64,000 nt of DNA from Dehalococcoidia bacterium (GTDB lineage Bacteria > Chloroflexota > Dehalococcoidia > Bin125). A program made the position numbers and the translations under genes. The notes under the pieces were generated by a model, which was not told the origin of the DNA, did no database searches, and worked only from the letters and a program-made list of their open reading frames with translations. This document shows positions 1 through 64,000 of the stretch, piece by piece. The DNA is taken from positions 1,190,099 to 1,254,098 of the forward strand of contig OZ253456.1 in the NCBI GenBank assembly GCA_965261225.1. The letters are read 5' to 3'. Numbering within the stretch: the first letter of the stretch is position 1; every line of letters begins with the position of its first letter.

Positions 1-1265
1 GCATTGTCGTCCAGACGGCCAAGTTTGCTTTCATTCGGGCGCCGGTCAAAGCCCCAGTATCCCTGCGTGTTCCTGTTGTTCCATCTACCAACGTTCATCG
101 TCGATTGCCAGATCGCGGTCGTGCCCATGCCGTATTCCGACCAGGAGCCGGCCCGGGTGTCGTCCTCCGAGCGGACCCTCACCTGATAGTTGACATCGGG
201 CTGCAGGCTCGCGATTGTCGTCGTCGTGTCCTGGACACCCTGTGGGCCGTCAGTCCAGGCGGTCTGATCGATAGTGCGGTATTGCAGGTCATATGCGGTG
301 ATCGTCGAAACGGATTCGGTGGGCGCCGTCCAACGCACGGTCAACGCGGTTTGGCCCGCGTCGAACACCGTCGGAGTCTCGGGCGCCGGGGGCGCGCCGC
401 TCTGCTCGTCAATGTCTATCAGCGTCACTGTGATGTCGGCCGAGGTGTTGTTGACGCCGTCGCTGACTTGCACGGTGATGTTGTATATACCACCCGCGCC
501 GTCGTCGTCGGGCGCTTCAAAGTCCTTCGCCTGCGTAAACATCAATGCGCCGCTCGAACTCAGAATGAAGTGGGACTGATCGGCGGCGCCGGTCAGCGCC
601 CAGATCAAGTCTGTAAAATCGGTGTCAGAATCGGTGGCGGAATCGGTGGCGGAACAATTGAACACGCCGACGATTCCCTCAGCAACTGTGAGGGCACTTG
701 CGGTGTTGATCTGCGGGACCGTGCTGTCTGGCACGGTTGAACTCTCCGGCGCGGTCGGTGTTTCCGGCTCGGAGTCCAGTTGCGTGACCAGATCGGTCAA
801 CGGAGCATTAGCCGGATCGGTTACGGGTACGGGGACCGGCTGGGTGACCGGCTGGGTGACAGGCTGGGTGACAGGCTCCGGCGCTGGAGTTTCGCTCACC
901 GTCCCCGTGGTCGTCGTGGACCAGGGTCCGCTCCACGGTCCGTTTCCCGGACCCCCGGTTTCGTATCGGGCGCGCATCCGGATCTTGATGGTCGCTGCCT
1001 CGGTCAGCCCGGTGAGTGTGATCGACGTCGTCACGCCCTCGGGATACTCATTCCCGCGGTCGGCTGCATTATCGGCTTTGAAGGATTGGTACTTGAGACT
1101 CTCTTCGGCCCAGCTAATCCGGTAGTCCGATGGCGCCGGTTCAGGCAAATCCCAGGCGATAGTGAGTTCACCCGGGTTCTCGCTACTGAGCCGAAGGTTT
1201 TCGATGGACCCAGGGGGCGTCGATCCCGTAGCCGGGGCGGCCAGGACGACGAGCATCGCCGTCAT
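1..1265 (-). CDS. Secreted/surface protein with fibronectin type III-like domains (partial; 3' end lies beyond window start)
   Basis: The reverse-strand reading frame is open from about 1334 down to position 1 and has no listed stop because it runs off the window. The translation begins MTAMLVVLAAPATGSTPPGSIENLRLSSENPGELTIAWDLPEPAPSDYRISWAEESLKYQSF... and shows FN3-like beta-sandwich periodicity and Pro/Thr-rich linkers (PVTQPVTQPVTQPV). The first ATG is at 1265 and overlaps the stop of a 99-aa upstream ORF as TGATG, so the exact start is uncertain. Confidence 0.55.
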   Translation of the reverse strand, partial: MTAMLVVLAAPATGSTPPGSIENLRLSSENPGELTIAWDLPEPAPSDYRISWAEESLKYQSFKADNAADRGNEYPEGVTTSITLTGLTEAATIKIRMRARYETGGPGNGPWSGPWSTTTTGTVSETPAPEPVTQPVTQPVTQPVPVPVTDPANAPLTDLVTQLDSEPETPTAPESSTVPDSTVPQINTASALTVAEGIVGVFNCSATDSATDSDTDFTDLIWALTGAADQSHFILSSSGALMFTQAKDFEAPDDDGAGGIYNITVQVSDGVNNTSADITVTLIDIDEQSGAPPAPETPTVFDAGQTALTVRWTAPTESVSTITAYDLQYRTIDQTAWTDGPQGVQDTTTTIASLQPDVNYQVRVRSEDDTRAGSWSEYGMGTTAIWQSTMNVGRWNNRNTQGYWGFDRRPNESKLGRLDDN

Positions 1266-1794
1266 CAGCGCAGTGATCGCGGCGAGGGCCAGAACGCGGA
1301 CCGGCCGAATCGAACGACCAGGTTGCCGTAGTGCCTACCTGTCGCGATGCCCCATAACTTCGACAAGGCGTGTGGGAGAAACCAAACTACGGCGAGTGCG
1401 ACAGCAACCAGTTTCATGGCGGCCCTGCTTCCAACCATGCCGAAGCCGCCATGCAATCGAAGATGTCGGCAATCGCCACCGAAACGGTGGAGATTGATTG
1501 CATAGCGACACGACGACAGACGACTTCGCCGCAAGCAGCGCGCTGCGCTTCGCGACCAAGCCAAACTTGGTGGGTGCTACGAGAACGCCGAATGCGCTCT
1601 CGCCAGCTGCTGACGCGCCCTCAACGGGCGGCGCCAGCGCCGTTCTCTCAATCAGTGCCGCGGCCAGCCACACGGCGAACTCCCAGTTCCGAATCGACCA
1701 GGTGTTATGCGCTGCCGACACTGACGCCGCTCCCTCTCTAGTTCTTGTGTCCTCGCTGAATGAAGCGTGGAACGAGTGTCCTCTCAGAGAATTC

Positions 1795-1900
1795 AACTCC
1801 GTCGTGGCATGTTATCTAATATGAATATGCAAGGCTGGTTATTATAACCGTTGTAAGTCAACTATGATGCGTGTTCAACATCATTAGGTTCCGTATGACA
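1795..1900. promoter_or_regulatory. AT-rich intergenic island with the palindrome GGTTAT-T-ATAACC (1837-1849); candidate promoter/operator for the FN3 surface-protein gene
   Basis: This is a local AT-rich stretch (ctaatatgaatatgcaaggctggttattataaccgttgtaagtcaactatgatg) in an otherwise GC-rich genome. It lies between the Crp-family gene's 3' end and the start of the minus-strand FN3 gene, and it contains a 6-bp-arm palindrome. Confidence 0.3.
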
Positions 1901-2217
1901 CCAGACGCAGATGGGCCGTGGCAGGCTTCGTCGATTGACTGGGCGTGGCCGGCGCAGGACTAGAGCGACGTGTGATTGCCCGAGCGCAAGCCGTCGTTGG
2001 AAGAACGGACCGATGACGACTGGGAAGAACTACGGAGCAAATCGCCGGCCGGATTGCGCATCGGACCAGACGCGAACTCCACGTCAACGACACTCAGCAT
2101 GTCTGCCATCAACCGGTTCCGGACGGTTTGGCTGAGCTCGGGTCAGAAAGCGGCCGGGGTTGCGGGCTAGATTCGTTCAGAATGGATGGGACTGTGAGTT
2201 GCCCGGCGGGTCCTGGA

Positions 2218-2979
2218 TCAATCCAGGTCGGTGTCCGCCAACAGCGGCCGAATCTCCCGCTCGCGCACATCCTGGAAGGCGTGCTCCTTGAGCAGGTCAA
2301 CGTCCGGCACCACCACTTCGCCCGCGAATCTTGCGCCGGGACCGTCGCCCCAGCGGATGACGCGCGCCTCCGAGAGTTCGGCGAGCCCCGCCGCCACTGC
2401 CGACCGTGACATGGTCGTCAGCCGTCCGATGTCCTTCTGGCGCACCGCAACCCGGCGTTCGGCGCCGAAGTCCAGGTCGTCGAGCGCTAACCGCGAAACT
2501 AGCGCCGCCGCCACTCGGGACGGTGGCGCGCCACTCGTCGCCAACGAGACCCAGTAGAAGCAGGCCAGACGCCGCATGACCAGCTCATGCATCCGTACTT
2601 GCACCGAAGGAATGCGATCGACTACCAGCTGCATCACGCTCTTGGGCATTCGGACGACGAAGGTCTCCGTGATTGCCGAGTAGCTCCCGACCCAGCGCTC
2701 GGCGTCCATCAAGAACTCATGCACGCCGATCAGAAACGGCGCGGTCAGCTCCGAGTACGGAGATTGCCAGGCAACCAATGTCCCCTGCTGCACGAAATAG
2801 AGATGCGAAAACGGGGAACCTGACTGAATGAAGGCCGACTCAACGGTGGCTTCCACATAGTCCAGCTCCAGCGTCTCCGGCGACTCTTCGAGGACGCCGT
2901 CCAACTCCTCGCTGGGGACCGACATGAAGTCGGGGCAGCGGACCAACCCCTTGGCAAATCCGGAGACCTGGACAGGCAT
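2218..2979 (-). CDS. Crp/Fnr-family transcriptional regulator (cNMP-binding domain plus C-terminal HTH)
   Basis: The 253-aa ORF has a central beta-roll-like region (FSHLYFVQQGTLVAW...ELTAPFLIGVHEFL) and a C-terminal helix-turn-helix (RQKDIGRLTTMSRSAVAAGLAELSEARVI) that matches the Crp-family DNA-binding helix pattern. The true start may be the internal MSVPSEEL at about 2925. Confidence 0.75.
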   Translation of the reverse strand: MPVQVSGFAKGLVRCPDFMSVPSEELDGVLEESPETLELDYVEATVESAFIQSGSPFSHLYFVQQGTLVAWQSPYSELTAPFLIGVHEFLMDAERWVGSYSAITETFVVRMPKSVMQLVVDRIPSVQVRMHELVMRRLACFYWVSLATSGAPPSRVAAALVSRLALDDLDFGAERRVAVRQKDIGRLTTMSRSAVAAGLAELSEARVIRWGDGPGARFAGEVVVPDVDLLKEHAFQDVREREIRPLLADTDLD

Positions 2980-3282
2980 GCGCGGCGATTTCTCTACGAT
3001 TTGCTCTGTACCCTAGTCCAGTCGGCAACCTGAGAACACAAACCATCGATCTGGCTGGTCGCTTACGGCCGGAGGACATCCTCGGATGCGCAAAGCACGA
3101 CCCGGGCAGGCAGCTGATCCGTGCCGGCGGCGGCTGCCAATCTGCGACAGCCAGGGGTTGTTCACATTGGCGGCTGTCCTCGTTGCCCCGTGTCAAGCAC
3201 GGGGAAACGGAATGCAGCGGTTTCGTACCTTGTGGTCGCTGTCTGAAACTAGAGATCACTGGTTGCAAGTGCTGGTACCGGA

Positions 3283-3297
3283 TGTGTGAACAGGCCC
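3283..3297 (+). promoter_or_regulatory. 15-nt motif TGTGTGAACAGGCCC; the same 15-mer recurs at 24982-24996 and, as an inverted 12-mer, at 24559-24570
   Basis: Three identical occurrences of such a long motif in intergenic DNA are unlikely by chance. This copy is about 300 bp upstream of the Crp-family gene start and immediately precedes the nested-repeat element. Confidence 0.3.
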
Positions 3298-3326
3298 AAG
3301 TTGAGACCGATGCAACACCTTTGATC

Positions 3327-3727
3327 TGCATCTCCCCCCTTGCGGAGACCAATGCATAACTCCCCTTCTCCCCCCATGCGGGGGAGATGCCGAAGGCAGA
3401 GGGGGGGGCTCCCTATCGCAATGCCTATCTGGTCGTCGCCGGCGCCCTCCCACTGTCACTCCGTGACATCTCCCCCCGCAGGGAGACCTTTGAATAAGTC
3501 ACGCATGGGGAATCTCCCAGTCCCCGCCTCCGCGCGGGGACCCGCTCCGCTTCGCCCTGCTCTCGCCTGTTCATCGCTCCTTACCAGATATGCAACCGAC
3601 CCTTCGTCGCTCAGCCGGCGAGGAACGGGGGCAGGTCCCCGCGCGGAGGCGGGGACTGAGAACCGCAAGTGCCGGACTAATTCAAAGGTCTCCGCAGGGG
3701 GGGAGAGAGGAACTGAGAGTTATGCAT
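3327..3727. repeat. Roughly 400-bp intergenic element of nested GC-rich inverted repeats (possible MITE or structured RNA)
   Basis: Three copies of a 20-nt motif are present: TCTCCCCCCTTGCGGAGACC at 3331-3350 and 3469-3488 (direct) and 3687-3706 (inverted). There is a perfect 22-bp inverted-repeat pair, GTCCCCGCCTCCGCGCGGGGAC, at 3520-3541 and 3635-3656, 93 bp apart. A perfect hairpin tctcccccc-atgc-gggggaga sits at 3367-3387. An outer pair atgcataactc / gagttatgcat lies at 3352-3362 and 3717-3727. The only ORF over this region (3340-3939+) is low-complexity. Confidence 0.6.
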
Positions 3728-3733
3728 CACTCT

Positions 3734-6700
3734 CTAGTTGGGGCTGGCGAAGACGCCGATGGCCAGTGGATTCCTGCCCGACACCGTTACCCAACCCCGG
3801 TTCTCTGGTGAGGACGTGTAGTGCCTGGATTTGGTCTGGTCGCCGATACTCCAACCAGCCGCTCCCGATGTGTCCTCGCTGTTCGAGTTGGACTCAGCGA
3901 CGCGGTAGAACGAGTTCGGGTGTTCGCTCAGCGACCTGAACACGATCCAGTACTTCGTGCTCGCCTCAAGCGTCACGCCCGCGCACGTCCCGGCGTACAT
4001 CTCGTCCGGCCAGTCTCCGGTCAACCGTATCAGCCCCGTCTCGTAGCCCGTGAGCCGTTCGAGCTGGCAGAGCTCAGTGCCGGGGCGGTTGGCGGTGGTG
4101 TTGCTGTAGATGGCGACCTGGGGCGCCGCGCGCGTCGGCACGAGCTGCACGGCGGTCACGAGAAGATCGGCACCCACGTAATGCGCGGGTTCATCGGCCA
4201 ATTCGGGGTTTTCGTCGTCGTCCACGCGCACCGCCACTTTGCCAATCACCTCGCTGTAGCCGCCGCCGTTAGCGGTGTGCACCAGCGTGACATCGTCGTC
4301 CGTGCTGTCGGTATCCTCCGCGCTGCTCACTGTCACCGTCTGCGCCTGGTCCCAGGTCGATGAGGTGAAGGTCAGCGAGGCCGGGGCCACGCTGACGTCC
4401 GTGTCCGCGGCGCCGGTGATGACCACCGTCACGTCGGCCGAGGGCCGCGTGCTCAGCTCGACGGTATAGTTCACGCTGAGCCCTTCGACTACCGTCAGCG
4501 TCCTGTCATCGACGACGATGCTGTAGGCCGGGGTCCCAATAGCAACGTTGGCGCCGACAACGCCGGTGATCGTGGCGGTACCCACCCGGGCGGAACGGCG
4601 GCCCATGCTGATGTAGGCCGCGAGCTTGTCCAGCGTGTAGCCCGCGGCATGCGAACCGGTGGTGAAGTCGATCGCCATCTCCTTGACGTGCCCGGTCAAG
4701 CCGTCTTCGGTCAGGTGGCCGACGTTGTAAAACTTAAGACTGTTGTTGGCCCGCTGTCGCAGGTTGCTCACCATGAGCCGCAGCTCCGGCAGTTTGCTGA
4801 GCGTGACCGTGTAGGGGCCGGTGTAGCGGTTCCTGTCTTCTTCGCGGTTCAAGTCGTTGTCCGACTCGACCTGCACGTACATGGTCGAGGTGCCCACCGC
4901 GACCGGCCAGAAGTCGAGCACGGCGTGGCCGTCGTAGTTGTTGTCCCACAGGTCGCCTCGGGCCACCGCCGGCCGGCCCATCGTCGACGAGAAGATATCG
5001 AGCGAACCACCAACCACGTTCGCGCCGAGGAAGTCCACCTCGAGGCGATACTGGCGGTAATGCTCCAGGCCATCGATCCTGAACCAGTCTCTGTCCGAGG
5101 CGTCATCCAGCGTGCCGATCGAGTACTCTCCGAGCCGGACCCGCCCCGGCGTCGCTTCGGAAGCCGGGAAGTCCTGTCCGAGCTGTTCGGCCTGTTCGGC
5201 CCGGCCGAGTGGCGCCACTCTACCTTTCAGGCCGAACTTGACTTCGCCGCCGAAGGACCAGCCGGGAAGGCTCCCCGTATCCATCTCCGTGGCAGTCGTT
5301 GGACGGAAGTACGTTCGCCTGTTAACTCCTTTGCGGTCGTAATCCTGATCACGAACCTGGAACTGGACCCAGTACTTGGTGGACGGGAACAGGAACACGT
5401 CCAGGTACTCAAAGGTGAAGTCATGGTCCTGAAGGAGTGCCCCCTACCCGGCCCAGCTCTGCCAGTTTCACTCCCGGACTGCCGCCCTTGTCCGTCCACA
5501 GGGACACGATGAGAAAGTCGTTCCCGTTGAAGGCCCTGAAACTGAAGCTGTTAACCAAGAACCCCGATCCACCCGGATCGGTTGTGAACGACTGCCGGAA
5601 TCGAACTTCAGCGGAGGTAAGGGTGTTGGCAGGCGTAATCTTCGCGTTCGGCTTGCCCAGGTTGCTGGCCAACGTCACGATCGGGTTGTCGTTGAACGAC
5701 AGGATCCGGTTCTCGTCAACCGCTTGCTGCTGCTCTGCGATCAGTGGTTCTTCGGGTTCCGGGGTCGGAAGGCTCGTCACCCGTGGCGCGGGCAGGGTGG
5801 TGACGTTGCCGGTCGACTGCGGCCCGGCGCCAGGCTGCGCGTGCCCGGGGTCGGGCCGGAACCGGACTTACCGGGCTTGGCCTCAGCGCTCGGCGACGGC
5901 GTCGGTGACGGCGTCGTGGTGCTCGCGGACACCGACGGCGCTCCCTCGCCGGCCGCGCTGAGCGCCACCACGGCGTAGACGTAGGTCGTCAAAGGACTCA
6001 CGCTGGCATCCACATAGCTCGTCGCCGTGCTGCCCGTGTCGGTCGCGATTACCGAGAGCGACACGGCGTCAGTCCCTCGCAGGATCCGGTAGCCGCTGAT
6101 CGCGCTGTGCGCCGGCGCCGTCCAGGACAGCGTCACGCTGCCGCCGGTGTGAACGTCAAGCGGGACCACTGTTCCCGACTCTCGTCCGACCACTCCGTCC
6201 CCGCGACGACGGCGCCGGAGGCGTCATGCACCGACTCGACGATCGGCGCCAGCAAGGTGCAGTCAACACCCGGCGTGCCCAACACCTGGATCCGGTAGGC
6301 GTGCCCGGCCGTCAAGTCCGCCGCGAACCAGTCCGTGTCCCACAGGGCGGTGCTTTCGGTCAGCCGCCCGCGGGCCGCCTGGTCGAGGGCAACCACCCCG
6401 GTCGTGTCGCCGGTCCCGGGTAGATCACCCGCGGCCGGCTCGGAGCGGCTCTGGCCGCTTCGCCCACTGCTCAACGGCACGGTGTCCGGCGTCGTCTCGG
6501 GTTCGGTCTCGGATGGCGTAATGGGATCGGTCACAGGTGGCGTCACCGGTTCGGTCGCAGGTTCGATCACCGGCGTCGTGACGGGCTGCGCCGTTGGCGC
6601 CGGCGTCGGCCTGGTCAGCGCCAGCACGAATCGGTCGCCCGCGCCGATCCTCGTCAGGATCGCGCGTCCCGTCGTCGGCACGTTGAAGTTCACGTAACCG

Positions 6701-7210
6701 CCGCCGACCGTCTCGACGTCGTTCGCCGCAAAGCTGGTCGTGCCGCTATCGGTCTGTACCCACACCGTCAGGTCGACGCCCGCTCCTGACACGCCGAAAT
6801 AGGCGCGCAGCACCAGGGGGCCGTGGTCATTCAGCCGCAGCAGAGACCCATTGCGGTTGGGGACCATCACCCGCACGATCTTCGAATCGGCGCTCAGGTT
6901 GACGTCGCCCTCAAGCAGCGAACCCGTCGCGCCCCAGCGCGAATCGGCTGCCGTATAGAGGGTCTTGGCCCCACCCGCCGTAAACGAGGCGAGCGCCACC
7001 GCCTGCAATCCGTTCTGGTCGAAATCGGCGACCCGTGAGCGAACTGATCTGAGCCTCCGCCAACCCGTTGCCGCTCAGCGATGCGACGGCGAGCCATCCG
7101 ATCAGGACCAGAGCCAGAATGCCGGCAAGCCGCACGAGGCGACGCCGCGGCCGCTTGGCGGCCGGAGACGCCTGGACGTATGTTGTCGTTGATCGCTCGA
7201 TCTGGCTCAT
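3734..7210 (-). pseudogene. Large secreted surface protein (signal anchor, FN3 domain, PT-rich linker, PPC-like and Ig-like/cadherin-like domains) split over at least 4 reading-frame segments
   Basis: The collinear minus-strand ORFs are 6911-7210 (N-terminal RPRRRLVRLAGILALVLIGWLAVA signal anchor), 6133-7008, 5777-6193 (FN3: VTLSWTAPAHSAISGYRILRG...TYVYAVVAL), 5421-5780 and 3734-5398 (PPC-like DWFRIDGLEHYRQYRLEV and SLTFTSSTWDQAQTVTVSS...DDDVTLVH repeat). They overlap by 4 to 98 nt in different frames. The same region in two frames (LVYGGWGQD versus AGGAKTLYTAADSRWG) indicates frameshifts rather than separate genes. Confidence 0.5.
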
Positions 7211-7215
7211 GCTCG

Positions 7216-7330
7216 GCTCCTTCTACCGCAGTTCGCGAACTGCGGTTCGTCAGGAATGATTCGACCGATACGGATTCAAGAAACCATAGTTGAAAGAGTA
7301 TTGCACATATTTCAGTTGGTTGTCAGAAAT
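7216..7330. promoter_or_regulatory. AT-rich upstream region of the 3734-7210 gene with the palindrome ATATTTC-N13-GAAATAT
   Basis: This is the only strongly AT-rich stretch nearby (ccatagttgaaagagtattgcacatatttcagttggttgtcagaaatatttgaatatgg). It lies directly upstream of the signal-anchor start at 7210. Confidence 0.35.
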
Positions 7331-7478
7331 ATTTGAATATGGTTTTCTACATCCATCATCGCGGAAGAGATTGAAACTCTGCTCAGGCCGGGCCGCCGTT
7401 CGCTCCCCGAACCCTGAGTCTGCCAGCTTCGCCGTCGCATCATCCGCACGAGAGGTCGCCTTGACAGGAGCATCTGTG

Positions 7479-8258
7479 TCAACAATCTATGAAGACGAGC
7501 GCTCCGAGTAGTGCCATGCCCAGCATGATCGCGCCACTCCAGGCGGCGAAATAGAACGGGCGCCCATCTAGGCGTTTTGCTTCGCCGACCCACGCCTGTA
7601 GCAAGTAGTGTGCGCCAAAGACCCATACAATCGTGGCGAGAGATCCGAGATAGATGGCGGCGAGTCCTGAATAGTCTTCGCTACTGTTAGCGTCTTGAAC
7701 CGACATGCAGGAGCCCAGGAACGGGAAAGCAACGGTGGCGAACAGGGCGGGGCCCGCAAACATTCCGGCGAGTGTCGCCGTGACTCGCGGAAAGAGCGGC
7801 GTCCAGACCCACGTGATCCCTGCCGCGAGCATGATTCCTAGCCAACGCAACGGGCCGAACTCAAGCTCCGGCACGAACTCGGACTGCGGCGCCCTCCAAG
7901 TCCACGCAAGGTATGTGAACAATCCGACTAGTGAGGCCGCCATTAACAGCGGGAGCCAGGGACCGACATGGCTCCCGCGCAGCGCCAGGATCCGGTCCGC
8001 GCCGAAGCGCAGCCGGGCGGCGGCGACCGCCGTCAGCGGGACGATCGCCAACTCGACGCCTGGCAGTATGACCTCGATCGACCCGAACCTGCGACCAAGA
8101 AGGAGCTCACTGATGCCGAGCCATACGGTCAGGCCGAAGACCCACACGACAGCTACCAGCAACGCAAGAAGCACGACCCAGCCAAAAACCTCGACTGCTT
8201 GCCCAACCGCGCCGCCATTTTCTTTGTGCAACCGTCGCTCCTCCTCGGTTCGCGGCAA
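7479..8258 (-). CDS. Polytopic integral membrane protein of unknown family (copy 1 of a tandem triplication)
   Basis: The 259-aa ORF has about 7 hydrophobic helices and the conserved segment LPLFPRVTATLAGMFAGPALFA. It is a paralog of 8546-9313 across its whole length. Confidence 0.6.
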   Translation of the reverse strand: MPRTEEERRLHKENGGAVGQAVEVFGWVVLLALLVAVVWVFGLTVWLGISELLLGRRFGSIEVILPGVELAIVPLTAVAAARLRFGADRILALRGSHVGPWLPLLMAASLVGLFTYLAWTWRAPQSEFVPELEFGPLRWLGIMLAAGITWVWTPLFPRVTATLAGMFAGPALFATVAFPFLGSCMSVQDANSSEDYSGLAAIYLGSLATIVWVFGAHYLLQAWVGEAKRLDGRPFYFAAWSGAIMLGMALLGALVFIDC

Positions 8259-8545
8259 CTGTCGACAGCCTGAAAAGTGAATCAGGCTGGCGGACGACGG
8301 CTGGCCGGTGGGTGCGAGCGTACCGGTTCGATCGGAGCAACAACGTGGGGATCAACGCCGATTCATTTGAGTGATTGTGCTTGGGAAGGATCCGCCCCAG
8401 GCGACCTGCGACCTCTTCCTTGGAAGGGTTGTGCGGTCGAGGGGGACATTGATAGACCTCAGCCCGCTCAGGTTATCCCTCTGGGCGGGCTCGATCCGCC
8501 CAGTTCGTCATCCGATGTCGGCGCAGTGCAGCATCAGAGGACGCG

Positions 8546-9313
8546 CTAAAAGGTTATTCCACGCACCGCCAGAAACAGCATCAACGCCCCACTCCAGACC
8601 GCGTAGCTCAACGGCGGCCGGTCCTGGCGCACCAGGTCGCCACGCCGCCCCAGGTAGCTCAAGCAAATCACCCCCAGCAGCCAAAAGAACGCTGCCGGCA
8701 GGCCGAGACCGCCGGCCACGCCGGCCAGTCCATCAGACCCTGGCGAGGCGAGCTGCATGTGCGAGCCAAAGAACGTGTAGCCAATCATGGCAAACAGGGC
8801 GGGACCGGCGATCATCCCGGCCAGGGTCGCCGTAATCCGCGGAAAGAGCGGCAGCCAGACAACCGTGAACGCCGCCGCGAGCGCGGTTCCCAGCCAGCGC
8901 ACGAGGCCGAATTCTGGTACCGGTCCAATAGTGGTCAGCGCGGTCTCCCAGGACCAATAAAGATACGCGACCAACCCGACCAGCGCCGCTGCCATCAGCA
9001 AGCCGAGACCGGGGCCGACGCGGCTCGCGCAGAGCGCGATCAACCGGTCCGCCCCAACGCGCCATCGTGCGGCAGCGATCGCGGCGAGCGGCATGATCAC
9101 CAACTCAACACCAGGAAGCGTGGCTCTCCCCGGAGGACGGTGGTGAAGTGTGTCATCCAAAAGGAACGCGCCGATCGCGCCGAAGTAGAACATCAGAGTC
9201 GTCACCACTAGGAGCAGCGCGATCCAGCCCAGGCCTTCAGCCAACTGTTCCGTAGCGCCTCCGATCCCTGCATTCATCGAACACTCCCCCTCTTGGCCTC
9301 CCACACGCATCAT
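8546..9313 (-). CDS. Polytopic integral membrane protein, paralog copy 2
   Basis: The 255-aa ORF is collinear with copy 1 (LPLFPRITATLAGMIAGPALFAMIGYTFFGSHM). The upstream intergenic DNA is also duplicated: ccttggaagggttgtgcggtcgagggggacattgatagacctcagcccgctcagg matches the corresponding stretch ahead of copy 3. Confidence 0.6.
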   Translation of the reverse strand: MMRVGGQEGECSMNAGIGGATEQLAEGLGWIALLLVVTTLMFYFGAIGAFLLDDTLHHRPPGRATLPGVELVIMPLAAIAAARWRVGADRLIALCASRVGPGLGLLMAAALVGLVAYLYWSWETALTTIGPVPEFGLVRWLGTALAAAFTVVWLPLFPRITATLAGMIAGPALFAMIGYTFFGSHMQLASPGSDGLAGVAGGLGLPAAFFWLLGVICLSYLGRRGDLVRQDRPPLSYAVWSGALMLFLAVRGITF

Positions 9314-9596
9314 TAGCCAACGTGGTATGCAGTGTCACGCTCGTGACGCAAGAGTGACAGTCCAGGGCGATTTGCGGGCGTGCGCTGATTTGCGTGGCTT
9401 CGACATTTGCGCACCGACGCGACCAGCCGCAGGCGGTGGGGCGGACCAGATCGCTGTTTGGCGAGCCGCTATCGATTCCCTGGAAGAGCTGGGCAGTCCG
9501 GGCGGACATCGATGGAGCTCAGCCCGTTCGGGCGCTCACGACAGCAGCGTCAGCGGCTGGGCTCTCCACCGTGACCACAGTATTGACGCATCGATT

Positions 9597-10100
9597 TCAA
9601 CAGGCTGTGTAGGGAGTCGTTCCCCATATCGTCAGTCCCAGCATGATTGCACCGCTCCAGAGCGCATGAGCCGAAGGTCGCCGACCTTGGCGAACCAATT
9701 CGCCAAACCATTCCCGGTGACTCAGCCAGATGGCGCCGGGCAGCCACACAGCCATACTCGCCAAGGCGAACAAGAGCCCCGGGATTATCAGGAGCAGGCC
9801 GGGTGACTCGTGGTTGGGAAGCTGAGCGGGCATGCACGAGGCAAAGAACGTATAGCCAACGATGGCAACCAGGGCGGGACCGGCGATCATCCCGGCCAGG
9901 GTCGCCGTGACACGGGGGAAGAGCGGCAGCCAAATGATCGTGAACGCAGCCGCGAGCGCGACGCCCAGCCAGCGCACCAGGCCGAACTGGGGAATCGGGC
10001 CGACAGTGGTCAGCTGCGCCTCCCAGGATCACATGAGAGACGCAATGAGGCCGACCAGCGCCACCGCCATCAGCCAGGCGAGGTAGAGGCCGACGACACC
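9597..10100 (-). pseudogene. Truncated third copy of the membrane-protein gene with an in-frame TGG-to-TGA nonsense change (10029-10031)
   Basis: The C-terminal 126 aa (9597-9977) align with copies 1 and 2. Upstream, the frame continues the homology (…LVGLIASLM*) but hits TGA where copy 2 encodes Trp (YLYWSW). The homology ends at about 10100, so the N-terminal third is missing. Confidence 0.55.
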
Positions 10101-10622
10101 CGTCGCCTTGCATGCGACCTGCTTACGCTCCTCGCACGGCCGTGATTTCCGCAATCAGAGACGGAGCGCAAACGTCAACTCCAAGGTTCTTGATGTTGTC
10201 CAGTTTGCTGGGCCGTGCTGTCCTCTGTTGCGTACACGTCAGTTGTAGCTCTCCTCGCGCACTGCCAATTGCACTCTTGCTCTCACGACGCGCAGATGTG
10301 GGTGACCAGGTCGACTTCGCTTGCCTGATCGTCGTTCTGCTCGACCCCGTGTGCGAGAACTGTTTTGGCCTGCTGTGAGTGTTGCTGATGGCGTCCAGGC
10401 GCCCAGGCGAGCAGGCGAAGCGGCCGGCACACTGGTCCTCCGTGCCGTGCAGGACCATGTCCACGATGTCTTCAGCTACTCCGGTTTCGCGGAGATCGTT
10501 CCAATCCACGGCGACGGCGCGGCAGCGCTGGAGACGTGCTAGCCGTCGTCGATTGCGGAACCGTGGTAGCCGCCAGGATTCGGCTGTCGCGGGAATACTC
10601 ATGGCGTATTGCTGCTGTGCTG

Positions 10623-13600
10623 TCACTGAGCACCTGCAACGACAACCGCACTGCTGGCCAACCAGCGTCCGCTGGCCACGTGAGCTGGAAGGAAGCGAGA
10701 AGGCGGCAGCTGCAGGTCACCCCAGGCGCTGCCAGGTACACGAGCCTGTAATGCGAACTCCATCCTTCCATCTGACCGCGGACGAGCCGCGATTCGGATC
10801 TCGATGCTGACCTGGGCAGTCGTCAACGAGAGCGGCGAGCTCGCCAACCAAACGTCGACGACGGCATTCGTAGGCATGAACCGCGCTTCCGGACTCAGCG
10901 AGACGCCCCAGGAGCCATCTGGTGCGCGCTCCTGTAGCGCGAACTCGGTTCGGCCATCGGCCAAGCGACGAGCCACGATTCGCACTTCGTAGAGGGCCTC
11001 CGCGTTGACGGCCTGCGCGGCGACTGTCACTCGCACGCGAACCGGCGATGTCTCCAGTTCGCCGTCTGAGGCGGTGAGACTGAACGATGCTTCGCCTGCG
11101 GCAACCGGCGCGACAGTGACGACGCCGTTGGCCAGTTCAACCCTGATCTCGTCCGACGAGTCGGGCGCGACCAGCGAGTGTTCGAGTTGGTCGCCGTCGG
11201 GGTCGGAGAAGAACTGGGACAGCGTGAGGCGCGCTGACTCTGCATTGGCCGTCAGAGACAGCGCGGGTATTGCGTTCCCGACCGGCGGCTGATTGGGAAC
11301 TGTCTCGGGCAAGGTGACGCGGTACGTTCTCGCCCGGCTGCCATCCGCTGATGTTACGGTCGCCGCTACAGTGGCCGCCTCGCCGAGCGTGACTTGATGT
11401 CCGTTCTCTGCGTCGCCGTCCCACTTGACAGGTTCCACGGCGATCGTCGCCGACTCCTGAGTAGCTGTTGCCTCGACGATGCTTGAAGTGGCTTCGTCGG
11501 TGGCAGTTGCCTGGTAATCCAGTTTGCTCGGGGAGAACTCTCCGATGTCAATGTCGCTGAGCGAGAGTGAGGCGAGAGCAGCCTGGATGGCGTCGGGGAT
11601 GTTGTACGTGTTGACCCTGTCGTCCTCGGCGTCGACGACATACAGAACATCGCCGTTGGGCCAGATGCCGCGAGCATCGCCGTTCCCCGCTTTGATCAAG
11701 ACACGGAACCCGAATTCTTCTGCTTCGAGTCGTGCCAAGGTCTGATCTTCGATTCGGTAGGCGAAGATTCGGTTGGCGCCGTCATCTGAGACCCAGATGG
11801 ACACTCCATCCGACCAGATGCCGCGCGGGCTCTTGTTCAGGCTGTGGAGCGCATGCTCAGCGTCCAATTCCGCAGTCTCCAGGTTGTAGACGAACAATGC
11901 GTCTTTGACACTGTCAAGCACGTAGAGCGTTTCACCATCCGACCAGATGCCACGCGGATCGCGGTTGCGTTCAGCCAGTTCGATGTCGCGATCTTCCAGC
12001 CGTGATCCATCGGACAGTTCGTAGGCAAACAATGAGTCCCGACCGGCGTCGGCGATCCAGACGGTTTCTCCATCCGACCAGATGCCGTGCGAGAATCGGT
12101 TTCGCGAATCGAGCTCAACCTCGCGGGCTTCCTGGCGGTCCCCGGTCAGCAGGTCATAGGCGAACACTGAGTCGGATCCGATTGACGGGTTGTTGAGGAT
12201 CCAGAGCGTGGTTCGATCGGACCAGATGTCCGTCGGGTTGTCGTTGTCACGGTGCAGGTCGTCGATGTCCCGTGTGAGGTTGCAGTCAAAGTCCTCGTCA
12301 GAAGGCAAACGAACCGGAGCCGCGCCGCCTCCACCACCACCACCGCCACCGCCGCCGCCAGCCGTAGTAGTCCCGGAGCGACCAGTGCGGCCGGGACCGG
12401 CCACGAACTGGCCCGTGTATCGTGCCGCAGGTCCTTGAATGACGTTGATCGTCACCGTAGTCACGGCCTGCCTGTTGTCTCCGTCTGTTGCTGTGACCGT
12501 GAACGTGTGCGTGGGTTCCCGGGCAGCGTCTAGCGTGGCTGTCATAGAGACCCTGATCTGGCCGGTGTGCTGGTCGATTAAGAACTCACTGCAGATACTC
12601 CGGCTGTAGGTCAGCGCGTCGCCGTCGACATCCGTGGCCACAACCGGGACGCCGACTGGGTCGTTGTGACGAGCGCGTTCGGAGACTGTGCGAGTTGCAG
12701 TTTCCGATGCGAATACCGGCGGGTCGTTCCCAGGGGCAACGAGCACCTTGATGGTCCCTGTGTCTGAGAGTCCAACCTGATCGGTCAGCCGATAAGTGAA
12801 GTGGTCCTGACCGAAGAAGTTCGCCCTGGGCGTGTACGTCAAATGGGTCTGGACTGGCTGGTCCTGCTGGTCTGGCTGGTCTGGCTGGTCTGGTGCTGCG
12901 GTCACTTTCCCATTAGGCGGCTGTGTGAACGTTAGAGAAGGTGATTCGTTGTCGGGATCACCGCCCAGCGGTAGGTCGATTCGTAACTCTTCGTCCTCAT
13001 TCGTCGTTACCCATTGTTCAACCGCCACCGGCCGTTCATTGACATCCTCAACGTGAACTTCGAACTGCAGGCCTGTGCCCTCATGACGGTCGTCAACGGC
13101 GTTGACCGTGAAGTAGTGAACACCAATCAACTCGTGGTCCAGCATTGCACCCTGGGCGATCCGGACCTGGCGCGAGCGCGAATCGATGACAAATTCTGCA
13201 TTGTCGCTGACCGTGTAATAAACGGAGTCGCCGTCGCTGTCGGTGGCCTCGGGTACCGTGGTGACGACAGTACCCGCCGGGGCGTCCTCGCGAATCATAA
13301 TCTCGATCTTGGTATTGTCGGCGCATGGTATCTCGGCATTGAAGACCGGTGCGGTGTTTGGGTCGGAGCCCTTCGCACCGACACGGGTCGGCGAAACTGC
13401 CTGAAGTGTCTCCGCGCCGTGCCGATCCGTGTACGTCACAGTGACGCGGAGGAACTGATTCACGTCCTCGATCAACGGGGTGATTCTGGAACCGTTGTTG
13501 CTCAGTGCGACGCTGCCCAGCGCGGGCGTCCAGGGTCCGCCCGAATTAGTGGCCAGTTCCCAGGACCATTCGGCGCTTCCGATGATCATATCGGGCTCGT

Positions 13601-13754
13601 TCAATTCAGCCCGGTACATAGCACCTACGCGCGGCCGCCAGGGAGCAAGAGTCAGCGTTCCCGGCTCTGCCACATCAGTCAGGGTGACGATCAGGCTACG
13701 CTCAACGGGCCTATTCCTTTCTCGTGGTGGGCTGCCGTCAGAAACCTGGACCAT
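10623..13754 (-). CDS. Giant adhesin-like protein, C-terminal segment: cadherin repeats, (Gly)11 linker, 5-bladed beta-propeller (GIWSDG blades), cadherin-like beta-sandwich domain, C-terminal RIAAR/GRWLASS repeats
   Basis: The 1043-aa ORF carries cadherin-type repeats (VYYTVSDNAEFVIDSRSRQVRIA...VNERPV), a GGGGGGGGGGG run, five blades of about 45 aa each (PRGIWSDGETLYVLDSVKDALFVYNL...), the pattern LSLSDIDIGEFSPSKLDYQAT...TYRVTL, and about 45-aa repeats at the end (IRIAARPRSDGRMEFALQARVPGSAWG...GRWLASS). Its start overlaps the stop of 13754-15664 as TGATG. Confidence 0.65.
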   Translation of the reverse strand: MVQVSDGSPPRERNRPVERSLIVTLTDVAEPGTLTLAPWRPRVGAMYRAELNEPDMIIGSAEWSWELATNSGGPWTPALGSVALSNNGSRITPLIEDVNQFLRVTVTYTDRHGAETLQAVSPTRVGAKGSDPNTAPVFNAEIPCADNTKIEIMIREDAPAGTVVTTVPEATDSDGDSVYYTVSDNAEFVIDSRSRQVRIAQGAMLDHELIGVHYFTVNAVDDRHEGTGLQFEVHVEDVNERPVAVEQWVTTNEDEELRIDLPLGGDPDNESPSLTFTQPPNGKVTAAPDQPDQPDQQDQPVQTHLTYTPRANFFGQDHFTYRLTDQVGLSDTGTIKVLVAPGNDPPVFASETATRTVSERARHNDPVGVPVVATDVDGDALTYSRSICSEFLIDQHTGQIRVSMTATLDAAREPTHTFTVTATDGDNRQAVTTVTINVIQGPAARYTGQFVAGPGRTGRSGTTTAGGGGGGGGGGGGAAPVRLPSDEDFDCNLTRDIDDLHRDNDNPTDIWSDRTTLWILNNPSIGSDSVFAYDLLTGDRQEAREVELDSRNRFSHGIWSDGETVWIADAGRDSLFAYELSDGSRLEDRDIELAERNRDPRGIWSDGETLYVLDSVKDALFVYNLETAELDAEHALHSLNKSPRGIWSDGVSIWVSDDGANRIFAYRIEDQTLARLEAEEFGFRVLIKAGNGDARGIWPNGDVLYVVDAEDDRVNTYNIPDAIQAALASLSLSDIDIGEFSPSKLDYQATATDEATSSIVEATATQESATIAVEPVKWDGDAENGHQVTLGEAATVAATVTSADGSRARTYRVTLPETVPNQPPVGNAIPALSLTANAESARLTLSQFFSDPDGDQLEHSLVAPDSSDEIRVELANGVVTVAPVAAGEASFSLTASDGELETSPVRVRVTVAAQAVNAEALYEVRIVARRLADGRTEFALQERAPDGSWGVSLSPEARFMPTNAVVDVWLASSPLSLTTAQVSIEIRIAARPRSDGRMEFALQARVPGSAWGDLQLPPSRFLPAHVASGRWLASSAVVVAGAQ

Positions 13755-15664
13755 CAGATTTCGGCTCGTGTCCTCTTCAAAACATTCAGCGGACGTTCAG
13801 CAAACAGGTCCGCTCGCTGCTCGGCCCCTGAAGACCTCGCTCGCGGACGAAGCGCGAAGCCATTGATCTCATGTGTGCTTAGTGTCCAGATGAGATCAGA
13901 ACCGAGATCGTCAGTGACGACTAACCTGCCTACCAGCCCCGTCCAATTCTCGTCGATCGTCCAGGCTGGCGGATGTGTCATGGCTGGCGGCTGTGTCATG
14001 ACGGGTGTCTCGTTGACATCGGTCACTACGAATCCGATCGGTCGACTGACCGTATGCGTACTGTCCGACGCCTGCAGCGTGACGACGTACGTGTTGTCGC
14101 GGTTGGCATCCCCTGGATTCTCGTAGTTATGCCCATACAGCTTGACTAGCGCTCCCGTCTTCACGTTCATCGGGTCTGGCGTGAACTCGAAACTGTCCGC
14201 ATCGGCTCCGGCGAGAGACCAGGTGATGGTCCCCGACTCGGGATCGGTGGCGTCATAGTCGCCGACTGCCGTACTGGTCGCGGATTCGTCCTCATCGACA
14301 ATGACGAGCACCGGCCCCGTGATCAGCGGCGGCTCGTTAACATTGGTCACGTTGATCGTTACTGCCAGGGTCGTGGTCTTGTTTGCGTCGTCCACGGCTT
14401 TGATTGTGACCCGATGCTCATCCTGTTTCTCGTAATCCACGCCGATCCGGAACGCCAGCACGCCACTTCGGCTTAGCGTGAACTTGCCCGAGTCCCTGCC
14501 CTCCAGGGACAGCGTCACATTCATCCGTCGCTCGGGGTCGTAGGCGGCATACTGAGCAGGTGCGTCATCGCGATCTTCGGCGTAGTCCACTTCCGTGGGT
14601 CCAATGATCACCGGAGGTTCATCGACATCAATGACTTTAATGATGAATGTAATTTCGTTGTCTGTGGTGCTTGAGCTGGCGCCTCCAGAATCAAGTCCAT
14701 CGCTGACAGCCAGACCTACTGTGTACTGGCTGCTGTTCTCATAATCGATCTCGCCGTTCGTGCCAACGGTAATCCTGGCGCTGTTGCCAGCAATGACCAG
14801 CGTGAGACCAGCTTCATCCACATACTGGTCAGGGTAATAGAAGAAATCGAACGGATCCGCGTCCGGATCCGTGGCGCTCACTGTGGCTACGGTTGTTCCG
14901 GGTAGCGTGCCTTCACGAACGCTAAACACGCTCGGTCGTTGCGTGAAATATGCGTTCCGGCTGCTGATCGTCGTACGGACCGCGTCGGTGGGCGGGGATG
15001 CTATGATCTTTCCAGATCCGCTGCCGTCGCTATAGGTGGCAACTGCTCGCAGGTACTGCCCCACGTCGGAATCGGGATCGCCATCGATCTGAACAGGCGT
15101 GTAGCGCGCCGACTGAGCCCCGCTAATCGGCGTGAAGCCAGAGTACTTGTTCGTGGATCGTTCCCACTGCCAAGTCACGTCACGGACGTTGCCGTCGGCA
15201 TCAGTGAGCGAAGCGGACAGGCTGCTGCCGATCACTGGAGTATTGGTCGACAGGCGGACGATGCCGTCTTCCTCGTTGTTCGAAATTGTGAACGTCAGGT
15301 CAACCGAATCGTCGATGCTTGGGTCGAACGATCCAGAGGCGTCGAGATTGTCGGTGACATGAACGGTGACGGAGTACGACCTTCTCGTTTCGTGATCGAT
15401 CTGCGTGTTGTCGCGGACCAGGATATCTCCGCTACGTGAGATGAGCGTGAACGCCCTCGAGAATACGGCCGCATCTCGACCCGTCACGCTGTAGTCGAGA
15501 GTGTCGCCGTCGGAATTGTCTGCGGCCAGGGTCAGGATCAGCTCACCGTTTCGATGTGGCACTTTGTTGATTGAGCGTTCGACTTCGGCATCGGAGAACG
15601 ATGGGTCGGTGTTTAGCTCCGCGGTGCGGATGGCGAGGCGGATGACTGCAGGAGACCCGGTCAC
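13754..15664 (-). CDS. Giant adhesin-like protein, middle segment (cadherin repeats); frame differs from the flanking segments
   Basis: The 636-aa ORF shows cadherin repeat signatures (VDEPPVI, VNEPPLITGP, YDATDPESGTITWSL). It is collinear with 15984-17612 upstream and 10623-13754 downstream but in another frame. Confidence 0.6.
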   Translation of the reverse strand: MTGSPAVIRLAIRTAELNTDPSFSDAEVERSINKVPHRNGELILTLAADNSDGDTLDYSVTGRDAAVFSRAFTLISRSGDILVRDNTQIDHETRRSYSVTVHVTDNLDASGSFDPSIDDSVDLTFTISNNEEDGIVRLSTNTPVIGSSLSASLTDADGNVRDVTWQWERSTNKYSGFTPISGAQSARYTPVQIDGDPDSDVGQYLRAVATYSDGSGSGKIIASPPTDAVRTTISSRNAYFTQRPSVFSVREGTLPGTTVATVSATDPDADPFDFFYYPDQYVDEAGLTLVIAGNSARITVGTNGEIDYENSSQYTVGLAVSDGLDSGGASSSTTDNEITFIIKVIDVDEPPVIIGPTEVDYAEDRDDAPAQYAAYDPERRMNVTLSLEGRDSGKFTLSRSGVLAFRIGVDYEKQDEHRVTIKAVDDANKTTTLAVTINVTNVNEPPLITGPVLVIVDEDESATSTAVGDYDATDPESGTITWSLAGADADSFEFTPDPMNVKTGALVKLYGHNYENPGDANRDNTYVVTLQASDSTHTVSRPIGFVVTDVNETPVMTQPPAMTHPPAWTIDENWTGLVGRLVVTDDLGSDLIWTLSTHEINGFALRPRARSSGAEQRADLFAERPLNVLKRTRAEI

Positions 15665-15983
15665 CTCGGTCCAGGCTACCCACGCCGCTCAGCACACGCA
15701 GGCGGCTGGTCGTATCGGGACGGTCGTCCGAGCCGTTGGGCCAGATCACGAACTGCGGTCTGGATCCTACGACAGTTTCAGCCGCGAATCGAACGGCCAG
15801 CAGCACTACTTGGCTACTGCCGGTGGTGAACGAAACAGCATGGCGCGTGTTGCCGGTTGCGGAGTAAGCCTGCGCCGGATCGGAGGTCTGGCTCAGATTG
15901 CCGACCGCGTAGCTGGCGGTACTACCGACGATCATCAAAGGCAGACTGGTGACGCTGTCCGGGACATCCGCGTCATCGGTGTA

Positions 15984-17612
15984 TCAAACCCGGACCTTGA
16001 ACTGCTTCCCCACGTCAGCGGCCTGGATCGCATAGGTCGCTGCGGTGGCGGTATTGATGTTGGACTCGCTGCGACCGTTGACACGTATCCACTGGTAGGT
16101 AAAGCCTGGGGTCGTCAGGCCATCCGTGTCGCTGATCGGCGACGTATCCACCTGCGCAGTTGTCCCCGGTTCCAGCACACCGGTGATGCGAGGTTGCCCG
16201 ACAGGTCGCGTATTGGTCTCCAGGTCGACACGCACGACATCGTTAACCATCCAGGTCACCCCGGAAACGGTCCACCTCAGCCTCGTGTTGGCCACGTTGG
16301 CGTCCCAGGCTCCCAGCTTCTTGCTCCCGACGCGGAGAGCGACGGTGTTCAGGAATTCGGCCGCTGGCGGGCTCTCGAAATCGATGTCGAGCATGTTCGA
16401 GCTCCTCAGCGCCAGGTTCCTGATGAAGTTGTTCTCGTCTCCAAACTCGAATGTCCGATTCGAAAGCGTCCCCGTGATTGAAGTCAACGCGTCGCTGTAG
16501 CCCTGGACGTTGGTTTCTACTTGCTTCACGGTCAGGCTGCTGCAGAAGGTGAGCTCGCAACCCGCCGTTGAGCCGTCCACCTTCTGGCCTGTGCCTGCCT
16601 CTACCGCGTTGGACGCGATGTCGATCCGGTCCCCCCCGGCGGACTTGACTTCAAGCGTGGACGCCGCGTTGGCGTTGATCGTGAATCCATCCGAATCGGT
16701 GTTGCCGGCCCTCACCACGTGGCGCAAGAGCGCGCGTGTTTCGTCGCGACTGCCCACATACTCGGCCCGAGCGGAACCGGATGGGAACGTCAGACCGATG
16801 TGTCCTCCCGAGACCACGACATTGCTGCTGAATGTCAGTTGCAGCTCGATGTTCTCCCCTGCCTTGTACGTATCGCCTGACAGCGGCGTGGATGAGACTA
16901 CGACCTCGGTAACGGTGATGATCGCTCTGGTGAACAACGCAAGTCGTACGTTCCCCGCTGCCGTGGTCCATGAGCCTCCGCTGAGCCTGCTCGCTGCATC
17001 GTCGCCGATTGTCCACATGCTCGATGAGGTCTGGTTATCCGACGTTGTGTGACCGACACTCAGGTCCCCGGCGCCAAATTCCTTCTGAACAACGACCCAG
17101 TACGTCGTGTTGGCCGCCAACTCGCAGGTAGCGCCGGAGCACTCAAAGTCCTCTGCGGTTGTCAGGTTGGCGTCTATGGCCGAGGGCGCGTTGAGCGTGG
17201 CGACGGGTACTCCAGGCGTAGCCCCGCTGTTGCTGTAGATCCAGGCGCCGACATCTACGTCGGCTCCTGCCGATATCCGCAACTGGACGTTGTCGAGGAA
17301 GTGAATGTCGTTCCCGGTCGTGAACGACTGTGCAATGAGCTGTCGGTTGGCAATCGCATGGCTGCCGTCTCCGGCGTCCGTCTCCGACAAGTTGCTGACC
17401 ACGGGACTGGGCGTCTGGGCCACGGAAGGAGTTGGCGGAGCGCTGGCGAACAGGGCTCCGAGGAACACGAACAGCACGCCCCCCAACAGCCGCAGAGGCC
17501 GTCCCGTTCTCCTGCCCGGAGGAGAACGCAAAGCGGCATTCAGGGACCTCGCCACCAGTTGGAGAAGCTCAAGGCGAGACAGTGACATGTGGATAATCTT
17601 CACTAGTCCCAC
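15984..17612 (-). CDS. Giant adhesin-like protein, N-terminal segment with signal peptide; ends at an in-frame TGA (15984-15986)
   Basis: The 542-aa ORF has an N-terminal signal (LLGGVLFVFLGALFASAPPTPSVAQ), the motif VSNLSETD...AQSFTTGN, and an Ig-like repeat ending FTYQWIRVNG...KQFKVRV. The same frame reopens just after the TGA (ORF 15543-15938, TASYAV...) with the same repeat family. Confidence 0.6.
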   Translation of the reverse strand: MGLVKIIHMSLSRLELLQLVARSLNAALRSPPGRRTGRPLRLLGGVLFVFLGALFASAPPTPSVAQTPSPVVSNLSETDAGDGSHAIANRQLIAQSFTTGNDIHFLDNVQLRISAGADVDVGAWIYSNSGATPGVPVATLNAPSAIDANLTTAEDFECSGATCELAANTTYWVVVQKEFGAGDLSVGHTTSDNQTSSSMWTIGDDAASRLSGGSWTTAAGNVRLALFTRAIITVTEVVVSSTPLSGDTYKAGENIELQLTFSSNVVVSGGHIGLTFPSGSARAEYVGSRDETRALLRHVVRAGNTDSDGFTINANAASTLEVKSAGGDRIDIASNAVEAGTGQKVDGSTAGCELTFCSSLTVKQVETNVQGYSDALTSITGTLSNRTFEFGDENNFIRNLALRSSNMLDIDFESPPAAEFLNTVALRVGSKKLGAWDANVANTRLRWTVSGVTWMVNDVVRVDLETNTRPVGQPRITGVLEPGTTAQVDTSPISDTDGLTTPGFTYQWIRVNGRSESNINTATAATYAIQAADVGKQFKVRV

Positions 17613-17769
17613 GTGTCAATGTTGGAGGATCGGATGTCGTGTCCATAGACTGACTGAGACATAGCATCGAGAAGACATTAGACATGTTCTGCCACGGTCA
17701 TATGAATGCTCTATCGAATGGCTTGCCCCACGTCGAAACGAGGACTCCGAGCGAACCCTGCAGAGCTAG

Positions 17770-18891
17770 GAACGCTCTGAACAAGTCTGCGTTCTGAGGC
17801 CTGGTTAGGATCGAGGCAGCGACCGCTGAAGAGAGCGCCTTGATGCAGGAACCGACGTTTGTCAGCCTGGAGTTCACGCACAAGAAGCGCAAGGCCCGGC
17901 GTGAGCGGTTCATGGAAGGGAGCGACGCGCTGGTTCCGTGGGGCACGCTGGCGGCGCGCGTCGAGCCGGTCTATCCCCAGCCGGGGCGCGGACGGCGACC
18001 GTACCCGCTGGCCGTGATGCTGCGCATCCATTGCGTGCAGCTCTGTCACAACCTCAACGACCCGGCGATGGAGGACTTGCTCTACGAGGCCGAGTCGGCG
18101 CCCGCTTCTGCGGGCTGAACCTGAGTGGGCCGATCCCGAACGAGTCGACGATCCTGCACTTCCGCCGCCTGTTGGAGCGGCATCAGCTGGGCGAGGCGCT
18201 GTTGGAGACGATCAACGCGCACCTGGAAGGCCGGGGACTGCGGCTGCAGCCCGGCACGATCGTGGACGCGAGCATCATTGCGGCGCCGTCCTCAACCAAG
18301 AACCAGCATCGCCAGCGCGACCCGGAAATGCACTAGACCAGGAAGGGCAACGAGTGGCGCCTTCGGGATGAAGTTGCATATCGGCGTGGACGCGGCGCTG
18401 GGCCTGACCCAGAGCCTGAGCACGACGGCAGCGAACAGCGCCGACGCGCCAAGGCTTGACGGCGTGGCGGGTCGCGATGCGTCCCGGACGCCGCCGCATG
18501 CGGCGCCCGACAGTCCGCTGGCCTAGCGCGAGCGCGAGCGGGCTTCGCTGCGGGCCAAGGCCGAGCACCCGTTCCTCTTCATCAAACGACGCTTCGGCTA
18601 CGACAAAAACCTGCCCCCGCGAAAGCGGGGGTGCGCTACCGCGGCCTGGCCAAGAATCATCAGCGGCTGGCGTTGCTCCTGGGCTTCACCAATCTGCTGA
18701 TCGCTGAGCCACGGCTCGCCTCAACCCCGGCGCACTGCGCCCCCGGCCCGGCTCGGCCCCAACCATCGGGCCAACCGGACCCTCGGCATCGCCCCACCCC
18801 ATCGTCCCCCACGCCAGTTCAACTCTGTGACGCCACAGCCCACGCCGAATCAGGACCAAATCCGATCGAGAACCCCCTGTTCAGAGCGTTC
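17770..18891. mobile_element. IS5-family insertion sequence (about 1.12 kb), degenerate
   Basis: The terminal inverted repeats are GAACGCTCTGAACAAG (17770-17785) and CCTGTTCAGAGCGTTC (18876-18891). The flanking tetranucleotides are CTAG and CTGG (an imperfect 4-bp target duplication of the CTAG type). The internal ORFs encode an IS5/InsH-like transposase. Confidence 0.75.
17840..18720 (+). pseudogene. IS5-family (InsH-like) transposase, fragmented over three or more frames
   Basis: Frame 1 gives FVSLEFTHKKRKARRERFMEGSDALVPW...RPYPLAVMLRIHCVQLCHNLNDPAMEDLLYE. Frame 2 gives ESTILHFRRLLERHQLGEALLETINAHLEGRGLRLQPGTIVDASIIAAPSSTKNQHRQRDPEMH. Frame 3 gives GMKLHIGVDAALGL...TTAANSAD. The C-terminal frame gives KAEHPFLFIKRRFGYDK...VRYRGLAKNHQRLALLLGFTNLLIAE. 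The DDE middle part is incomplete, and a hairpin (cccccgcgaaagcggggg) is inserted between GYDK and VRYRGLAKN. Confidence 0.75.
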
Positions 18892-20671
18892 CTGGGTCTG
18901 GGCGCTCATGCGACTGGTCGTCGCTGGATGCTGCGCGCTGGTCGTTCGGGACGCGTACGAATCGCTCCTCGATGAGGTGATCCAACACCAGCCTGGCATT
19001 GCCGCGTGCGGACTGTTGGACAGTGTCAAGCGAAATCTCCGGGTGTTGCGGAGCTTCATACGGATCATCGATCCCGGTGAAGTTGGAGATCTCACCGCGG
19101 CGCGCCCTGGCGTACATGCCCTTGGGGTCGCGCTCCTCGCAGACATGGAGCGGCGTGTCGACGAACACCTCGATAAAGCGCTCGGATCCGACCATGGTCC
19201 GTACCTCATTTCGCACAGCGCTGTAGGGGCTCACGGCCGCGCAGATTGCGACTCCGCCATGACGGACGATTTCCGAGGCGACGAATCCAATCCGGCGAAT
19301 GTTGGCGTCGCGGTCGTCTTTGGAGAAGCCCAGACCTTTGGATAGATGCGTTCTGACGACGTCTCCGTCGAGCACCGTCACCCGCCGCCCGTGCTCCATG
19401 AGCAGTCCCGTGAGCAGCTCGGCGGTTGTGGACTTGCCTGAACCGCTGAGACCGGTGAACCAGACGCACACCCCCTGGCGATGCTTCGGCGGATTGTGCT
19501 CAGCCACGATCCTGGCGACCTCGGGTAAGGCCATCCAGCTCGGCAGCGTTCGCCCCTGGCGCGAGTTCTCCTCACCCATCTGCGGCGGATTGGGCATGGC
19601 TCCACCCGCGCGTACGGGACGAACGGCGACCTCAGTGCGCGTCTCGCCGCCGGTGTCGTCCACCGTCCAGCGAACGGTCACAGCTCTCACTCCGCTCTCA
19701 TCGCGGTACCGGTCGACGAGTTCATGGGCGTCGTCTGGGCTGTGGATCGTGGCGCCCAAGGAGTCGTCGGGGGGACTGGCGTAGTCGCGGCCGACGATCA
19801 GATGGTTGGCGCCGTAGTTGCGTCGGATGATCGCGTGCCAGAGCGCCTCTCTCGGTCCGGCAAACCTCGTCGCCAACGGCAGCAGCGATAACAGCACCCG
19901 ATCGCTCTCGTAATAGTGGAGCGACAGCGTCCGGTACGTGCGGATGCGCGCGTAATGGTCCACCTCCCCGGTATTGGTCAACCCCGCTGCCGGATGAAGC
20001 AGCAGCACCCCGTCCAGACTCTCAGCGGCCCGCCGAGTGAGTTCCTCTTCGGCCCGGCGAAACGGATCGCAGGCATGGAAGGCCACGACGTTGCCTCGGC
20101 CGTAGGCGGAGAGCTCGGCCCGGGTCTCGCGCGGTGTTCGCCTCAGTTCGGTGAAGTCATAGTGTCGTGGAAGCTGCAACACCTGGAGCGGGCCGGATAC
20201 GTTCACCTTCCCCCAGCGCTGCATCTCGGACACGAGTGGATGCCGCGCGTCGCGAGTGCCGAGTACTTGATCCGCGAGCTCCAGCGGGTTCCACTCGTAC
20301 GCCTCCTGAATCGTCATGACCGCGAGCAGATCGTTTCGGGCATCGCGCAGGGCCACGTCAGTATCGAGTTTGACGGCAGAAGCGTCTTCGATGGACAGGG
20401 TTACTGGAACAGGAAACAGCATGCCGTCGGCCAGCCGCATATCGGCGACCGATCGACGGTAGTCGTCCTCGCCCATGAACCGGTCAAGAGGCGAGAACGC
20501 CCCCGTCGCAAGAAGCTCGAGATCGCAGGTCGCGCGTTCGGACAGCTGAATGCTGTCCAATCGTCCGGCGCGGTCCTTGAGATCGGCGAATCGCTCCTGC
20601 GGAGCCACGAGGTCGATCAGCTCGCCGCCGTAGGGCGCGATCAGGCCGGTCTGTTCGATCGAGGACGCCAT
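18881..20671 (-). CDS. sat/cysC: Fusion of an ATP-sulfurylase-like domain (N-terminal, catalytic motifs degenerate) and adenylylsulfate (APS) kinase (C-terminal)
   Basis: The 596-aa ORF's N-terminal half aligns with ATP sulfurylase (VVAF..., LSLLPLATRFAGPREALWHAIIRRNYGANHLIVGRDYA), but QTRN is replaced by HACD, HRAH by RRAE and GRDHAG by GRDYAS. The C-terminal half is canonical APS kinase (VWFTGLSGSGKSTTA, DGDVVRTHLSKGLGFSKDDRDANIRR, ISNFTGIDDPYEAP). The last three codons and the stop lie inside the IS5 right inverted repeat. Confidence 0.85.
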   Translation of the reverse strand: MASSIEQTGLIAPYGGELIDLVAPQERFADLKDRAGRLDSIQLSERATCDLELLATGAFSPLDRFMGEDDYRRSVADMRLADGMLFPVPVTLSIEDASAVKLDTDVALRDARNDLLAVMTIQEAYEWNPLELADQVLGTRDARHPLVSEMQRWGKVNVSGPLQVLQLPRHYDFTELRRTPRETRAELSAYGRGNVVAFHACDPFRRAEEELTRRAAESLDGVLLLHPAAGLTNTGEVDHYARIRTYRTLSLHYYESDRVLLSLLPLATRFAGPREALWHAIIRRNYGANHLIVGRDYASPPDDSLGATIHSPDDAHELVDRYRDESGVRAVTVRWTVDDTGGETRTEVAVRPVRAGGAMPNPPQMGEENSRQGRTLPSWMALPEVARIVAEHNPPKHRQGVCVWFTGLSGSGKSTTAELLTGLLMEHGRRVTVLDGDVVRTHLSKGLGFSKDDRDANIRRIGFVASEIVRHGGVAICAAVSPYSAVRNEVRTMVGSERFIEVFVDTPLHVCEERDPKGMYARARRGEISNFTGIDDPYEAPQHPEISLDTVQQSARGNARLVLDHLIEERFVRVPNDQRAASSDDQSHERPDPGTL

Positions 20672-20775
20672 AATTGCCTTCCTCCGAGCTCGCGGCGGGC
20701 GGGTGGACTGGTGACATCTGGGTCTTGAGCGCTGCCTCCGGAGACCTACGGCTCAGTGGCTCGACCCCGGATTTG

Positions 20776-21888
20776 TCAGCCTGAATCTCGCGCCTTCGCC
20801 ACCAGTCTCTCACTGGCTTCCCACAGCTTGCGACCGTTCTCCGGGTCGGCCGCACTGGCTGAGACTGACTTGGGTTGGGTCATGTGCAGGTACATCCCTG
20901 TGGAGGCGCCGGGTTCTTCAGCACAACAGAGGTAGATCACCGGCGCCACCGCCTCTTGCGGAGACTGGAAGATACGCCGGAACAGCGAATTCAGCAGCGG
21001 CCTCAGCAGTGGCGGAGCTTCTCTGCCGATATTCGTGGCTACTCCTCCGGGACAGATGGCATGTACAGCGACCTCTACCTCCTCGCCTGGGTTGAGACGG
21101 CGCGACAACTCGCGAGCGAACGTGCACTGGACCAACTTGCTGAAACCGTACTGCTTCAGGCTTCCCCTGATCCCGTAGTCAACGTATGCGCCCAGACGAT
21201 CGAAATCGATGTCCTCGGCAGATCGGTGTGATTCGGAAGTGATGAAGACGATCCGCGGGATCTCGCGGCCGCGGCCGCCCGGACGAACGACGCCGTCTCG
21301 CAGCCAGCGGTCGAGCATCACCCGATTTGCAAGGAAATGCACCGCGAACATCAGATCGTATCCTTGCCGGCTCCTCCTTGACCTGCTCGCCGCCAGGCCA
21401 GCGTTCAGCACAGCGATATCGATCTGCGTCCCCTGTTGAACCAGGCGGTCGCAGAAGCGATGCACGGATGCCAAATCCGAGAGGTCCACCTCCATCATCT
21501 CGACCGTCGTGGAACCTGAGAGCTGCACGATCTCGGCACGAGTTTCCTCGTGTCCCGGCCGGCACGCCAGGATCACATGGCCGCCGCGCCTGGCCAGCTC
21601 GATCGCCGCCGCCCTGCCCAAACCACTGTTCGCTCCGGTCACCAGGCAGGTCTTGCCCTCAATTCGCACGTCTTGCGGGACGGCGCTCACCGGAGATTGT
21701 TTCGGCTGCCTGAGGTCTCGCACAGCCGTGACAATGGCGTTCACCAGGTTGCTATGACCTGAGCGTCTGTTGTCTCCGGCAGCATCACTCACGGCCGCGT
21801 TCGCTTTCGAGGCTTCACTCGCTCTACTCGAAAGGGATGCCGTACCTGCGACGATAGGAGCAGAAGTCCTTGTCGACCGTTTCCGCAT
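20776..21888 (-). CDS. Short-chain dehydrogenase/reductase (SDR) family oxidoreductase
   Basis: It has the Rossmann motif TCLVTGANSGLGRAAAIELARRGGHVILACR, an NAG-like segment (DIAVLNAG) and an active-site-region YxxxK (YGFSKLVQ). The listed ORF extends to 22029 and overlaps the sulfotransferase gene, so the start is probably internal (MRKRS at 21888 or VNAIV at about 21744). Confidence 0.7.
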   Translation of the reverse strand: MRKRSTRTSAPIVAGTASLSSRASEASKANAAVSDAAGDNRRSGHSNLVNAIVTAVRDLRQPKQSPVSAVPQDVRIEGKTCLVTGANSGLGRAAAIELARRGGHVILACRPGHEETRAEIVQLSGSTTVEMMEVDLSDLASVHRFCDRLVQQGTQIDIAVLNAGLAASRSRRSRQGYDLMFAVHFLANRVMLDRWLRDGVVRPGGRGREIPRIVFITSESHRSAEDIDFDRLGAYVDYGIRGSLKQYGFSKLVQCTFARELSRRLNPGEEVEVAVHAICPGGVATNIGREAPPLLRPLLNSLFRRIFQSPQEAVAPVIYLCCAEEPGASTGMYLHMTQPKSVSASAADPENGRKLWEASERLVAKARDSG

Positions 21889-23089
21889 CCAGCCCGAAAT
21901 CGGACAGACGATACGTATGTCTGCCAAAGCGATTCTGTGGGTGCGCGCTTGCGTATTGCTCAGCGATACGGGCGGCCACATCACCGAATGAGATCTGAGC
22001 GTGCTCGTAAATTCGCCGGAGTTGCGCAATGGGATCCTCGATCAGATCGTAGTAGGACACATCCATACTTTGGTCGGGGTCCAGCATGTCCCGCGTTCGC
22101 ATGTTCAGTTCCACCATGCGTTGTGTCTTTCTGCTCCAATGCCTGCCGATTTCGCCCGGGTCAATGGCATCGCTGAACATGCCGCGCCCATGAGCGACCA
22201 TGCTGCAGAACGAGGGCAACGTTTTGCGTGGATCGCGATGGGTCTGGACGATCAACGCACGGGGGAAATACTTGAGAAACAGATCGAGGTATTCCATGTG
22301 GTGAGGCGTCTTGAGCACCCAGGCGCGGCCGGGATGCCGCCAACACAGGATCTTCAGCACCCTGGAGAAGTGCTCATAAACCTGGGTGTGGTCCTGTTCC
22401 TCCAGCCAGCGAGAATATGCAGGGACGTGCATCATCGCCTCCGGCGCCTGGCTCATGAAACTCAGATCGAGCAACATGACGTCTTCTTCCGGTTCCTGAT
22501 GGTCGACCGGATGCACCATATTGAACTCTGGGGACAGGTAGGCGAGCAGTCGTTGCGCCAGCATCGCTCGTGTTGTTCGGACGGCAGAACCGGGAGTCAT
22601 GTCGCGGTCGGCAGGAATGGGTTCAAGCGCCTCCGCACTCGACACTCCTCGAATGTCCGGATTCGAGTACAGCAGTCGATGCAGAAAAGTTGTGCCGGTA
22701 CGTTGCAATCCAGCGATCAGAATGACCGAGCCGAGATCGACATCATGGATCTCAGGATGCTGCTTGAACAGTTCCTCTATTCGTAGACGCTGAATCAACG
22801 CGCTAGTCAGCCGCGACCGTTGGATCAGCTTGCCGGTCGGAGTCAAGTCGGCCTCGCCATTGATCGACTCGACGAGCACTGCCAATGCCCGAACGTGACT
22901 ATCGTTCCCGAAGTCCGTTAGACCGGATTTGCGAGTCGCCTCGCCGATGAGGGTCTCGACGACCAGATCACTCGACCAACCAAGCTGTCGGGCAGCGCGG
23001 CCCATGGAGTTGAATGCCCTGACGGGGAGAGGGCGGTGGGGTTGAACGTAGTTCGTGGAAGTTTCTACACGGCGGCTGAGCATGGCCAT
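21824..23089 (-). CDS. PAPS-dependent sulfotransferase family protein
   Basis: It has the 5'-phosphosulfate-binding loop LIAGLQRTGTTFLHRLL and the 3'-phosphate-binding motif THRDPRKTLPS, with an overall sulfotransferase fold pattern (KTPHHMEYLDLFLKYFP). The listed ORF extends to 23182, so the likely start is MAMLSRR at 23089. Confidence 0.8.
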   Translation of the reverse strand: MAMLSRRVETSTNYVQPHRPLPVRAFNSMGRAARQLGWSSDLVVETLIGEATRKSGLTDFGNDSHVRALAVLVESINGEADLTPTGKLIQRSRLTSALIQRLRIEELFKQHPEIHDVDLGSVILIAGLQRTGTTFLHRLLYSNPDIRGVSSAEALEPIPADRDMTPGSAVRTTRAMLAQRLLAYLSPEFNMVHPVDHQEPEEDVMLLDLSFMSQAPEAMMHVPAYSRWLEEQDHTQVYEHFSRVLKILCWRHPGRAWVLKTPHHMEYLDLFLKYFPRALIVQTHRDPRKTLPSFCSMVAHGRGMFSDAIDPGEIGRHWSRKTQRMVELNMRTRDMLDPDQSMDVSYYDLIEDPIAQLRRIYEHAQISFGDVAARIAEQYASAHPQNRFGRHTYRLSDFGLDAETVDKDFCSYRRRYGIPFE

Positions 23090-23103
23090 ATCCGGGCACT
23101 CAG

Positions 23104-24300
23104 TCAGTTCTTCAGACTGCTCAGTTTGACCAGCCGGGTGCGGGGTTGGGGATGCTCCTTCGCCTGAACCCAGCGGAAACACATGGTCCCCGACGTGTGG
23201 CCGGCGGTCTCGATCCAGTTGGGCAGGCCGGGATCGGCGTGGGCAACCACTAAACGAACGGCTTCGTCGGCGTCATAGACCGCGAGGTGCTTGTTGGTGT
23301 GAATCCGATGATGACGATAGTCCAGGGATTCCATCCAGTAGTTGTTCAACTGAAAGTTCCAGTACTCGCACTCAGGAGGCAAGACTTCGATCACAAGCGC
23401 TTCGTCCTCAGCAACAGCCCAGTGGCTGTGATAATACCTGATGTTCGGATCACCCCCGGCGCTCAGCGATCGCTCCGGGTCGAACTCCGGCAACTTGTTG
23501 CTGTGCTGTTGAAAGTCGCGCGCCCACTTGGCGAACAACAGCGGCGCACCCACGACCAGCGCTCCCACCTTCTGCAACCCCTCGTCAAGTTGTTTCGCGG
23601 TAAGCGAGGAAGAGCGACGCTCGTCTTCCGGGCAGTTGATCCGCTCGATCTGCAGTTCCGCCGGGATCTCAGTTTGCCGATCGAGAAACGTCTGGCGCAC
23701 GACCAGTGTGCCGGTCTCAGGCGTCATCGGCAGCCAATTCCTGGCTTGCGGGCGGCGACTCAGGATCAGCTCGAAGTTTCCCTGCTCGTCCATCTCGATC
23801 TGGCTGGAATCGATGTGGCCGGTGGGCGGCAACCCTCGTCCCTGGCCATAGTTTCCGCTCTGCGTGCCAAAGCTGAGGAAGGCAATTGTGTTGCGGCGGC
23901 CGCTGATCTGGTACTCGTATGTGCCATCCAGTGCCGCCGTCAGATAGAAGTTATCGGGATTGTCGGCGCCCAACTTGGTGAACTCATTGACCACTCGGTG
24001 CAGGACCGGCGCCTGTGGATCGGCGTGCTCGATGAACGCCATCAAGCCGGCCCGCGCGATCCGGCTGAGATATCGATATCCCTCCGCCTGGGCCACTGCG
24101 TCTCGAGGCGTCCCGGGAAACTGCAAGGCTGCTCCAGCAGCCTTCAACGTGTCACAGAATTCATTCCATGACTCGCCACTCGTCACACGGCGCGCAGCGA
24201 GATCGTCTTCAGTCATCCCGCGCAGCTTCCAGATCAATAACGAGATGCGTCGATATAACGTCAGCAGAGCGATCACAAATTTCCGCATGGCGTGCCTCAA
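23104..24300 (-). CDS. Conserved hypothetical protein (398 aa), family not recognised
   Basis: This is a long non-repetitive ORF of ordinary composition (codon usage not computed). It is co-oriented with, and partly overlaps, the sulfotransferase/SDR genes. I cannot assign a family from sequence alone. Confidence 0.45.
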   Translation of the reverse strand: MRHAMRKFVIALLTLYRRISLLIWKLRGMTEDDLAARRVTSGESWNEFCDTLKAAGAALQFPGTPRDAVAQAEGYRYLSRIARAGLMAFIEHADPQAPVLHRVVNEFTKLGADNPDNFYLTAALDGTYEYQISGRRNTIAFLSFGTQSGNYGQGRGLPPTGHIDSSQIEMDEQGNFELILSRRPQARNWLPMTPETGTLVVRQTFLDRQTEIPAELQIERINCPEDERRSSSLTAKQLDEGLQKVGALVVGAPLLFAKWARDFQQHSNKLPEFDPERSLSAGGDPNIRYYHSHWAVAEDEALVIEVLPPECEYWNFQLNNYWMESLDYRHHRIHTNKHLAVYDADEAVRLVVAHADPGLPNWIETAGHTSGTMCFRWVQAKEHPQPRTRLVKLSSLKN

Positions 24301-24558
24301 CGGGGTCGCGTGACATCTGGTCGTTGGACATCGTAACGCTTGTCACCGGCCGGTTAATCTCGACACGGACGTCGAGCGACCGCTTGCAATGTCATGGAAT
24401 CACGCTCCGCGCTTGCCGATGGCGTATATCCGACAGGCCGACAGACGAGCAGCATGGAGGAACGTCTCTTCCGTCGAATCGCCGCCGCTACGACAAGCTG
24501 GATATGGATCTGCGCGTCCTCGGACGGGCCATGCTTGTTGTCGATGACGATTGACTCA

Positions 24559-24995
24559 GGCCTGTTCACATAGAACGCTCGCGACGGCCAACCCCAAACC
24601 AAGCCCTGCGCCGCAGCTCCGTCCCTGCCGAGCCACGCTACCATCAGAACGCATGAGCGCTTGAAAGACGGAGCCAATGTCAACCCCACACCCAACCACA
24701 ACCCGGTACGCCCCCGACCACCCGCCAACCCCCGCTCACCGCGTGATAACCCAGCGAACCGTTTCGTCCCAATCCGCACAGATCCGAACAAATCCGAACA
24801 GCAACCGACCAGAAATCCCTCAACCAGACTGAAAAAACCTGAAAAAACCTGAAAGAGCTGAAACACGATCTCCAGCAATGCACGGGAGATCGCCCCCGAA
24901 CCACCCCAGAAAAAAAGTCCCACCTGAAACCTGAAACCGCCAATGACCACAACACACGCCTCGACCGAACCCATCCCCGGCTGTGTGAACAGGCC
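24559..24995. repeat. Intergenic segment bounded by the inverted 12-mers GGCCTGTTCACA and TGTGAACAGGCC, with internal A-rich direct repeats (CTGAAAAAAC x2, CTGAAA x4, ATCCGAACA x2)
   Basis: The bounding inverted repeat is at 24559-24570 and 24984-24995. CTGAAAAAACCTGAAAAAACCTGAAAGAGCTGAAACAC lies at 24829-24866 and CCTGAAACCTGAAACC at 24922-24937. The region ends 36 bp upstream of the GMC oxidoreductase ATG, which has a strong GAGGAGG Shine-Dalgarno sequence. Confidence 0.4.
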
Positions 24996-25031
24996 CTAGC
25001 CTGACCAGACCCTGCTGAGGAGGTCACAGCG

Positions 25032-26543
25032 ATGTACGACGACATCATCATCGGTGCGGGTTCGGCTGGGGCGGTGATTGCGGCAAGACTCTCGGAGGAT
25101 CCCGGACGCCAAGTGCTGTTGCTCGAGGCGGGACCCGACTACAGCCGGATTGAAGATCTGCCGCGCGATCTGGTCAGGCCCTGGATCTCGTGGGTGGATC
25201 ACGATTGGGGCTTTAGCGCCAATGCACGCCACGGTCGCGAGCTTCGCATGCATCGCGGCAAGGTCATGGGCGGCACCTCCGCCATCAATGGGGCAGTCGC
25301 GCTGCGCGGCGTTCCCGCCGACTTCGACGCGTGGGTCGAACTGGGCTGTGATCAGTGGTCGTACGAAGACGTGCTGCCCTGGTACCGCAAGCTCGAGTCG
25401 GATCCCGAGGGCGGCGACTTCCACGGCTCGCGCGGCCCGGTCCCGATCGAACGCAGCCCCAAGGACTCGTGGCAGCCGCTGCACCGCGCCTTCTACGACG
25501 CCTGCCGCGAACGAGGATTCGATGATGTCTGGGATCACAACCGCCCCGATGCGACCGGCGTCGGACCGTGGCCACGGAACCGCCGCGAGGGCCTGCGGAT
25601 CTCGACCAACATCGCCTACCTGATGGGCATCCGCGACCGGGAACATCTGACTATCCGTCACGGAGTGCTGGTCGACCGTGTGCAGCTCGAACATGGTCGC
25701 GCCACGGGTGTCGTGCTTGCGGACGGGAACGTGATCGAAGCGAAGCGAGTGTGTGTCAGCGCCGGCGCTGCCGTGACGCCGGCGATCCTGCTTCGCTCGG
25801 GGATCGGCCCAGCCGAGAAACTGACACCGCACGGAATCAAACAGGTGCACGTGCTACCCGGAGTCGGCGAAAATCTGATCGACCACATCGCGATCGGTGT
25901 AGCGGCATCGGCGAAGCCGGACATTGCCCACGACCCCGCCGTGGTCTTCGAGGTTGGCCTGCGCTACACGGTGCCCGGCAGCGACCTGTTCAATGACATG
26001 CAGATCGCGCTGTCGACAAACTGGGATCCGGAGCACATGCGCGGATTCAGCAATGCACCGCGTGGATATCCGGGCATCAGCTTCGCCGCGATGCTGCAAC
26101 GTCCGTACTCGCGTGGCTCGGTCACGCTGCGCTCGTCCGATCCCGAGGAGCAGCCCAACATCGACTTGAACTATGGCCATCCCGAAGATTTGCGTCGGCT
26201 CATGGAAGCTGCGCGACTCTGCTGGGATCTGATGCACAGCGACCAGATGGCGCCTTATGTCGATGAGATCGTTGCGCCTCAACCTGGGCTGATCGAATCG
26301 GACCTGGCCCTGGCCGACTACGTCCTTAGCGCGGCATCGACGGCGTGGCACATCAGCGGGACCGCGCGGATGGGACAGGCTACGGATCCGTTGGCGGTCA
26401 CCGATCAACAGGGACGAGTCCACGGATTGGACGGCCTGCGGGTGGCCGACACGAGCCTGCAACCGGACATCGTGAGCTGCAACACGAATCTGACCAGCAT
26501 CATGTTCGGCGAACGGATCTCCGACTTCATGCGTTCGGCATGA
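25032..26543 (+). CDS. GMC-family FAD-dependent oxidoreductase (choline dehydrogenase-like)
   Basis: It has the N-terminal FAD fingerprint MYDDIIIGAGSAGAVIAARLSED...VLLLEAGPDY, a GMC signature region (GKVMGGTSAINGAVALRG) and a C-terminal catalytic-domain pattern (HISGTARMG). The Shine-Dalgarno GAGGAGG is 7 nt upstream. Confidence 0.85.
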   Translation: MYDDIIIGAGSAGAVIAARLSEDPGRQVLLLEAGPDYSRIEDLPRDLVRPWISWVDHDWGFSANARHGRELRMHRGKVMGGTSAINGAVALRGVPADFDAWVELGCDQWSYEDVLPWYRKLESDPEGGDFHGSRGPVPIERSPKDSWQPLHRAFYDACRERGFDDVWDHNRPDATGVGPWPRNRREGLRISTNIAYLMGIRDREHLTIRHGVLVDRVQLEHGRATGVVLADGNVIEAKRVCVSAGAAVTPAILLRSGIGPAEKLTPHGIKQVHVLPGVGENLIDHIAIGVAASAKPDIAHDPAVVFEVGLRYTVPGSDLFNDMQIALSTNWDPEHMRGFSNAPRGYPGISFAAMLQRPYSRGSVTLRSSDPEEQPNIDLNYGHPEDLRRLMEAARLCWDLMHSDQMAPYVDEIVAPQPGLIESDLALADYVLSAASTAWHISGTARMGQATDPLAVTDQQGRVHGLDGLRVADTSLQPDIVSCNTNLTSIMFGERISDFMRSA

Positions 26544-26573
26544 TTCCGCACTGATCGCGTGCGGCCCAATTGG

Positions 26574-26906
26574 CTACTCCGACCCGCGCACGGCGCACAC
26601 TGGCACCTCAATGTCCAGCAGCGGCGCGTACTGCTGTCCACCGAAGCAGTCGCTGTCTTCAAGGTCGCCCGACGAGACGGGCCTGGGGATCGAGAACTTG
26701 ATCGCCAGCGCGTTATCACAGTTGAAGAAGAGCACGTCCTCCTCGTGTTGCTTGTAGATCTCCGCGACCAGCTTCTTGTTCAGCACCCCGGAATCGCGTA
26801 CCTGTTCGTACACGTCGACGTCATCGAACATGATGTCGAAGGTCAGCACGAAGGGTCCGGCGTTCTTGCTGCGCACCAGCTTGGTGACCTCCCAGAGCTT
26901 TGCCAT
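26574..26906 (-). CDS. Small conserved protein that co-occurs with AtuA-like proteins (DUF4387-like)
   Basis: The 110-aa ORF lies immediately downstream of the AtuA-like gene on the same strand and has non-repetitive composition (MAKLWEVTKLVRSKNAGPFVLTFDIMFDD...). Confidence 0.45.
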   Translation of the reverse strand: MAKLWEVTKLVRSKNAGPFVLTFDIMFDDVDVYEQVRDSGVLNKKLVAEIYKQHEEDVLFFNCDNALAIKFSIPRPVSSGDLEDSDCFGGQQYAPLLDIEVPVCAVRGSE

Positions 26907-26921
26907 GACGCGCCTCTACCT

Positions 26922-28292
26922 CTATACCGTCGCCATCTGAATGGGGAACATCTCGTAGGGATCAGCCGGTTCGACGACGTGGTTCAGGTTGAACCTGTGA
27001 GTCGCGCCCCGATGCAGTACTGCGGGGCTGTACGGGAACGCCAGGGCGCTGATCAAGCCGTGCCATTCAGGCACCGGGAAATGCAGCGCCAGGTGGTGCG
27101 CGGTTTCGGCCAGTTGACCGGCCAGGTCGGACTCGGGTGCGGTTACCTCGATGATCAGACACACCTCGTGGGCAGGCGTCGTCACCGGCTCCAATGCGCC
27201 CATGACTCCGTCTCGACCGTAGACGCGGAAGAAGACCGAGTAGTGCTCGTCGATCTCCAGGCCGTCGAACGCATCCCTGATCCGCAAGGCCAATCGCTCC
27301 TTCATCCGGCCGAGCCAGTCATCGAGTTGGCGGATGATGATTGGGTCTCTGATCGCCCCGATGATTATGCTCTGGTAACCCGCCAGTTCCACTCCCTCGA
27401 GCTTCACCGTGTAGCGTTCCGCCGGAACCCATCGGCTGTTGGAGACCTTGACGGCCCGGTCCGAGACGGCCTCATAGACCGAATCCGTGGTGTCGAGCAT
27501 CCCCGACGACTCGTACAGGTGGAAGGGATCGGCGTTCTCGTACAGCGTGTGAGAGGCGACGCTCTGCGGCGTGCACCAGAGTTCGTCGGCCGGTGGTTCG
27601 ACGATGAAGTGGTCGTTGCGGACAGTGGCAAACATGCAATCGGGCGACTTTCTCAGAGCCACGGACGCAGCTCCGCACTCCAGGATCTTTGCGGCGTGCC
27701 AGACCGGGCCTTCAGCGAATCCCCGCGCCAGGGGCATGGCTGCAAAGAGCGTGGTGTCGCTGGCTCTGCCGCCGACGATCACCTCTGCGCCATCATCCAG
27801 CGCCCTGGCGATCGGCTCGGCGCCCATCATGCCGACGATGTGCAGGCTCTGGTCGATCACTGCTTCGTCCAGATGCGGCGCCGGCTTGAGCGGCGTGATC
27901 TTGCCCGCTCGGAGTTTTGACTTCAGGTACTCCCGGTCCTGCTCCGAGCGGATCACCGCGAGGTTGAACTGCAGTTCCTCTTCCCTGGCGATCTCCTCGA
28001 CGATCTCCACCGTCCACTGGACATTCAGGTCCCCGCCGGCCGACCCGGCTGAGCCGATGATCACCGGAATGCCCGCCGCTCGCCCGGCCTGGAGGATGAG
28101 CCGGATGTCCCGTTTGACCGCGGTCCGGGGAAAGTTGCTCCTCCCGGTCGCGAGGGCGTCCGGCCCGCCGTCGGTGGTGCCCGCGTCGGCCGCGATGAAG
28201 TGCGGCTCCCATCCCATGGCCCGCTTCAACGACGCTTCCAGGAAGCCGGATCCGATCATCCCCGTCGCCGAAAGCGCTCTGATCTCGTCCAT
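26922..28292 (-). CDS. AtuA-like (DUF1446) family protein
   Basis: The N-terminal MIGSGFLEASLKRAMGW...IAADAGTTDGGP and the overall length of about 455 aa match the acyclic-terpene-utilisation AtuA family pattern. The listed ORF extends 48 nt further to 28340. Confidence 0.6.
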   Translation of the reverse strand: MDEIRALSATGMIGSGFLEASLKRAMGWEPHFIAADAGTTDGGPDALATGRSNFPRTAVKRDIRLILQAGRAAGIPVIIGSAGSAGGDLNVQWTVEIVEEIAREEELQFNLAVIRSEQDREYLKSKLRAGKITPLKPAPHLDEAVIDQSLHIVGMMGAEPIARALDDGAEVIVGGRASDTTLFAAMPLARGFAEGPVWHAAKILECGAASVALRKSPDCMFATVRNDHFIVEPPADELWCTPQSVASHTLYENADPFHLYESSGMLDTTDSVYEAVSDRAVKVSNSRWVPAERYTVKLEGVELAGYQSIIIGAIRDPIIIRQLDDWLGRMKERLALRIRDAFDGLEIDEHYSVFFRVYGRDGVMGALEPVTTPAHEVCLIIEVTAPESDLAGQLAETAHHLALHFPVPEWHGLISALAFPYSPAVLHRGATHRFNLNHVVEPADPYEMFPIQMATV

Positions 28293-28486
28293 GAGGAGTC
28301 TCCCAAATCGCAAATGCCCGAAGTCCCACCGCAGCATCACCAGGGCAGGATTTGCGTCGGAGCATACCGAGTTCTCGTACCGCTCTCAAAGGACTCGACT
28401 ATTAGGGACCACGCCACCCTCGACCCAGACTCCGAACCCTCGTGCTTGCACTCGACATCACGCCAACAGATCGGGGAGGGCGCCGA

Positions 28487-28978
28487 TCATTCTGTCCGGA
28501 CAGATAGCCTCCCTTCCACAAGCCGGTCGCCGTCTGCGTCCACCCAGACGCCGTAGATGCCCATCCGTTGCGCGCCCCCGATGTCGTGCTCCAGGTTGTC
28601 GCCGACCATCCAGGCTTCGGTCGGCCCCACGCCCAGCGCTTCGAGCGAATGCAGGAAGGCTCGCTCGTCCGGCTTCCCGACCCCGAACTCTTCCTCGATC
28701 TGGATGTGGTGGAAGAAGCGGTCGAGGCTGAACCGTTCGATCTTTCGGCGCTGATTCCTGGTCTGGCCATTGGTCAGCAGACCGAGGCAGATGTCCGCCT
28801 CTCGAATCCGCTGGAGCGTGTCGATCACTCCGGGCAGGGGCTTCACCGCCTCCTCCCTGACGACGGTGAAGCGGTCGGCCAACTCGCGACAGAGCCTGCG
28901 CCAGACCTCGTCGGGGTTGCCGTACGAATCGAGGATGGTGTCGTCAAGGTCGAGGAGGAGCGCGTTGGGGAGATCCAT
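28487..28978 (-). CDS. HAD-superfamily hydrolase (subfamily IA)
   Basis: Motif I is LLLDLDDTILD, motif II is LGLLTNG, and motifs III/IV are VGK...MVGDNLEHDIGGAQRMG. The probable start is MDLPNALLLDLDDT. Confidence 0.75.
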   Translation of the reverse strand: MDLPNALLLDLDDTILDSYGNPDEVWRRLCRELADRFTVVREEAVKPLPGVIDTLQRIREADICLGLLTNGQTRNQRRKIERFSLDRFFHHIQIEEEFGVGKPDERAFLHSLEALGVGPTEAWMVGDNLEHDIGGAQRMGIYGVWVDADGDRLVEGRLSVRTE

Positions 28979-29304
28979 GGCGTCTTCGATCGTAGTTGGA
29001 TAGGGGCGGGTGAGATCGAGCCGGGTCGCAAGCACGCCTGCTCGGCGCGGCTCCGGACCTGCCCGATTGCCTCGGACTCGCCGACGAAGTAGCGCAGCCG
29101 TCGTCCGCCCGTGAGTGGGAAACGGTTCGTATCAGGGAATAGCGGAATAGCGGACCACACGATCGAGTGTTAGAAGTCAACGTCAGCGGCGTGTCTGGGG
29201 AACTAGAGGCCCGGCCCACTGGCTAAGCGCTAGCACCGACAACAGTTCATCGGCCCTCAGCGTCTTCACAGGTCAAGCGTAAACGTCAACTCGAAGTTTC
29301 TCGA

Positions 29305-30948
29305 TTAAGTCAAGTTTGGTGGGCCGGACTGGACAAAATCGAGAACCGATGTTTCGTCTCTGGTCACGCCGTCTGAAGGCATTGGAATGGTGTATCTCAA
29401 CGTCACGTCGTCATCGAGGACCTCGATTGATTTGACGAAGTTCCGAATCAGCGCCTTGCGCTCAGGAAACGTTCCCGCTTCGAGGAAGCCGCGGAAGTCG
29501 GACACGTACTCGGCAATCTCGGTGCTGGTCGGGAAGTCGGCTTTGCGCTGCCGCAACTGACGGTCCGCATCTTCCTGGGTGGCGGCGAGTTGATCCTCGC
29601 GCTGGCGCAGCGTGAGGATGCGCGGCGACAACGCCTGCATCGTCAGCTCCGTTGTCTCTAGCGCTTCATAGAGTCGTTCGAGCCGGCTGCGGACACCTGC
29701 CAACTCCGCCTCGATGGCCGTAAGTTGGCCGCCGAGCTCACCCGCCCAGGCGTCGATCTCCTCGGAGACCAGCACGATCAACTCAGTGATCGTCTCATCG
29801 GTCAGAATCCGTCCGAGGATGCGCTCGACAATGCGTGCCTCCACCCGGTCGGCGTTCAGGTAACGAGCGGAGAAGGAGCCGGCCCCTTCGCGCAGCAAGG
29901 TCCTACAGACGTAATAGAAGAAGCGGCCGCTCTTTGCTCCCTGGCCGGTGTAGGGATTGCCACAGATTCCGCAGCGGAGCAAACCACTGAGTAGGAACTT
30001 GCTGCCGACGCGGGCAGGCCGCTGCTTCTTCGGCGCGCGCTCCTGCAATCCCTGCTGGACCTCATTGAACAGTTCCCGCGAGACCAGGGCTTCCCAGGCG
30101 CCCTCGGTCCGTACCGGGTCGGGCTTCTTGTCGCCCGTCGTCGTGCGGCCCCAGATTGCCGTGCCTGTGTAGGCCTCATTGGTCAAGACGTAATGCAGAC
30201 TGTTACGTCGCCAACGCTTCCCCTTATTCGTGATTCCCCGCTCGTTGAGCTCGGCCGCAATCTCCTTCAGCCCAACGCCGCGCAGCGACTTCTCGAAGAT
30301 CTCCTTGACGATCGGACCAGTGTCCGGGTCGACCTGCAGTGTCGGTCGCTCCTTGGCGCCGTCCAGCACCTTGATCCGACGGTAGCCGAAGGGCGCCTTC
30401 GAACTCAAGAAGAATCCGCGCGAGGCGGCCTCGCGCATGCCGCGGGTCACTTCCTGGGCGAGATGCTCGGAATAGAACTCGTCCACGCTCTCGATGCTCG
30501 CCTCCATCAGCTTGCCGGTCGGCGTGTCGTCGGCGTGCTCAGTAACCGAGGTGACGCGGATCCCGCGCCGGCGCAACATCGATTTGAAGGCGACCGCGTG
30601 CTCACGCTTCCGAGTGAAACGAGAGAACTTCCAGACCAGTATCTCCTGCAACGGCGCGTCGGGTTGAGCCGCCTCATCCAGCATCTTGCGAAACTGGGGC
30701 CGGTCGGCGACGCGACCGCTCTCGGCCTCGTCTATGTACTCGCGCTCAATCAAGTAGCCATTCCGCTCCGCGTAGTCGCGAAGGGCGCGCAGCTGCGCCG
30801 CGATAGAGAGGTCGACATCCTGGCGGTCGCTGGAGACGCGGGCATAGAGGGCGGCGCTAAGGGGCGGGACTGCGGGATTCACTGATTGATGCTCTCGTTT
30901 CACGTCGCTGGGATAGGCACGTGAATGATCTGGCGTTCCAATGCTCAT
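29305..30948 (-). CDS. Large serine recombinase (resolvase-type catalytic domain, recombinase domain, zinc ribbon and coiled coil)
   Basis: It has the catalytic N-terminus AALYARVSSDRQ...SIAAQ...L..YA, the recombinase-domain pattern GKRWRRNSLHYVLTNEAYTG, a zinc ribbon LLRCGICGNPYTG...FYYVCR, and a C-terminal coiled coil. The start may be an internal GTG near 30870. Confidence 0.85.
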   Translation of the reverse strand: MSIGTPDHSRAYPSDVKREHQSVNPAVPPLSAALYARVSSDRQDVDLSIAAQLRALRDYAERNGYLIEREYIDEAESGRVADRPQFRKMLDEAAQPDAPLQEILVWKFSRFTRKREHAVAFKSMLRRRGIRVTSVTEHADDTPTGKLMEASIESVDEFYSEHLAQEVTRGMREAASRGFFLSSKAPFGYRRIKVLDGAKERPTLQVDPDTGPIVKEIFEKSLRGVGLKEIAAELNERGITNKGKRWRRNSLHYVLTNEAYTGTAIWGRTTTGDKKPDPVRTEGAWEALVSRELFNEVQQGLQERAPKKQRPARVGSKFLLSGLLRCGICGNPYTGQGAKSGRFFYYVCRTLLREGAGSFSARYLNADRVEARIVERILGRILTDETITELIVLVSEEIDAWAGELGGQLTAIEAELAGVRSRLERLYEALETTELTMQALSPRILTLRQREDQLAATQEDADRQLRQRKADFPTSTEIAEYVSDFRGFLEAGTFPERKALIRNFVKSIEVLDDDVTLRYTIPMPSDGVTRDETSVLDFVQSGPPNLT

Positions 30949-31028
30949 TGGAATAGTGTTCCGAACATACTATCCGATACGCCGGACCAGATGCTGAAAC
31001 AGACCTCACACACCACGCGTCATGCTGT

Positions 31029-31400
31029 TTAGGGTTGTCGAGTCACAACTCGGCCAGCTACAGGAGTGGATTCCCGCATCAGCGGGAGTAATAGACTTGG
31101 CGGGCTATTCGGCTTGTCAGCAGCCCGTTGGTCCGGCGGGATAAGGTCTGTTCCCAAGGATGTGAACGGGTTGATCACCGTGACGCCGCCATACTCCTGG
31201 CCAGCGTTCAAGTCCTCGGAGTAGACCGCGTCGCAATACGAAATCTGGTAGCGCTGGCTAATCACTGTGGCCGAGCGGAACAGCTCGATCGTCAGCGCCT
31301 GCACATGTCGCTTCGATAGTTCCTCAACAAACAGGATCGCAGCGTCGTGCGACAGTCTACCTGGTCGGCTCGGTCGGGTGACGTGGTAATAGAACTCTTG
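31029..31400 (-). CDS. Possible PIN-domain (VapC-like) protein
   Basis: The segment LLDSVDIVLSVQVLQEFYYHV...ISYCDAVY...GGVTVINPF loosely fits PIN-domain spacing. The listed ORF (to 31586) overlaps the higB remnant on the opposite strand, so the extent and even the reality of this gene are uncertain. Confidence 0.3.
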   Translation of the reverse strand, partial: QEFYYHVTRPSRPGRLSHDAAILFVEELSKRHVQALTIELFRSATVISQRYQISYCDAVYSEDLNAGQEYGGVTVINPFTSLGTDLIPPDQRAADKPNSPPSLLLPLMRESTPVAGRVVTRQP

Positions 31401-31511
31401 CAGAACCTGGACAGATAGGACGATGTCGACTGAGTCCAACAGACCGTCGGCGGCGCTGCCGGAGTGGTGCATAGCGCTTTGCCAGACGCCAAATGGAGGT
31501 ACGCTCGGCGA

Positions 31512-31791
31512 ATGATCCTGCGCATTCGGCACCGCGGAATGCGGCATTTCCACCGTCGCGGCGACCCAAGCGGATTGACTCCGCACGAGATCCCAGGAAT
31601 TCGCCGTATCGTGACAGCACTCGAAGTAGCGTCCGGACCAGGGGGACTCGGACGCGCCTACCTACCGATTGCATCCACTGAAAGGAAGCATGTCAGGATT
31701 GTGGACCGTTGACGCTTCCGCGAATCGCCGCATGATCTATCGCTTCGGAGAGAGAGACGTCACGGACGTTGACCTGCTCGACTACCACTGA
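31512..31791 (+). pseudogene. higB: higB-like toxin gene (copy 1) with a 1-nt insertion frameshift
   Basis: The N-terminal frame gives MILRIRHRGMRHFHRRGDPSGLTPHEIPGIRRIVTALEVASGP. The +1 frame gives LHPLKGSMSGLWTVDASANRRMIYRFGERDVTDVDLLDYH*. Both halves align with the intact copy at 32098-32376. The junction (around 31655-31668) carries 28 nt where the paralog has 27. Confidence 0.6.
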
Positions 31792-31802
31792 GGGAGAGTC
31801 CG

Positions 31803-32093
31803 ATGCCGATGAAGAACCCTTGTCATCCAGGCGAGCTGATCCTGTACGACTGGATCGGCGGTCTCAATCTGACCGTGGAGGCAGCCGCGGAGCATATGCA
31901 GGTGTCAGCCCAGTCGTTGGAGGACATCTGCCAGGGCAAGGCGCCGGTCACAACGGAAATGGCCGTGCGCCTCTCCAAAGCGCTCGGCAGCACACCTCGG
32001 TTCTGGATCCAACTACAGGCCAGCTACGACGCCTCCCAGGCCGACCAAATGCTCGACCAATTCAACATCAAGCGAATCGAACGGGCCGCCTGA
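31803..32093 (+). CDS. higA: HigA-family antitoxin (XRE-type HTH), copy 1
   Basis: The sequence MPMKNPCHPGELILYDWIGGLNLTVEAAAEHMQVSAQSLEDICQGKAPVTTEMAVRLSKALGSTPRFWIQLQASYD is the classic HigA N-terminus. The ribosome-binding site GAGGGAGAG precedes the ATG. Confidence 0.75.
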   Translation: MPMKNPCHPGELILYDWIGGLNLTVEAAAEHMQVSAQSLEDICQGKAPVTTEMAVRLSKALGSTPRFWIQLQASYDASQADQMLDQFNIKRIERAA

Positions 32094-32097
32094 GCCT

Positions 32098-32376
32098 GTG
32101 ATTACACACTTCCGACATCGCGGGGTGCGGCGTCTGCACGAGCGGGGCGACCAAAGTGGAGTCTCCGCTCGGCACGTCCGGAGGATCCGGCTCATTCTGC
32201 AGCAGCTAGACGTTGCGACGGGACCACAAGACATCGAGTTGCACTCGCTGGACTTGCATCCACTGAGGGGCGATCTCGCGGGACATTGGGCGCTGCGCGT
32301 GAGTGGTAACTGGCGGATCACGTTCCGTTTCGAAGAAGGTGATGTCCGCGATGTGGACTTGACCGACTACCATTAG
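32098..32376 (+). CDS. higB: HigB toxin (RelE/ParE superfamily, plasmid-maintenance killer protein), copy 2; GTG start
   Basis: The sequence (M)ITHFRHRGVRRLHERGDQSGVSARHVRRIRLILQQLDVATGPQDIELHSLDLHPLRGDLAGHWALRVSGNWRITFRFEEGDVRDVDLTDYH matches the HigB consensus throughout. Confidence 0.8.
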   Translation: MITHFRHRGVRRLHERGDQSGVSARHVRRIRLILQQLDVATGPQDIELHSLDLHPLRGDLAGHWALRVSGNWRITFRFEEGDVRDVDLTDYH

Positions 32377-32397
32377 GACGGCGAATGGAGACTAGCA

Positions 32398-32688
32398 ATG
32401 CCGATGTACAATCCGCCGCACCCGGGGGAAGGTGTTCTGGGCTTGTGCCTGGAACCGTTTGACCTGTCGGTCACGGACGCCGCGGCGCACCTTGACTTGG
32501 ACGAGGGGTATCTGGCCGACCTCTGCGCGGGGCGAGAGCGGATTACGGCTGACCTGGCAATCCGGCTGGAGCAGGCGTTCGGCGGCACCGCCGACAATTG
32601 GATGCGCGTGCAAGCGGCGTACGATCTCGCCCAGATGCGCCTGAAGTCAGACCACATCCAGGTCAAACCAATCGGCTCAGCAGCTTGA
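32398..32688 (+). CDS. higA: HigA-family antitoxin, copy 2
   Basis: The sequence MPMYNPPHPGEGVLGLCLEPFDLSVTDAAAHLDLDEGYLADLCAGRERITADLAIRLEQAFGGTADNWMRVQAAYDL is a paralog of copy 1. Confidence 0.8.
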   Translation: MPMYNPPHPGEGVLGLCLEPFDLSVTDAAAHLDLDEGYLADLCAGRERITADLAIRLEQAFGGTADNWMRVQAAYDLAQMRLKSDHIQVKPIGSAA

Positions 32689-32790
32689 CCACTGGGTCAG
32701 ATTGCAGACCGCCTACGACCTCGTCCAATCCGCAAGACAGCCTGCGACTTCAAGCGGATCAAGCGCGTAGCCTGACCATTCCGACACTGC

Positions 32791-33759
32791 CTAAAGCTGC
32801 TCCGGGGGAATGCCGTGCCAAGACAGTAAATCACCGGCGTCGGCATCTCTGACATCCTTCAGTTTGGGCGGATTGTCTTGATCATCGAGTGCTTCGTCCA
32901 ACTGACTCTGCGTAAGGCCAACGACGCCCTGCGATTCTTCGCGACGGCCACTATATTCGCCTTCTCTGTTGACTGACCAGGCACTAAACCGGGTCTCCGA
33001 CAAGACAGATTGACGTATGTTCGCACCACGGAAAGAGGCTCCGCCGAAAAAACAGCGACTAAGGTCCGCGTAACTTAGATTCGCGTCCCCTAAGTTGGCC
33101 CGCCTAAAGAACGCATCGTGAAACAGTACTCTCTCGAGATTCATTTCACGCAAGTCCCATCCCTCGAAGAATCTATCACTCAGATCGATCTGAAATTCTC
33201 GTCTCGCTTCGAGTGCCAGTTCAGCATCAGTACGGGACCCAATGAGTTTCAGCGCGGCAGCTTCATCCTCACGCAGCTTCGTGCCGAAACCGCCGTCGAA
33301 TGTGACGGCCGTAACGAGCTTTGAATCAGGAGGGTTTCGAATGAATGCAGCGAGCAAGGTCACCGTATCGACGTAATAGCGCTCTGGAACCTCCCGCGCT
33401 AGTGCACCCAAAGTGTGGATTGCACCCAGACGAACCGCATTCGAGTGATGCCCGAGCATTTCTGCGGCAGCCTGAAACCTCTGATTCGCGATCGCCTCTT
33501 GCGCTGCATCAACACTCTTCTGCGTTGCTTTGACTTGTCGCTCAGCCACCCAGCCCCTCCAGATTGCGAGCGGTAGCGCCAGTAAACCACCCATCATCAG
33601 CATGACGTTGCGAACCGTCGTGCTCAGGCTCTCACTCGTGCCGTTTGGCGTCGTGGAGAGGTCGCCCCAGAAGCCCGCTGATAGCCCTGCTCCGACACCC
33701 AGCACGACGACAACAGCGACGCTGAACCAGAATGTCCCTGACCTCAATAGGCGCCTCAT
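32791..33759 (-). CDS. Membrane-anchored pentapeptide-repeat protein
   Basis: Two N-terminal hydrophobic helices (FWFSVAVVVVLGVGAGLSAGFW and VMLMMGGLLALPLAIW) are followed by pentapeptide repeats (RANLGDANLSYADLSRCFFGGASFRGANIRQSVLSETRFS). The start codon overlaps the stop of the upstream restriction-modification gene as ATGA. Confidence 0.7.
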   Translation of the reverse strand: MRRLLRSGTFWFSVAVVVVLGVGAGLSAGFWGDLSTTPNGTSESLSTTVRNVMLMMGGLLALPLAIWRGWVAERQVKATQKSVDAAQEAIANQRFQAAAEMLGHHSNAVRLGAIHTLGALAREVPERYYVDTVTLLAAFIRNPPDSKLVTAVTFDGGFGTKLREDEAAALKLIGSRTDAELALEARREFQIDLSDRFFEGWDLREMNLERVLFHDAFFRRANLGDANLSYADLSRCFFGGASFRGANIRQSVLSETRFSAWSVNREGEYSGRREESQGVVGLTQSQLDEALDDQDNPPKLKDVRDADAGDLLSWHGIPPEQL

Positions 33760-36700
33760 CGGTCAGCCTCCGAGATCTTCGTGATACCCGCCGCCCGACG
33801 AGCCACTTCTGAGAACCATGCCACCTCGGACACCTCCAACCCCCTCCCCAACACCTTCGACTCACGGTAGCTCAGCCACTTCTTTAGCACCTGGTAGCCG
33901 CCTAGCCGATACTCCCACACCTCGATCGGCACGTCTTTCCAATACGCTCGATCGTTCAGATACACATCCACCATGTCTCCCCGACGCACCACCTTGCCCT
34001 GGCCGGGCATGACGGCTTGGTTGGTTCCGAAGTGGCCCCAGCCGGCGCTGATTTTGAAGTCGTTGGGTTGCATCGGGGCGCCGTCGGTGGTGGTGGGGAC
34101 GGCGATGCTGGTGTCGAGGAGGTCGCTGACGTCGGACTCGGTGTCTAGCAGGCGGGCGAGTCGGCGGCCTCGGGCGGCGGACTCGGCCAGGGCGTCGGCG
34201 CTGTCGGGCAGGGGGATGCGGGGCCAGCCCATGCGCAGACCGCCGGCGTTGGCCTCGCGGTAGGCGGGGTCGTGCAGCGTGGCGAGGACGTGGTGGAAGA
34301 GGTCCTCAGGCTCGGCGCTCATGGACTCGATGTAGGCCTGCGCCCGCTCGCTCAGGTTGGCGGTGCGCTTGACGCCGTTCACTTCTTCGCCGAACTGGTC
34401 GTCTCGGAGGTAGAGGGGGACGCATGTCGCGCTCCGGTCGAACAGGTCGAGACAACCAATCGTCGATATCACTTGCGCTGGTGACCACTCGCGACGCGGC
34501 TTCTGTTGCGAAACTATCGCCAAGTTGCCGGGAAACACGTGCGGTCGATACTCAGGTCGCGGTCGATCCAATAGTCCCGTCTTTTCCGACCAGTAGAGCC
34601 AACGGACATCAAACGGACGGTAGGCGTAGCGAATGAAGTCAGAGTCAGCCGCTTCAACGAGTTCGCTGATCCGCTTCCTGAGATCATCCAAGTTGATGTC
34701 TACGACCAGGGAGTCACGGCTCGTCTTTACGCCAGGGAAGTAGGCAGGAAACAGATCTAGCAGCGAGGGCCACTCGAACCAGTCGTCACTCACTGCGACA
34801 GGAGAGAAAGGCAAGCCCAAACCAGCCATCGGCCTGACCGACCCATATAGCGCTGAAGGATCCACCCCAGCAGACTCATCCAGTTCCCGCGACTTGCTGG
34901 TTCCCCACAGCTCACGCCAATCGATCTGTTCCGCGCTCTGATGCGACTCCTTACGTACTAATGTCGCGATGGCCGTCCCCACCTGGATGCCGACCGGATT
35001 GTCGGACGTGGAGAAGATGCTGGGATCGGAATCGCCCTCTGGGGTGAGCTTGCCGGTTCGGTATTTGTCTCCGTTGAGGTTGTCGATTCGGACGATGTCG
35101 AAGGCGTCGAGGTAGCGCTGTCTCATGCCAGGGAAGGAGAGGCCGTCGAGCCAGGAGTAGTTGCTGATGAAGCAGACGATGCCCTGGCCGGTCTTCTCGG
35201 CGATGCGGCGCTCGGCCATGCGGAAGAAGCGGACGTAGAGGTCGTTGAGACCCTGGCCCTGCGGTTTGGGCAGGTCGGCGCCGGGAACTTGCTTAACGGT
35301 GCGGTAGGCGTCGGTCAGGTTGCGCTCTTCGTCTACCTCGGCGACGCCGGGGAAGCCGTTGTAGGGCGGATTGCCGAGCACGACCAGGATTGGGCGCTGC
35401 TGCTTGACCTCGGTGGCGTCCTTGCGCTCCTGTTCGAGTTCGGGGAAGGGCAGCGGCTTGGTCGTATGCGGCTCCCAGCCGGTCAGGGCGTTGGTCAGGA
35501 AGACTCCGGCGCGCTGGCTGGGCGCAAGTCCCGCGCCCATCTGCTCCAGCGCCAGCCCGATCTCCAGGTGCGAGACAACCAGAGGGGCGGGCATGATCTC
35601 GAATCCGAAGACCCGCGTCGCGGCGGCCTGCCGGACCGACTCGGCCCAGGCCGCCCCACCGCCCGATGACTGCTCCGTCTCGGCAATCCGGCGCAGCGTC
35701 TCGACCAGGAAGGCGCCCGTTCCGCAGCACGGGTCGAGCACGTAGACGCGCTCATCGGCCAGTCCCTTGGCGATACCGAGGTCGTCGCGCAGCGCCCGGT
35801 CGACACGCGCCACCATGTAGCGGACCACCTCGCGCGGCGTGTACCAGACGCCGAGGTCCTTGCGCAGCTTCGGGTCGAAGGCTTCCAGGAACGGCTCATA
35901 GAAATACTGCACCGCTTCACCCTCGCTGAAGCGCTTGAGGAAGGCCTCACGGTCAACCCGCTCCAACGCAGCCTCGGTCCAGTCCAGCACGTCGTTCAGC
36001 GCCAGCCGTTCCAGCCGGCCGGGATCGGTGAGCTGGTGGAACAGCATCCGCAGCACGGGCGCGCGCAGGTAATCGCGCGTGTCCTTCCAGCGGAAGCGGT
36101 CCGCTGATTTGCTGGATGGGCCGCCCCGCGCCCAGAGCACCCAGGCGGCGAAAATCCCATAGAACAGCGTCTGCACGAGAGTCGAGCGGAAGAACTCCTC
36201 GCCGCGCTCGTCCTCGAAGGACATGCCGAGCGCCTGCTCGATGGAGTCGCGAATCGGTTTGAGCGAGTCCTCTTCCTCCTCCGCCTGTTCAACCCGCTGC
36301 AACGCATCGCGGGCATACGAGGCGAGCAGTCGGGCGAGGTCGCGCGGCTCGGAAATGGTCGAGCGGTGCGACATCACCCGCAGCAGATACTCGCCCAGCG
36401 AGACGCCGTGTCGATTGGCGGCGGTCACACGATGCTTCAGAAGGTCGTCGAATGCTGCAACCGTGTTGGCCGCGCTGTAGCGTTCCAGCGTCGCCTTTGA
36501 GCCGCTGTTGTCCTGTCCGACCAGCGCGAACTCGCGCAGATTCGTGACCAGCACGAGCTTGTGCTTCTGCCAGTACGTATCGACCTGCTCGGAGGCGATT
36601 AGCTCATCGAGGTCGGCGTCAGCGCCCTTGACCTCGACAACGCCGCGGTCCGGTCCGGTCGCAAGCGCTTCGCCGGCGCTTGAGAAGAACCCCAGGTCCG

Positions 36701-36902
36701 GTTGATGGCCACCCTGTTCGGAGTAATGCACAACGGCGCGGACTCGATGCGCGAGTTGAGCGCCGATCGCATTGAACAGATTCGCCAGCGCGGTGTAGTG
36801 CGATAGCTCCGGCGTTCCGACGAGGCTGACCTCTGCGATGGCGTCGAGGTACGCCTTGACCGCTTGCCTGAGTTCATTCACTGTGGTGACCCAGCTTCCC
36901 AA
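33756..36902 (-). CDS. Type IIL/IIG restriction-modification enzyme, MmeI-like (N-terminal PD-(D/E)XK nuclease, gamma-class N6-adenine methyltransferase, C-terminal target-recognition region)
   Basis: The N-terminus has D...EVK (HQPDLGFFS...GVVEVKGADADLDEL). The methyltransferase has the region VWYTPREVVRYMV, motif I VYVLDPCCGTGAFL and motif IV LGNPPYNGF. The length is 1048 aa with no helicase motifs. Confidence 0.75.
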   Translation of the reverse strand: MGSWVTTVNELRQAVKAYLDAIAEVSLVGTPELSHYTALANLFNAIGAQLAHRVRAVVHYSEQGGHQPDLGFFSSAGEALATGPDRGVVEVKGADADLDELIASEQVDTYWQKHKLVLVTNLREFALVGQDNSGSKATLERYSAANTVAAFDDLLKHRVTAANRHGVSLGEYLLRVMSHRSTISEPRDLARLLASYARDALQRVEQAEEEEDSLKPIRDSIEQALGMSFEDERGEEFFRSTLVQTLFYGIFAAWVLWARGGPSSKSADRFRWKDTRDYLRAPVLRMLFHQLTDPGRLERLALNDVLDWTEAALERVDREAFLKRFSEGEAVQYFYEPFLEAFDPKLRKDLGVWYTPREVVRYMVARVDRALRDDLGIAKGLADERVYVLDPCCGTGAFLVETLRRIAETEQSSGGGAAWAESVRQAAATRVFGFEIMPAPLVVSHLEIGLALEQMGAGLAPSQRAGVFLTNALTGWEPHTTKPLPFPELEQERKDATEVKQQRPILVVLGNPPYNGFPGVAEVDEERNLTDAYRTVKQVPGADLPKPQGQGLNDLYVRFFRMAERRIAEKTGQGIVCFISNYSWLDGLSFPGMRQRYLDAFDIVRIDNLNGDKYRTGKLTPEGDSDPSIFSTSDNPVGIQVGTAIATLVRKESHQSAEQIDWRELWGTSKSRELDESAGVDPSALYGSVRPMAGLGLPFSPVAVSDDWFEWPSLLDLFPAYFPGVKTSRDSLVVDINLDDLRKRISELVEAADSDFIRYAYRPFDVRWLYWSEKTGLLDRPRPEYRPHVFPGNLAIVSQQKPRREWSPAQVISTIGCLDLFDRSATCVPLYLRDDQFGEEVNGVKRTANLSERAQAYIESMSAEPEDLFHHVLATLHDPAYREANAGGLRMGWPRIPLPDSADALAESAARGRRLARLLDTESDVSDLLDTSIAVPTTTDGAPMQPNDFKISAGWGHFGTNQAVMPGQGKVVRRGDMVDVYLNDRAYWKDVPIEVWEYRLGGYQVLKKWLSYRESKVLGRGLEVSEVAWFSEVARRAAGITKISEADR

Positions 36903-37020
36903 CCAACGACACCAACTTCGACATCAATAGACACTTTACTCCCGGCTCTCTAGCTCTCTCCCTTGTCAGTCGAGAGTTGACTTCAGTCGCAATCGTGGGG
37001 CATTTGGTGCAGAGGAACTA

Positions 37021-38035
37021 GTGTCCTGAGTCGGGAATACGGTTGAGATATGCGGCGAGGTTGTCGAAGATCTGGTCGGCGGTCTTGTGTCAGACGAAGG
37101 GGCGCGGATGTTCGTTCCAGCCGGCGACCCAGCGTTCGATGTCGCCGGTCAGGTCAGACACGCGACAGTGGGCGCCGCGCCGGAGCCATTTGGTGGTCAG
37201 TTCGGCGAACCAGCGCTCAACCAGGTTCATCCAGGAGGTGGGCGTGAAGTGAAAGCGGAAGCGGGGATGACGCTGGAGCCAACGCTGGATCTCGGCGGTG
37301 CGGTGGGTGGCCACGTTGTCCAAGACGACATGCACGGCGAGTTCGTCGGGTACCTGCTCGTCAATCAGGTCGAGGCAGCGCCGGAACTCGCGGGCCCGGT
37401 GTCGCGGAGTCAGGTCGGCGATCACGTGTCGCGAGGCGATATCCAGCGCCGCGTAGAGATTGGTGGCCCCGTGACGCACGTAGCCGTGAGTCTGACGGCG
37501 AGGCGCCGCCGGGCAGCATCGGCCGCGTCGCAGCGGTGCGGTCAAGCGCCTGGATCTGGGTTTGCTCGTCCACGCACAGCACGACCGCCGCGTCGGGCGG
37601 GTCGACCAATGGGTCGCGTGGCGCGGTTGCTGTTCCAGCGTCTTGACGATCACCGCTTCCACCTGCTCATCGCCGATCGTGCGGGGCGCGTCGGGACGCG
37701 GCTCATCGCTCAGCCCATCCAGCCGCCGCTGGGCGAAGCGTCGCCGCCACTTGCCGGCCGTGACCGGATGGCAACCGAGCGCCGCGCCGATCTCAGTATG
37801 CGCCTGCCCGGCCGCCGCCGCGAGCACAATCCGGCTGCGTAGCGCCAAGGCCTGCGCCGTGCTCGGTCGGCGCGCCCAGCGCTCCAGCGTCTCTCGCTCC
37901 TCCGCACTCAACACGATCGTCACCGTCGGGCGGCCCTGTCGGGTACGCATGACACTCCAGCGAAAGCCCCGGACGGCCAAACCGGCTCCATCAACACCAG
38001 ACCCCGTTGTTCATCGCATTAGCGACTCAGGACAC
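37021..38035. mobile_element. IS630-family insertion sequence, degenerate (about 1.0 kb)
   Basis: The terminal inverted repeats are (C)TAGTGTCCTGAGTCG at 37018-37033 and CGACTCAGGACACTG at 38023-38037. The flanking dinucleotides are TA and TG, consistent with IS630 TA-target duplication allowing one mismatch. Confidence 0.65.
37090..37980 (-). pseudogene. IS630-family transposase with an internal deletion and frame change
   Basis: The N-terminal HTH region (RSRIVLAAAAGQAHTEIGAALGCHPVTAGKWRRRF) and the C-terminal DDE region (HVVLDNVATHRTAEIQRWLQRHPRFRFHFTPTSWMNLVERWFAEL) are present. The central ALVLCVDE...QALDRT segment is readable only in another frame (ORF 37361-37609), and about 50 aa are missing ahead of it. 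Confidence 0.7.
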
Positions 38036-38139
38036 TGGGGAGTATCCCGTTCCGGGCGGGGCGACCGCCCCACCCAGACACCCCGTGTATCGGGACTTCT
38101 CCGATTGCTGGCCGGGGCCTGCGATGACGCATGATCGGG

Positions 38140-41100
38140 CTACCCGTCCGGTCCGACGACGGTAAACTCCAACCCGTTGGAGAGCTTCCTGCCGTCACCG
38201 GTGCAGATGGCCCCCTGGTCGTCGCAGTCATTGGTGACGGGAAGGACGATGGTCACGTTCCCGTTGGCGTGCGGTTGCACAGTGATTCGCCACTGGATGT
38301 TGCTAGGCTTTTCCACCCGCTGCGCTTTCTTCACCGTTCCCCCAGTCACCGTGAACGCATCAAACTTCAGGTTCCTGAAGCTCAGCGCGACCTCCTCGCT
38401 GAAGCGGATTTCGAACGTGAATACGTCAGTGCCGTTGTGAATAGTGGGATTGTTCTCCAAGCTGACGGTCAGCGGGATGAGAGCCGCCGTCACCGCGTCC
38501 GTTGCGGCGCTGGTCAAAGACTCCGCGTTGCTCCGGTCGTCGATGAAGTTCACCCGTACCTGAATGGTCTGTCCCTGCTCGCTGGACGTGAGGGTGTAGG
38601 CGGAGCCCGTGGCTCCGGCGATGTCCGACCCACCGGCAACCCACTGGTAGGTGAAGGTGGCGCCAACGAGCCCGTCAGCGTCAGCGATGCCGGAGGTGTT
38701 CGCCGTCAACGTCTCGCCAACCTGGGCGGTGCCGATGATTGTCGGCGCTGCGGTGGCGGGGCTGTTGGGCGCGGCGTCTACTGCTGCCGTCGCCGCGCTG
38801 GTCAGCGTCTCCCCGTTGTCGGCGTCGTCGGTAAAGGACACCTTAACCTTGATGGTCCTGCCCTCGTCGTCGGCAGCCAGGGAGTAGGTAGAGCCCGTCG
38901 CGCTTGTGATGTCCGAGTCCGAGCTACCGTCGTTTCTTATCCACTGGTAGCTGAAGGACACGTTGCTCAGCCCGTCGGCGTCGGCGATGGCAGAGGTGTC
39001 CGCCGTCAATGTCTCCCCGACCTGGGCAGCGCCGCTGATGGCGAGAGCCCCGGTGGCCGGGCTGTTGGCTACCTGTTGCTGGACAGCAAAGCTGACCGAA
39101 TCCGTCGCCGCGCTGGTCAGGGATTCTGCGTACCCGCCCCTGTCGGTGAAGGCGACCCGGACCTTGACGATCTTTCCCTCGTCGGCTGCAACCAAGATGT
39201 AGGTAGAGTCGGTTGCGCCCGTGATGTCAGCGTCTGCGCTCCCATCGTTGGTTACCCATTGGAACCGGAACTGCACCTGGTCCAGACCGTTTCCGTCCTC
39301 TATTCCCGTCGTATCGGCGGTGAAGCTCTCTCCGACCTGCGCCGTGCCATTGATGACAGGCGCGCCACTGGCCGTCACGTTGTCCGGCCTGGCCTGTTTG
39401 CCCAACGAAGATTGGTTCGTGGAGCCCACTTGCCTGAAATCGGACCAATCCGAGGAGCTGTGAGCGTTTCTGGCACGTACCTGGAACCAGTGCGTGGAGC
39501 CGGGGTCCAGTTTGCTGATGATGCCCCCCGCCCCGTAGAACGCGATCTCAACGCCGTCTCCCGGCAGGTCCATCCACTGGCCGTTCCGGAACAGCTGCAC
39601 GTCGTAGGAATCGGCCCCCGGCACATCGTTCCACTCCAGGTCTACGCCCCCGACGAAGACCGCAGTCCCGACCGGCCGATCCGGAGTGTCCGGAGCGCTG
39701 ACCGGCGGCGGCGGCGGTCCGGCTATCTGCAGGGCGGGAGCAACCGTCAGAGTCCCTCCGTCCGCGGTGCAAAGCGCCCCCACCTCGGTACACGCCCGGT
39801 TCAGCGGCGTGAGTATCGACACCGGCCCGTTCCCCGAGGGCTGAAGCGTCAGATCCCAGAGGGTCTTGAGTCCTTCCACCTGCTCTGCGCCGGTCACCGT
39901 CCCACCGAACACCGTCAACGCGTGGTCGCGCATGTCCTCGGGCGTTATCTCCACGTCCTCGCTGAAGGCCATCCGCAGCGTGAACGCGCTCGACCCGTCA
40001 TGGGACAACGGCGGGTTCTCGAAGGCTGCCATCAGTGGCTCGGCCGCGGTCGCCATGGACGCAGCGGCTTTGGTAATCCAGAGCTGGTACACCCTCCGAT
40101 CGAAGGCGGTATGCCCTTCGACTCTAGCGTTCGGGCCAATGACCCAGATCGACCTGTAGCGATTCTGTCTGCCCAACTTGAGGTCGAACCTGTCCATCTC
40201 GAGGTCGAACTGAACGCCGGCCAGGTCCGGGTCCTCGTCGATAGCATCCAGCCGGACCGTCTCGGTGCGCATCAGGCGCACGTCCGGGTCGGGTGAGTTC
40301 TTCTCCACAGACACCGTTACCGCGGTCGTGCCGGAGGACACCCTGATCTTGAAGGTGGCTGCATTCGTGCCCAGGTGAAAACCCGGTGTGAACGAGAGCA
40401 GCGTCCCGTTGACCGGCGTCACCGTGAGCGTCTTCAGTCTCACATCCGCCGCCGGGCCGCCGCCACCTTCTCCCCGACGGACCGTCACTCTGTAGGTCTT
40501 GGTCTCGTTGCCGTCCGCCGAGGTGACGGTCACCCTCCAGGTGGTGGAGCCTTCCGGCACGTCGAGCTTCGCCGTGGCGCCGCCGTCCCAGCGGTCGCCG
40601 GCGGTGAAGGTGCCGGCGGGACCGGTGACGACGACCGTGGCGCCCGTGGCGTAGGGCGCTGCCTGCATGGTCAGCTCACTGAAGGAGTGGCGCCCGTCGT
40701 AACTGTAGGTGTCTGACCCTATCCCGCCGAGCCAGATTCCGCCCTTCGTCGTGAGCCACAGCTTCGACAGCCGCGCATCGTCCTCCTTGCCCACCCAGCG
40801 CTTGATTTCCTGCCCCAACGCATCGCCGGCAGCGGTGCAGATGGGGTGGCCGGAGGAACTGCAGTCCAGGGTTTGCCGCACGCGGATGCGGACCGGATCC
40901 CCCGAGCTGGGCGTGATCGTCATCGTGAAGTTCCGCTTGCTGCTGCCCACCGCGGCGAGGTCGCTCTTGGTCCCGTTCTTGATCCCGACTGCCCCGTCGA
41001 GGTTGTCGATCGAGTCGTCGGAGATGTCCTTGTTGAACTTGAGCGTCACCGAGAACGCCGTGCTCCCGTCGTGGGACGACGGCAGGTTCTCGATCCGCCC

Positions 41101-42198
41101 ACTGAGTCCCCCGCCGCGGTCCACGATCACCGTGTAGACCTTCATGGTGCTGTCGTCCGGCGCCGTGACCTGCACGGTGAAGGTGTTGAGGCCGGGCGAG
41201 ACATCCCCATAAATCTCGTCTGCGTCCCCGGTGTCCTCTTGCGTGCTCCCGTCGGGACGGGTTACCACCAACTCGGCGCCGGCTTCGGTCGCCGTCGCAC
41301 TCAAGATAGCTACCGTGACTCCGCTGGGAACTCCGGCTGTGTACTGGGTCGTGTCCGGGGAGAATGCAGGGTCGAGGGGCGCGTTGTTCGTAATTACCAC
41401 ATCAGTTAAGTAGTCGACTCTGAGGCTTTTCAGCGTCGCATCGTCGGAGGCCATCACGGTCGCCTCCGACAGCTTGACCTCCACCGTATCCCCGACGCTC
41501 CAGCCCCTGCCGGTTTGAACGTCGAGAAATCCATCGCCCTCCGGATCGAGGAAATCGAAACTTCTGCTGCCCAGATCAAGGGTGTAGCCCGAGCCTGAGA
41601 GATCGCCGGTGTAGTACAACTCCAGATAAGTGCCATCGTGGGTGAGCTGGTTCACGGTGATGGGCGAGCCGTTGCGGGTGAATTCATTGGGCGTTAGCGC
41701 GCCATATGAAATGGAGAATGAAGTGGCGAACCCGGTAAAAGCGATTGAGGTTGGGTGCTGCCCGACCGTGAGCGTGGCGCACCAGAGGACGTCGCACTCC
41801 TGGGCCTGCGCCCGGGCCGGTAGGGCCAGGAGCGCGGCGAAGGCCACGAGCAGCAACACGGCCGATATCCGCCAACGTGCGAGAGAACCAACGCGGACGG
41901 ACCGGGCCAGCGCTGCGCCGAGGATGGTTCGGCTGGTCGCGCCGGACCGGGCCGCGTCAGCAGGCTCGGTTGGTGCGGACGCGCGAGGAAGAGCACCGCC
42001 GGACTTACGGGATGCCGCCGGAGGGTTGGCGGCGAGTGGCTCGTCCGCAATCGAAGATTCGTCCACAGCCGACGAGGAACGTTCACCTGACCGGCTGCGC
42101 CGCCAGCGGCTCAGCCCAGTCATGCCACGCCGCCGCCGCAGCGCGTCGAGAACGCGTGATTCGTAGGCGCTGTGCGGCTGCGCAGGCGCGTGCTTCAT
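38140..42198 (-). CDS. Giant adhesin-like surface protein (about 1350 aa) with an Arg-rich N-terminal leader plus hydrophobic anchor, cadherin-like beta-sandwich domains, an FN3 domain and Ig-like YQW repeats
   Basis: The listed ORF runs to 42327, but homology with the divergent paralog places the start at MKHAPAQ (42198). The leader is RWRRSRSGERSSS...RISAVLLLVAFAALLALPARAQAQ. Downstream features include the CDVLWCATLTVGQ motif, LKSLRVD...FSPD...YTA cadherin-like patterns, and three YSYQWIRNDGS...GATxSTY...VKVSFTDD repeats. Confidence 0.7.
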   Translation of the reverse strand: MKHAPAQPHSAYESRVLDALRRRRGMTGLSRWRRSRSGERSSSAVDESSIADEPLAANPPAASRKSGGALPRASAPTEPADAARSGATSRTILGAALARSVRVGSLARWRISAVLLLVAFAALLALPARAQAQECDVLWCATLTVGQHPTSIAFTGFATSFSISYGALTPNEFTRNGSPITVNQLTHDGTYLELYYTGDLSGSGYTLDLGSRSFDFLDPEGDGFLDVQTGRGWSVGDTVEVKLSEATVMASDDATLKSLRVDYLTDVVITNNAPLDPAFSPDTTQYTAGVPSGVTVAILSATATEAGAELVVTRPDGSTQEDTGDADEIYGDVSPGLNTFTVQVTAPDDSTMKVYTVIVDRGGGLSGRIENLPSSHDGSTAFSVTLKFNKDISDDSIDNLDGAVGIKNGTKSDLAAVGSSKRNFTMTITPSSGDPVRIRVRQTLDCSSSGHPICTAAGDALGQEIKRWVGKEDDARLSKLWLTTKGGIWLGGIGSDTYSYDGRHSFSELTMQAAPYATGATVVVTGPAGTFTAGDRWDGGATAKLDVPEGSTTWRVTVTSADGNETKTYRVTVRRGEGGGGPAADVRLKTLTVTPVNGTLLSFTPGFHLGTNAATFKIRVSSGTTAVTVSVEKNSPDPDVRLMRTETVRLDAIDEDPDLAGVQFDLEMDRFDLKLGRQNRYRSIWVIGPNARVEGHTAFDRRVYQLWITKAAASMATAAEPLMAAFENPPLSHDGSSAFTLRMAFSEDVEITPEDMRDHALTVFGGTVTGAEQVEGLKTLWDLTLQPSGNGPVSILTPLNRACTEVGALCTADGGTLTVAPALQIAGPPPPPVSAPDTPDRPVGTAVFVGGVDLEWNDVPGADSYDVQLFRNGQWMDLPGDGVEIAFYGAGGIISKLDPGSTHWFQVRARNAHSSSDWSDFRQVGSTNQSSLGKQARPDNVTASGAPVINGTAQVGESFTADTTGIEDGNGLDQVQFRFQWVTNDGSADADITGATDSTYILVAADEGKIVKVRVAFTDRGGYAESLTSAATDSVSFAVQQQVANSPATGALAISGAAQVGETLTADTSAIADADGLSNVSFSYQWIRNDGSSDSDITSATGSTYSLAADDEGRTIKVKVSFTDDADNGETLTSAATAAVDAAPNSPATAAPTIIGTAQVGETLTANTSGIADADGLVGATFTYQWVAGGSDIAGATGSAYTLTSSEQGQTIQVRVNFIDDRSNAESLTSAATDAVTAALIPLTVSLENNPTIHNGTDVFTFEIRFSEEVALSFRNLKFDAFTVTGGTVKKAQRVEKPSNIQWRITVQPHANGNVTIVLPVTNDCDDQGAICTGDGRKLSNGLEFTVVGPDG

Positions 42199-42351
42199 CC
42201 CAGCCTCCCGTTCCTCATCGACACGCATGCACGGGCTCGGACGCTGTGCACGCACGAGAAGCCGGACCACGCTTGAGCGGGCCCAGACGACTTCCGCCCG
42301 CGGAATCGCATCCTGCACGCGTGACACCGGCGAGGCGAGGCCCAGAGTTCC

Positions 42352-42378
42352 GAACAGATGTGTTATAGCGTGTATAAA
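42352..42378. repeat. Left copy of a 27-bp near-perfect inverted repeat (GAACAGATGTGTTATAGCGTGTATAAA), overlapping a 10-6-10 palindrome GCGTGTATAA-atcttg-TTATGCACGC
   Basis: Its reverse complement matches 43701-43727 at 26 of 27 positions. It lies 154 bp upstream of the 42198 start codon. It is AT-rich relative to the surroundings and contains the near-palindrome AACAGATGTGTT. Confidence 0.7.
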
Positions 42379-42512
42379 TCTTGTTATGCACGCTTTATCT
42401 CCCTTATTCGAGCGTTTACGACCGATATCAACACATCTCTGCGTGGTGTAGCAGTGTATCCACTGCCCAGGGAAATGAGCAAATCACGAGATCCGCGAGG
42501 CGCCCAGCGTGC

Positions 42513-43646
42513 CTAGCCAAGTTGTCTGCGGCGGCCAACACAATATTGCGCCACTGCCCCGCGGGCGGCCGTCTCGTTGCGCGTGTAGAGGGCCGGCATG
42601 GCCGAGTCGCGCCAGCGCCCGGCGGTCATCAGGCTGGTCAGTTCGATCCCGGCGCGGGCCAGGTCCTGGGCCATGCCGACGCGCGGCGAGTGGCCGCTGA
42701 AGCCCGCGCCGAGGCCGGCCGCCGCCGCCGCCTGGCTGATCCGCTCGGCGATCTGATTGGGCCGCAAGGGGAAGAGGCGCTCGTCGCTGTCCGCTCCGCT
42801 GCGCAGTTGTTCAAGCGCAGCCATCGTCTCAGGCGAGATGTAGAGGATCGCGCCGGCCCCCTCGGCGTCCGTCTTCGAGTGCCGGATCAGCAGTCGTCCG
42901 GTGCCGTCGCGCATCAGGCTGATCAGGGCGATATCGAGGAGCCCGCGGTTGCGAGCGGTCTGAGGATATTCAGGCCGCCCGCCCCTGCCCAGGCGGGGCA
43001 TACAGGCCGTTGAGCGTATCTGGTCAAGGGCCGTGTCCGTGAGCGGTCTGGCTTGCTGTTGGCCGCGGCCGAGCTTGCGCCCGGCTCCACGCAAGGTGCG
43101 TTTGACCTCGTCCGAGCTGCAGGGGTCAAACGGTCCCGCGGCGCGGTGCACAAACGCGATCGCCGAAGCGGCGACCCGCAGCGTGGCTGGCTTGTGCTGC
43201 TGGCGTTCGATTCGTTCGGCGAGGTATGCCGCGACCTGAGCGGGTGCGGCCGGCAGCGGGCTGACGGCCTTGGCCTGCGCCCATTCGGCGAAACGGTTCC
43301 ATTGGCCGCGGTAGTTCTTGAGCGTGTTGGCGGGGAATTCGTGCTCCTGCACCGCTTGCAAATCATCGAGCTCGATTTCTGACAGTTCTGAAGCATCCCG
43401 GCCGAACGCACGCCTGGCCGGGGGTGGACCTGGGCCATCGTCGATCAGCCGACGGCGGTCTGGCGACTCGCCCGACGGCGACCACTTCGCGCTCAGCGGA
43501 GGGCTGACGGGCGACCGGCAGTCGAGCTGTGCGGCTCCCGGGGGCAAGTAGCCAGTCTGGTCAAGCACAAGGTTTGGCCGATTCTCCGCCGTTTGCGTCG
43601 GACGGTCGGGTTCCAGTTTGGAGACGTGAACGGTCTTTAGAAGCAT
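42513..43646 (-). CDS. Tyrosine-type site-specific recombinase (XerC/D and phage-integrase family)
   Basis: The C-terminal catalytic signature is HSPRVGMAQDLARAGIELTSLMTAGRWRDSAMPALYTRN (H-x-x-R, W and the nucleophile Tyr). The core-binding region is LQAVQEHEFPANTLKNYRGQWNRFAEWA. The gene lies entirely between the two 27-bp inverted repeats. Confidence 0.8.
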   Translation of the reverse strand: MLLKTVHVSKLEPDRPTQTAENRPNLVLDQTGYLPPGAAQLDCRSPVSPPLSAKWSPSGESPDRRRLIDDGPGPPPARRAFGRDASELSEIELDDLQAVQEHEFPANTLKNYRGQWNRFAEWAQAKAVSPLPAAPAQVAAYLAERIERQQHKPATLRVAASAIAFVHRAAGPFDPCSSDEVKRTLRGAGRKLGRGQQQARPLTDTALDQIRSTACMPRLGRGGRPEYPQTARNRGLLDIALISLMRDGTGRLLIRHSKTDAEGAGAILYISPETMAALEQLRSGADSDERLFPLRPNQIAERISQAAAAAGLGAGFSGHSPRVGMAQDLARAGIELTSLMTAGRWRDSAMPALYTRNETAARGAVAQYCVGRRRQLG

Positions 43647-43700
43647 GTAGATACCAGATGTGTAGGTACCGAGTTGTTAGCTAAACCGTGTATAACTGCA

Positions 43701-43727
43701 TTTATACACGCTATAACACATGTGTTC
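43701..43727. repeat. Right copy of the 27-bp inverted repeat (TTTATACACGCTATAACACATGTGTTC), adjacent to the palindrome CCGTGTATAA-ctgcat-TTATACACGC (43686-43711); contains the perfect palindrome AACACATGTGTT
   Basis: It lies 154 bp upstream of the 43881 start codon, the same spacing as the left copy. Flanking DNA shows only about 70% identity between the two arms, which makes this conserved core stand out. Confidence 0.7.
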
Positions 43728-43880
43728 TGCCTTCTGACCCTGGTCCGCTGGAGTGACGCGTCGTCGTCGCGACGCCCTCGGGCGGCTTGCCGCCTGAGCG
43801 CCGTCATGCACGAGGGGACCACCCAGGTCGGTGCGGCGTCGAGCACTCGCACGCGTGCCGGCTGAACAGGAGACGCCGGG

Positions 43881-44972
43881 ATGAAGAACTACCCTGCGCT
43901 GTCGCCCAGCGCCAGTGATTCGCGTCTGTTTGATGCGCAGCGGAGCCGTGGCATACCGCGGTTGAGCTGGTGGCGGCGCAGCCGGCCGGGCGGACGTTCC
44001 TCGTCGGGGGCGGACGAAGCTTCGATCTCGGACGAACCGCTCGCCGCCAACCTTCCGGCGGCATCCGCTGAGCCAGGTGCCGGGTCTGTTTCCGGCGCGT
44101 CCGCACCGACTGAGCCTGCCGCCGCAGCCCGGAACGGCGCTGCCCGGTTCGGCGCGACCAGCCGAACCATCCTCGGCGCCGCCCGTGCCCGGTCCGTCCG
44201 CGTTGGCGCTCTCGCAGGTTGGCGGATATCGGCCGTGCTGCTGCTCGTGGCCTTCGCCGCGCTCCTGGCCCTGCCGGCGCAGGCGCAAACGGCGGGCACG
44301 CTGGTCTCGAATCTGGAGCAGACCGACACTTCCGGGTCCACTTCGCAGCTGGCACAGGCCTTCGACACCGGCTCGAACGCCGCTGGTTACGGGTTGACCA
44401 GCGTCACTCTCAGACTGGCCGGGGCAGAGCAAAATCCTGGCAGAGGCGCCCTGGTACGAATCACGCCAGCGACCAGCAGCGGCCCGGACTTGAGCGACTC
44501 GACCAAGATCATCACGCTAACCACTCCGACGTTGACGACGGACGCCGACAATGTATTCACCGCGCCTGCCGGCGCCACGTTGGACGCGGACAGCACCTAC
44601 ATGGTCGTGGTCACGAGCGCTGACGGCACTGACGGTAATCGATTTCCTGTGGGGCGGACCCGATCAACCGGAACGGACAGCGACAGCGATCCCGAGTGGG
44701 ACATTGCCGATACCAGGTTCTTTAGAGACGACAACACAGATACCTGGTCTACAAGCAGCACCCTTCTCCAGTTCAAGATATCGGGCACCGCCAGCGTCGG
44801 CCCCACCGAGGTCCCCAGTGACTGGAGCCTGATCCCCACCGGCCTGACCACCGGCGACCAGTTCCGGCTGATCTTCCTCTCCTCGACCAAGCGCGACGGC
44901 GAGGCCACCGACATCGCGACCTACAACAGCTTCATCCAGACCCGCGCCGCGGCCGGCCACACCGACAGCTAG
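43881..44972 (+). CDS. Giant adhesin-like protein 2, N-terminal segment (Arg-rich leader plus anchor, VSNLEQTD...AQAFDTG N-domain); ends at an in-frame TAG (44970-44972)
   Basis: The leader MKNYPALSPSAS...RWRRSRPGGRSSS...RISAVLLLVAFAALLALPAQAQ is about 65% identical to the leader of the 38140-42198 protein. The same frame reopens after the TAG (45048-45410, IYWLNGAKVADDYADFYDEDWDEE...). Confidence 0.6.
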   Translation: MKNYPALSPSASDSRLFDAQRSRGIPRLSWWRRSRPGGRSSSGADEASISDEPLAANLPAASAEPGAGSVSGASAPTEPAAAARNGAARFGATSRTILGAARARSVRVGALAGWRISAVLLLVAFAALLALPAQAQTAGTLVSNLEQTDTSGSTSQLAQAFDTGSNAAGYGLTSVTLRLAGAEQNPGRGALVRITPATSSGPDLSDSTKIITLTTPTLTTDADNVFTAPAGATLDADSTYMVVVTSADGTDGNRFPVGRTRSTGTDSDSDPEWDIADTRFFRDDNTDTWSTSSTLLQFKISGTASVGPTEVPSDWSLIPTGLTTGDQFRLIFLSSTKRDGEATDIATYNSFIQTRAAAGHTDS

Positions 44973-45367
44973 ACCTACAGCGCCGGCTTCAGCGTCGTCG
45001 GTTGCACCGCAGACGTCGACGCCCGCGACAACACCGGCACGATCGGCGTGGGCGTCCCGATCTACTGGCTCAACGGGGCCAAGGTCGCCGACGACTACGC
45101 GGATTTCTACGACGAGGACTGGGACGAGGAGCGCCACAACCAGAATAAGAACGAGTTAGGCGCCAACGGCCCCGACACCGGCAGCAGCGGCAACTACCCC
45201 CGCACCGGCTGCGACCACGACGGCACCGAGGCTTTCACCCCGGGCGGGTCTTCAGTGCCGCTCGGATCGACCGCTGACACCACGCGCGTTGGCCGTCCCA
45301 ACTCATCCACGAGCAGCGAGGGCCCCTCAGTAGCGGCACCCTCGCGGACTCCGACAAAAACCGCCCC

Positions 45368-48300
45368 ATGTACGGGCTCTCGGCGGTCTTCAAGGTGGCC
45401 GCGGTGGTGACCAACAGCGACCCGACGTTCGCGATGTCGACGGCGGACCGCGAGGTGGCCGAGAACACGGCGGCGGGCCAGAACGTCGGCGCCGTGCTGA
45501 CCGCCAGCGACAGCGACGGCGACACGCTGACCTACACGCTCGAAGGGACCGACTCAGCCTCCTTCGTCCTCGACACGACCACGACCGCCGGCTCGGCCCA
45601 GATCCAGACCAAGACGGGCGTGAGTTACGACCACGAGGTCAAGTCCAGCTACAGCGTCGTGGTCAAGGCCGACGACGCTGGCGGCGGAACCGCCGCCAGC
45701 GTCACGGTGTCGATCGCGATCACCGACGTGGACGAGGCCCCGGAGCGGCCGGCGGCGCCGGCGGTGACCGCGACGTCGGGATCGACCACCAGCCTGTCCG
45801 TGAGCTGGACCGAGCCGGCGACCACCGGTCCCGACATCGACGACTACGACCTGCGCTACCGCGAGGGCACCAGCGGCAACTGGAGCAACGGCCCGCAGAA
45901 CGTGACCGCCACGCTTGCCAGCATCGGCAGCCTCGACGCCGGGACCTCGTACCAGGTGCAGGTACGCGCCACCAACGACGAGGGCGACAGCAACTGGTCG
46001 CCCTCGGGCAGCGGCTCAACCACTGCGGAGGCGACGCCGACGGTGAGCATCTCGGCGGACAAGACCAGCGCGGTCTTCAAGCAAGACGGGATCAGCTACA
46101 CGCTGACGCGCAGCGGCTCGACGACCGGCGCCCTGACCGTCTCGGTCACGCTGACACAGACGAAGGATTTCCTGTTGGCGACGGAGCTCACGAAGACGGT
46201 GACGATCGCCGCGGGCCAGTCGACGAAGACCTTCACGGTCGCGGCCTCGAGCTTCCAGCATTTCGCGGTGGGAACCACGGTCGAGGGCGGAACCCTGACC
46301 GCGGCGGTGCAGGATGTCCTCGGCTACGACCTGGGGACGCCGTCCTCGGTCGCTGTGTCCATCGTCATCCACTCGATGATCGGGCTCGACCAGGCGTCCT
46401 ACACCGTCGGCGAGGCAGCCGGGACCCTCACCGTCAAGCTCACTGGGCGCACCAGCCCAGGCGCGCCGCAGCCGACTTCGAACACCAGCACTGTGGAGCT
46501 GACTCCGGTTGACCAGACCACCTCGTCAGGAGATTTCGACGCTTCTTTCATTGCATATCAGTTCACGCCCTCTCACTTCAGCTTGACCGGCGGAGTGTGG
46601 AAGGCGGAGGAATCGTTAGCTATCACGATCACGAACGACGATCTCGACGAGGACGACGAAACCTTCGATCTCGAAATCGAGTATCGAGTCGGGACCCAGC
46701 ACAGCCCGCTCGTGGATGCGTCCGGCAACTCCTGCGGGTCCAAGTGCACGGTGACGGTGACGATCACCGACGACGACACGGCGGGCGTCACGGTCTCGAA
46801 GTCGTCGCTGACGGTGACCGAGCAGGACACGACCGGCGACAGTTACACGGTGGTCCTCGACAGCCAGCCGACCGCGGATGTGACGATCTCCGTCGGCGGG
46901 CAGTCGGGCACGGACGTCACTGCGGCTCCGACTCCAATGACCTTCACGACCGTGAACTGGGCGACGCCGGTGACGGTGACGGTGACGGGCGACGACGATG
47001 CGGACACGACCAACGACATTGTCTCGCTGACCCACAACGCGGCGAGCGGCGACAGCGACTACCAGGGCATCACGATCGCCGGCCTGACGGTGTCGGTCAA
47101 CGACAACGACACCGCCCAGGTGACGGGGCTGATGGTCGAACCGGGCAACGGGCAACTGGTGGTGCAGTGGACGGCGGTCACGGGCGCGACGGGCTACCAG
47201 GTGCAGTGGAAGTCGGGCGGCCAGGGCTACAACAACAGCGGCCGGCGCGCCGTCATCGGTTCGGGTTCGACCACGAGCCACACGATCCCCAGCCTGAGCA
47301 ACGGCACCGAGTACACGGTGCGGGTCAGAGCGACGCGGACCGGCGCCAACGCCGGCGCGTATTCGTCGGAGGTGTTGGAGACGCCGGTGATGCCGACGGC
47401 GGCGGGCGTCACGGTCTCGAAGTCGTCGCTGACGCTGACCGAGCAGGACACGACCGGCGACACATATACGGTGGTCCTCGACCGCCTGCCGACGGCGAGT
47501 GTGACGGTGACGGTGGGAGGCCTGGGCAGCTCGGACGTCACCGCCAACCCGTCCAGCCTGACCTTTACGACCGTGAACTGGGCGACGCCGCAGATGGTGA
47601 CGGTGACGGCCGGCAACGATGCGGACACGACGAACGACACGGTCTCGCTGAGCCACAGCGCGATGAGCAGCGACAGCGCCTACCAGGGCATCACGATCGC
47701 CGGCCTGACGGTGACGGTCAACGACAACGACACCGCGCAGGTGACGGGGCTGATGGTCGAACCGGGCAACGCGCAACTGGCGGTGGAGTGGACGGCGGTC
47801 ACGGGCGCGACGGGCTACGAGCTGCAGTGGAAGTCGGGCGTCCAGAGCTACAACACCAGCGGCCGGCAGGCCACAATCAGCTCGGGTTCGACCACGAGCC
47901 ACACGATCCCCAGCCTGACCAACGGTACCGAATACACGGTACGGGTCAGAGCGACGCGGACCGGCGCCAACGCCGGCGCGTATTCGGTGGAGGTGTTGGA
48001 GACGCCGGTGATGCCGACCGCGGCGGGCGTCACGGTCTCGAAGTCGGCGCTGACGCTGACGGAGCAGGACACGACCGGCGACACGTACACCGTGGTCCTC
48101 AATACCCTGCCGACGGCGACTGTCACGGTGACGGTGGGAGGCCTGGGCAGTTCGGATCTGACCGCCAACCCGTCCAGCCTGACCTTCACGACCGTGAACT
48201 GGGCGACGGCTCAGACGGTGACGGTGACGGCCGGCAACGATGCGGACACGACGAACGACACGGTCTCGCTGAGCCACAGCGCGATGAGCGGCGACAGCGA

Positions 48301-51300
48301 CTACCAGGGCATCACGATCGCCGGCCTGACGGTGACGGTCAACGACAACGACACCGCGCAGGTGACGGGGCTGATGGTCGAACCGGGCAACGCGCAACTG
48401 GCGGTGCAGTGGACGGCGGTCACGGGCGCGACGGGCTACGAGCTGCAGTGGAAGTCGGGCGTCCAGAGCTACAACAACAGCCGGCGCGCCGTCATTAGTT
48501 CGGGTTCGACCACGAGCCACACGATCCCCAGCCTGAGCAACGGCACCGAGTACACGGTGCGGGTCAGAGCGACGCGGACCGGCGCCAACGCCGGCGCGTA
48601 TTCGTCGGAGGCGTTGGAGACGCCGGTGATGCCGACGGCGGCGGGCGTCACGGTCTCGAAGTCGTCGCTGACGGTGACCGAGCAGGACACGACCGGCGAC
48701 ACGTACACCGTGGTCCTCGACCGCCTGCCGACGGCGACTGTCACGGTGACGGTGGGCGGCCTGGGCAGTTCGGATCTGACCGCCAACCCGTCCAGCCTGA
48801 CCTTCACGACCGTGAACTGGGCGACGGCCCAGACGGTGACGGTGACGGCCGGCGACGATGCGGACACGACCAACGACACGGTCTCGCTGAGCCACAGCGC
48901 GATGAGCACTGACGGCGACTACCAGGGCATCACGATCGCCGGCCTGACGGTGACGGTGGCAGACAACGACACCGGCAACACCCCCGCCGAGGGCAAGCCG
49001 ACCATTTCGGGTCCGGCGCAGGCGGGTCGGACGCTGACGGCCTCGACGGCCGGCATCACCGACGCCGAGGGGCTGACGACGGTCAGCTACAGCTACCAGT
49101 GGCTCGCGTCGGGGACGGCTATCGGGGGCGCCACGAGTTCCACCTACAGCGTGAGCGCGAGCGTGCAGGGCGACAAGATCTCGGTCAGGCTGACCTTCGA
49201 CGACGATGAGGACAATCCCGAGACGCTGACCAGCAACGCGACCAACAACGCGGTGGTGCCCGCTGCGGTCACCTGTCCCACGGGCACGCTCTGGTGCTCC
49301 ACGCTGACGGCGGGGTACGGCACAGCAGATATGGACGGTGAGTTCTTTCTTGGGCTGGGCGCCGGCGTCGATACGCCCCCCGAGAGTTACGGCAGCCTCG
49401 ACGACGGCGCCTTCACGCACCTCGGGGCGCCCTACACGGTCACGCAGTTCTTCGCTGACGCGGACGGCTTGGCGGCGATCTTTGCCACCAGTCCGAACCT
49501 GCCCGACGACGGCGCCGGGCTGACGCTGCAGGTCCAGCAGGTCTCGGGCCAACGCGAGATCCCGCTGAGCGGAAAAGCGTACTCCAGCATCCCCTATTTG
49601 CCAGCGACCATAAAGGCCTGGCAGCTTAGAACTGCTCTCAGGTCCAGCGTTACTGATCCCTTGACCGCCCCGCTCCTGCGCGGTTTCGATCGAGCTTACG
49701 ATCCGTACGGAAGTCAAACCGACGAGGACACCGAGGTCACGGTCTGGCTGACCTACACCAACCGCCCTGCCGAGGGCGGCCCGACGATTTCCGGCAGGGC
49801 GCAGGTAGGCGAGACGCTGACGGCCGGCATGGGCGACATCGCCGACGCCGACGGGCTGCCGACCACGTTCCCGGGCGACTACAGCTTGCAGTGGCTGCGG
49901 GTGGACGCCGACGGCGTCTCGAACGAGACGCCCATCGGCGCCGACGCCCTGACCTACACGCCGCTGGCGGTGGATCTGGGCAAGAAGCTCAGGGTGCAGG
50001 TGAGTTTCAGCGACGGCGGCGGCGGCAGCGAGACGCTGACCAGCGACGCCTACCCGTCCAGCGGCACGATCACCGACGACTCCGCGGCGGGCGTCACGGT
50101 CTCGAAGTTGGCGCTGACGGTGACGGAGGAGGACTCCTCCGGCGACACCTACACGGTGGTCCTCAATACCCAGCCGACCGCGAGTGTGACGGTGACGGTG
50201 GGAGGCCTGGGCAGCTCGGATCTGACCGCCACCCCGGCCAGCCTGACGTTTACGACCGTGAACTGGCAGACGGCCCAGACGGTGACGGTGACGGCCGGCT
50301 CCGATACGGACCTGACGGACGACACGGTCGCGCTGAGCCACAGCGCGGCGAGCAGCGACAGCGCCTACCAGGGCATCACGATCGCCGGCCTGACGGTGAC
50401 GGTGGCAGACAACGACGACCCGCCGCCGCCGCCGCCGGGGGTACGGGCCCTCGTCTCGAACCTCTACGAGACTCCCGCCTCCACCGGCACTGACTTTGAG
50501 ACGGTGGCGCAGCCCTTCACCACCGGCAACAACCCGGACGGCTACGTACTGACGAGCGTGGAGTTGCGGGCGGACGATACGACGGACGACACGCGCTTCC
50601 GCGTGCAGATCGTGACGCTCGACGGTGACGGCGAGCCGTCCGCCTTGCTGTATACGCTGAGCAACCCGGCCAGCATCGACGACGGACCCCTGACGTTCAC
50701 GGCGCCGGAGAGCGCGAACCTCGCTGCCGACACGAGCTATGCGGTCCAGGTGGTGATCAGCAGCGCCAACGGCGGCCCCAATCCCGGGGCCACGCTCGAT
50801 GTGACCCCCTCGTGGAACGAGGACCTCGCGCTGTACGGCTGGAGCATCGCCAACACCCGGTTCAAACGCTCCAGCGATACGGATCCCTGGAGCAGCAGCT
50901 TCACCCGCCTGGTCCAGCTGAGGATCAGAGGCGCGTTCTACATCGGACCCTCCAACAATGCAACGCTGGCGGCGCTGACGCTGGCCGACGCCGCGGACGA
51001 CAGCGCCATCGCGCTGAACGAGAGCGTCGCGGCGGGCACGACAGCCTATACGGCGGAGGTGGAGGACGGGGTCGAGACGATCACCATCAATGCAGAGACG
51101 GCCGACGACGGGGCAACCGTGGCGTTCCTCGACGGCAGCGGCGCGGCGCTCGCCGATGCGGACGCGACCGCGGACGGCTGGCAGGTCCAGCTGGGCGCGA
51201 GCGCGACCACCATCCAGGTGACGGTGACGGCCGAAGACGCCAGCACCCGGACCTACACCGTGACGCTGGTCGTGATCGACACCAGCGACGCGACGCTGCA

Positions 51301-53500
51301 GTCGCTCAGTCTGAGCGAGGTCGCGCTGAGTCGCACGTTCTCGCCTGACGTCACTTCGTACACGGCGAGCGTGGCGGACAGCGTCCTATCCACGACCGTG
51401 ACGGCGAACCCGGCTCAGCCCGAGGCCACGGCGGTGGTCAGGTTGGACGGCGTCGAGGACAGCGACGGCATTGTCGAGTTGGAGGAGGACACGACCTCGT
51501 TCAGCATCAGTGTCGTGGTGACCGCGCCCAACCGCACGAACACGCGGACCTACAGCGTCGCCGTCAACCGGGGCAGCGTCGCCGTCACCGGGACAACAGG
51601 CGGCGGCGGTGGCGGCGGCGGCGGCGCGCCGCCGGCGGCGGTCCCCTCCGAGGCCGACTTCGACTGGAACGTGACCCGCGACATCGAGTCGCTGGACCCC
51701 GACCACGACGCGCCGACCGACATCTGGTCGGACGGCCGGACGTTGTGGGTCCTGCAGAACGCGTCGGCGGGCGCCGACGCCGTGTTCGCCTACGAGTCGG
51801 ACAGCGGTGAGCGACAGGCGGAGCGCGAGTTCGAACTCGACCGGCGCAACCGCTTCGCGCACGGCCTCTGGTCCGACGGCGCGACCGTCTGGGTATCCGA
51901 TAGCGGTCAGGACACGCTCTTCGCCTACGAGCTCGGCAGCGGCGAGCGGCTCGAGGCGCGCGACATCGAACTGGCCGAAGACAACCGCGACCCACGCGGC
52001 GTCTGGTCGGACGGCGAGACGATCTACGTGCTCGACAGCGTCCAGGACGCGATCTTCGCCTACGACCTCGAATCGGGCGAGTTGCTGGCCGAGTACCCGC
52101 TGGACACGCTCAACCAGAGCCCGCGCGGGATCTGGTCGGACGGCGTCACGATCTGGGTCTCGGACGACGGCGCCAAGCGCATCTTCGCCTACCGGATCGA
52201 AGGCGGCGTGCTGGTCCGCTACGAGGCTGAGGAGTTCACGTTCCGCTCGCTGCTCAAGGCCGGCAACGGCGACGCGCGCGGGATCTGGTCGGACGGCGAT
52301 GTGATCTTCGTCGCGGACGAACAGGACGACAAGCTCTACAGCTACAACCTGCCCGACGCGATCAACGCGAACCTGGCGGCGCTCAGCTTGAGCGATGTCG
52401 AGATCGGCGCGTTCTCGCCGCTGCGCACCAGCTACGAGGCCGCAATCGGCGCCGCCACGCAGACCACGGTGTCGGCGCAGCCCGTGCGTGAGGACGCGAG
52501 CGTCAGCATCGTTCCGGCCGACGCGGACCCGGCGGACGGACACCAGGTCGCGTTCGCCGGTCTGGACGAGATCGCGGTCACCGTGACCTCACCCGACGGC
52601 AGCCGGACCCGTGTCTATCGCGTCAGCCTCGAACCAGGGCTAACCCCAGTCGACCAGACGCCGCCGGCGTCCGACGAGACTCCGCCGCAACCAGCGGACG
52701 CCGGCGGCGAGTCCAGCAGTGAGCCCAGCAGCGACGAGACGGCGGTTGAGGTGACCAGCGAGGTGCGGATCACGGTGCGCAATGCGCCGGACGGCCGGGT
52801 CGAGTTCGCACTACAGCAGCGCGCCGCCGATGGGAGTTGGGGCGAACGGCTGTTGCCGCGCGGCCGCTTCCTGGCGGCCGATGCGGCGCTCGGACGCTGG
52901 CTGTTCAGCACCCCGGTCGCCATCACGGTCGGCGGCGAGATCCTGGAGCTGCGGATCGGCGCCCGCCGTCTTGAGGACGGCCGGGTCGAGTTCGCACTAC
53001 AGCGCCGGACCGCGGACGGCTCCTGGAGCGGGCGGCTGCTGCCCAGCGCCCGCTATCTCCCGGCCGGGACCGAGGCCGGGCGCTGGCTGGCCAGCAGCGC
53101 CCTCGACGTCGACAGCGCCGGCAGCCTCAACGTGCGCATCGCCGCACGGCGGCTGGACGGCGGCCGGGTCGAGTTCGCCCTGCAGCAACAATCGGCGGAC
53201 GGCGCCTGGGGCGAACGCAACCTGCCCAGCGGCCGCTTCCTGCCGGTCGGAACTGAGGTCGGACGCTGGCTGGCCAGCAGCGCCGTCAACGTTGGCGAGG
53301 CCGCCGCCGGCGCAGTCGTACGCATCGCCGCACGGCGGGCGGCCGACGACCGGGTCGAGTTCGCACTGCAGCAACAATCGGCGGACGGGTCCTGGGGCGA
53401 GCGCCATCCGCCCAGCAGCCGCTTCCTGCCGGTTGAGGCCGAGATCGGACGCTGGCTGGCCAGCAGCGCCCTCGCCGTGTCGCTCGCGGACGCGCCATGA
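45368..53500 (+). CDS. Giant adhesin-like protein 2, main body (2710 aa): cadherin repeats, FN3 domains, five or more copies of an Ig-like SLTFTTVNWAT...VTVTAGxDADTTNDTVSLSH module alternating with FN3, YQW repeats, (Gly)9 linker, GIWSDG beta-propeller, cadherin-like beta-sandwich domain, four C-terminal RIAARRL...GRWLASS repeats
   Basis: The reading frame is +2 relative to the 43881 segment. The frame is open upstream of the first ATG back to about 45280, so the frameshift lies near 45290-45370, where there is a homopolymer-rich stretch (gacaaaaaccgcccc). The repeat modules are near-identical at the DNA level (47380-48960). Confidence 0.7.
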   Translation: MYGLSAVFKVAAVVTNSDPTFAMSTADREVAENTAAGQNVGAVLTASDSDGDTLTYTLEGTDSASFVLDTTTTAGSAQIQTKTGVSYDHEVKSSYSVVVKADDAGGGTAASVTVSIAITDVDEAPERPAAPAVTATSGSTTSLSVSWTEPATTGPDIDDYDLRYREGTSGNWSNGPQNVTATLASIGSLDAGTSYQVQVRATNDEGDSNWSPSGSGSTTAEATPTVSISADKTSAVFKQDGISYTLTRSGSTTGALTVSVTLTQTKDFLLATELTKTVTIAAGQSTKTFTVAASSFQHFAVGTTVEGGTLTAAVQDVLGYDLGTPSSVAVSIVIHSMIGLDQASYTVGEAAGTLTVKLTGRTSPGAPQPTSNTSTVELTPVDQTTSSGDFDASFIAYQFTPSHFSLTGGVWKAEESLAITITNDDLDEDDETFDLEIEYRVGTQHSPLVDASGNSCGSKCTVTVTITDDDTAGVTVSKSSLTVTEQDTTGDSYTVVLDSQPTADVTISVGGQSGTDVTAAPTPMTFTTVNWATPVTVTVTGDDDADTTNDIVSLTHNAASGDSDYQGITIAGLTVSVNDNDTAQVTGLMVEPGNGQLVVQWTAVTGATGYQVQWKSGGQGYNNSGRRAVIGSGSTTSHTIPSLSNGTEYTVRVRATRTGANAGAYSSEVLETPVMPTAAGVTVSKSSLTLTEQDTTGDTYTVVLDRLPTASVTVTVGGLGSSDVTANPSSLTFTTVNWATPQMVTVTAGNDADTTNDTVSLSHSAMSSDSAYQGITIAGLTVTVNDNDTAQVTGLMVEPGNAQLAVEWTAVTGATGYELQWKSGVQSYNTSGRQATISSGSTTSHTIPSLTNGTEYTVRVRATRTGANAGAYSVEVLETPVMPTAAGVTVSKSALTLTEQDTTGDTYTVVLNTLPTATVTVTVGGLGSSDLTANPSSLTFTTVNWATAQTVTVTAGNDADTTNDTVSLSHSAMSGDSDYQGITIAGLTVTVNDNDTAQVTGLMVEPGNAQLAVQWTAVTGATGYELQWKSGVQSYNNSRRAVISSGSTTSHTIPSLSNGTEYTVRVRATRTGANAGAYSSEALETPVMPTAAGVTVSKSSLTVTEQDTTGDTYTVVLDRLPTATVTVTVGGLGSSDLTANPSSLTFTTVNWATAQTVTVTAGDDADTTNDTVSLSHSAMSTDGDYQGITIAGLTVTVADNDTGNTPAEGKPTISGPAQAGRTLTASTAGITDAEGLTTVSYSYQWLASGTAIGGATSSTYSVSASVQGDKISVRLTFDDDEDNPETLTSNATNNAVVPAAVTCPTGTLWCSTLTAGYGTADMDGEFFLGLGAGVDTPPESYGSLDDGAFTHLGAPYTVTQFFADADGLAAIFATSPNLPDDGAGLTLQVQQVSGQREIPLSGKAYSSIPYLPATIKAWQLRTALRSSVTDPLTAPLLRGFDRAYDPYGSQTDEDTEVTVWLTYTNRPAEGGPTISGRAQVGETLTAGMGDIADADGLPTTFPGDYSLQWLRVDADGVSNETPIGADALTYTPLAVDLGKKLRVQVSFSDGGGGSETLTSDAYPSSGTITDDSAAGVTVSKLALTVTEEDSSGDTYTVVLNTQPTASVTVTVGGLGSSDLTATPASLTFTTVNWQTAQTVTVTAGSDTDLTDDTVALSHSAASSDSAYQGITIAGLTVTVADNDDPPPPPPGVRALVSNLYETPASTGTDFETVAQPFTTGNNPDGYVLTSVELRADDTTDDTRFRVQIVTLDGDGEPSALLYTLSNPASIDDGPLTFTAPESANLAADTSYAVQVVISSANGGPNPGATLDVTPSWNEDLALYGWSIANTRFKRSSDTDPWSSSFTRLVQLRIRGAFYIGPSNNATLAALTLADAADDSAIALNESVAAGTTAYTAEVEDGVETITINAETADDGATVAFLDGSGAALADADATADGWQVQLGASATTIQVTVTAEDASTRTYTVTLVVIDTSDATLQSLSLSEVALSRTFSPDVTSYTASVADSVLSTTVTANPAQPEATAVVRLDGVEDSDGIVELEEDTTSFSISVVVTAPNRTNTRTYSVAVNRGSVAVTGTTGGGGGGGGGAPPAAVPSEADFDWNVTRDIESLDPDHDAPTDIWSDGRTLWVLQNASAGADAVFAYESDSGERQAEREFELDRRNRFAHGLWSDGATVWVSDSGQDTLFAYELGSGERLEARDIELAEDNRDPRGVWSDGETIYVLDSVQDAIFAYDLESGELLAEYPLDTLNQSPRGIWSDGVTIWVSDDGAKRIFAYRIEGGVLVRYEAEEFTFRSLLKAGNGDARGIWSDGDVIFVADEQDDKLYSYNLPDAINANLAALSLSDVEIGAFSPLRTSYEAAIGAATQTTVSAQPVREDASVSIVPADADPADGHQVAFAGLDEIAVTVTSPDGSRTRVYRVSLEPGLTPVDQTPPASDETPPQPADAGGESSSEPSSDETAVEVTSEVRITVRNAPDGRVEFALQQRAADGSWGERLLPRGRFLAADAALGRWLFSTPVAITVGGEILELRIGARRLEDGRVEFALQRRTADGSWSGRLLPSARYLPAGTEAGRWLASSALDVDSAGSLNVRIAARRLDGGRVEFALQQQSADGAWGERNLPSGRFLPVGTEVGRWLASSAVNVGEAAAGAVVRIAARRAADDRVEFALQQQSADGSWGERHPPSSRFLPVEAEIGRWLASSALAVSLADAP

Positions 53501-53512
53501 CCTTCATCTGCA

Positions 53513-53568
53513 GGCGTTGATCAACGCTGGGCGACCGAACACCGGGCACTCCCTGCTCGGTCGCCCAG
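53513..53568 (+). terminator. Two adjacent palindromes immediately after the giant-gene stop: GCGTTGATCAACGC and a 12-bp-stem hairpin CTGGGCGACCG...CGGTCGCCCAG
   Basis: The palindromes are perfect inverted repeats at 53513-53526 and at 53527-53538 / 53557-53568. There is no U-tract, so this is a stem-loop rather than a canonical intrinsic terminator. Confidence 0.35.
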
Positions 53569-53674
53569 CTCATTCCCCTCGTGGGCGATGGCCCAGTGAT
53601 CGTCCGATAGGAGGACCCGGCTCGGCGACAGACGAAATCAGGCGGCGGGACGAGACAAGAAGGAGTCGTTCACC

Positions 53675-53911
53675 ATGGATTCTGGTCAACCCGAGCCACG
53701 CGCCCGACTCAATCCTGATGCCGTCTGGGCCCAGCTCAATCGGCGCAACCTGGCGCAGAACGAACTCGCACGCGCCGCCGGCATCACATCTGGATACCTC
53801 TCCCAGTTGATGAGCGGGACACGCTACCCATCGGCCGCGGTGAGAACGCGGCTGGCAGAGGCGCTTGGCCTGGAAGATCGCGACCTCTTCACTCTTGACC
53901 TGGATGACTAG
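53675..53911 (+). CDS. XRE-family helix-turn-helix transcriptional regulator
   Basis: The HTH is LAQNELARAAGITSGYLSQLMSGTRYPSAAVRTRLAEALGL. It is 78 aa long and divergent from the helicase-led minus-strand gene block, as a prophage or integrative-element repressor typically is. Confidence 0.7.
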   Translation: MDSGQPEPRARLNPDAVWAQLNRRNLAQNELARAAGITSGYLSQLMSGTRYPSAAVRTRLAEALGLEDRDLFTLDLDD

Positions 53912-54115
53912 CCGCCGTCCCTGGCGTCCTACCTGCTCAGGTTCACCGCTCAGGCCTGGGCATCTCGCATCTGAGCTGCCGAGCAGACTGGCGCTGGTCG
54001 CTTGCCTCGCAGGCTTTGGTCGATGGCGCGTGCGCCACGGACACGAAAAAAGCGTCCCACACATGCGACCGCGGGGAGGTCATTGCCGATGTGGCAATGA
54101 CCTCCCCGCTTGCGC

Positions 54116-56473
54116 TCAACCGGCTGCAGCAAGTCCGGCGCCTTGCTCCTGTTCCAGCGCCCACTCGAACAACGATGGCGAGGCTGGTTGCGCCTGGCGC
54201 CCGCGCCGCTTCGACGGCTGAGGCGGCTCAGCCATGAACTCGGTCCAACTGAACAGTGACGGCTGCGCTTGCGGCAATTTGTGATGGCCGCCGCAGGGAA
54301 CCAGTTCCAGTACCGATTCCTCATGGCGGTCGCTGGGGATCGTCACGACCAGCGGTCGCGCCTCCGGTTCGACGCGCTCCCAGCCGTCATCGACCAGCAA
54401 CGCGTCGGCGTCGGCCGCGACCTGCTGCGCCTGCTGGAAGATGTCTTCGACCGGCTCGTCGTCGGTCTCGCCGGCGATCAGCTTGCGCGCCAGGGCCATC
54501 ATCAGGTCGTCGCCGCTGTCGCCGTAGGCGGCCAGCCCGTCTTCGGGCAGGTCGCCCTCGACCGCCAGCGAGGATTGCAGCTTCTGCGCGACCAGCTTGA
54601 GCGCGTCGGCCTGCAGCGTCGAGCGGTAGGCCATGAACACGACCTTGACCGGCTCGCTCTGGCCGATTCGCCACGAGCGCCTGGAGGCCTGGCGCATCGT
54701 GTAGACCGAGTAGTCGGTCTCGTACCAGCAGATCGTCGGAAAGGCGATCAGGTCGAGTCCGGTCTGGACCAGCCTGGGGTGGCAGATCAGGACATCGACG
54801 CCTTCCTTGACCCGCTTCGCGACCCAGGCCTCGCGCTGCTTGGGTTCAACCCGGTCGGCCTTCATCACTGCGGTGCGGAAGCCGTGCCGGGTGAGCAACG
54901 ACTCCAGCCGGCCGGTGATGTCCCGCGTTCCGGTGTGGGTGGCGTAGACCAGCACCCGCCTTCCGGCCATCCGCTCCTTGGCTACCAGATCGATCAGCTG
55001 CTGCTCCTTGGGATAGACGCGCTCCTCGTCGAGCGGCGGCAGTTGCACGATCAAGTCGCCGGAGTCGGGGTCGAACACGGACTCGCCCCTGGTGCAACCC
55101 TCGGGATAGGCCAGTAGCGCCTGCAGGTAGGTCGAGAGCAGCCGCGCCGAGCCGCGCTCGATCGCCTGCAGCAGGGCCCGCTTGAGGTTCGTCGAGAGGA
55201 TGCGATAGGCCGAAGCCTGAGAGAATCCGCTGTCGTCCTCTTCGGTGTCCAAGCTCGTCACCTGGATCTGCTCCTCGTAGGCCGGCAGTCCCGAGGCGAC
55301 ATCAGCGAGGCGCAGGAACAGCGAGTGGCCGATGATGTGGAACAGCGCCGCCGGCGCCATCCCCGGCCGCTCCTTGACCTGCTTGCGGTAGCCGCGGCGG
55401 CGCGACTGCGAGCCGTCCTCAGTCGGATCGTCGTCACGGTCGTTGCGCACCCGCTGCTCGAGGAAGCCGTAACGCTCGACCCACTTGTGCTCCTCGGCGC
55501 GGCCGAACTCCGAGCGGATCTCCGGCGAGAAGCGGTAGAGCAGGTGGAACAGGGTTGAGGCGTGGCCGCCCATCAGGGTTCCCGAGAGGGCCAGCGACTT
55601 GCCGCAGGCGTCGGCCAGGATGCCGGCCGAGACGCCCTGCGCGGAGCCGCGACCCTTGTGTTCGTGCACTTCGTCCACGATCAGCAGGTCGAAGTAGCCG
55701 CGCATGCGCTGCTTGACGTAGTCGGCCAGGGGGTACTTGCGCGGGCCCCGGCCGGGCGACCGGCGAGCCATCAGACCGGCGTTGTAATCGGTCGTCACGT
55801 TCTGCACCGGACGCGCCTCGGCCGTCCACAAGGGCGTCCCGCACTTGGGGCACTTGTGACGCTTCTTGTTCAGCGCCGTGTGCGAGACGGGGACGCCTTC
55901 GCCATCCACGATCTGCGTGGTGCAGTCGGGACAGGCCGGGGTCATGACGAACGCGCCGGTCTGCTCGTCGCGTACGGGCAGGCCGTCCTCATCGGTGAGC
56001 CGGCGCATCCAGTAGGCGGGCCGGAAGCGGTGGCCCAACTTGGCCCGCGAGTGCGACATGACCACGTACTGGGGGCCGGAACCCTCCTGGCGGCGCAGTG
56101 CTTCGAGGTCGGTGATGCTGTCGGCGATGCCCGTGCGGACCAGCGGGATGGTCTCCTCGATCTCGCGCTGCCACTTGCCGACCAGGTGCGGCGGACAGAG
56201 CACCAGCACGCGGCGGAAGCCGGCCAGCTGCGCGGCGGCGATGCCGATGAACGTCTTGCCCACGCCCATTTCGCCGACGACGGTCGTGCCGCGCTGCTCG
56301 GTCAGGCTCAGCGCGGCGCCGCGGATCACGGTCTCCTGGGCGCCCATCGGTTGGCGCTTGAGCGGCGGCATCGGGCGGTCGTCCGCCGCCGGTCGGTACC
56401 TGGGTGGGTAGCTGTGGACGATCCGCTTGGTGATCGCCTCGCGGTAGGTGTCGATGAACTCTGAGAGGTTCAT
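54116..56473 (-). CDS. SNF2-family helicase with an internal zinc ribbon (phage/ICE-type)
   Basis: Walker A is GEMGVGKTFIGIAAA, DExH is LLIVDEVHEHKG, helicase motif VI is QASRRSWRIGQSEPVKVVFM, and the zinc ribbon is CPDCTTQIV...CPKCGTPLW. Confidence 0.8.
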   Translation of the reverse strand: MNLSEFIDTYREAITKRIVHSYPPRYRPAADDRPMPPLKRQPMGAQETVIRGAALSLTEQRGTTVVGEMGVGKTFIGIAAAQLAGFRRVLVLCPPHLVGKWQREIEETIPLVRTGIADSITDLEALRRQEGSGPQYVVMSHSRAKLGHRFRPAYWMRRLTDEDGLPVRDEQTGAFVMTPACPDCTTQIVDGEGVPVSHTALNKKRHKCPKCGTPLWTAEARPVQNVTTDYNAGLMARRSPGRGPRKYPLADYVKQRMRGYFDLLIVDEVHEHKGRGSAQGVSAGILADACGKSLALSGTLMGGHASTLFHLLYRFSPEIRSEFGRAEEHKWVERYGFLEQRVRNDRDDDPTEDGSQSRRRGYRKQVKERPGMAPAALFHIIGHSLFLRLADVASGLPAYEEQIQVTSLDTEEDDSGFSQASAYRILSTNLKRALLQAIERGSARLLSTYLQALLAYPEGCTRGESVFDPDSGDLIVQLPPLDEERVYPKEQQLIDLVAKERMAGRRVLVYATHTGTRDITGRLESLLTRHGFRTAVMKADRVEPKQREAWVAKRVKEGVDVLICHPRLVQTGLDLIAFPTICWYETDYSVYTMRQASRRSWRIGQSEPVKVVFMAYRSTLQADALKLVAQKLQSSLAVEGDLPEDGLAAYGDSGDDLMMALARKLIAGETDDEPVEDIFQQAQQVAADADALLVDDGWERVEPEARPLVVTIPSDRHEESVLELVPCGGHHKLPQAQPSLFSWTEFMAEPPQPSKRRGRQAQPASPSLFEWALEQEQGAGLAAAG

Positions 56474-56475
56474 GG

Positions 56476-56661
56476 TTACTCCTCAATGTGGGCCCGCGCG
56501 TCGCGGACGCAGTCGGGCAGGCTCTCGTAGTCGTCCCGGCTGCGGTTGCAGGCGCAGCACCAGGAGAAGGTTCCCGTGCCGGTCTCCTCGCCGTGCTCGT
56601 TGATGGTCACGGTCTTGTCGAAGTAGATCTGGCAACCTCGGTCGTTGATCCAGGGGTTCAT
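56476..56661 (-). CDS. Small Cys-containing protein (61 aa), translationally adjacent to the helicase gene
   Basis: The sequence MNPWINDRGCQIYFDK...FSWCCACNRSRDDYESLPDCVRDARAHIEE ends 3 nt before the helicase start. It is a typical small phage-module ORF. Confidence 0.35.
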   Translation of the reverse strand: MNPWINDRGCQIYFDKTVTINEHGEETGTGTFSWCCACNRSRDDYESLPDCVRDARAHIEE

Positions 56662-56902
56662 GCTTGGCGTTCCGTTCTAGCCCGACCGGCGACAGTGCGG
56701 GTCGGGCGGGCTGATGGTCTAGGCGCTGAGCGGGAGCGGCAGCTGTCGCTCGGGGGCGACGGTGCTGAGGCGCTCGGCCAACAGTCGGGCGTCGTCGCGG
56801 TCGGCGCAGTCGTCGAGGTCGATCCACTCGAGTTCGAGCAGCTCGGCGATGACCTGTCCGATCGTGACGTAGGCGTTGAAGTCCGGTAGCGGCGGCGTGC
56901 GC

Positions 56903-57136
56903 TCAGGCATCGGTCGCCAACCAGACGAGATCCGAGGGCTGCCAATCCACCAGTTCGACGTGGTCGTCGGGCTGCCAGTCGAACATCGGGAAGTCTCGCT
57001 CGCGGACGCCGCGGGCCTCTTGCCGTGCGCAGGTCGCGCACCGGTTGAGCGTGGGCGCCTCGGCGTCAGGCGTGAGGCTCTGGTCTCCGACTCGGTAACT
57101 CTCGCGGCAAGAGCCGCACTGGGTAGTCTGGGTCAT
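56903..57136 (-). CDS. Small zinc-ribbon protein
   Basis: The sequence MTQTTQCGSCRESYRVGDQ...LNRCATCARQE has two CxxC pairs. The listed ORF extends to 57265. Confidence 0.3.
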   Translation of the reverse strand: MTQTTQCGSCRESYRVGDQSLTPDAEAPTLNRCATCARQEARGVRERDFPMFDWQPDDHVELVDWQPSDLVWLATDA

Positions 57137-57198
57137 GTCAGTTCTCCGTATCTGACTAGAGCGGGCGAGGGGTACGATCCCTCGCTCGCTCGCTGGTT

Positions 57199-57489
57199 TC
57201 AGTTGGTGCAATCGCAGGGGTCGGGCGACTCCAGCGATTGCTCGATGAGGCCGCAGCCCGAACACTCCCAGCGGGTGAACCCGTGCTGGTGAAACTGCCG
57301 CCAGGTCTGGCGGCGAGGTTCGTCGTCCGTGATCCGGTCGACGCTGCGGGGCGTGTGCTGCGTCATGTAACCGCAGCCGTCGCAGGGTCCTCGGACGATC
57401 TCGGTCTCGTGGTACCGATAGTCGAAGTACTCGGCGGACGACTGGCGGCCGCAGCGGTCGCAGGCGTAGTGAACTCTGAGTCGGGGCAT
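57199..57489 (-). CDS. Zinc-ribbon protein (4 CxxC-type motifs)
   Basis: The motifs are CDRCGRQ, CDGCGY, CSGCGL and CDC, in 96 aa. Confidence 0.45.
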   Translation of the reverse strand: MPRLRVHYACDRCGRQSSAEYFDYRYHETEIVRGPCDGCGYMTQHTPRSVDRITDDEPRRQTWRQFHQHGFTRWECSGCGLIEQSLESPDPCDCTN

Positions 57490-57584
57490 GGTGGGTCTCC
57501 AGTTCCGGTGTGGGCGCTGTGAGTGGTGGCGCGCGTCGCGCCCGACCGCGCTTGGGGTCGTGAGATTGATTTGGTTCGGGGCTG

Positions 57585-58613
57585 TTACGCCTCGATCCGT
57601 TCGATCCGGCCCGTGTCGAGGTCGAGCGTGACCACGCTGGTGCAGAGTTGCTCGCGGTAGACGTCGTGCGTCTCGCCCTCCTCGACCAGGACCATCTCCT
57701 TCGTCGTGCGTCCCTTGACGAGGACGCGCGATTCGGGCGTTTCCAGTTCGAGGTTGTCGAGGAAGCCGGCCGCGACCAGCATCGCCAGGTGTCCCTTGCG
57801 CAGCGGCATCAACGGGCGCGTGGAGCGGTCGCTGGGCGGCCAGAACGCGTCCGTGATCTCCTCCTGGGTCCAGAGACCGCGCGCGCGTGCCTCGGCGACC
57901 GCCTTCTGGAAGTCGATCACCCGAGTCGTGAACATCGCCGCTCCGGGCGGCGAGTGCCCCACGTCGTAGACGGGTTGCAGGTCCTGACGCAGCGGCGTCA
58001 GCTCGTCGATACTCCCGAGCAAGTCGTTCATCGCCCGAGCGTCAGGTCGCGGATGTTCCTTGCGCAGACCCATGACCACGACCTGGTTGAACTGCTCGAT
58101 CTCGGGCTCGGGGAACGCCCAGGCCCGGACGCGGGCGTAGTTCGTGGTCAGGAACCGCGCCGAGGTCGCGATCTGCGCACGCGGGATGATGTAGACGAGC
58201 ACGCCCGAGGGCTCCAGGTAGCGGGTGCAGTGGGTCAGGAACGCGTGCTCGACCCGCTTGTCTTCGCGGTCGTGGTCGTAGGGCGGGTTCAACCAGAGCA
58301 GATTGAACGTGCGGTTGGCGATCGAACAGCGGAAGAGGTCGCTGGCCAGCGCGTGGTCGAGCTGTTCCGCCGCCTGCTGCGCGCGCTCGGTCTGCAGTTC
58401 GACGCCGTAGGTCTCAACCGTCATGCTGCGCTTGATCGAATCGGCCAGCTGCCGCAGGGCGTCGCCCGGGCCGCAGCAGGGGTCGAGCAGTCGGACGATC
58501 TGGTCGCGGTTGCGGCTGTAGCGGATCGGCGCCATCAGCAGCGAGCGGATGTAGTCGACTACGCGCGGCGGCGTGGGGTAGTAGCCGCCTTTGGCTTGTC
58601 CGGCGAGTCTCAT
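57585..58613 (-). CDS. SAM-dependent DNA methyltransferase (N6-adenine/N4-cytosine type, NPPY motif); no adjacent restriction partner
   Basis: Motif I is VRLLDPCCGPGDAL and motif IV is LLWLNPPYDHD. It sits in a phage-like gene block with no cognate endonuclease nearby. Confidence 0.75.
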   Translation of the reverse strand: MRLAGQAKGGYYPTPPRVVDYIRSLLMAPIRYSRNRDQIVRLLDPCCGPGDALRQLADSIKRSMTVETYGVELQTERAQQAAEQLDHALASDLFRCSIANRTFNLLWLNPPYDHDREDKRVEHAFLTHCTRYLEPSGVLVYIIPRAQIATSARFLTTNYARVRAWAFPEPEIEQFNQVVVMGLRKEHPRPDARAMNDLLGSIDELTPLRQDLQPVYDVGHSPPGAAMFTTRVIDFQKAVAEARARGLWTQEEITDAFWPPSDRSTRPLMPLRKGHLAMLVAAGFLDNLELETPESRVLVKGRTTKEMVLVEEGETHDVYREQLCTSVVTLDLDTGRIERIEA

Positions 58614-58972
58614 TGGTTGTCTTCCTTTCGGTTGTCGGCCTCAACGAGGCTGATCAGGTGGTCTTCGAGGTCTTCGGCGATCTGGGGATCTGCCAGCCGG
58701 ACTCCTGCGGTTGCAGTAGCCAGCCGGCCGTCTCCCCCGGACCGCGTTGGACCGTGATGATGATCTGGTCGTCTGACGCTTCGGTCATTGGTTCTCCTCC
58801 CGGTACTGCTCAAGCAGGTTGAGCAGGTGGTCGTGGATGTCCTCGTGGAAGCCTTCGTCGATCTGCGATCCGTCCTCCTTGAGGTCGAAGTTGTAGATCG
58901 CGGTGATCTCCTCGCCGGCGATATCGTGTTCGCCGGCTCGGGTCTCGACGGTGACCGCGACGTAGCGATGAC

Positions 58973-59647
58973 TCATGCGGGTGCGCCGTTCAGTTCACGC
59001 GGCAGCTTGAGCGCGCCGTACTTGACAGCCGCCGAGAGCTCCGATTCGAGCAGGTCCGGGTCGTGGTAGCAGGACCAGGCGTGCAGGCCCTCCGACTTGA
59101 GCGGTCTGATCGCTCCGCTGTCGAGCCCGTGTTCCCAGAGCCAGTCGGCCCAGCTGTGATGCAGCGGCAGCTCGCTGCGCTGGTTGAGGAAGCGCAAGTG
59201 CAGCGCCGGCGCTTCGGCGGCGTCCGGAGTCAACAGCAGGAAGGCGTCGCGCTCAAACGAGAGTTCCGCCATCTGCGTGTAGACCATCGCGTGCCAGGCG
59301 CCCGCCTGCGGCAACCGCGCGATCTTGGTCTTCCAGGTGCCGATGCTGCTCTCGGGGATCTGATAGCTCTCGTAGCCGCCCTCGTGGATACCGTCGGCCG
59401 CGCCTTTGATCAGGAACGCGGGTTGCGGCGGTGAGTTGAGCAGCGCCGCCCAGATCGCCTTGAGCGAGGTCTGGGCGCCGACCATCGAAACGAACCAGAG
59501 CTGGTTCTGCTCGGGGTCGGAGGCGAACGCGTCGACCGTGGCCGAGAAGCCGCCGGCCGTAATCGTGTAAAGCTGGGTTGCCTGCCCCGCACTTGATGCG
59601 GGCGAGAGCTCATCTCCTGAGGGAGACGTGGTGTGGGTGTCGAGCAT
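58973..59647 (-). CDS. Hypothetical protein (224 aa) in the phage-like module
   Basis: It is co-oriented and tightly packed with flanking module genes (its start overlaps the upstream small ORF). Confidence 0.4.
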   Translation of the reverse strand: MLDTHTTSPSGDELSPASSAGQATQLYTITAGGFSATVDAFASDPEQNQLWFVSMVGAQTSLKAIWAALLNSPPQPAFLIKGAADGIHEGGYESYQIPESSIGTWKTKIARLPQAGAWHAMVYTQMAELSFERDAFLLLTPDAAEAPALHLRFLNQRSELPLHHSWADWLWEHGLDSGAIRPLKSEGLHAWSCYHDPDLLESELSAAVKYGALKLPRELNGAPA

Positions 59648-59686
59648 GGCTCGTCCTTTCGTTGAATGCGGTGTTGGGGAGCGGGC

Positions 59687-60226
59687 TCAGGCGAGGAGGC
59701 CCTGGCCCTTGAGGCTGGTCCAGCCGTCCGAGCCGACCACGACGTGGTCGAGCAGTTCGATACCCAGGAGCTGGCCGACCTCGACCAGGTCCTTGGAGAG
59801 CTTGATGTCGTCGCGGCTCGGTTCGGGGTCGCCCGAGGGATGGTTGTGCACGACCACGATGTGCGGCACGGCCTCGACCACGGCGGGGCGGAAGACCTCG
59901 GCCGGGCGGACCAGCGCGCAATAACCATTGCCCCCCGATCGAGTCGGGGGCAGGCTCTGGTAGATCGTGCGCTGGCCGACGACGCGGTTCTTGCGGTCGA
60001 GCAAGACCCGCACTTGTTCCTGGGCGAGCCGCGACATCTCCTCGCCGAGCAGCTCGACGACCGTCTCGGGCCGGTAGATGGTGGGCATGTCCAAGGGCCG
60101 CTCGGGCCGGGTCTCGACCTCGTAGCGGATCGCCAGTTCGCCGAGCAGGTTGAGGTTCTGGCGCAGGGCGTCGAGCAGCGCCTGCTGCTCGGCGTTCGCG
60201 GGGATGGTTTCGGTCAGGGTGGTCAT
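59687..60226 (-). CDS. radC: RadC-family JAB/MPN-domain protein
   Basis: The JAMM motif is HIVVVHNHPSGDPEPSRDDIKLSKDLVEVGQLLGIELLDHVVVG. Confidence 0.8.
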   Translation of the reverse strand: MTTLTETIPANAEQQALLDALRQNLNLLGELAIRYEVETRPERPLDMPTIYRPETVVELLGEEMSRLAQEQVRVLLDRKNRVVGQRTIYQSLPPTRSGGNGYCALVRPAEVFRPAVVEAVPHIVVVHNHPSGDPEPSRDDIKLSKDLVEVGQLLGIELLDHVVVGSDGWTSLKGQGLLA

Positions 60227-60335
60227 CTCGGGTTCCTTTCAGGTAGTGGGAACGAAGCGGGGCCGCTCCCCTCGTTGGTGGGAGAGCGGCCCCGTGATGC
60301 GCCTCGGTAGAGGCGTCGGTTCGTGTGATGTGTGA

Positions 60336-60734
60336 CTAGAAGGGTTGGTCGCTCCCCGATCGAGTCGGGGACAGGCTGTCCGACTGGCGGCCGTTGCCCT
60401 GGCCATTGCCATTACGGCTGTCGAGGAAGACGACTTCGTTCGCGTGGACCTCGGTCGTCTGACGGCGCTGGCCGTCCTGGTCCTCCCAGCTGTCGTAGCC
60501 GAGCCGGCCCGCGGCGTAGATCCGGTCGCCCTTCCGGACGTACTCGGCGACGGCCTCGGCGGTCTTGCCCCAGACCACGAGGTTGTGCCAGTCGGTCTGG
60601 CTCTCCCCGTTTCCGTTGCGGCGGTCGGTCGCCAGCCGCAAGCGGCAGACGGCGGTCCCGTTCTTGGTCTGGCGCAGTTCGGGTTCGGTCCCGACCCGGC
60701 CCAGGAGTTCGATTCGGTTGATCGTTCGTGACAT
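60336..60734 (-). CDS. ssb: Single-stranded DNA-binding protein (copy 1)
   Basis: The OB-fold is INRIELLGRVGTEPELRQTKNGTAVCRLRLATDRR...DWHNLVVWGKTAEAVAEYVRKGDRIYAAGRL...EVHANEVVFL, with a Gly-rich tail ending DQPF. The listed ORF extends to 60818. Confidence 0.85.
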   Translation of the reverse strand: MSRTINRIELLGRVGTEPELRQTKNGTAVCRLRLATDRRNGNGESQTDWHNLVVWGKTAEAVAEYVRKGDRIYAAGRLGYDSWEDQDGQRRQTTEVHANEVVFLDSRNGNGQGNGRQSDSLSPTRSGSDQPF

Positions 60735-60878
60735 TGGTCGTGCTCCTTTCAGAGAGCGCGTGTTGGCGCGGGACTCCCGCGCCTGTGTGCGAAACAGAAG
60801 CGGGTCCGCCCTCCGCATTGGTGGGAGAGCGGCCCCGAAGTGCGCCTCAGCGAAGGCGTCAGATGGCGTGATTGGTGA

Positions 60879-61247
60879 CTAGAAGGGTTGGTCACCACCG
60901 GACTGGCGACCGTTACCCGTCCCGTTGCGCGAGTCGAGGAAAACGACCTCGTTCGCGTGGACTTCGGTTGTCTGACGGCGCTGGCCGTCCTGGTCCTCCC
61001 AGCTGTCGTAGCCGAGCCGGCCCGCGGCGTAGATCCGGTCGCCCTTGTGGACGTACTCGGCGACGGCCTCGGCGGTCTTTCCCCAGCAGATGAGGTTGTG
61101 CCAGTCGGTCTGGCTCTCGCCGCCCGAGTTGCGGCGGTCGGTCGCCAACCGCAAGCGGCAGACGGCCGTGCCGTTCTTGGTCTGGCGCAGTTCGGGGTCG
61201 GTTCCGACCCGGCCCAGGAGTTCGATCCGGTTGATCGTGCGTGACAT
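60879..61247 (-). CDS. ssb: Single-stranded DNA-binding protein (copy 2, tandem paralog, about 90% identical)
   Basis: The sequence MSRTINRIELLGRVGTDPELRQTKNGTAVCRLRLATDRRNSGGESQTDWHNLICWGKTAEAVAEYVHKGDRIYAAGRLGYDSWEDQDGQRRQTTEVHANEVVFL ends in DQPF. Confidence 0.85.
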   Translation of the reverse strand: MSRTINRIELLGRVGTDPELRQTKNGTAVCRLRLATDRRNSGGESQTDWHNLICWGKTAEAVAEYVHKGDRIYAAGRLGYDSWEDQDGQRRQTTEVHANEVVFLDSRNGTGNGRQSGGDQPF

Positions 61248-61397
61248 TGGTAGTGCTCCTTTCAGAGAGCGTGTGTTGGCGCGGCCTGCCCCCGACTTGA
61301 TCGGTGGACTGCCCGCGCCTGTAGGAAACGAAAGCGGGGCCGACCTCCAATGTGTGGAGACCGGCCCCGTGTTCTGACCTCTCAGAGGAGGGGTCGC

Positions 61398-62462
61398 CTA
61401 GCTGACTCGGAGGTATTCCGAGGTTTGCTCGGTCACGATCTCGGCCCGCTGTTCGGGTTCGAGCAGCGCGTTGAGCCGCTTGTGGTCGACCGCGTAACGG
61501 CGACTCGTGACCATGCCGACGATGCGGGTCTTCTCGGATCCCTCCAGCTTGGCCTTGGCTTCTCCTTTCCCTTGCAGCCACTGCTGGAGAGTCTTGAGCG
61601 CGACTCGCTTGTCGGCGTCGAGCGACTTGAGCTGTCGTTGGACCTGCTCGTACTCGCGCAGCGCGCCTTGCGCCGCCTCGTCCGACACCGGCTCGACCGG
61701 CTCGATTTCGGCCTCGTCGGACGCCTCAATCGCCTGGCCGGGCTGGCAGGCGTTGAGGTAGGGGCAGCGGCGGCATTGCCAGTCCGAAGCCTCGAAGTCG
61801 CGTTCCGGCAACGCCTCGGGGTCGGGACCGCATGCCTGGTAGCGGTCGGCGAGCGGCGCCAGCCGTTCGCAGGCTCGGTCCCAGGCCCGCTCGATGCGGT
61901 CGGCTGGGATTACTTCGTAGTCCCAGCGCCGCGAACCCGTGTCGAGCGTGGCGATCACTGTCTCGCGGAAATCGCCGTAGACCCCGAGCGTGTAACAGGC
62001 GGCCTGGGCCACCGACTCGGGGTGGCTGCGCTCGGCGCCCAGCGTCTGCCAGCGCTTGAACGCCTCGGGGCCGCGCGTCTTGACCTCGATCACCCGTTCG
62101 TCGCCGAACAGTTCGATCGCGCCGGTCGCGTCGGGGTGACCGGTCACGGTCAGTCCCGGCACGGCCTCAACCGCGACTTGCAGCGGCGCCTGCGGGTCGG
62201 CCGGGGTGACCGTCCAGAACCGGCGCTGCATGGCGCGGACGACGACCGGTTCGAGCGCCTGGCCGACTTCGAGCACGGTCTTGGTCTCGTCCGACATCGG
62301 GTTGGTCACCTCCTGCTCGGTGGCCGCGTACCAGAGGGCGCGGCGGCACTGGCCCAGGGCGGAGGCGCGGACTTCGATCCGTCCGTCGTCGGTGAACCGC
62401 GCGGCAGGGCGGTCGAAGACGCGAGAGCGGCTCGGAGTCAGGGGTGGGTTGCTGAGGGTCAT
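61398..62462 (-). CDS. PD-(D/E)XK-type exonuclease (YqaJ/lambda-Exo-like), likely partner of the annealing protein
   Basis: It has the D...ExK pattern GHPDATGAIELFGDERVIEVKTRG, and a CxxC pair later (CRRCPYLNAC). It lies directly downstream of the Rad52-like gene, in the order typical of phage recombination modules. Confidence 0.55.
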   Translation of the reverse strand: MTLSNPPLTPSRSRVFDRPAARFTDDGRIEVRASALGQCRRALWYAATEQEVTNPMSDETKTVLEVGQALEPVVVRAMQRRFWTVTPADPQAPLQVAVEAVPGLTVTGHPDATGAIELFGDERVIEVKTRGPEAFKRWQTLGAERSHPESVAQAACYTLGVYGDFRETVIATLDTGSRRWDYEVIPADRIERAWDRACERLAPLADRYQACGPDPEALPERDFEASDWQCRRCPYLNACQPGQAIEASDEAEIEPVEPVSDEAAQGALREYEQVQRQLKSLDADKRVALKTLQQWLQGKGEAKAKLEGSEKTRIVGMVTSRRYAVDHKRLNALLEPEQRAEIVTEQTSEYLRVS

Positions 62463-62548
62463 GGTGGATACCTTTCTGGGTTCCGGTAGAGAGGAAGAGC
62501 GGGGCCGCCACTTCAGTGCGCGGCCCCGCTGTGCTCGGTGGGCTGGGG

Positions 62549-63454
62549 CTAGCTGTGCTCGGCCTGCTGCCGCTGTTCGAGCTTCTCGGCGGCGGAGGCG
62601 ATCAGCGGGTTGATCTCGTCCGGGCCGAGTTCGTCCAGCGGGCGACCGGTCTTGGCTTCGACGGCGGCGCGGACTTGCTGCTCGGAGAAGCCCTGCTGCG
62701 CGCTCAGCTCGATCAGGTGCGCGCGCAGGTTTACGGCATCGCGCCCGTCGTCCCGGACCGGTTCCGCCGACGGTTGAGCAACCCGGCGTCGCGGCTGCTG
62801 CTGGGCGCTGCGTTCGGACGGTTGCTGCCGGCGAGGCTGTGAGGCCGGTTCGGACTGTCGGCCGTTGCGCGTGTTCGTTGGCGGGTCTCCGTAGAGGCCG
62901 TTGCCGAAGCGGTCGCCGAAGCTGCGCAAGGCTCGCTTGAGTGCGTCGGTGACCGCCCCTTTGAAGGCCGTTTCGTGGCCGTCCGCGGGCTCGCCCGTGA
63001 CCGCCTGGAAGCCGACGTCGGTGCGCGAAGGCGCGCCCGGCACCGTGACCCGGACCATCGCCGAGTAGGCGGCGCTGCGCGTGACTTCGCCGGTGCGCGA
63101 GTCTGTGGACTCGATCTGCCGCATGGTCACATCGCCAATCAACTCATAGCCCCAACCGCCGAATCCGAAGATCCGGTTGGCCTGATCGATCGCTGTGTGG
63201 CCCTCGATGTAGTCGAACTTACGTCCGCCGCGGCCCTTGCGCTGCGAGACCAGCGCCGGGTCGAGCGGTTGCGCCAGCGCGTCGCTGACGACCGGCGCCA
63301 GCGCGTCCCAGTGCAGCGCCTCCATCGCGCTCGACGTGGGGATGTGCTCGAGGATCGTGGGGGCCGCGCCGTTCGGTCGCGAACCGTTTCCGTTCCTGCG
63401 AACCGCTGTCGCGGTTCCATTTCCGTTGCTGTTGCGGTGAGTTCCGTTGTTCAT
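62549..63454 (-). CDS. Rad52/Sak-family single-strand annealing protein
   Basis: The signature is RKFDYIEGHTAIDQANRIFGFGGWGYEL...AVTDALKRALRSFGDRFGNGLYGD. The listed ORF extends to 63535, so the likely start is MNNGTHRN. Confidence 0.7.
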   Translation of the reverse strand: MNNGTHRNSNGNGTATAVRRNGNGSRPNGAAPTILEHIPTSSAMEALHWDALAPVVSDALAQPLDPALVSQRKGRGGRKFDYIEGHTAIDQANRIFGFGGWGYELIGDVTMRQIESTDSRTGEVTRSAAYSAMVRVTVPGAPSRTDVGFQAVTGEPADGHETAFKGAVTDALKRALRSFGDRFGNGLYGDPPTNTRNGRQSEPASQPRRQQPSERSAQQQPRRRVAQPSAEPVRDDGRDAVNLRAHLIELSAQQGFSEQQVRAAVEAKTGRPLDELGPDEINPLIASAAEKLEQRQQAEHS

Positions 63455-63604
63455 CTCGTACTCCTCATTCAGTGGTGTGCGTGGTTGGTGAGCGCGGTTG
63501 CCCGTTGGGGCAACCGTGAGCCGTGCCGCGGGCACGGTCGGCCAGGGGCCATAGGCAGGCCCTCCGTTCGTTTGATTGGGTCTCGTGAGTTGGTGGGTTG
63601 GCAG

Positions 63605-64000
63605 CTACCGAGCGGCCATGGCCGCTCGGCGCAGCAGGTTGAGGAAGGCGGTGCGGCCGTCGGGCCGCGTGGCCAGTTCAGCCACATCGCCGACGCCCTC
63701 AGGCAAGGTCACGACCGCGCTTCGGTGGTGGCCGAGCAGGTCGCGAAGTTGACCGGCGGCGTCGCGTCCGGCGTCGTCCGCGTCGAACGCGAGGAAGACG
63801 CGGGGCTGTCCCTCCAGGGCGGAAGCGACCTTGTCCATTCCCTGCGTGCCCAAGGCGGCACAGGCGGGCAGGCCCCAGGAGGCCAGCGCGAGCCAGTCGA
63901 ACAGTCCCTCGGCGACGACGATCCACGGAGTCGGCGAAGGAACCGCCGCCAGACCGAGCACAGGCTTGCGCCCGGGCAGCGCCTGGAATCGCGGCTTAGC
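63605..64000 (-). CDS. Toprim-domain protein (primase-like), partial; 5' end beyond the window
   Basis: The Toprim acidic motif is PRVFLAFDADDAGRDAAGQL. The ORF is open to the window edge. Confidence 0.5.
   Translation of the reverse strand, partial: AKPRFQALPGRKPVLGLAAVPSPTPWIVVAEGLFDWLALASWGLPACAALGTQGMDKVASALEGQPRVFLAFDADDAGRDAAGQLRDLLGHHRSAVVTLPEGVGDVAELATRPDGRTAFLNLLRRAAMAAR

Follow-up and report, generated by a model that had tools for sequence, protein, structure and literature searches.

A tandem 55-residue repeat at the C-terminus of two Dehalococcoidia proteins belongs to an undescribed domain family

Introduction

SLH domains (PF00395) are tandem units of ~55 aa located N- or C-terminally on many otherwise unrelated secreted proteins in bacteria that have no outer membrane. 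By means of conserved Arg and aromatic residues, they attach their carriers, without a covalent bond, to an anionic polymer of the wall; binding to pyruvylated secondary cell-wall polymer is a mark of this domain. Dockerins are short, internally duplicated modules carried by many passengers, which address their passengers and do not catalyze; they are helical, bind Ca, and have cohesin as their partner. To our knowledge, the LPXTG, PEP-CTERM, and type IX secretion C-terminal domain signals are all strictly position-specific. Dehalococcoidia and Acidimicrobiia are among the lineages presumed to have no outer membrane. Sponge symbionts have large repertoires of eukaryote-like proteins, and the ankyrin, LRR, and RCC1 domains among these are usually taken to act on the host.

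Here we analyze a repeat found in a 64,000-nucleotide stretch of the genome of a Dehalococcoidia bacterium (the window). It occurs in protein A (ORF 45368-53500, forward strand) and protein B (ORF 10623-13754, reverse strand). The repeat resembles SLH in size, tandem arrangement, flexible position, promiscuity, and basic character, but it is all-beta where SLH is helical and comes in pairs where SLH comes in triplets. Neither A nor B nor any of 48 family members matches the SLH profile. The LysM, SH3b, GW, and CWB2 modules, which bind the Gram-positive wall, are likewise small repeated units, often basic, on enzymes and adhesins for surface retention. The repeat shares with dockerins a short duplicated form on many passengers and, as proposed here, a role in addressing, not catalysis, but its modeled fold is beta and its genome loci show no candidate partner. 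An S-layer domain of Sulfolobus SlaA (7zcx) and C2-type beta-sandwiches are also among the closest known systems, the SlaA match lying under the usual significance level.

Results

Proteins A and B share a C-terminal module

The C-terminal parts of A and B align with 285 identities in 565 positions (50%, 522 bits; BLASTP), which bears out a shared module on opposite strands as proposed by a sequence-only reading of the window. In the translations of both proteins, a poly-Gly run is followed by a five-bladed propeller, a Cadherin-like domain, and tandem repeats (Table 1). The sequence-only reading had this common order right but missed a Big_9 domain that the Pfam scan places only in B, after the Cadherin-like domain and before the repeats, and it set the start of the module at 51598, one base out of frame with the Gly run. 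When the six units are combined into an HMM, it detects exactly four copies in A and two in B, with i-Evalues of 1e-29 to 1e-32; the four had been counted correctly, while a third copy considered for B is not there. Searching the six-frame translation of the whole window with this HMM gives no further unit outside A and B. The core of the repeat is 55 aa and its period 61-62 aa, not the ~45 aa first read. The six units are 45-75% identical to each other, and a tandem repeat is also visible in the DNA at 52976-53473 (period 186 nt, 2.7 copies). The window has no tRNA.

Table 1. Coordinates of the features of proteins A and B in the window
Feature	Position	Strand	Details
Probable 5' piece of gene A	43881..44972	+	signal peptide (..LLALPAQAQT) and 'VSNL..' domain
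Poly-Gly linker A	51599..51625	+	aa 2078-2086; (GGC)n tract
Five-bladed beta-propeller A	51665..52369	+	aa 2100-2334; five WSDG blades
Cadherin-like beta-sandwich A	52376..52627	+	PF12733, aa 2337-2420; 29.2 bits, gathering cut-off 24.2
Acidic Pro/Ser/Glu-rich linker A	52628..52762	+	from translation
Repeat unit A1	52763..52927	+	aa 2466-2520; unit HMM
Repeat unit A2	52949..53113	+	aa 2528-2582; unit HMM
Repeat unit A3	53132..53296	+	aa 2589-2643; unit HMM; modeled with A4 as one compact domain
Repeat unit A4	53318..53482	+	aa 2651-2705; unit HMM
Stop codon of A	53498-53500	+	
Probable 5' pieces of gene B	13757..17612	-	ORFs 15987-17612 and 13757-15664
Poly-Gly linker B	12324..12359	-	aa 466-477
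Five-bladed propeller B	11580..12284	-	aa 491-725; Lactonase PF10282, 25.8 bits, cut-off 21.7
Cadherin-like beta-sandwich B	11313..11576	-	PF12733, 34.4 bits, gathering cut-off 24.2
Big_9 bacterial Ig domain B	11025..11294	-	29.3 bits, cut-off 23.6; no counterpart in A
Repeat unit B1	10821..10985	-	aa 924-978; unit HMM
Repeat unit B2	10635..10799	-	aa 986-1040; unit HMM

The five blades close a single propeller. The Lactonase family scores above its Pfam cut-off in B and below it in A (17.2 bits), SGL stays below the cut-off in both propellers, and the glutaminyl cyclase family has no Pfam match in either. The five-bladed propellers known from bacterial glutaminyl cyclase and YjiK-type proteins are just 13-14% identical. 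Read by eye, the translations of A and B contain no LPXTG-like motif and no C-terminal hydrophobic segment, so that no anchor other than the repeats is evident. The giant proteins P0128, P0129, and P0164 are built likewise, with a propeller after the Gly run and four repeats at the end; the repeat is thus present in homologous giant proteins, where the sequence-only reading would have taken its absence as counter-evidence.

A and B had been read as giant proteins, but neither ORF is likely to be complete: both look like the 3' remainder of larger genes split by stops or frameshifts, which may be true breaks or assembly errors. The 5' piece of A carries a copy of the 'VSNL..' domain found repeatedly within A and stops at an in-frame TAG, beyond which coding-like sequence runs on in the same frame to 45410; the Pfam scan assigns no family to this read-through junction. 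On the other strand, ORF 15987-17612 encodes a signal peptide and a 'VSNL..' domain, and ORF 13757-15664, with three cadherin domains, adjoins the ATG of B. The signal peptides on the upstream pieces of both genes have AxA-type sites. No gene for protein A is called on the record.

The repeat defines an undescribed family

The 55-residue units belong to a domain family not described before. A profile search collects 1603 clusters (50% identity) at E<=1e-3 and 1153 at E<=1e-10, and a word-indexed search gives 544 matches. The units of the window match the family profile and carry its conserved R2, E14, W26, R35, W46, L47, and S49 (unit numbering). The impression that no named domain covers the repeat held up in profile searches: there is no match in Pfam, NCBIfam, or PDB sequences, and against the last of these the pair profile finds nothing even at E<=10. 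NCBI annotates the carriers as 'hypothetical protein', full-text searches of the literature on sponge symbionts and eukaryote-like proteins yielded no description of the repeat, and a divergent short subfamily used as query returns unnamed metagenome proteins only.

Two copies are the rule: 113 of the 120 best homologues carry this number, against six with three copies and one with four. In an additional set of 127 cluster representatives, two copies occur in 110, four in 11, three in 3, one in 2, and five in 1. Across the family, the pair is found N-terminally, C-terminally, internally, or alone, and single-unit versions exist. It most often lies N-terminally just behind a signal peptide, in 92/120 and 107/127 of these two sets, and a hydrophobic signal-like segment precedes it in 94 of the 107. 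A small stand-alone secreted form, a signal peptide plus the pair, makes up 20 of the 120 best homologues. Carriers also occur in tandem gene arrays (L018, L022). No conserved neighboring gene or machinery is found in 39 genome loci of ~6 kb.

Two repeats are predicted to fold as one basic, all-beta domain

AlphaFold models units A3 and A4 as a single compact all-beta body (pLDDT 96.2, pTM 0.88) with no helix within the units. According to this model, the structural unit is two consecutive repeats folded together, a pairing that the sequence-only reading, which had suggested predicting two repeats, did not foresee. Conserved in each unit are six Arg (R2, R12, R20, R29, R35, R45), two Trp (W26, W46), and an invariant Glu (E14). 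The family pair has a median pI of 11.3 and a net charge of +5, and the window pairs a pI of 9.2-11.3, on proteins that are otherwise acidic (pI 4.1 for the rest of A and 4.3 for the rest of B).

The carriers and their fusion partners

A pattern-based genome scan with the consensus sequence as query places the carriers, among the matches listed, in MAGs of Dehalococcoidia/Chloroflexota and Acidimicrobiia, several of them from sponges. The sponge-linked carriers include the SB06xx bins, which derive from the sponge Ircinia ramosa (PMC11706023), and 'Candidatus Poriferisocius'. Most family matches come from unlabelled metagenome assemblies. Weak matches of the scan in Acidoferrum (L038) and Pontibacter (L039) were set aside, being unconfirmed by the unit HMM.

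The repeat is fused to RCC1 (16/86), LRR (9/86), trypsin-like (8/86), and CAP (3/86) domains, and also to PD40, ankyrin, VanY, PGA_cap, CARDB, and SLH. Single-copy versions lie between an N-terminal hydrophobic segment and the passenger, which may be a Peripla_BP_4 ABC-type solute-binding protein, a Cu/Zn superoxide dismutase (SOD), or a metallo-beta-lactamase fold. All three kinds of passenger operate at the cell surface in other bacteria.

Discussion

From the family, its pairing, fold class, charge, extracytoplasmic context, and fusion partners, we infer that the pair binds, and to what. In our best explanation, which we put just short of an even chance, it is a promiscuous, non-covalent surface-retention or binding module at the producer's own envelope. 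The domain would be exported with its carrier via the Sec pathway, and the pair would act as a portable, non-catalytic binding module that holds secreted proteins, with no covalent link, on an anionic component of the envelope. Candidate ligands are glycans of the wall or S-layer, polymers bearing sulfate or phosphate, and membrane head groups. In A and B, the repeats might serve as the C-terminal foot, nearest the cell, of a long acidic stalk, whose fn3, cadherin, and Ig-like domains would present the five-bladed propeller and other domains outward. Of the readings considered, envelope attachment most likely accounts for the extracytoplasmic location, the tandem copies, the promiscuous fusion, and the positive charge on acidic proteins, and the position independence and promiscuity of the repeat suggest a resemblance to known anchoring modules. 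The sequence-only reading had also thought of envelope attachment; its conclusion is consistent with location, tandem copies, fusions, and charge, with attachment itself still inferred, but its argument from the C-terminal position is not supported, most members carrying the repeat N-terminally. Several observations stand against the envelope: the carriers span two phyla whose envelopes may differ, so that a ligand shared by habitat could fit the distribution better than a wall polymer specific to one lineage; eukaryote-like domains (ankyrin, LRR, RCC1) make up many of the partners; and the loci offer no conserved neighbor gene that would indicate a ligand pathway. Moreover, one family member also bears SLH domains, so the repeat is not the sole possible anchor in that protein, and where the repeat is fused to a solute-binding protein, the hydrophobic segment at the N-terminus could itself be the anchor.

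The main rival places the ligand outside the bacterium. In this reading, the basic pair is a lectin-like module for the host or its matrix: it would bind a polyanion of the animal host, such as sulfated glycans of the sponge matrix or host cell surfaces, and direct adhesins and eukaryote-like effector domains there and not to the bacterium. This is possible, although we consider it clearly less probable than retention at the envelope. The carriers listed are MAGs of two unrelated phyla, several of them sponge-linked, RCC1, LRR, ankyrin, and CAP are frequent partners, the stand-alone form is common, and the conserved Arg and Trp with the high pI suit sulfated glycans. However, the fusions to solute-binding proteins, Cu/Zn SOD, and VanY peptidase concern proteins that act at the bacterial surface, host binding would leave A and B without an evident cell anchor, and the putative habitat restriction comes from a pattern scan, for the matches listed, in a family dominated by unlabelled assemblies. 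A partner protein is an improbable target. Like a dockerin or an S-layer protein, the pair would then dock to a surface protein receptor or oligomerize, organizing its passengers on a common scaffold or lattice; a short duplicated module on many unrelated passengers is what dockerins show, single-unit versions could pair between chains, and the tandem arrays of carriers would fit. Yet neither a candidate receptor nor a conserved neighbor gene was found in the loci, the extreme positive charge and conserved Arg/Trp are more usual in modules that bind glycans or polyanions, and the resemblance to SlaA is below significance.

That the repeat is instead a secretion or sorting signal, a terminal domain that some export or sortase-like system of its own would recognize, an option the sequence-only reading had allowed, is very unlikely. 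The repeats do sit at the extreme C-terminus of A, B, P0128, P0129, and P0164, but they are mostly N-terminal behind a Sec-type signal peptide and sometimes internal, their number ranges from 1 to 5, and the 39 loci show no conserved machinery beside them. A sorting signal that works from the C-terminus would hardly fit this N-terminal majority. Finally, the 'QW' repeats of prenyltransferases and squalene-hopene cyclases are units of ~45 aa that build an alpha/alpha-barrel and contain Q...G.W. A divergent form of them could be suspected from sub-threshold matches across A2-A4 (PF13243, E 0.0074, 15.8 bits; TIGR01787, E 4e-5, 22.4 bits), which are driven by 'ALQQxxxDGSWG'. These scores lie far below the cut-offs of 26.1 and 322.7 bits, just 2 of 48 family members show a weak match, and two or four units are too few to close such a barrel. 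Given the sub-threshold scores and the confident all-beta model (pLDDT 96), QW identity is ruled out, with a probability close to nil.

At whichever surface the pair binds, the repeat is a candidate new Pfam family that could annotate thousands of 'hypothetical proteins'. Its fold is confidently predicted and has no close solved relative, which makes it a good target for structure determination. How eukaryote-like proteins are displayed or delivered is a question above all where an outer membrane is presumed absent, and the module offers an experimental handle on it: one small, easily expressed domain could reveal the destination and the ligand of a whole protein set (~1600 clusters). More speculatively, and in our estimate rather unlikely, the pair may be an address tag with a new fold, shared horizontally among unrelated sponge symbionts without an outer membrane, which binds a host polyanion or cell surface and presents effectors (ankyrin, LRR, RCC1, CAP, proteases) and giant adhesins to the animal. 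If so, it would constitute a targeting or delivery route for symbiosis factors in bacteria without classical injection systems.

Results

ORFs A and B, two long ORFs on opposite strands, have related C-terminal parts, with 50% identity over 565 aligned positions (522 bits). Both pass through a poly-Gly run (9 Gly in A, 12 in B), five 'WSDG' blades, a Cadherin-like PF12733 domain that exceeds the Pfam cut-off in each ORF, an acidic linker, and tandem repeats that end 3-5 residues before the stop codon. In B only, a Big_9 Ig domain is located between PF12733 and the acidic linker. The shared C-terminal module claimed by the sequence-only reading is therefore borne out. Searching the six-frame translation of the window with an HMM of the six units recovers four copies from A, two from B (i-Evalue of 1e-29 to 1e-32 for each), and none outside A and B. 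The six units share 45-75% pairwise identity and have a conserved core of 55 aa with a period of 61-62 aa, seen in the DNA as a 186-nt tandem repeat. The tandem repetition in the same reading stands, but its unit of ~45 aa was too short and the copy number for B has to be corrected to two. The tract coding the Gly run of A could change in length by slippage; Gly runs also occur at the equivalent place in B and three other giant homologues.

Features of the window, and one locus from another genome
Feature	Position	Strand	Description
ORF A	45368-53500	+	2710 aa
(GGC)n tract	51599-51641	+	microsatellite-like, 14.7 copies; codes poly-Gly of A
Long modules of A (aa 470-1700)	within 45368-51598	+	several, near-identical
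ORF upstream of A	43881-44972	+	signal peptide; unnamed 'VSNL..' domain recurring inside A
ORF B	10623-13754	-	1043 aa
ORF upstream of B	13757-15664	-	three cadherin domains; abuts ATG of B
ORF upstream of B	15987-17612	-	signal peptide; 'VSNL..'-type domain
Third cadherin-like giant ORF	38143-42327	-	1395 aa; two Cadherin-like PF12733 and Ig-like domains
Bifunctional ATP-sulfurylase/APS-kinase	18884-20671	-	PAPS synthesis; between A and B loci
Sulfotransferase	21827-23182	-	Sulfotransfer_3 family; between A and B loci
Large serine recombinase	29308-30948	-	
Type ISP restriction-modification enzyme	33759-36902	-	
Tyrosine integrase	42516-43646	-	
Helicase	54119-56473	-	ResIII/Helicase_C
Methyltransferase	57588-58613	-	DUF6094
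Single-unit locus L022 (Dehalococcoidia MAG)	1649-5329		three tandem paralogous solute-binding proteins, each preceded by a single-unit repeat

Neither Pfam-A nor NCBIfam holds a family for the repeat. When 48 family members were scanned one by one, only scattered chance-level matches were obtained, and a profile of the pair (two consecutive units) retrieved nothing from PDB sequences, even at E<=10. No description of the repeat was found in the literature on sponge symbionts or eukaryote-like proteins, and NCBI entries for its carriers read 'hypothetical protein' or take their name from the passenger domain. The central claim of the sequence-only reading, that of an undescribed repeat domain, holds. 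The one weak signal to recur comes from squalene-hopene cyclase models, which match below threshold because of the QW-like 'ALQQxxDGSWG'. With scores far under the cut-offs and an all-beta predicted structure, a prenyltransferase or squalene-hopene cyclase repeat is rejected.

Modeling units A3-A4 (124 aa) with a 48-sequence alignment of pairs gave a pLDDT of 96.2 and a pTM of 0.88, which argues that the units pack as one defined body. The model contains beta strands only, with three to four short strands following a long beta-hairpin in each unit. Conservation reaches at least 74% of the tabulated units, and mostly more than 85%, at unit positions R2, R12, E14, F15, Q18, R20, W26, R29, L31, P32, R35, F37, P38, R45, W46, L47, and S49, and the pattern is the same in both units of a pair. 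The pair has a median pI of 11.3 and a net charge of +5 (pI 9.2-11.3 for the window pairs), against a pI of 4.1 for the rest of A and 4.3 for the rest of B. The beta domain is thus small, rich in Arg and Trp, and very basic, and it is carried by extracellular proteins that are very acidic elsewhere.

Among 1.84 billion proteins, the pair profile matches the representatives of 1603 clusters (50% identity) at E<=1e-3, 1153 of them at E<=1e-10; 544 matches came from a word-indexed search. Two copies are present in 113 of the 120 best homologues (three in 6, four in 1, one or five in none) and in 110 of 127 further representatives (one in 2, three in 3, four in 11, five in 1). Together with the A3-A4 model, these counts indicate that the pair is the functional unit. 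Of the 120 homologues, 92 have the repeats at the N-terminus and 8 at the C-terminus, and in 20 the mature protein consists of little else. The corresponding numbers for the 127 representatives are 107 (N-terminus), 9 (C-terminus), and 8 (whole mature protein), with 3 internal, and a hydrophobic signal-like segment lies just upstream of the repeats in 94 of the 107. The family overall is mainly an N-terminal, post-signal-peptide module, so that the earlier argument from C-terminal position is wrong for the family at large. The window order is conserved, since the giant C-terminal carriers P0128 (4152 aa), P0129 (2493 aa), and P0164 (3217 aa) show it too, with the Gly run, the propeller, and four repeats at the end.

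Across 86 representatives, the passenger domains include RCC1 (16), LRR (9), trypsin-like (8), CAP (3), and PD40 (2), with ankyrin, VanY, PGA_cap, CARDB, PPC, and SLH found once each. Single-unit versions (L022, L026, L031, L033, L030, and L024, all loci in Dehalococcoidia MAGs) are located between an N-terminal hydrophobic segment and the passenger, which is an ABC-type solute-binding protein (Peripla_BP_4), a Cu/Zn superoxide dismutase, or a metallo-beta-lactamase fold. A shorter subfamily of ~50 aa without the Trp26 loop (consensus GRIxARxLADGRxEFGFxPxxGERxLPxxRxFPAxxxVxRWLRSS) is C-terminal in RCC1-like proteins, whose genes stand in tandem arrays at loci L018 (three ORFs), L019, and L027.

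In the protein searches, most matches come from unlabelled ENA assemblies. Carriers were therefore sought by pattern in genomes, with each GTDB species represented by one genome. The scan gave at least 39 loci, and the confirmed loci among the matches listed all belong to MAGs labelled Dehalococcoidia/Chloroflexota or Acidimicrobiia/Acidimicrobiales. Across the 39 loci listed, no neighboring gene is conserved and the carrier genes are dispersed. Carriers include 'Candidatus Poriferisocius', an Acidimicrobiia genus, and SB06xx bins; one bin of that series, IRC_PAM_SB0661_bin_34, belongs to the Chloroflexota and lives in symbiosis with the sponge Ircinia ramosa (PMC11706023). Sponge association of the carriers is well indicated.

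A and B each look like the 3' fragment of a larger gene. The ORF upstream of A ends at an in-frame TAG; beyond this stop, its frame remains open and coding-like to ~45410, overlapping the start of A, which is in a different frame. The sole public contig found with B has a name, 'ctg46824_2x_l', suggestive of low coverage, so assembly errors are as likely as real pseudogenisation. Each long module of A consists of an unnamed ~110-aa domain starting 'AAGVTVSKSSLT..' followed by fn3, and a 'PTISG.AQ.G.TLTA' domain occurs twice in A; internal repeats of such length may favor recombination or misassembly. The third cadherin-like ORF lacks the propeller and terminal repeats, and a 721-aa ORF lies antisense to it. 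Mobile-element and defence genes cluster around the adhesin loci, giving them island-like surroundings.

Discussion

The repeat defines a domain family that is new and whose fold also appears to be new, and its job is plausibly of a kind already known, that of a portable surface or ligand-binding module. Our data show that the module is exported, forms a structurally autonomous pair, is indifferent to its place in the chain, and occurs either alone or joined to a wide variety of unrelated extracellular passengers. Together these properties argue for an addressing or binding module rather than a catalytic domain or a sorting signal. The envelope attachment proposed by the sequence-only reading is thus plausible on our analysis, whereas sorting, its other proposal, is very unlikely given position-indifferent and mostly N-terminal repeats.

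Non-covalent retention at the producer's own surface would be the likeliest role, although we put it at slightly under an even chance. SLH, LysM, and CWB2 modules have a similar role, from which the repeat differs in its fold. The repeat is also found on solute-binding proteins, superoxide dismutase, and VanY peptidase, which work at the cell surface in other bacteria; A and B have no other evident anchor; and the charge of the pair suits anionic envelope components. In addition, the carrier lineages are generally regarded as lacking an outer membrane, and bacteria of this kind lose secreted proteins that are not tethered. The main rival, in which the repeat would bind a polyanion or cell surface of the host, is less probable but a serious possibility, as the repeat is common to two phyla in one habitat and eukaryote-like passengers are abundant. 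Docking of proteins or building of a lattice seems improbable. The window encodes the bifunctional enzyme for PAPS synthesis close to a sulfotransferase, and for so basic a repeat a sulfated surface molecule would be conceivable as the ligand.

The repeat marks secreted proteins in large number, several of them from sponge symbionts, and this one small domain offers a means to test their destination.

Follow-up and report, generated by a model that had tools for sequence, protein, structure and literature searches.

The window, that is, the whole stretch of 64,000 nucleotides analysed here, closes on its right-hand side with a run of genes for DNA replication, recombination and modification, which raises the question of the kind of element they belong to. 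An earlier note on this DNA had proposed the early region of either a prophage or an integrative and conjugative element (ICE). Here, 17 co-oriented minus-strand genes make up one operon, from 54116 to past 64000, and we consider it probable, at about 80%, that the region from 54030 to beyond 64000 is the conserved DNA-processing and establishment operon of a family of integrated conjugative elements of Dehalococcoidia. As such, the operon is an ordinary kind of mobile-element module, of a well-known type, in a little-studied host.

Gene content and limits of the operon

The products of the operon are a primase of the DnaG type, an annealing protein of the Rad52 type together with a Cas4-like exonuclease, two SSBs, RadC, a 224-aa protein, an adenine-type methylase (DUF6094), small proteins rich in Cys or acidic, and an SNF2-like translocase. 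The biochemical roles given for all of these products are predictions from sequence. Its features, from the window end leftwards, are as follows.

63605..64000, continuing past the window end, minus strand: C-terminal Toprim part of a DnaG-type primase (Toprim_2 at 6e-12)
62549..63454, minus: Rad52/22-family single-strand annealing protein, 301 aa from ATG (PF04098 at 2e-30)
61398..62462, minus: Cas4-like PD-(D/E)XK exonuclease, 354 aa (PDDEXK_1, 22.6 bits, cut-off 22)
60879..61247, minus: SSB copy 1, 122 aa, C-terminal DQPF tip (PF00436 at 2e-34)
60336..60734, minus: SSB copy 2, 132 aa from the conserved start (PF00436 at 3e-35)
60258..62530, minus: four intergenic hairpins, GC-rich and with a CTT(T)CGTT-like tail after each (repeat family D8), at 62499-62530 (after Rad52), 61335-61369 (exonuclease), 60801-60837 (SSB1) and 60258-60294 (SSB2)
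59687..60226, minus: RadC-like JAB-domain protein, 179 aa (PF04002 at 4.5e-29)
58973..59647, minus: conserved 224-aa protein (cluster c5), named only as a Chloroflexi hypothetical protein
58785-58976, minus: acidic small ORF, 63 aa, pI 4.4, a conserved cluster called as a gene in relatives
58654-58788, minus: small ORF, 44 aa, kept and called as a gene in relatives (clusters c22 and c17 cover both ORFs of 58654..58976)
57585..58613, minus: DUF6094-family N6-adenine-type DNA methyltransferase, 342 aa (PF19587 at 5e-27)
57199-57489, minus: small ORF, 96 aa, 8 Cys, CxxC pairs, clear zinc ribbon
56903-57136, minus: small ORF, 77 aa, two CxxC (clear zinc ribbon), acidic tail
56719-56910, minus: small ORF, 63 aa, pI 4.05
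56476-56661, minus: small ORF, 61 aa, 5 Cys
54116..56473, minus: SNF2-like SF2 ATPase/helicase, 785 aa, with a zinc-ribbon insert (Pfam Helicase_C and ResIII); last gene of the operon
54025..54115, minus: conserved backbone end, a hairpin of 17 bp (54068-54106) followed by a second, short stem with a T-run

Most of these genes had been named in the earlier note, and the calls hold. The minus-strand operon and its listed genes are real by Pfam, including RadC, both SSB paralogs and the pairing of a PD-(D/E)XK exonuclease with a Rad52-like annealing protein. The Toprim protein indeed runs off the window, no stop codon being present between 63605 and 64000, and the zinc-ribbon small ORFs comprise two clear CxxC ribbons besides the 61-aa ORF with five Cys. 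The SNF2 helicase call is likewise borne out, since in addition to the Pfam matches the closest solved structures in the PDB are all SNF2 enzymes, e.g. CHD1L, INO80 and SWR1. In L001, a locus with 98.0% identity to the window, the primase is seen in full as a 364-aa protein with Zn_ribbon_DnaG and Toprim domains. The match to the PHROG DNA primase stands at 7.5e-39.

The Rad52-superfamily annealing protein, of which an identical 301-aa product is recorded in two contigs, adjoins the PD-(D/E)XK exonuclease, the gene arrangement expected of a putative two-component recombinase. Among PHROG families the exonuclease matches a Cas4-domain exonuclease at 2.6e-16 and a RecE-like one at 3e-10, and its sequence shows a single N-terminal Cys together with CxxCx5C at the C-terminus, a pattern resembling that of an Fe-S cluster. 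The two SSB genes are a tandem duplication, visible as a direct repeat of 300 nt at 91% identity, and the SSB copy number within the family varies from one to three. The 224-aa protein falls into 413 clusters at 90% identity; its predicted model consists of a beta-barrel with helices, for which no match to a nuclease fold was found. The four ORFs between methylase and helicase (56476..57489; clusters c11, c16, c12 and c10) are kept in 17-23 loci.

The left limit of the backbone could be placed by an alignment of 27 copies, in which conserved homology ends some 85 nt beyond the stop codon of the SNF2 gene. The hairpin lying at this backbone end has a fold z-score of -6.7, a terminator-like match at 54075-54056 and 14 consensus pairs, eight of them with compensatory changes. 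The four intergenic hairpins have fold z-scores between -2.9 and -6.0, and one of them was scored as terminator-like. The start of the block at 53675, as previously proposed, is arbitrary, the conserved backbone ending near 54030. The XRE-family gene at 53675..53911 does encode the HTH regulator that had been described; its orientation, described as divergent from the operon, is instead convergent: the XRE gene runs rightward to its end at 53911 and the SNF2 gene leftward to its own at 54116, so that the two stand tail to tail.

Relatives of the operon and the adjoining type IV secretion genes

The operon recurs at 70-99% DNA identity at about 40 fetched loci, or 27 by a second count, in about 15 Dehalococcoidia/Chloroflexota genomes, with one to five copies in each and the same gene order in nearly all loci. 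The copies sit in chromosomes of 3.1-3.6 Mb, and at least one of the genomes comes from a sponge. As the block is multi-copy and found at differing locations, it is not part of a conserved chromosomal core; the earlier note had named such core status, together with downstream sequence free of phage and ICE genes, as what would speak against its proposal.

At most loci the operon lies head to head with a compact Gram-positive-type T4SS operon, whose genes code for VirB6, a pilin, VirB4 and a PrgI-like protein as well as for a coupling protein and a Replic_Relax protein. The window stops short of this region; in three of the four distinct relatives at 97-99% identity, the T4SS lies 4-10 kb past the point corresponding to the window end. 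In these (L002/L043, L003 and L041), c14, TrbL (VirB6), a T4SS pilin and VirB4 follow just past the primase region, and the coupling and Replic_Relax proteins were seen in more distant copies. VirB4, which makes up more than 600 protein clusters at 90% identity, has a CD1110-family match at 7e-63, while the pilin belongs with the Mbov_0395 family by its match. The coupling proteins (840-895 aa), encoded directly after VirB4, carry TrwB_AAD_bind and TraG-D_C domains at weak scores, while a 540-aa Replic_Relax protein is the putative relaxase, an assignment by a single Pfam domain scoring 42.6 bits (cut-off 25.3). A candidate oriT occupies the interval from the first T4SS gene to the first operon gene (c7); it consists of an inverted repeat, its arms 19 bp long, and a conserved motif behind it. 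This nick-like motif, GGGCGTGTACAGGAATC, marks mosaic junctions in L001 and L011, and modules may be exchanged by recombination at it. In some copies of the family, an IS is inserted in VirB4 or genes are split.

These neighbours bear directly on the alternative that the block is a prophage's early region, devoted to replication and recombination, with the structural genes beyond the window. Phages classically carry such a set of annealing protein, exonuclease, SSB, primase and methylase, and the primase, SSB, RadC, exonuclease and helicase all have matches among PHROG families. However, Pfam tables of about 45 fetched 10-kb flanks contained no terminase, portal, capsid, tail or lysis gene, and the adjoining genes encode a T4SS instead. 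Within IMG/VR the helicase has just two relatives, neither of them close (30-33% identity), and the helicase family is rare among phage records (15 versus 333 on plasmids, 117 of the latter typed as conjugative). Toprim primases of this type, moreover, are reported only with T4SS elements (PMC5512222). We therefore regard a prophage as largely refuted and as the least probable of the readings weighed. Of the two possibilities in the earlier note, the ICE is supported by the T4SS genes of the relatives and the prophage is not, the search for phage genes downstream having returned flanks free of terminase, portal, capsid and tail genes.

A further alternative is that the copy in the source genome is a T4SS-less remnant or a mobilisable derivative, either dependent on sister elements or inert. 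L001 carries RES/Xre and Cas2/Cas1 genes where the T4SS is expected, and the window copy could thus also be without one. A gap in L001 probably holds a CRISPR array, and homology between L001 and L002 starts exactly at the GGGCGTGTACAGGAATC motif downstream of the inverted repeat. Variants with and without the T4SS co-occur in one sample, and several family copies are visibly decayed. In contrast, the closest relative of the window, L002/L043 at 98.7-98.8%, retains the T4SS, as do L003 and L041, and all 17 window ORFs are full length relative to the family. A remnant is thus unlikely, while clearly less so than a prophage.

The conjugative element reading places the family beside known systems. 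ICEs with a T4SS of the Firmicutes/Actinobacteria/Tenericutes (FATA) type and a large serine recombinase include the Clostridioides CTn elements and Tn5397. The present family shares with FATA-type ICEs a CD1110-type VirB4, a PrgI-like VirB3, a VirB6-like protein and a Mycoplasma-ICE-like pilin, and with ICEs such as the CTn elements and Tn5397 a large serine recombinase, found at the outer edge of sister elements. It differs in its Chloroflexota host, in a putative relaxase of the Replic_Relax type, in the presence of several diverged copies per chromosome and in cargo to which giant FN3 and cadherin proteins probably belong. Descriptions of conjugative elements in Chloroflexota are scarce, and our literature searches found no published account of the family. 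As the family is large and present in several diverged copies per chromosome, it is probably a main route of gene exchange in uncultured Dehalococcoidia.

The methylase-helicase pair and a proposed role on entry

The methyltransferase contains the NPPY motif (as LNPPYD), with a weak N6_Mtase match and weak matches to TaqI and BseCI in the PDB. In homologues of 1050-1540 aa, the DUF6094 domain forms the N-terminus; one such fused protein, P0262 (1139 aa), consists of a methylase (residues 3-338) and a helicase (residues 345-1092), and the window helicase aligns to the latter part with 45% identity over 777 residues. By this alignment, an enzyme family known in fused form is present in the window as two split halves, the predicted methylase and the SNF2 helicase. 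The two genes lie side by side in the conjugative plasmid pOCEPR01 and the ICE pKLC102, and in L040, where the four intervening small ORFs are absent, they are adjacent. The methylase had been described as an orphan NPPY enzyme. The motif is present and no restriction-type nuclease partner was found; it is not, however, a lone orphan, being coupled to the SNF2 helicase.

Dyads of a methylase and an SNF2 helicase, with DarB of P1 as archetype, are known from phages and conjugative elements (Iyer et al. 2017, PMC5512222), and the same study discusses the dyad, RadC, and Toprim primases restricted to T4SS elements. As in DarB-type dyads, an NPPY adenine-type methylase is here coupled to an SNF2-like SF2 ATPase, the two being fused in homologues, and the pair stands amid early or establishment genes (RadC, SSB, primase). 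In contrast to them, the halves are separate genes with four small ORFs between, and the proteins stand alone, outside any polyvalent or virion protein. The only links to the DarB clade are partial matches to the long phage-protein profiles phrog_62 and phrog_9133, which we take to be related to DarB. The window would thus offer a natural split version of the dyad.

A combination of methylase, SNF2 helicase and nuclease could also be envisaged as a host defence system of DISARM, BREX, MADS or Dpd type within a defence island. PADLOC gave weak matches, of the methylase to mad2 (4e-13) and of the helicase to ZorD (1.6e-8), DpdE (1.6e-6) and DrmD (6.5e-5), and Type ISP, type I and III RM systems and ApeA flank sister elements. 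These matches, however, cover only generic methylase and helicase lobes, and the other components of DISARM, BREX, MADS, Dpd and Zorya are absent by PADLOC. No restriction-type nuclease accompanies the pair, the 224-aa protein model not being nuclease-like. Instead, the dyad always accompanies the primase, SSB and Rad52 genes and the T4SS, and it is conserved on conjugative plasmids and pKLC102. A defence system is accordingly very improbable, little more credible than a prophage.

For an establishment operon of a conjugative element, the following course may be proposed. After transfer of single-stranded DNA, the SSBs would coat the strand and the primase would start the complementary one. 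The SNF2 motor would drive the methylase along the DNA, so that the incoming element is methylated and escapes restriction, a role also suggested for the methylase-helicase dyad DarB of P1. Broken copies would be repaired or recircularised, and co-resident elements recombined, by the annealing protein with the exonuclease, in the manner of Bet/Exo in SXT/R391. Additional anti-defence functions may reside in the small acidic and zinc-ribbon proteins.

A Bet/Exo recombination module is reportedly present in SXT/R391 ICEs. As with that Bet/Exo/SSB set and with lambda Red/RecET, an annealing protein here adjoins a predicted 5'-3' exonuclease and SSB on a conjugative element. However, the annealing protein is of the Rad52/Sak type rather than Red-beta, and the exonuclease is Cas4-like with four Cys rather than lambda Exo. 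The operon supplies a compact recombination protein set whose host is a high-GC monoderm.

Plasmid leading regions are enriched for orphan methylases, SSBs and toxin-antitoxin genes, oriented one way with respect to the strand that is transferred (PMC11541004). The element resembles the leading regions of F, ColIb and pESBL (Samuel et al. 2024, PMC11541004) in its SSBs, methylase without restriction partner, toxin-antitoxin genes and small proteins, as well as in its single orientation next to transfer genes, the oriT here being a candidate only. It differs from them in having a full annealing-protein/exonuclease pair and a primase, and in its hairpins, which are short and terminator-like, with no long hairpin promoter of the Frpo kind. 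Should oriT be the inverted repeat upstream of c7, the operon would lie on the sense strand of the transferred DNA, so that it could not be transcribed from single-stranded DNA as in F. No homologues of PsiB, ArdA or ArdC were detected.

The left flank and the probable extent of the element

To the left of the backbone end lie the following features.

53675..53911, plus strand: XRE-family HTH gene (HTH_31/HTH_3), downstream of the giant FN3 gene
45368..53500, plus: giant surface protein of 2710 aa bearing FN3 and cadherin-like domains (ORF; Pfam families from the L001 orthologue)
38140..42327, minus: second giant cadherin-like protein, 1395 aa
37090-37980: IS630-type DDE_3 transposase, adjoining the 1395-aa cadherin-like gene
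33756..36902, minus: Type-ISP-like N6 methylase/specificity protein, 1048 aa (Pfam)
31464..32688, plus: two tandem HigB/HigA-like toxin-antitoxin pairs
29305..30948, minus: large serine recombinase, 547 aa, candidate integrase (Resolvase, Recombinase and Zn_ribbon_recom domains)

The XRE gene was found only in L001-L003 and L041, with a 62% homologue in the other orientation in L005, and is probably cargo rather than backbone, as are, probably, both giant surface proteins. Three of the features further left match the cargo ends of sister elements, with which the recombinase and the cargo are colinear. The serine recombinase, which reads outward, towards ordinary metabolic genes, shares 74% aa identity with the gene lying outermost in the sister element of L046 and 54% with its counterpart in L031; the first HigBA pair has about 77-81% aa identity to the pair adjoining the serine recombinase in L046; and the Type-ISP-like methylase has 84-90% aa identity (tblastx) to a cargo gene by the far end of a sister element on OZ253471.1 (L044). 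Since these genes (29.3-36.9 kb) match sister cargo ends, the element probably starts at about 29.2 kb and carries the adhesins, running from the serine recombinase through HigBA, the Type-ISP-like methylase, IS630, the adhesins and XRE past 64000. The recombinase lies on the SNF2 side in the window and on the opposite side in L031 and L046, and we therefore only infer its tie to the window element. A search for att sites and an empty site for the element found none, and no circular junction was seen. The remainder of the element had been placed beyond 64000, which agrees with the position of the T4SS in the relatives; part of it, however, probably lies leftward, at 29.3-54 kb.

A giant Ig, cadherin or Calx-beta gene, differing by locus, abuts the SNF2 end of the backbone in at least eight of about 24 readable loci, and the adhesins of the window are situated between the outward-reading serine recombinase and the backbone. 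We tentatively suggest, as a possibility that falls short of being likely, that the element encloses the giant FN3/cadherin 'eukaryote-like' proteins (38-53.5 kb) and that the family acts among these Dehalococcoidia as a vehicle by which adhesins for host attachment, as well as defence cassettes, are spread and reshuffled. Conjugation would then possibly be connected with the dispersal of giant adhesins and of defence systems. The GC3 of the 2710-aa giant gene, 0.91, is like that of the operon.

Genes of the operon in the window

The open reading frames that the earlier note had placed in this block were present, and those listed below were confirmed by Pfam.

Features of the block with Pfam support (window coordinates)
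53675-53911, plus strand: XRE helix-turn-helix gene
54116-56473, minus strand: helicase
57585-58613, minus strand: DUF6094 methyltransferase with NPPY motif
59687-60226, minus strand: RadC
60336-60734, minus strand: SSB
60879-61247, minus strand: SSB
61398-62462, minus strand: PD-(D/E)XK nuclease
62549-63454, minus strand: Rad52/22 protein
extending past the window end, minus strand: Toprim protein

PHROGs profiles matched the nuclease to Cas4-domain or RecE-like exonucleases and the Toprim gene at the window end to DNA primases. The nearest solved structures to the helicase were all SNF2 remodellers. The two SSB genes were a tandem duplicate, sharing 300 nt at 91% identity. Zinc ribbons had been claimed for small ORFs of the operon, and clear CxxC ribbons were found in two; several other small ORFs were strongly acidic. 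The XRE gene, however, is not divergent from the operon as had been proposed, the XRE and SNF2 genes being convergent instead. A sigma-70 promoter scan of the block, which is uninformative for the host phylum, returned no sites.

A multi-copy family linked to a type IV secretion system

Four further assembled contigs, which matched window 51.4-64 kb at 97.5-98.8% identity, also encoded the exact Rad52 and exonuclease proteins, and these relatives were used to follow the operon past 64000, as the earlier note had advised. The Toprim protein said to run off the window was seen there in full, in all four contigs as a primase of 364 aa that carries a DnaG zinc ribbon, preceded upstream in each by three small genes and a 271-aa gene (c7, the first gene of the operon). 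In three of the four (L002/L043, L003 and L041), oppositely oriented T4SS genes came next, encoding in order a 204-aa protein, a TrbL/VirB6-like protein, a T4SS pilin, a protein of ~590 aa whose N-terminus is PrgI-like, a 109-aa protein and a VirB4-like ATPase. The fourth contig (L001/L042) carried a RES/Xre toxin pair and Cas2/Cas1 at the T4SS position. In L001 these genes (Cas1, Cas2, RES/Xre) occupied positions 1-5221, equivalent to ~68-73 kb past the window start, and the T4SS and RES/Cas variants co-occurred in one sample (ERZ25071132).

Scanning a single genome for each species yielded 27 loci in ~15 Dehalococcoidia/Chloroflexota genomes, with 1-5 copies each and 75-89% DNA identity to the window operon. 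One of these genomes, 'bin125', came from the sponge Aplysina aerophoba (PMC5649159), and one copy was carried on a separate 142-kb replicon. Clustering of our own ORF calls (cluster numbers are our own labels) gave a recurrent map of two operons. The left one, read leftward, comprised VirB4, c24, c20, pilin, VirB6 and c14; the right one, read rightward, comprised c7, a variable stretch, c9, c15, primase, Rad52, exonuclease, 1-3 SSBs, RadC, c5, small ORFs, methylase, further small ORFs and SNF2. Outward from the VirB4 homologues lay genes for a coupling protein (840-895 aa) and for a Replic_Relax protein of ~540 aa that scored 42.6 bits, exceeding the Pfam cut-off; a short convergent operon followed, with a conserved 253-aa Crp-like gene at its end. 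On OZ253471.1 this backbone, counted from the 253-aa gene through to the SNF2 terminator, was 29.2 kb long. The closest NCBIfam entries, the Clostridioides CD1110 family for VirB4 and a Mycoplasma ICE pilin for the pilin, indicate a T4SS of Gram-positive type.

The block had been read as part of a prophage or an ICE. Terminase, portal, capsid and tail families were absent from the precomputed Pfam tables of every fetched flank, and IMG/VR contained just two helicase relatives (30-33% identity). The prophage reading was therefore rejected, and the ICE alternative was supported, with the T4SS adjoining the operon in relatives; together, these observations support the block as a module of a conjugative element. 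It is a real, multi-copy mobile-element module of known kind; in this host group, such elements are essentially undescribed.

Individual copies varied. In L014 (19388-20945) a second c7 gene began 1.1 kb past the SNF2 end, so that either a pair of elements or a pair of operon copies lies in tandem there, with no T4SS intervening. Some copies are decaying, among them L046 (16678-17634), in which an IS (DDE_Tnp_1) interrupted VirB4 and the coupling protein was in two pieces, and L002, in which methylase and helicase were broken (14848-15878 and 16996-18969); the L002 contig was at 3x coverage and its breaks may be sequencing error. Four loci (L024, L026, L028 and L029; e.g. L029 13672-15480) carried inside the operon a 602-aa protein (cluster c27) that resembles, by its YADD motif and its HNH-like C-terminal region, a group II intron reverse transcriptase.

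The methylase-helicase pair and the proposed role of the operon

An exhaustive profile search with the window methylase retrieved 1808 representative proteins at E <= 1e-10, many of ~340 aa, with a substantial set of 1050-1540 aa bearing the methylase N-terminally. Residues 345-1092 of one such fused homologue, P0262, matched the window helicase at 45% identity over 777 residues, and the C-terminal parts of two others, P0285 and P0306, also aligned to it. Judged by these fusions, the methylase and helicase genes of the window represent one enzyme family split in two, and the methylase, previously termed an orphan, is not a stand-alone enzyme. The pair matched the "DNA methylase-helicase dyad" of Iyer et al. 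(archetype P1 DarB), which is proposed to methylate incoming DNA with the aid of the SNF2 motor; the same study noted RadC domains, and Toprim primases with T4SS elements only (PMC5512222). DUF6094 and helicase genes were likewise adjacent on the conjugative plasmid pOCEPR01, beside ArdC-like and RES/Xre genes, and on the Pseudomonas ICE pKLC102, and records of the helicase family included 333 from plasmids (117 typed conjugative) versus 15 from phages. A reading as a defence system was rejected, since PADLOC matches to MADS, Zorya, Dpd and DISARM components were limited to generic domains.

In the more distant subfamily member L040 (10687-14209) the helicase gene directly followed the methylase without the four small ORFs, which points to these ORFs as an insertion into, or accessory to, the dyad. 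P0306 (1540 aa) contained a ~440-aa insertion exactly inside its Walker A motif (GTGK/C...HN/T) that has the hallmarks of an intein.

In content and single orientation the operon resembles the leading or establishment regions of plasmids, where SSBs, methylases lacking a restriction partner, toxin-antitoxin genes and anti-defence genes are enriched (PMC11541004). Likely roles can be proposed on this basis: the SSBs would shield the transferred strand, the primase would begin complementary-strand synthesis and the methylase-SNF2 pair would counteract restriction. The Rad52-type protein and Cas4-like exonuclease would repair, recircularise or recombine copies, a role for which Bet/Exo of SXT/R391 provide an analogy.

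Structured sites, probable ends and probable cargo of the element

Alignment of 27 copies showed ~85 nt conserved 3' of the SNF2 stop codon and nothing thereafter, which sets the backbone end near window 54030; by this alignment the XRE gene and the giant FN3 gene fall outside the backbone. The conserved part formed a 14-17 bp hairpin, with compensatory changes in 8 of 14 consensus pairs, followed by a short second stem and a T-run. GC-rich hairpins with a CTTTCGTT-like tail also lay 3' of Rad52, the exonuclease and both SSB genes, and the intergenic hairpins were read as terminators or attenuators. They were short and terminator-like, leaving F-type single-stranded promoters (Frpo-like) without support.

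Between c14 and c7 lay an inverted repeat with 19-bp arms that covaried between subfamilies, then, ~24 nt past it, the conserved motif GGGCGTGTACAGGAATC and subfamily-specific short repeats (GATTGCAC, ATGGGGA/C or GTTGGACAA). This region upstream of c7 was located as follows.

Motif and repeat region upstream of c7 (locus coordinates)
L002 ~5470-5580
L003 ~4440-4545
L001 5326-5342 and 5554-5570
L011 1484-1500 and 3069-3085

Inverted repeat and motif together are a plausible candidate oriT and operator region, the hairpin 3' of SNF2 being an alternative structured site. Homology between L001 and L002 was lost between the inverted repeat and the GGGCGTGTACAGGAATC motif, and L001 and L011 each contained two motif copies with different repeat types, which hints that a nick-like or operator site has served for recombination.

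Further left in the window, a large serine recombinase (29305-30948) read outward to ordinary metabolic genes (HAD, AtuA, GMC oxidoreductase). Its amino-acid identity to the gene lying outermost in the sister element L046 was 74%, and in both a HigBA pair came after it; the window had two tandem, diverged HigB/HigA-like pairs here (31464-32688, plus strand). In L031 a serine recombinase lay 2 kb outside the backbone. A Type-ISP-like methylase (33756-36902) was 84-90% identical (aa) to a cargo gene in the flank of another copy, on OZ253471.1. We infer that the element spans ~29.2 kb to well past 64000, with an IS630-type transposase, two giant adhesins and the XRE gene as cargo. On a circular map, a single variable region, with recombinase and attP in either orientation inside it, would close the backbone, which would explain why the recombinase is found beyond the SNF2 end in the window and beyond the end with the 253-aa gene in L031 and L046.

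Searches for an att site, empty site or junction found none. An exact-match search with the HAD protein gave no match, and a metagenome scan with AtuA gave relatives at <=76% identity only, with synteny not shared beyond AtuA. The HAD gene (28487-29035) was rejected as a split target, being untruncated with its DLDDT motif I present, and Rfam and tRNA scans found nothing, thus giving no tRNA target. In sister copies L039 and L040 no integrase lay within 5 kb of the SNF2 end.

Near the window start, a gene at 2218-2979 (minus strand) encoded a Crp-like HTH protein of 253 aa with 59-69% amino-acid identity to the product of the conserved last backbone gene. It stood upstream of a giant FN3/cadherin gene (minus strand) that exits the window start (1265 or lower), with the rest of the backbone genes missing from its neighbourhood. 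A second backbone copy at 1-10 kb was rejected, the Crp-like gene alone being shared by tblastx. Within its 64 kb the window encodes four giant surface proteins of cadherin, Big_9 or FN3 type, including the following.

Giant surface proteins
10623-15664, minus strand
38140-42327, minus strand
45368-53500, plus strand

A C-terminal propeller-like domain was common to the 1043-aa and 2710-aa proteins and also ended the adhesin at the SNF2 end of L025. In L011, L019, L022, L023 and L025 the genes that adjoined the backbone end were different giant ones, of Ig, cadherin or Calx-beta type. Finally, a lower-GC stretch at 18881-23182 (minus strand) encoded a bifunctional ATP-sulfurylase/APS kinase, a short-chain dehydrogenase and a sulfotransferase, a possible gene cluster for sulfating a surface glycan or lipid.
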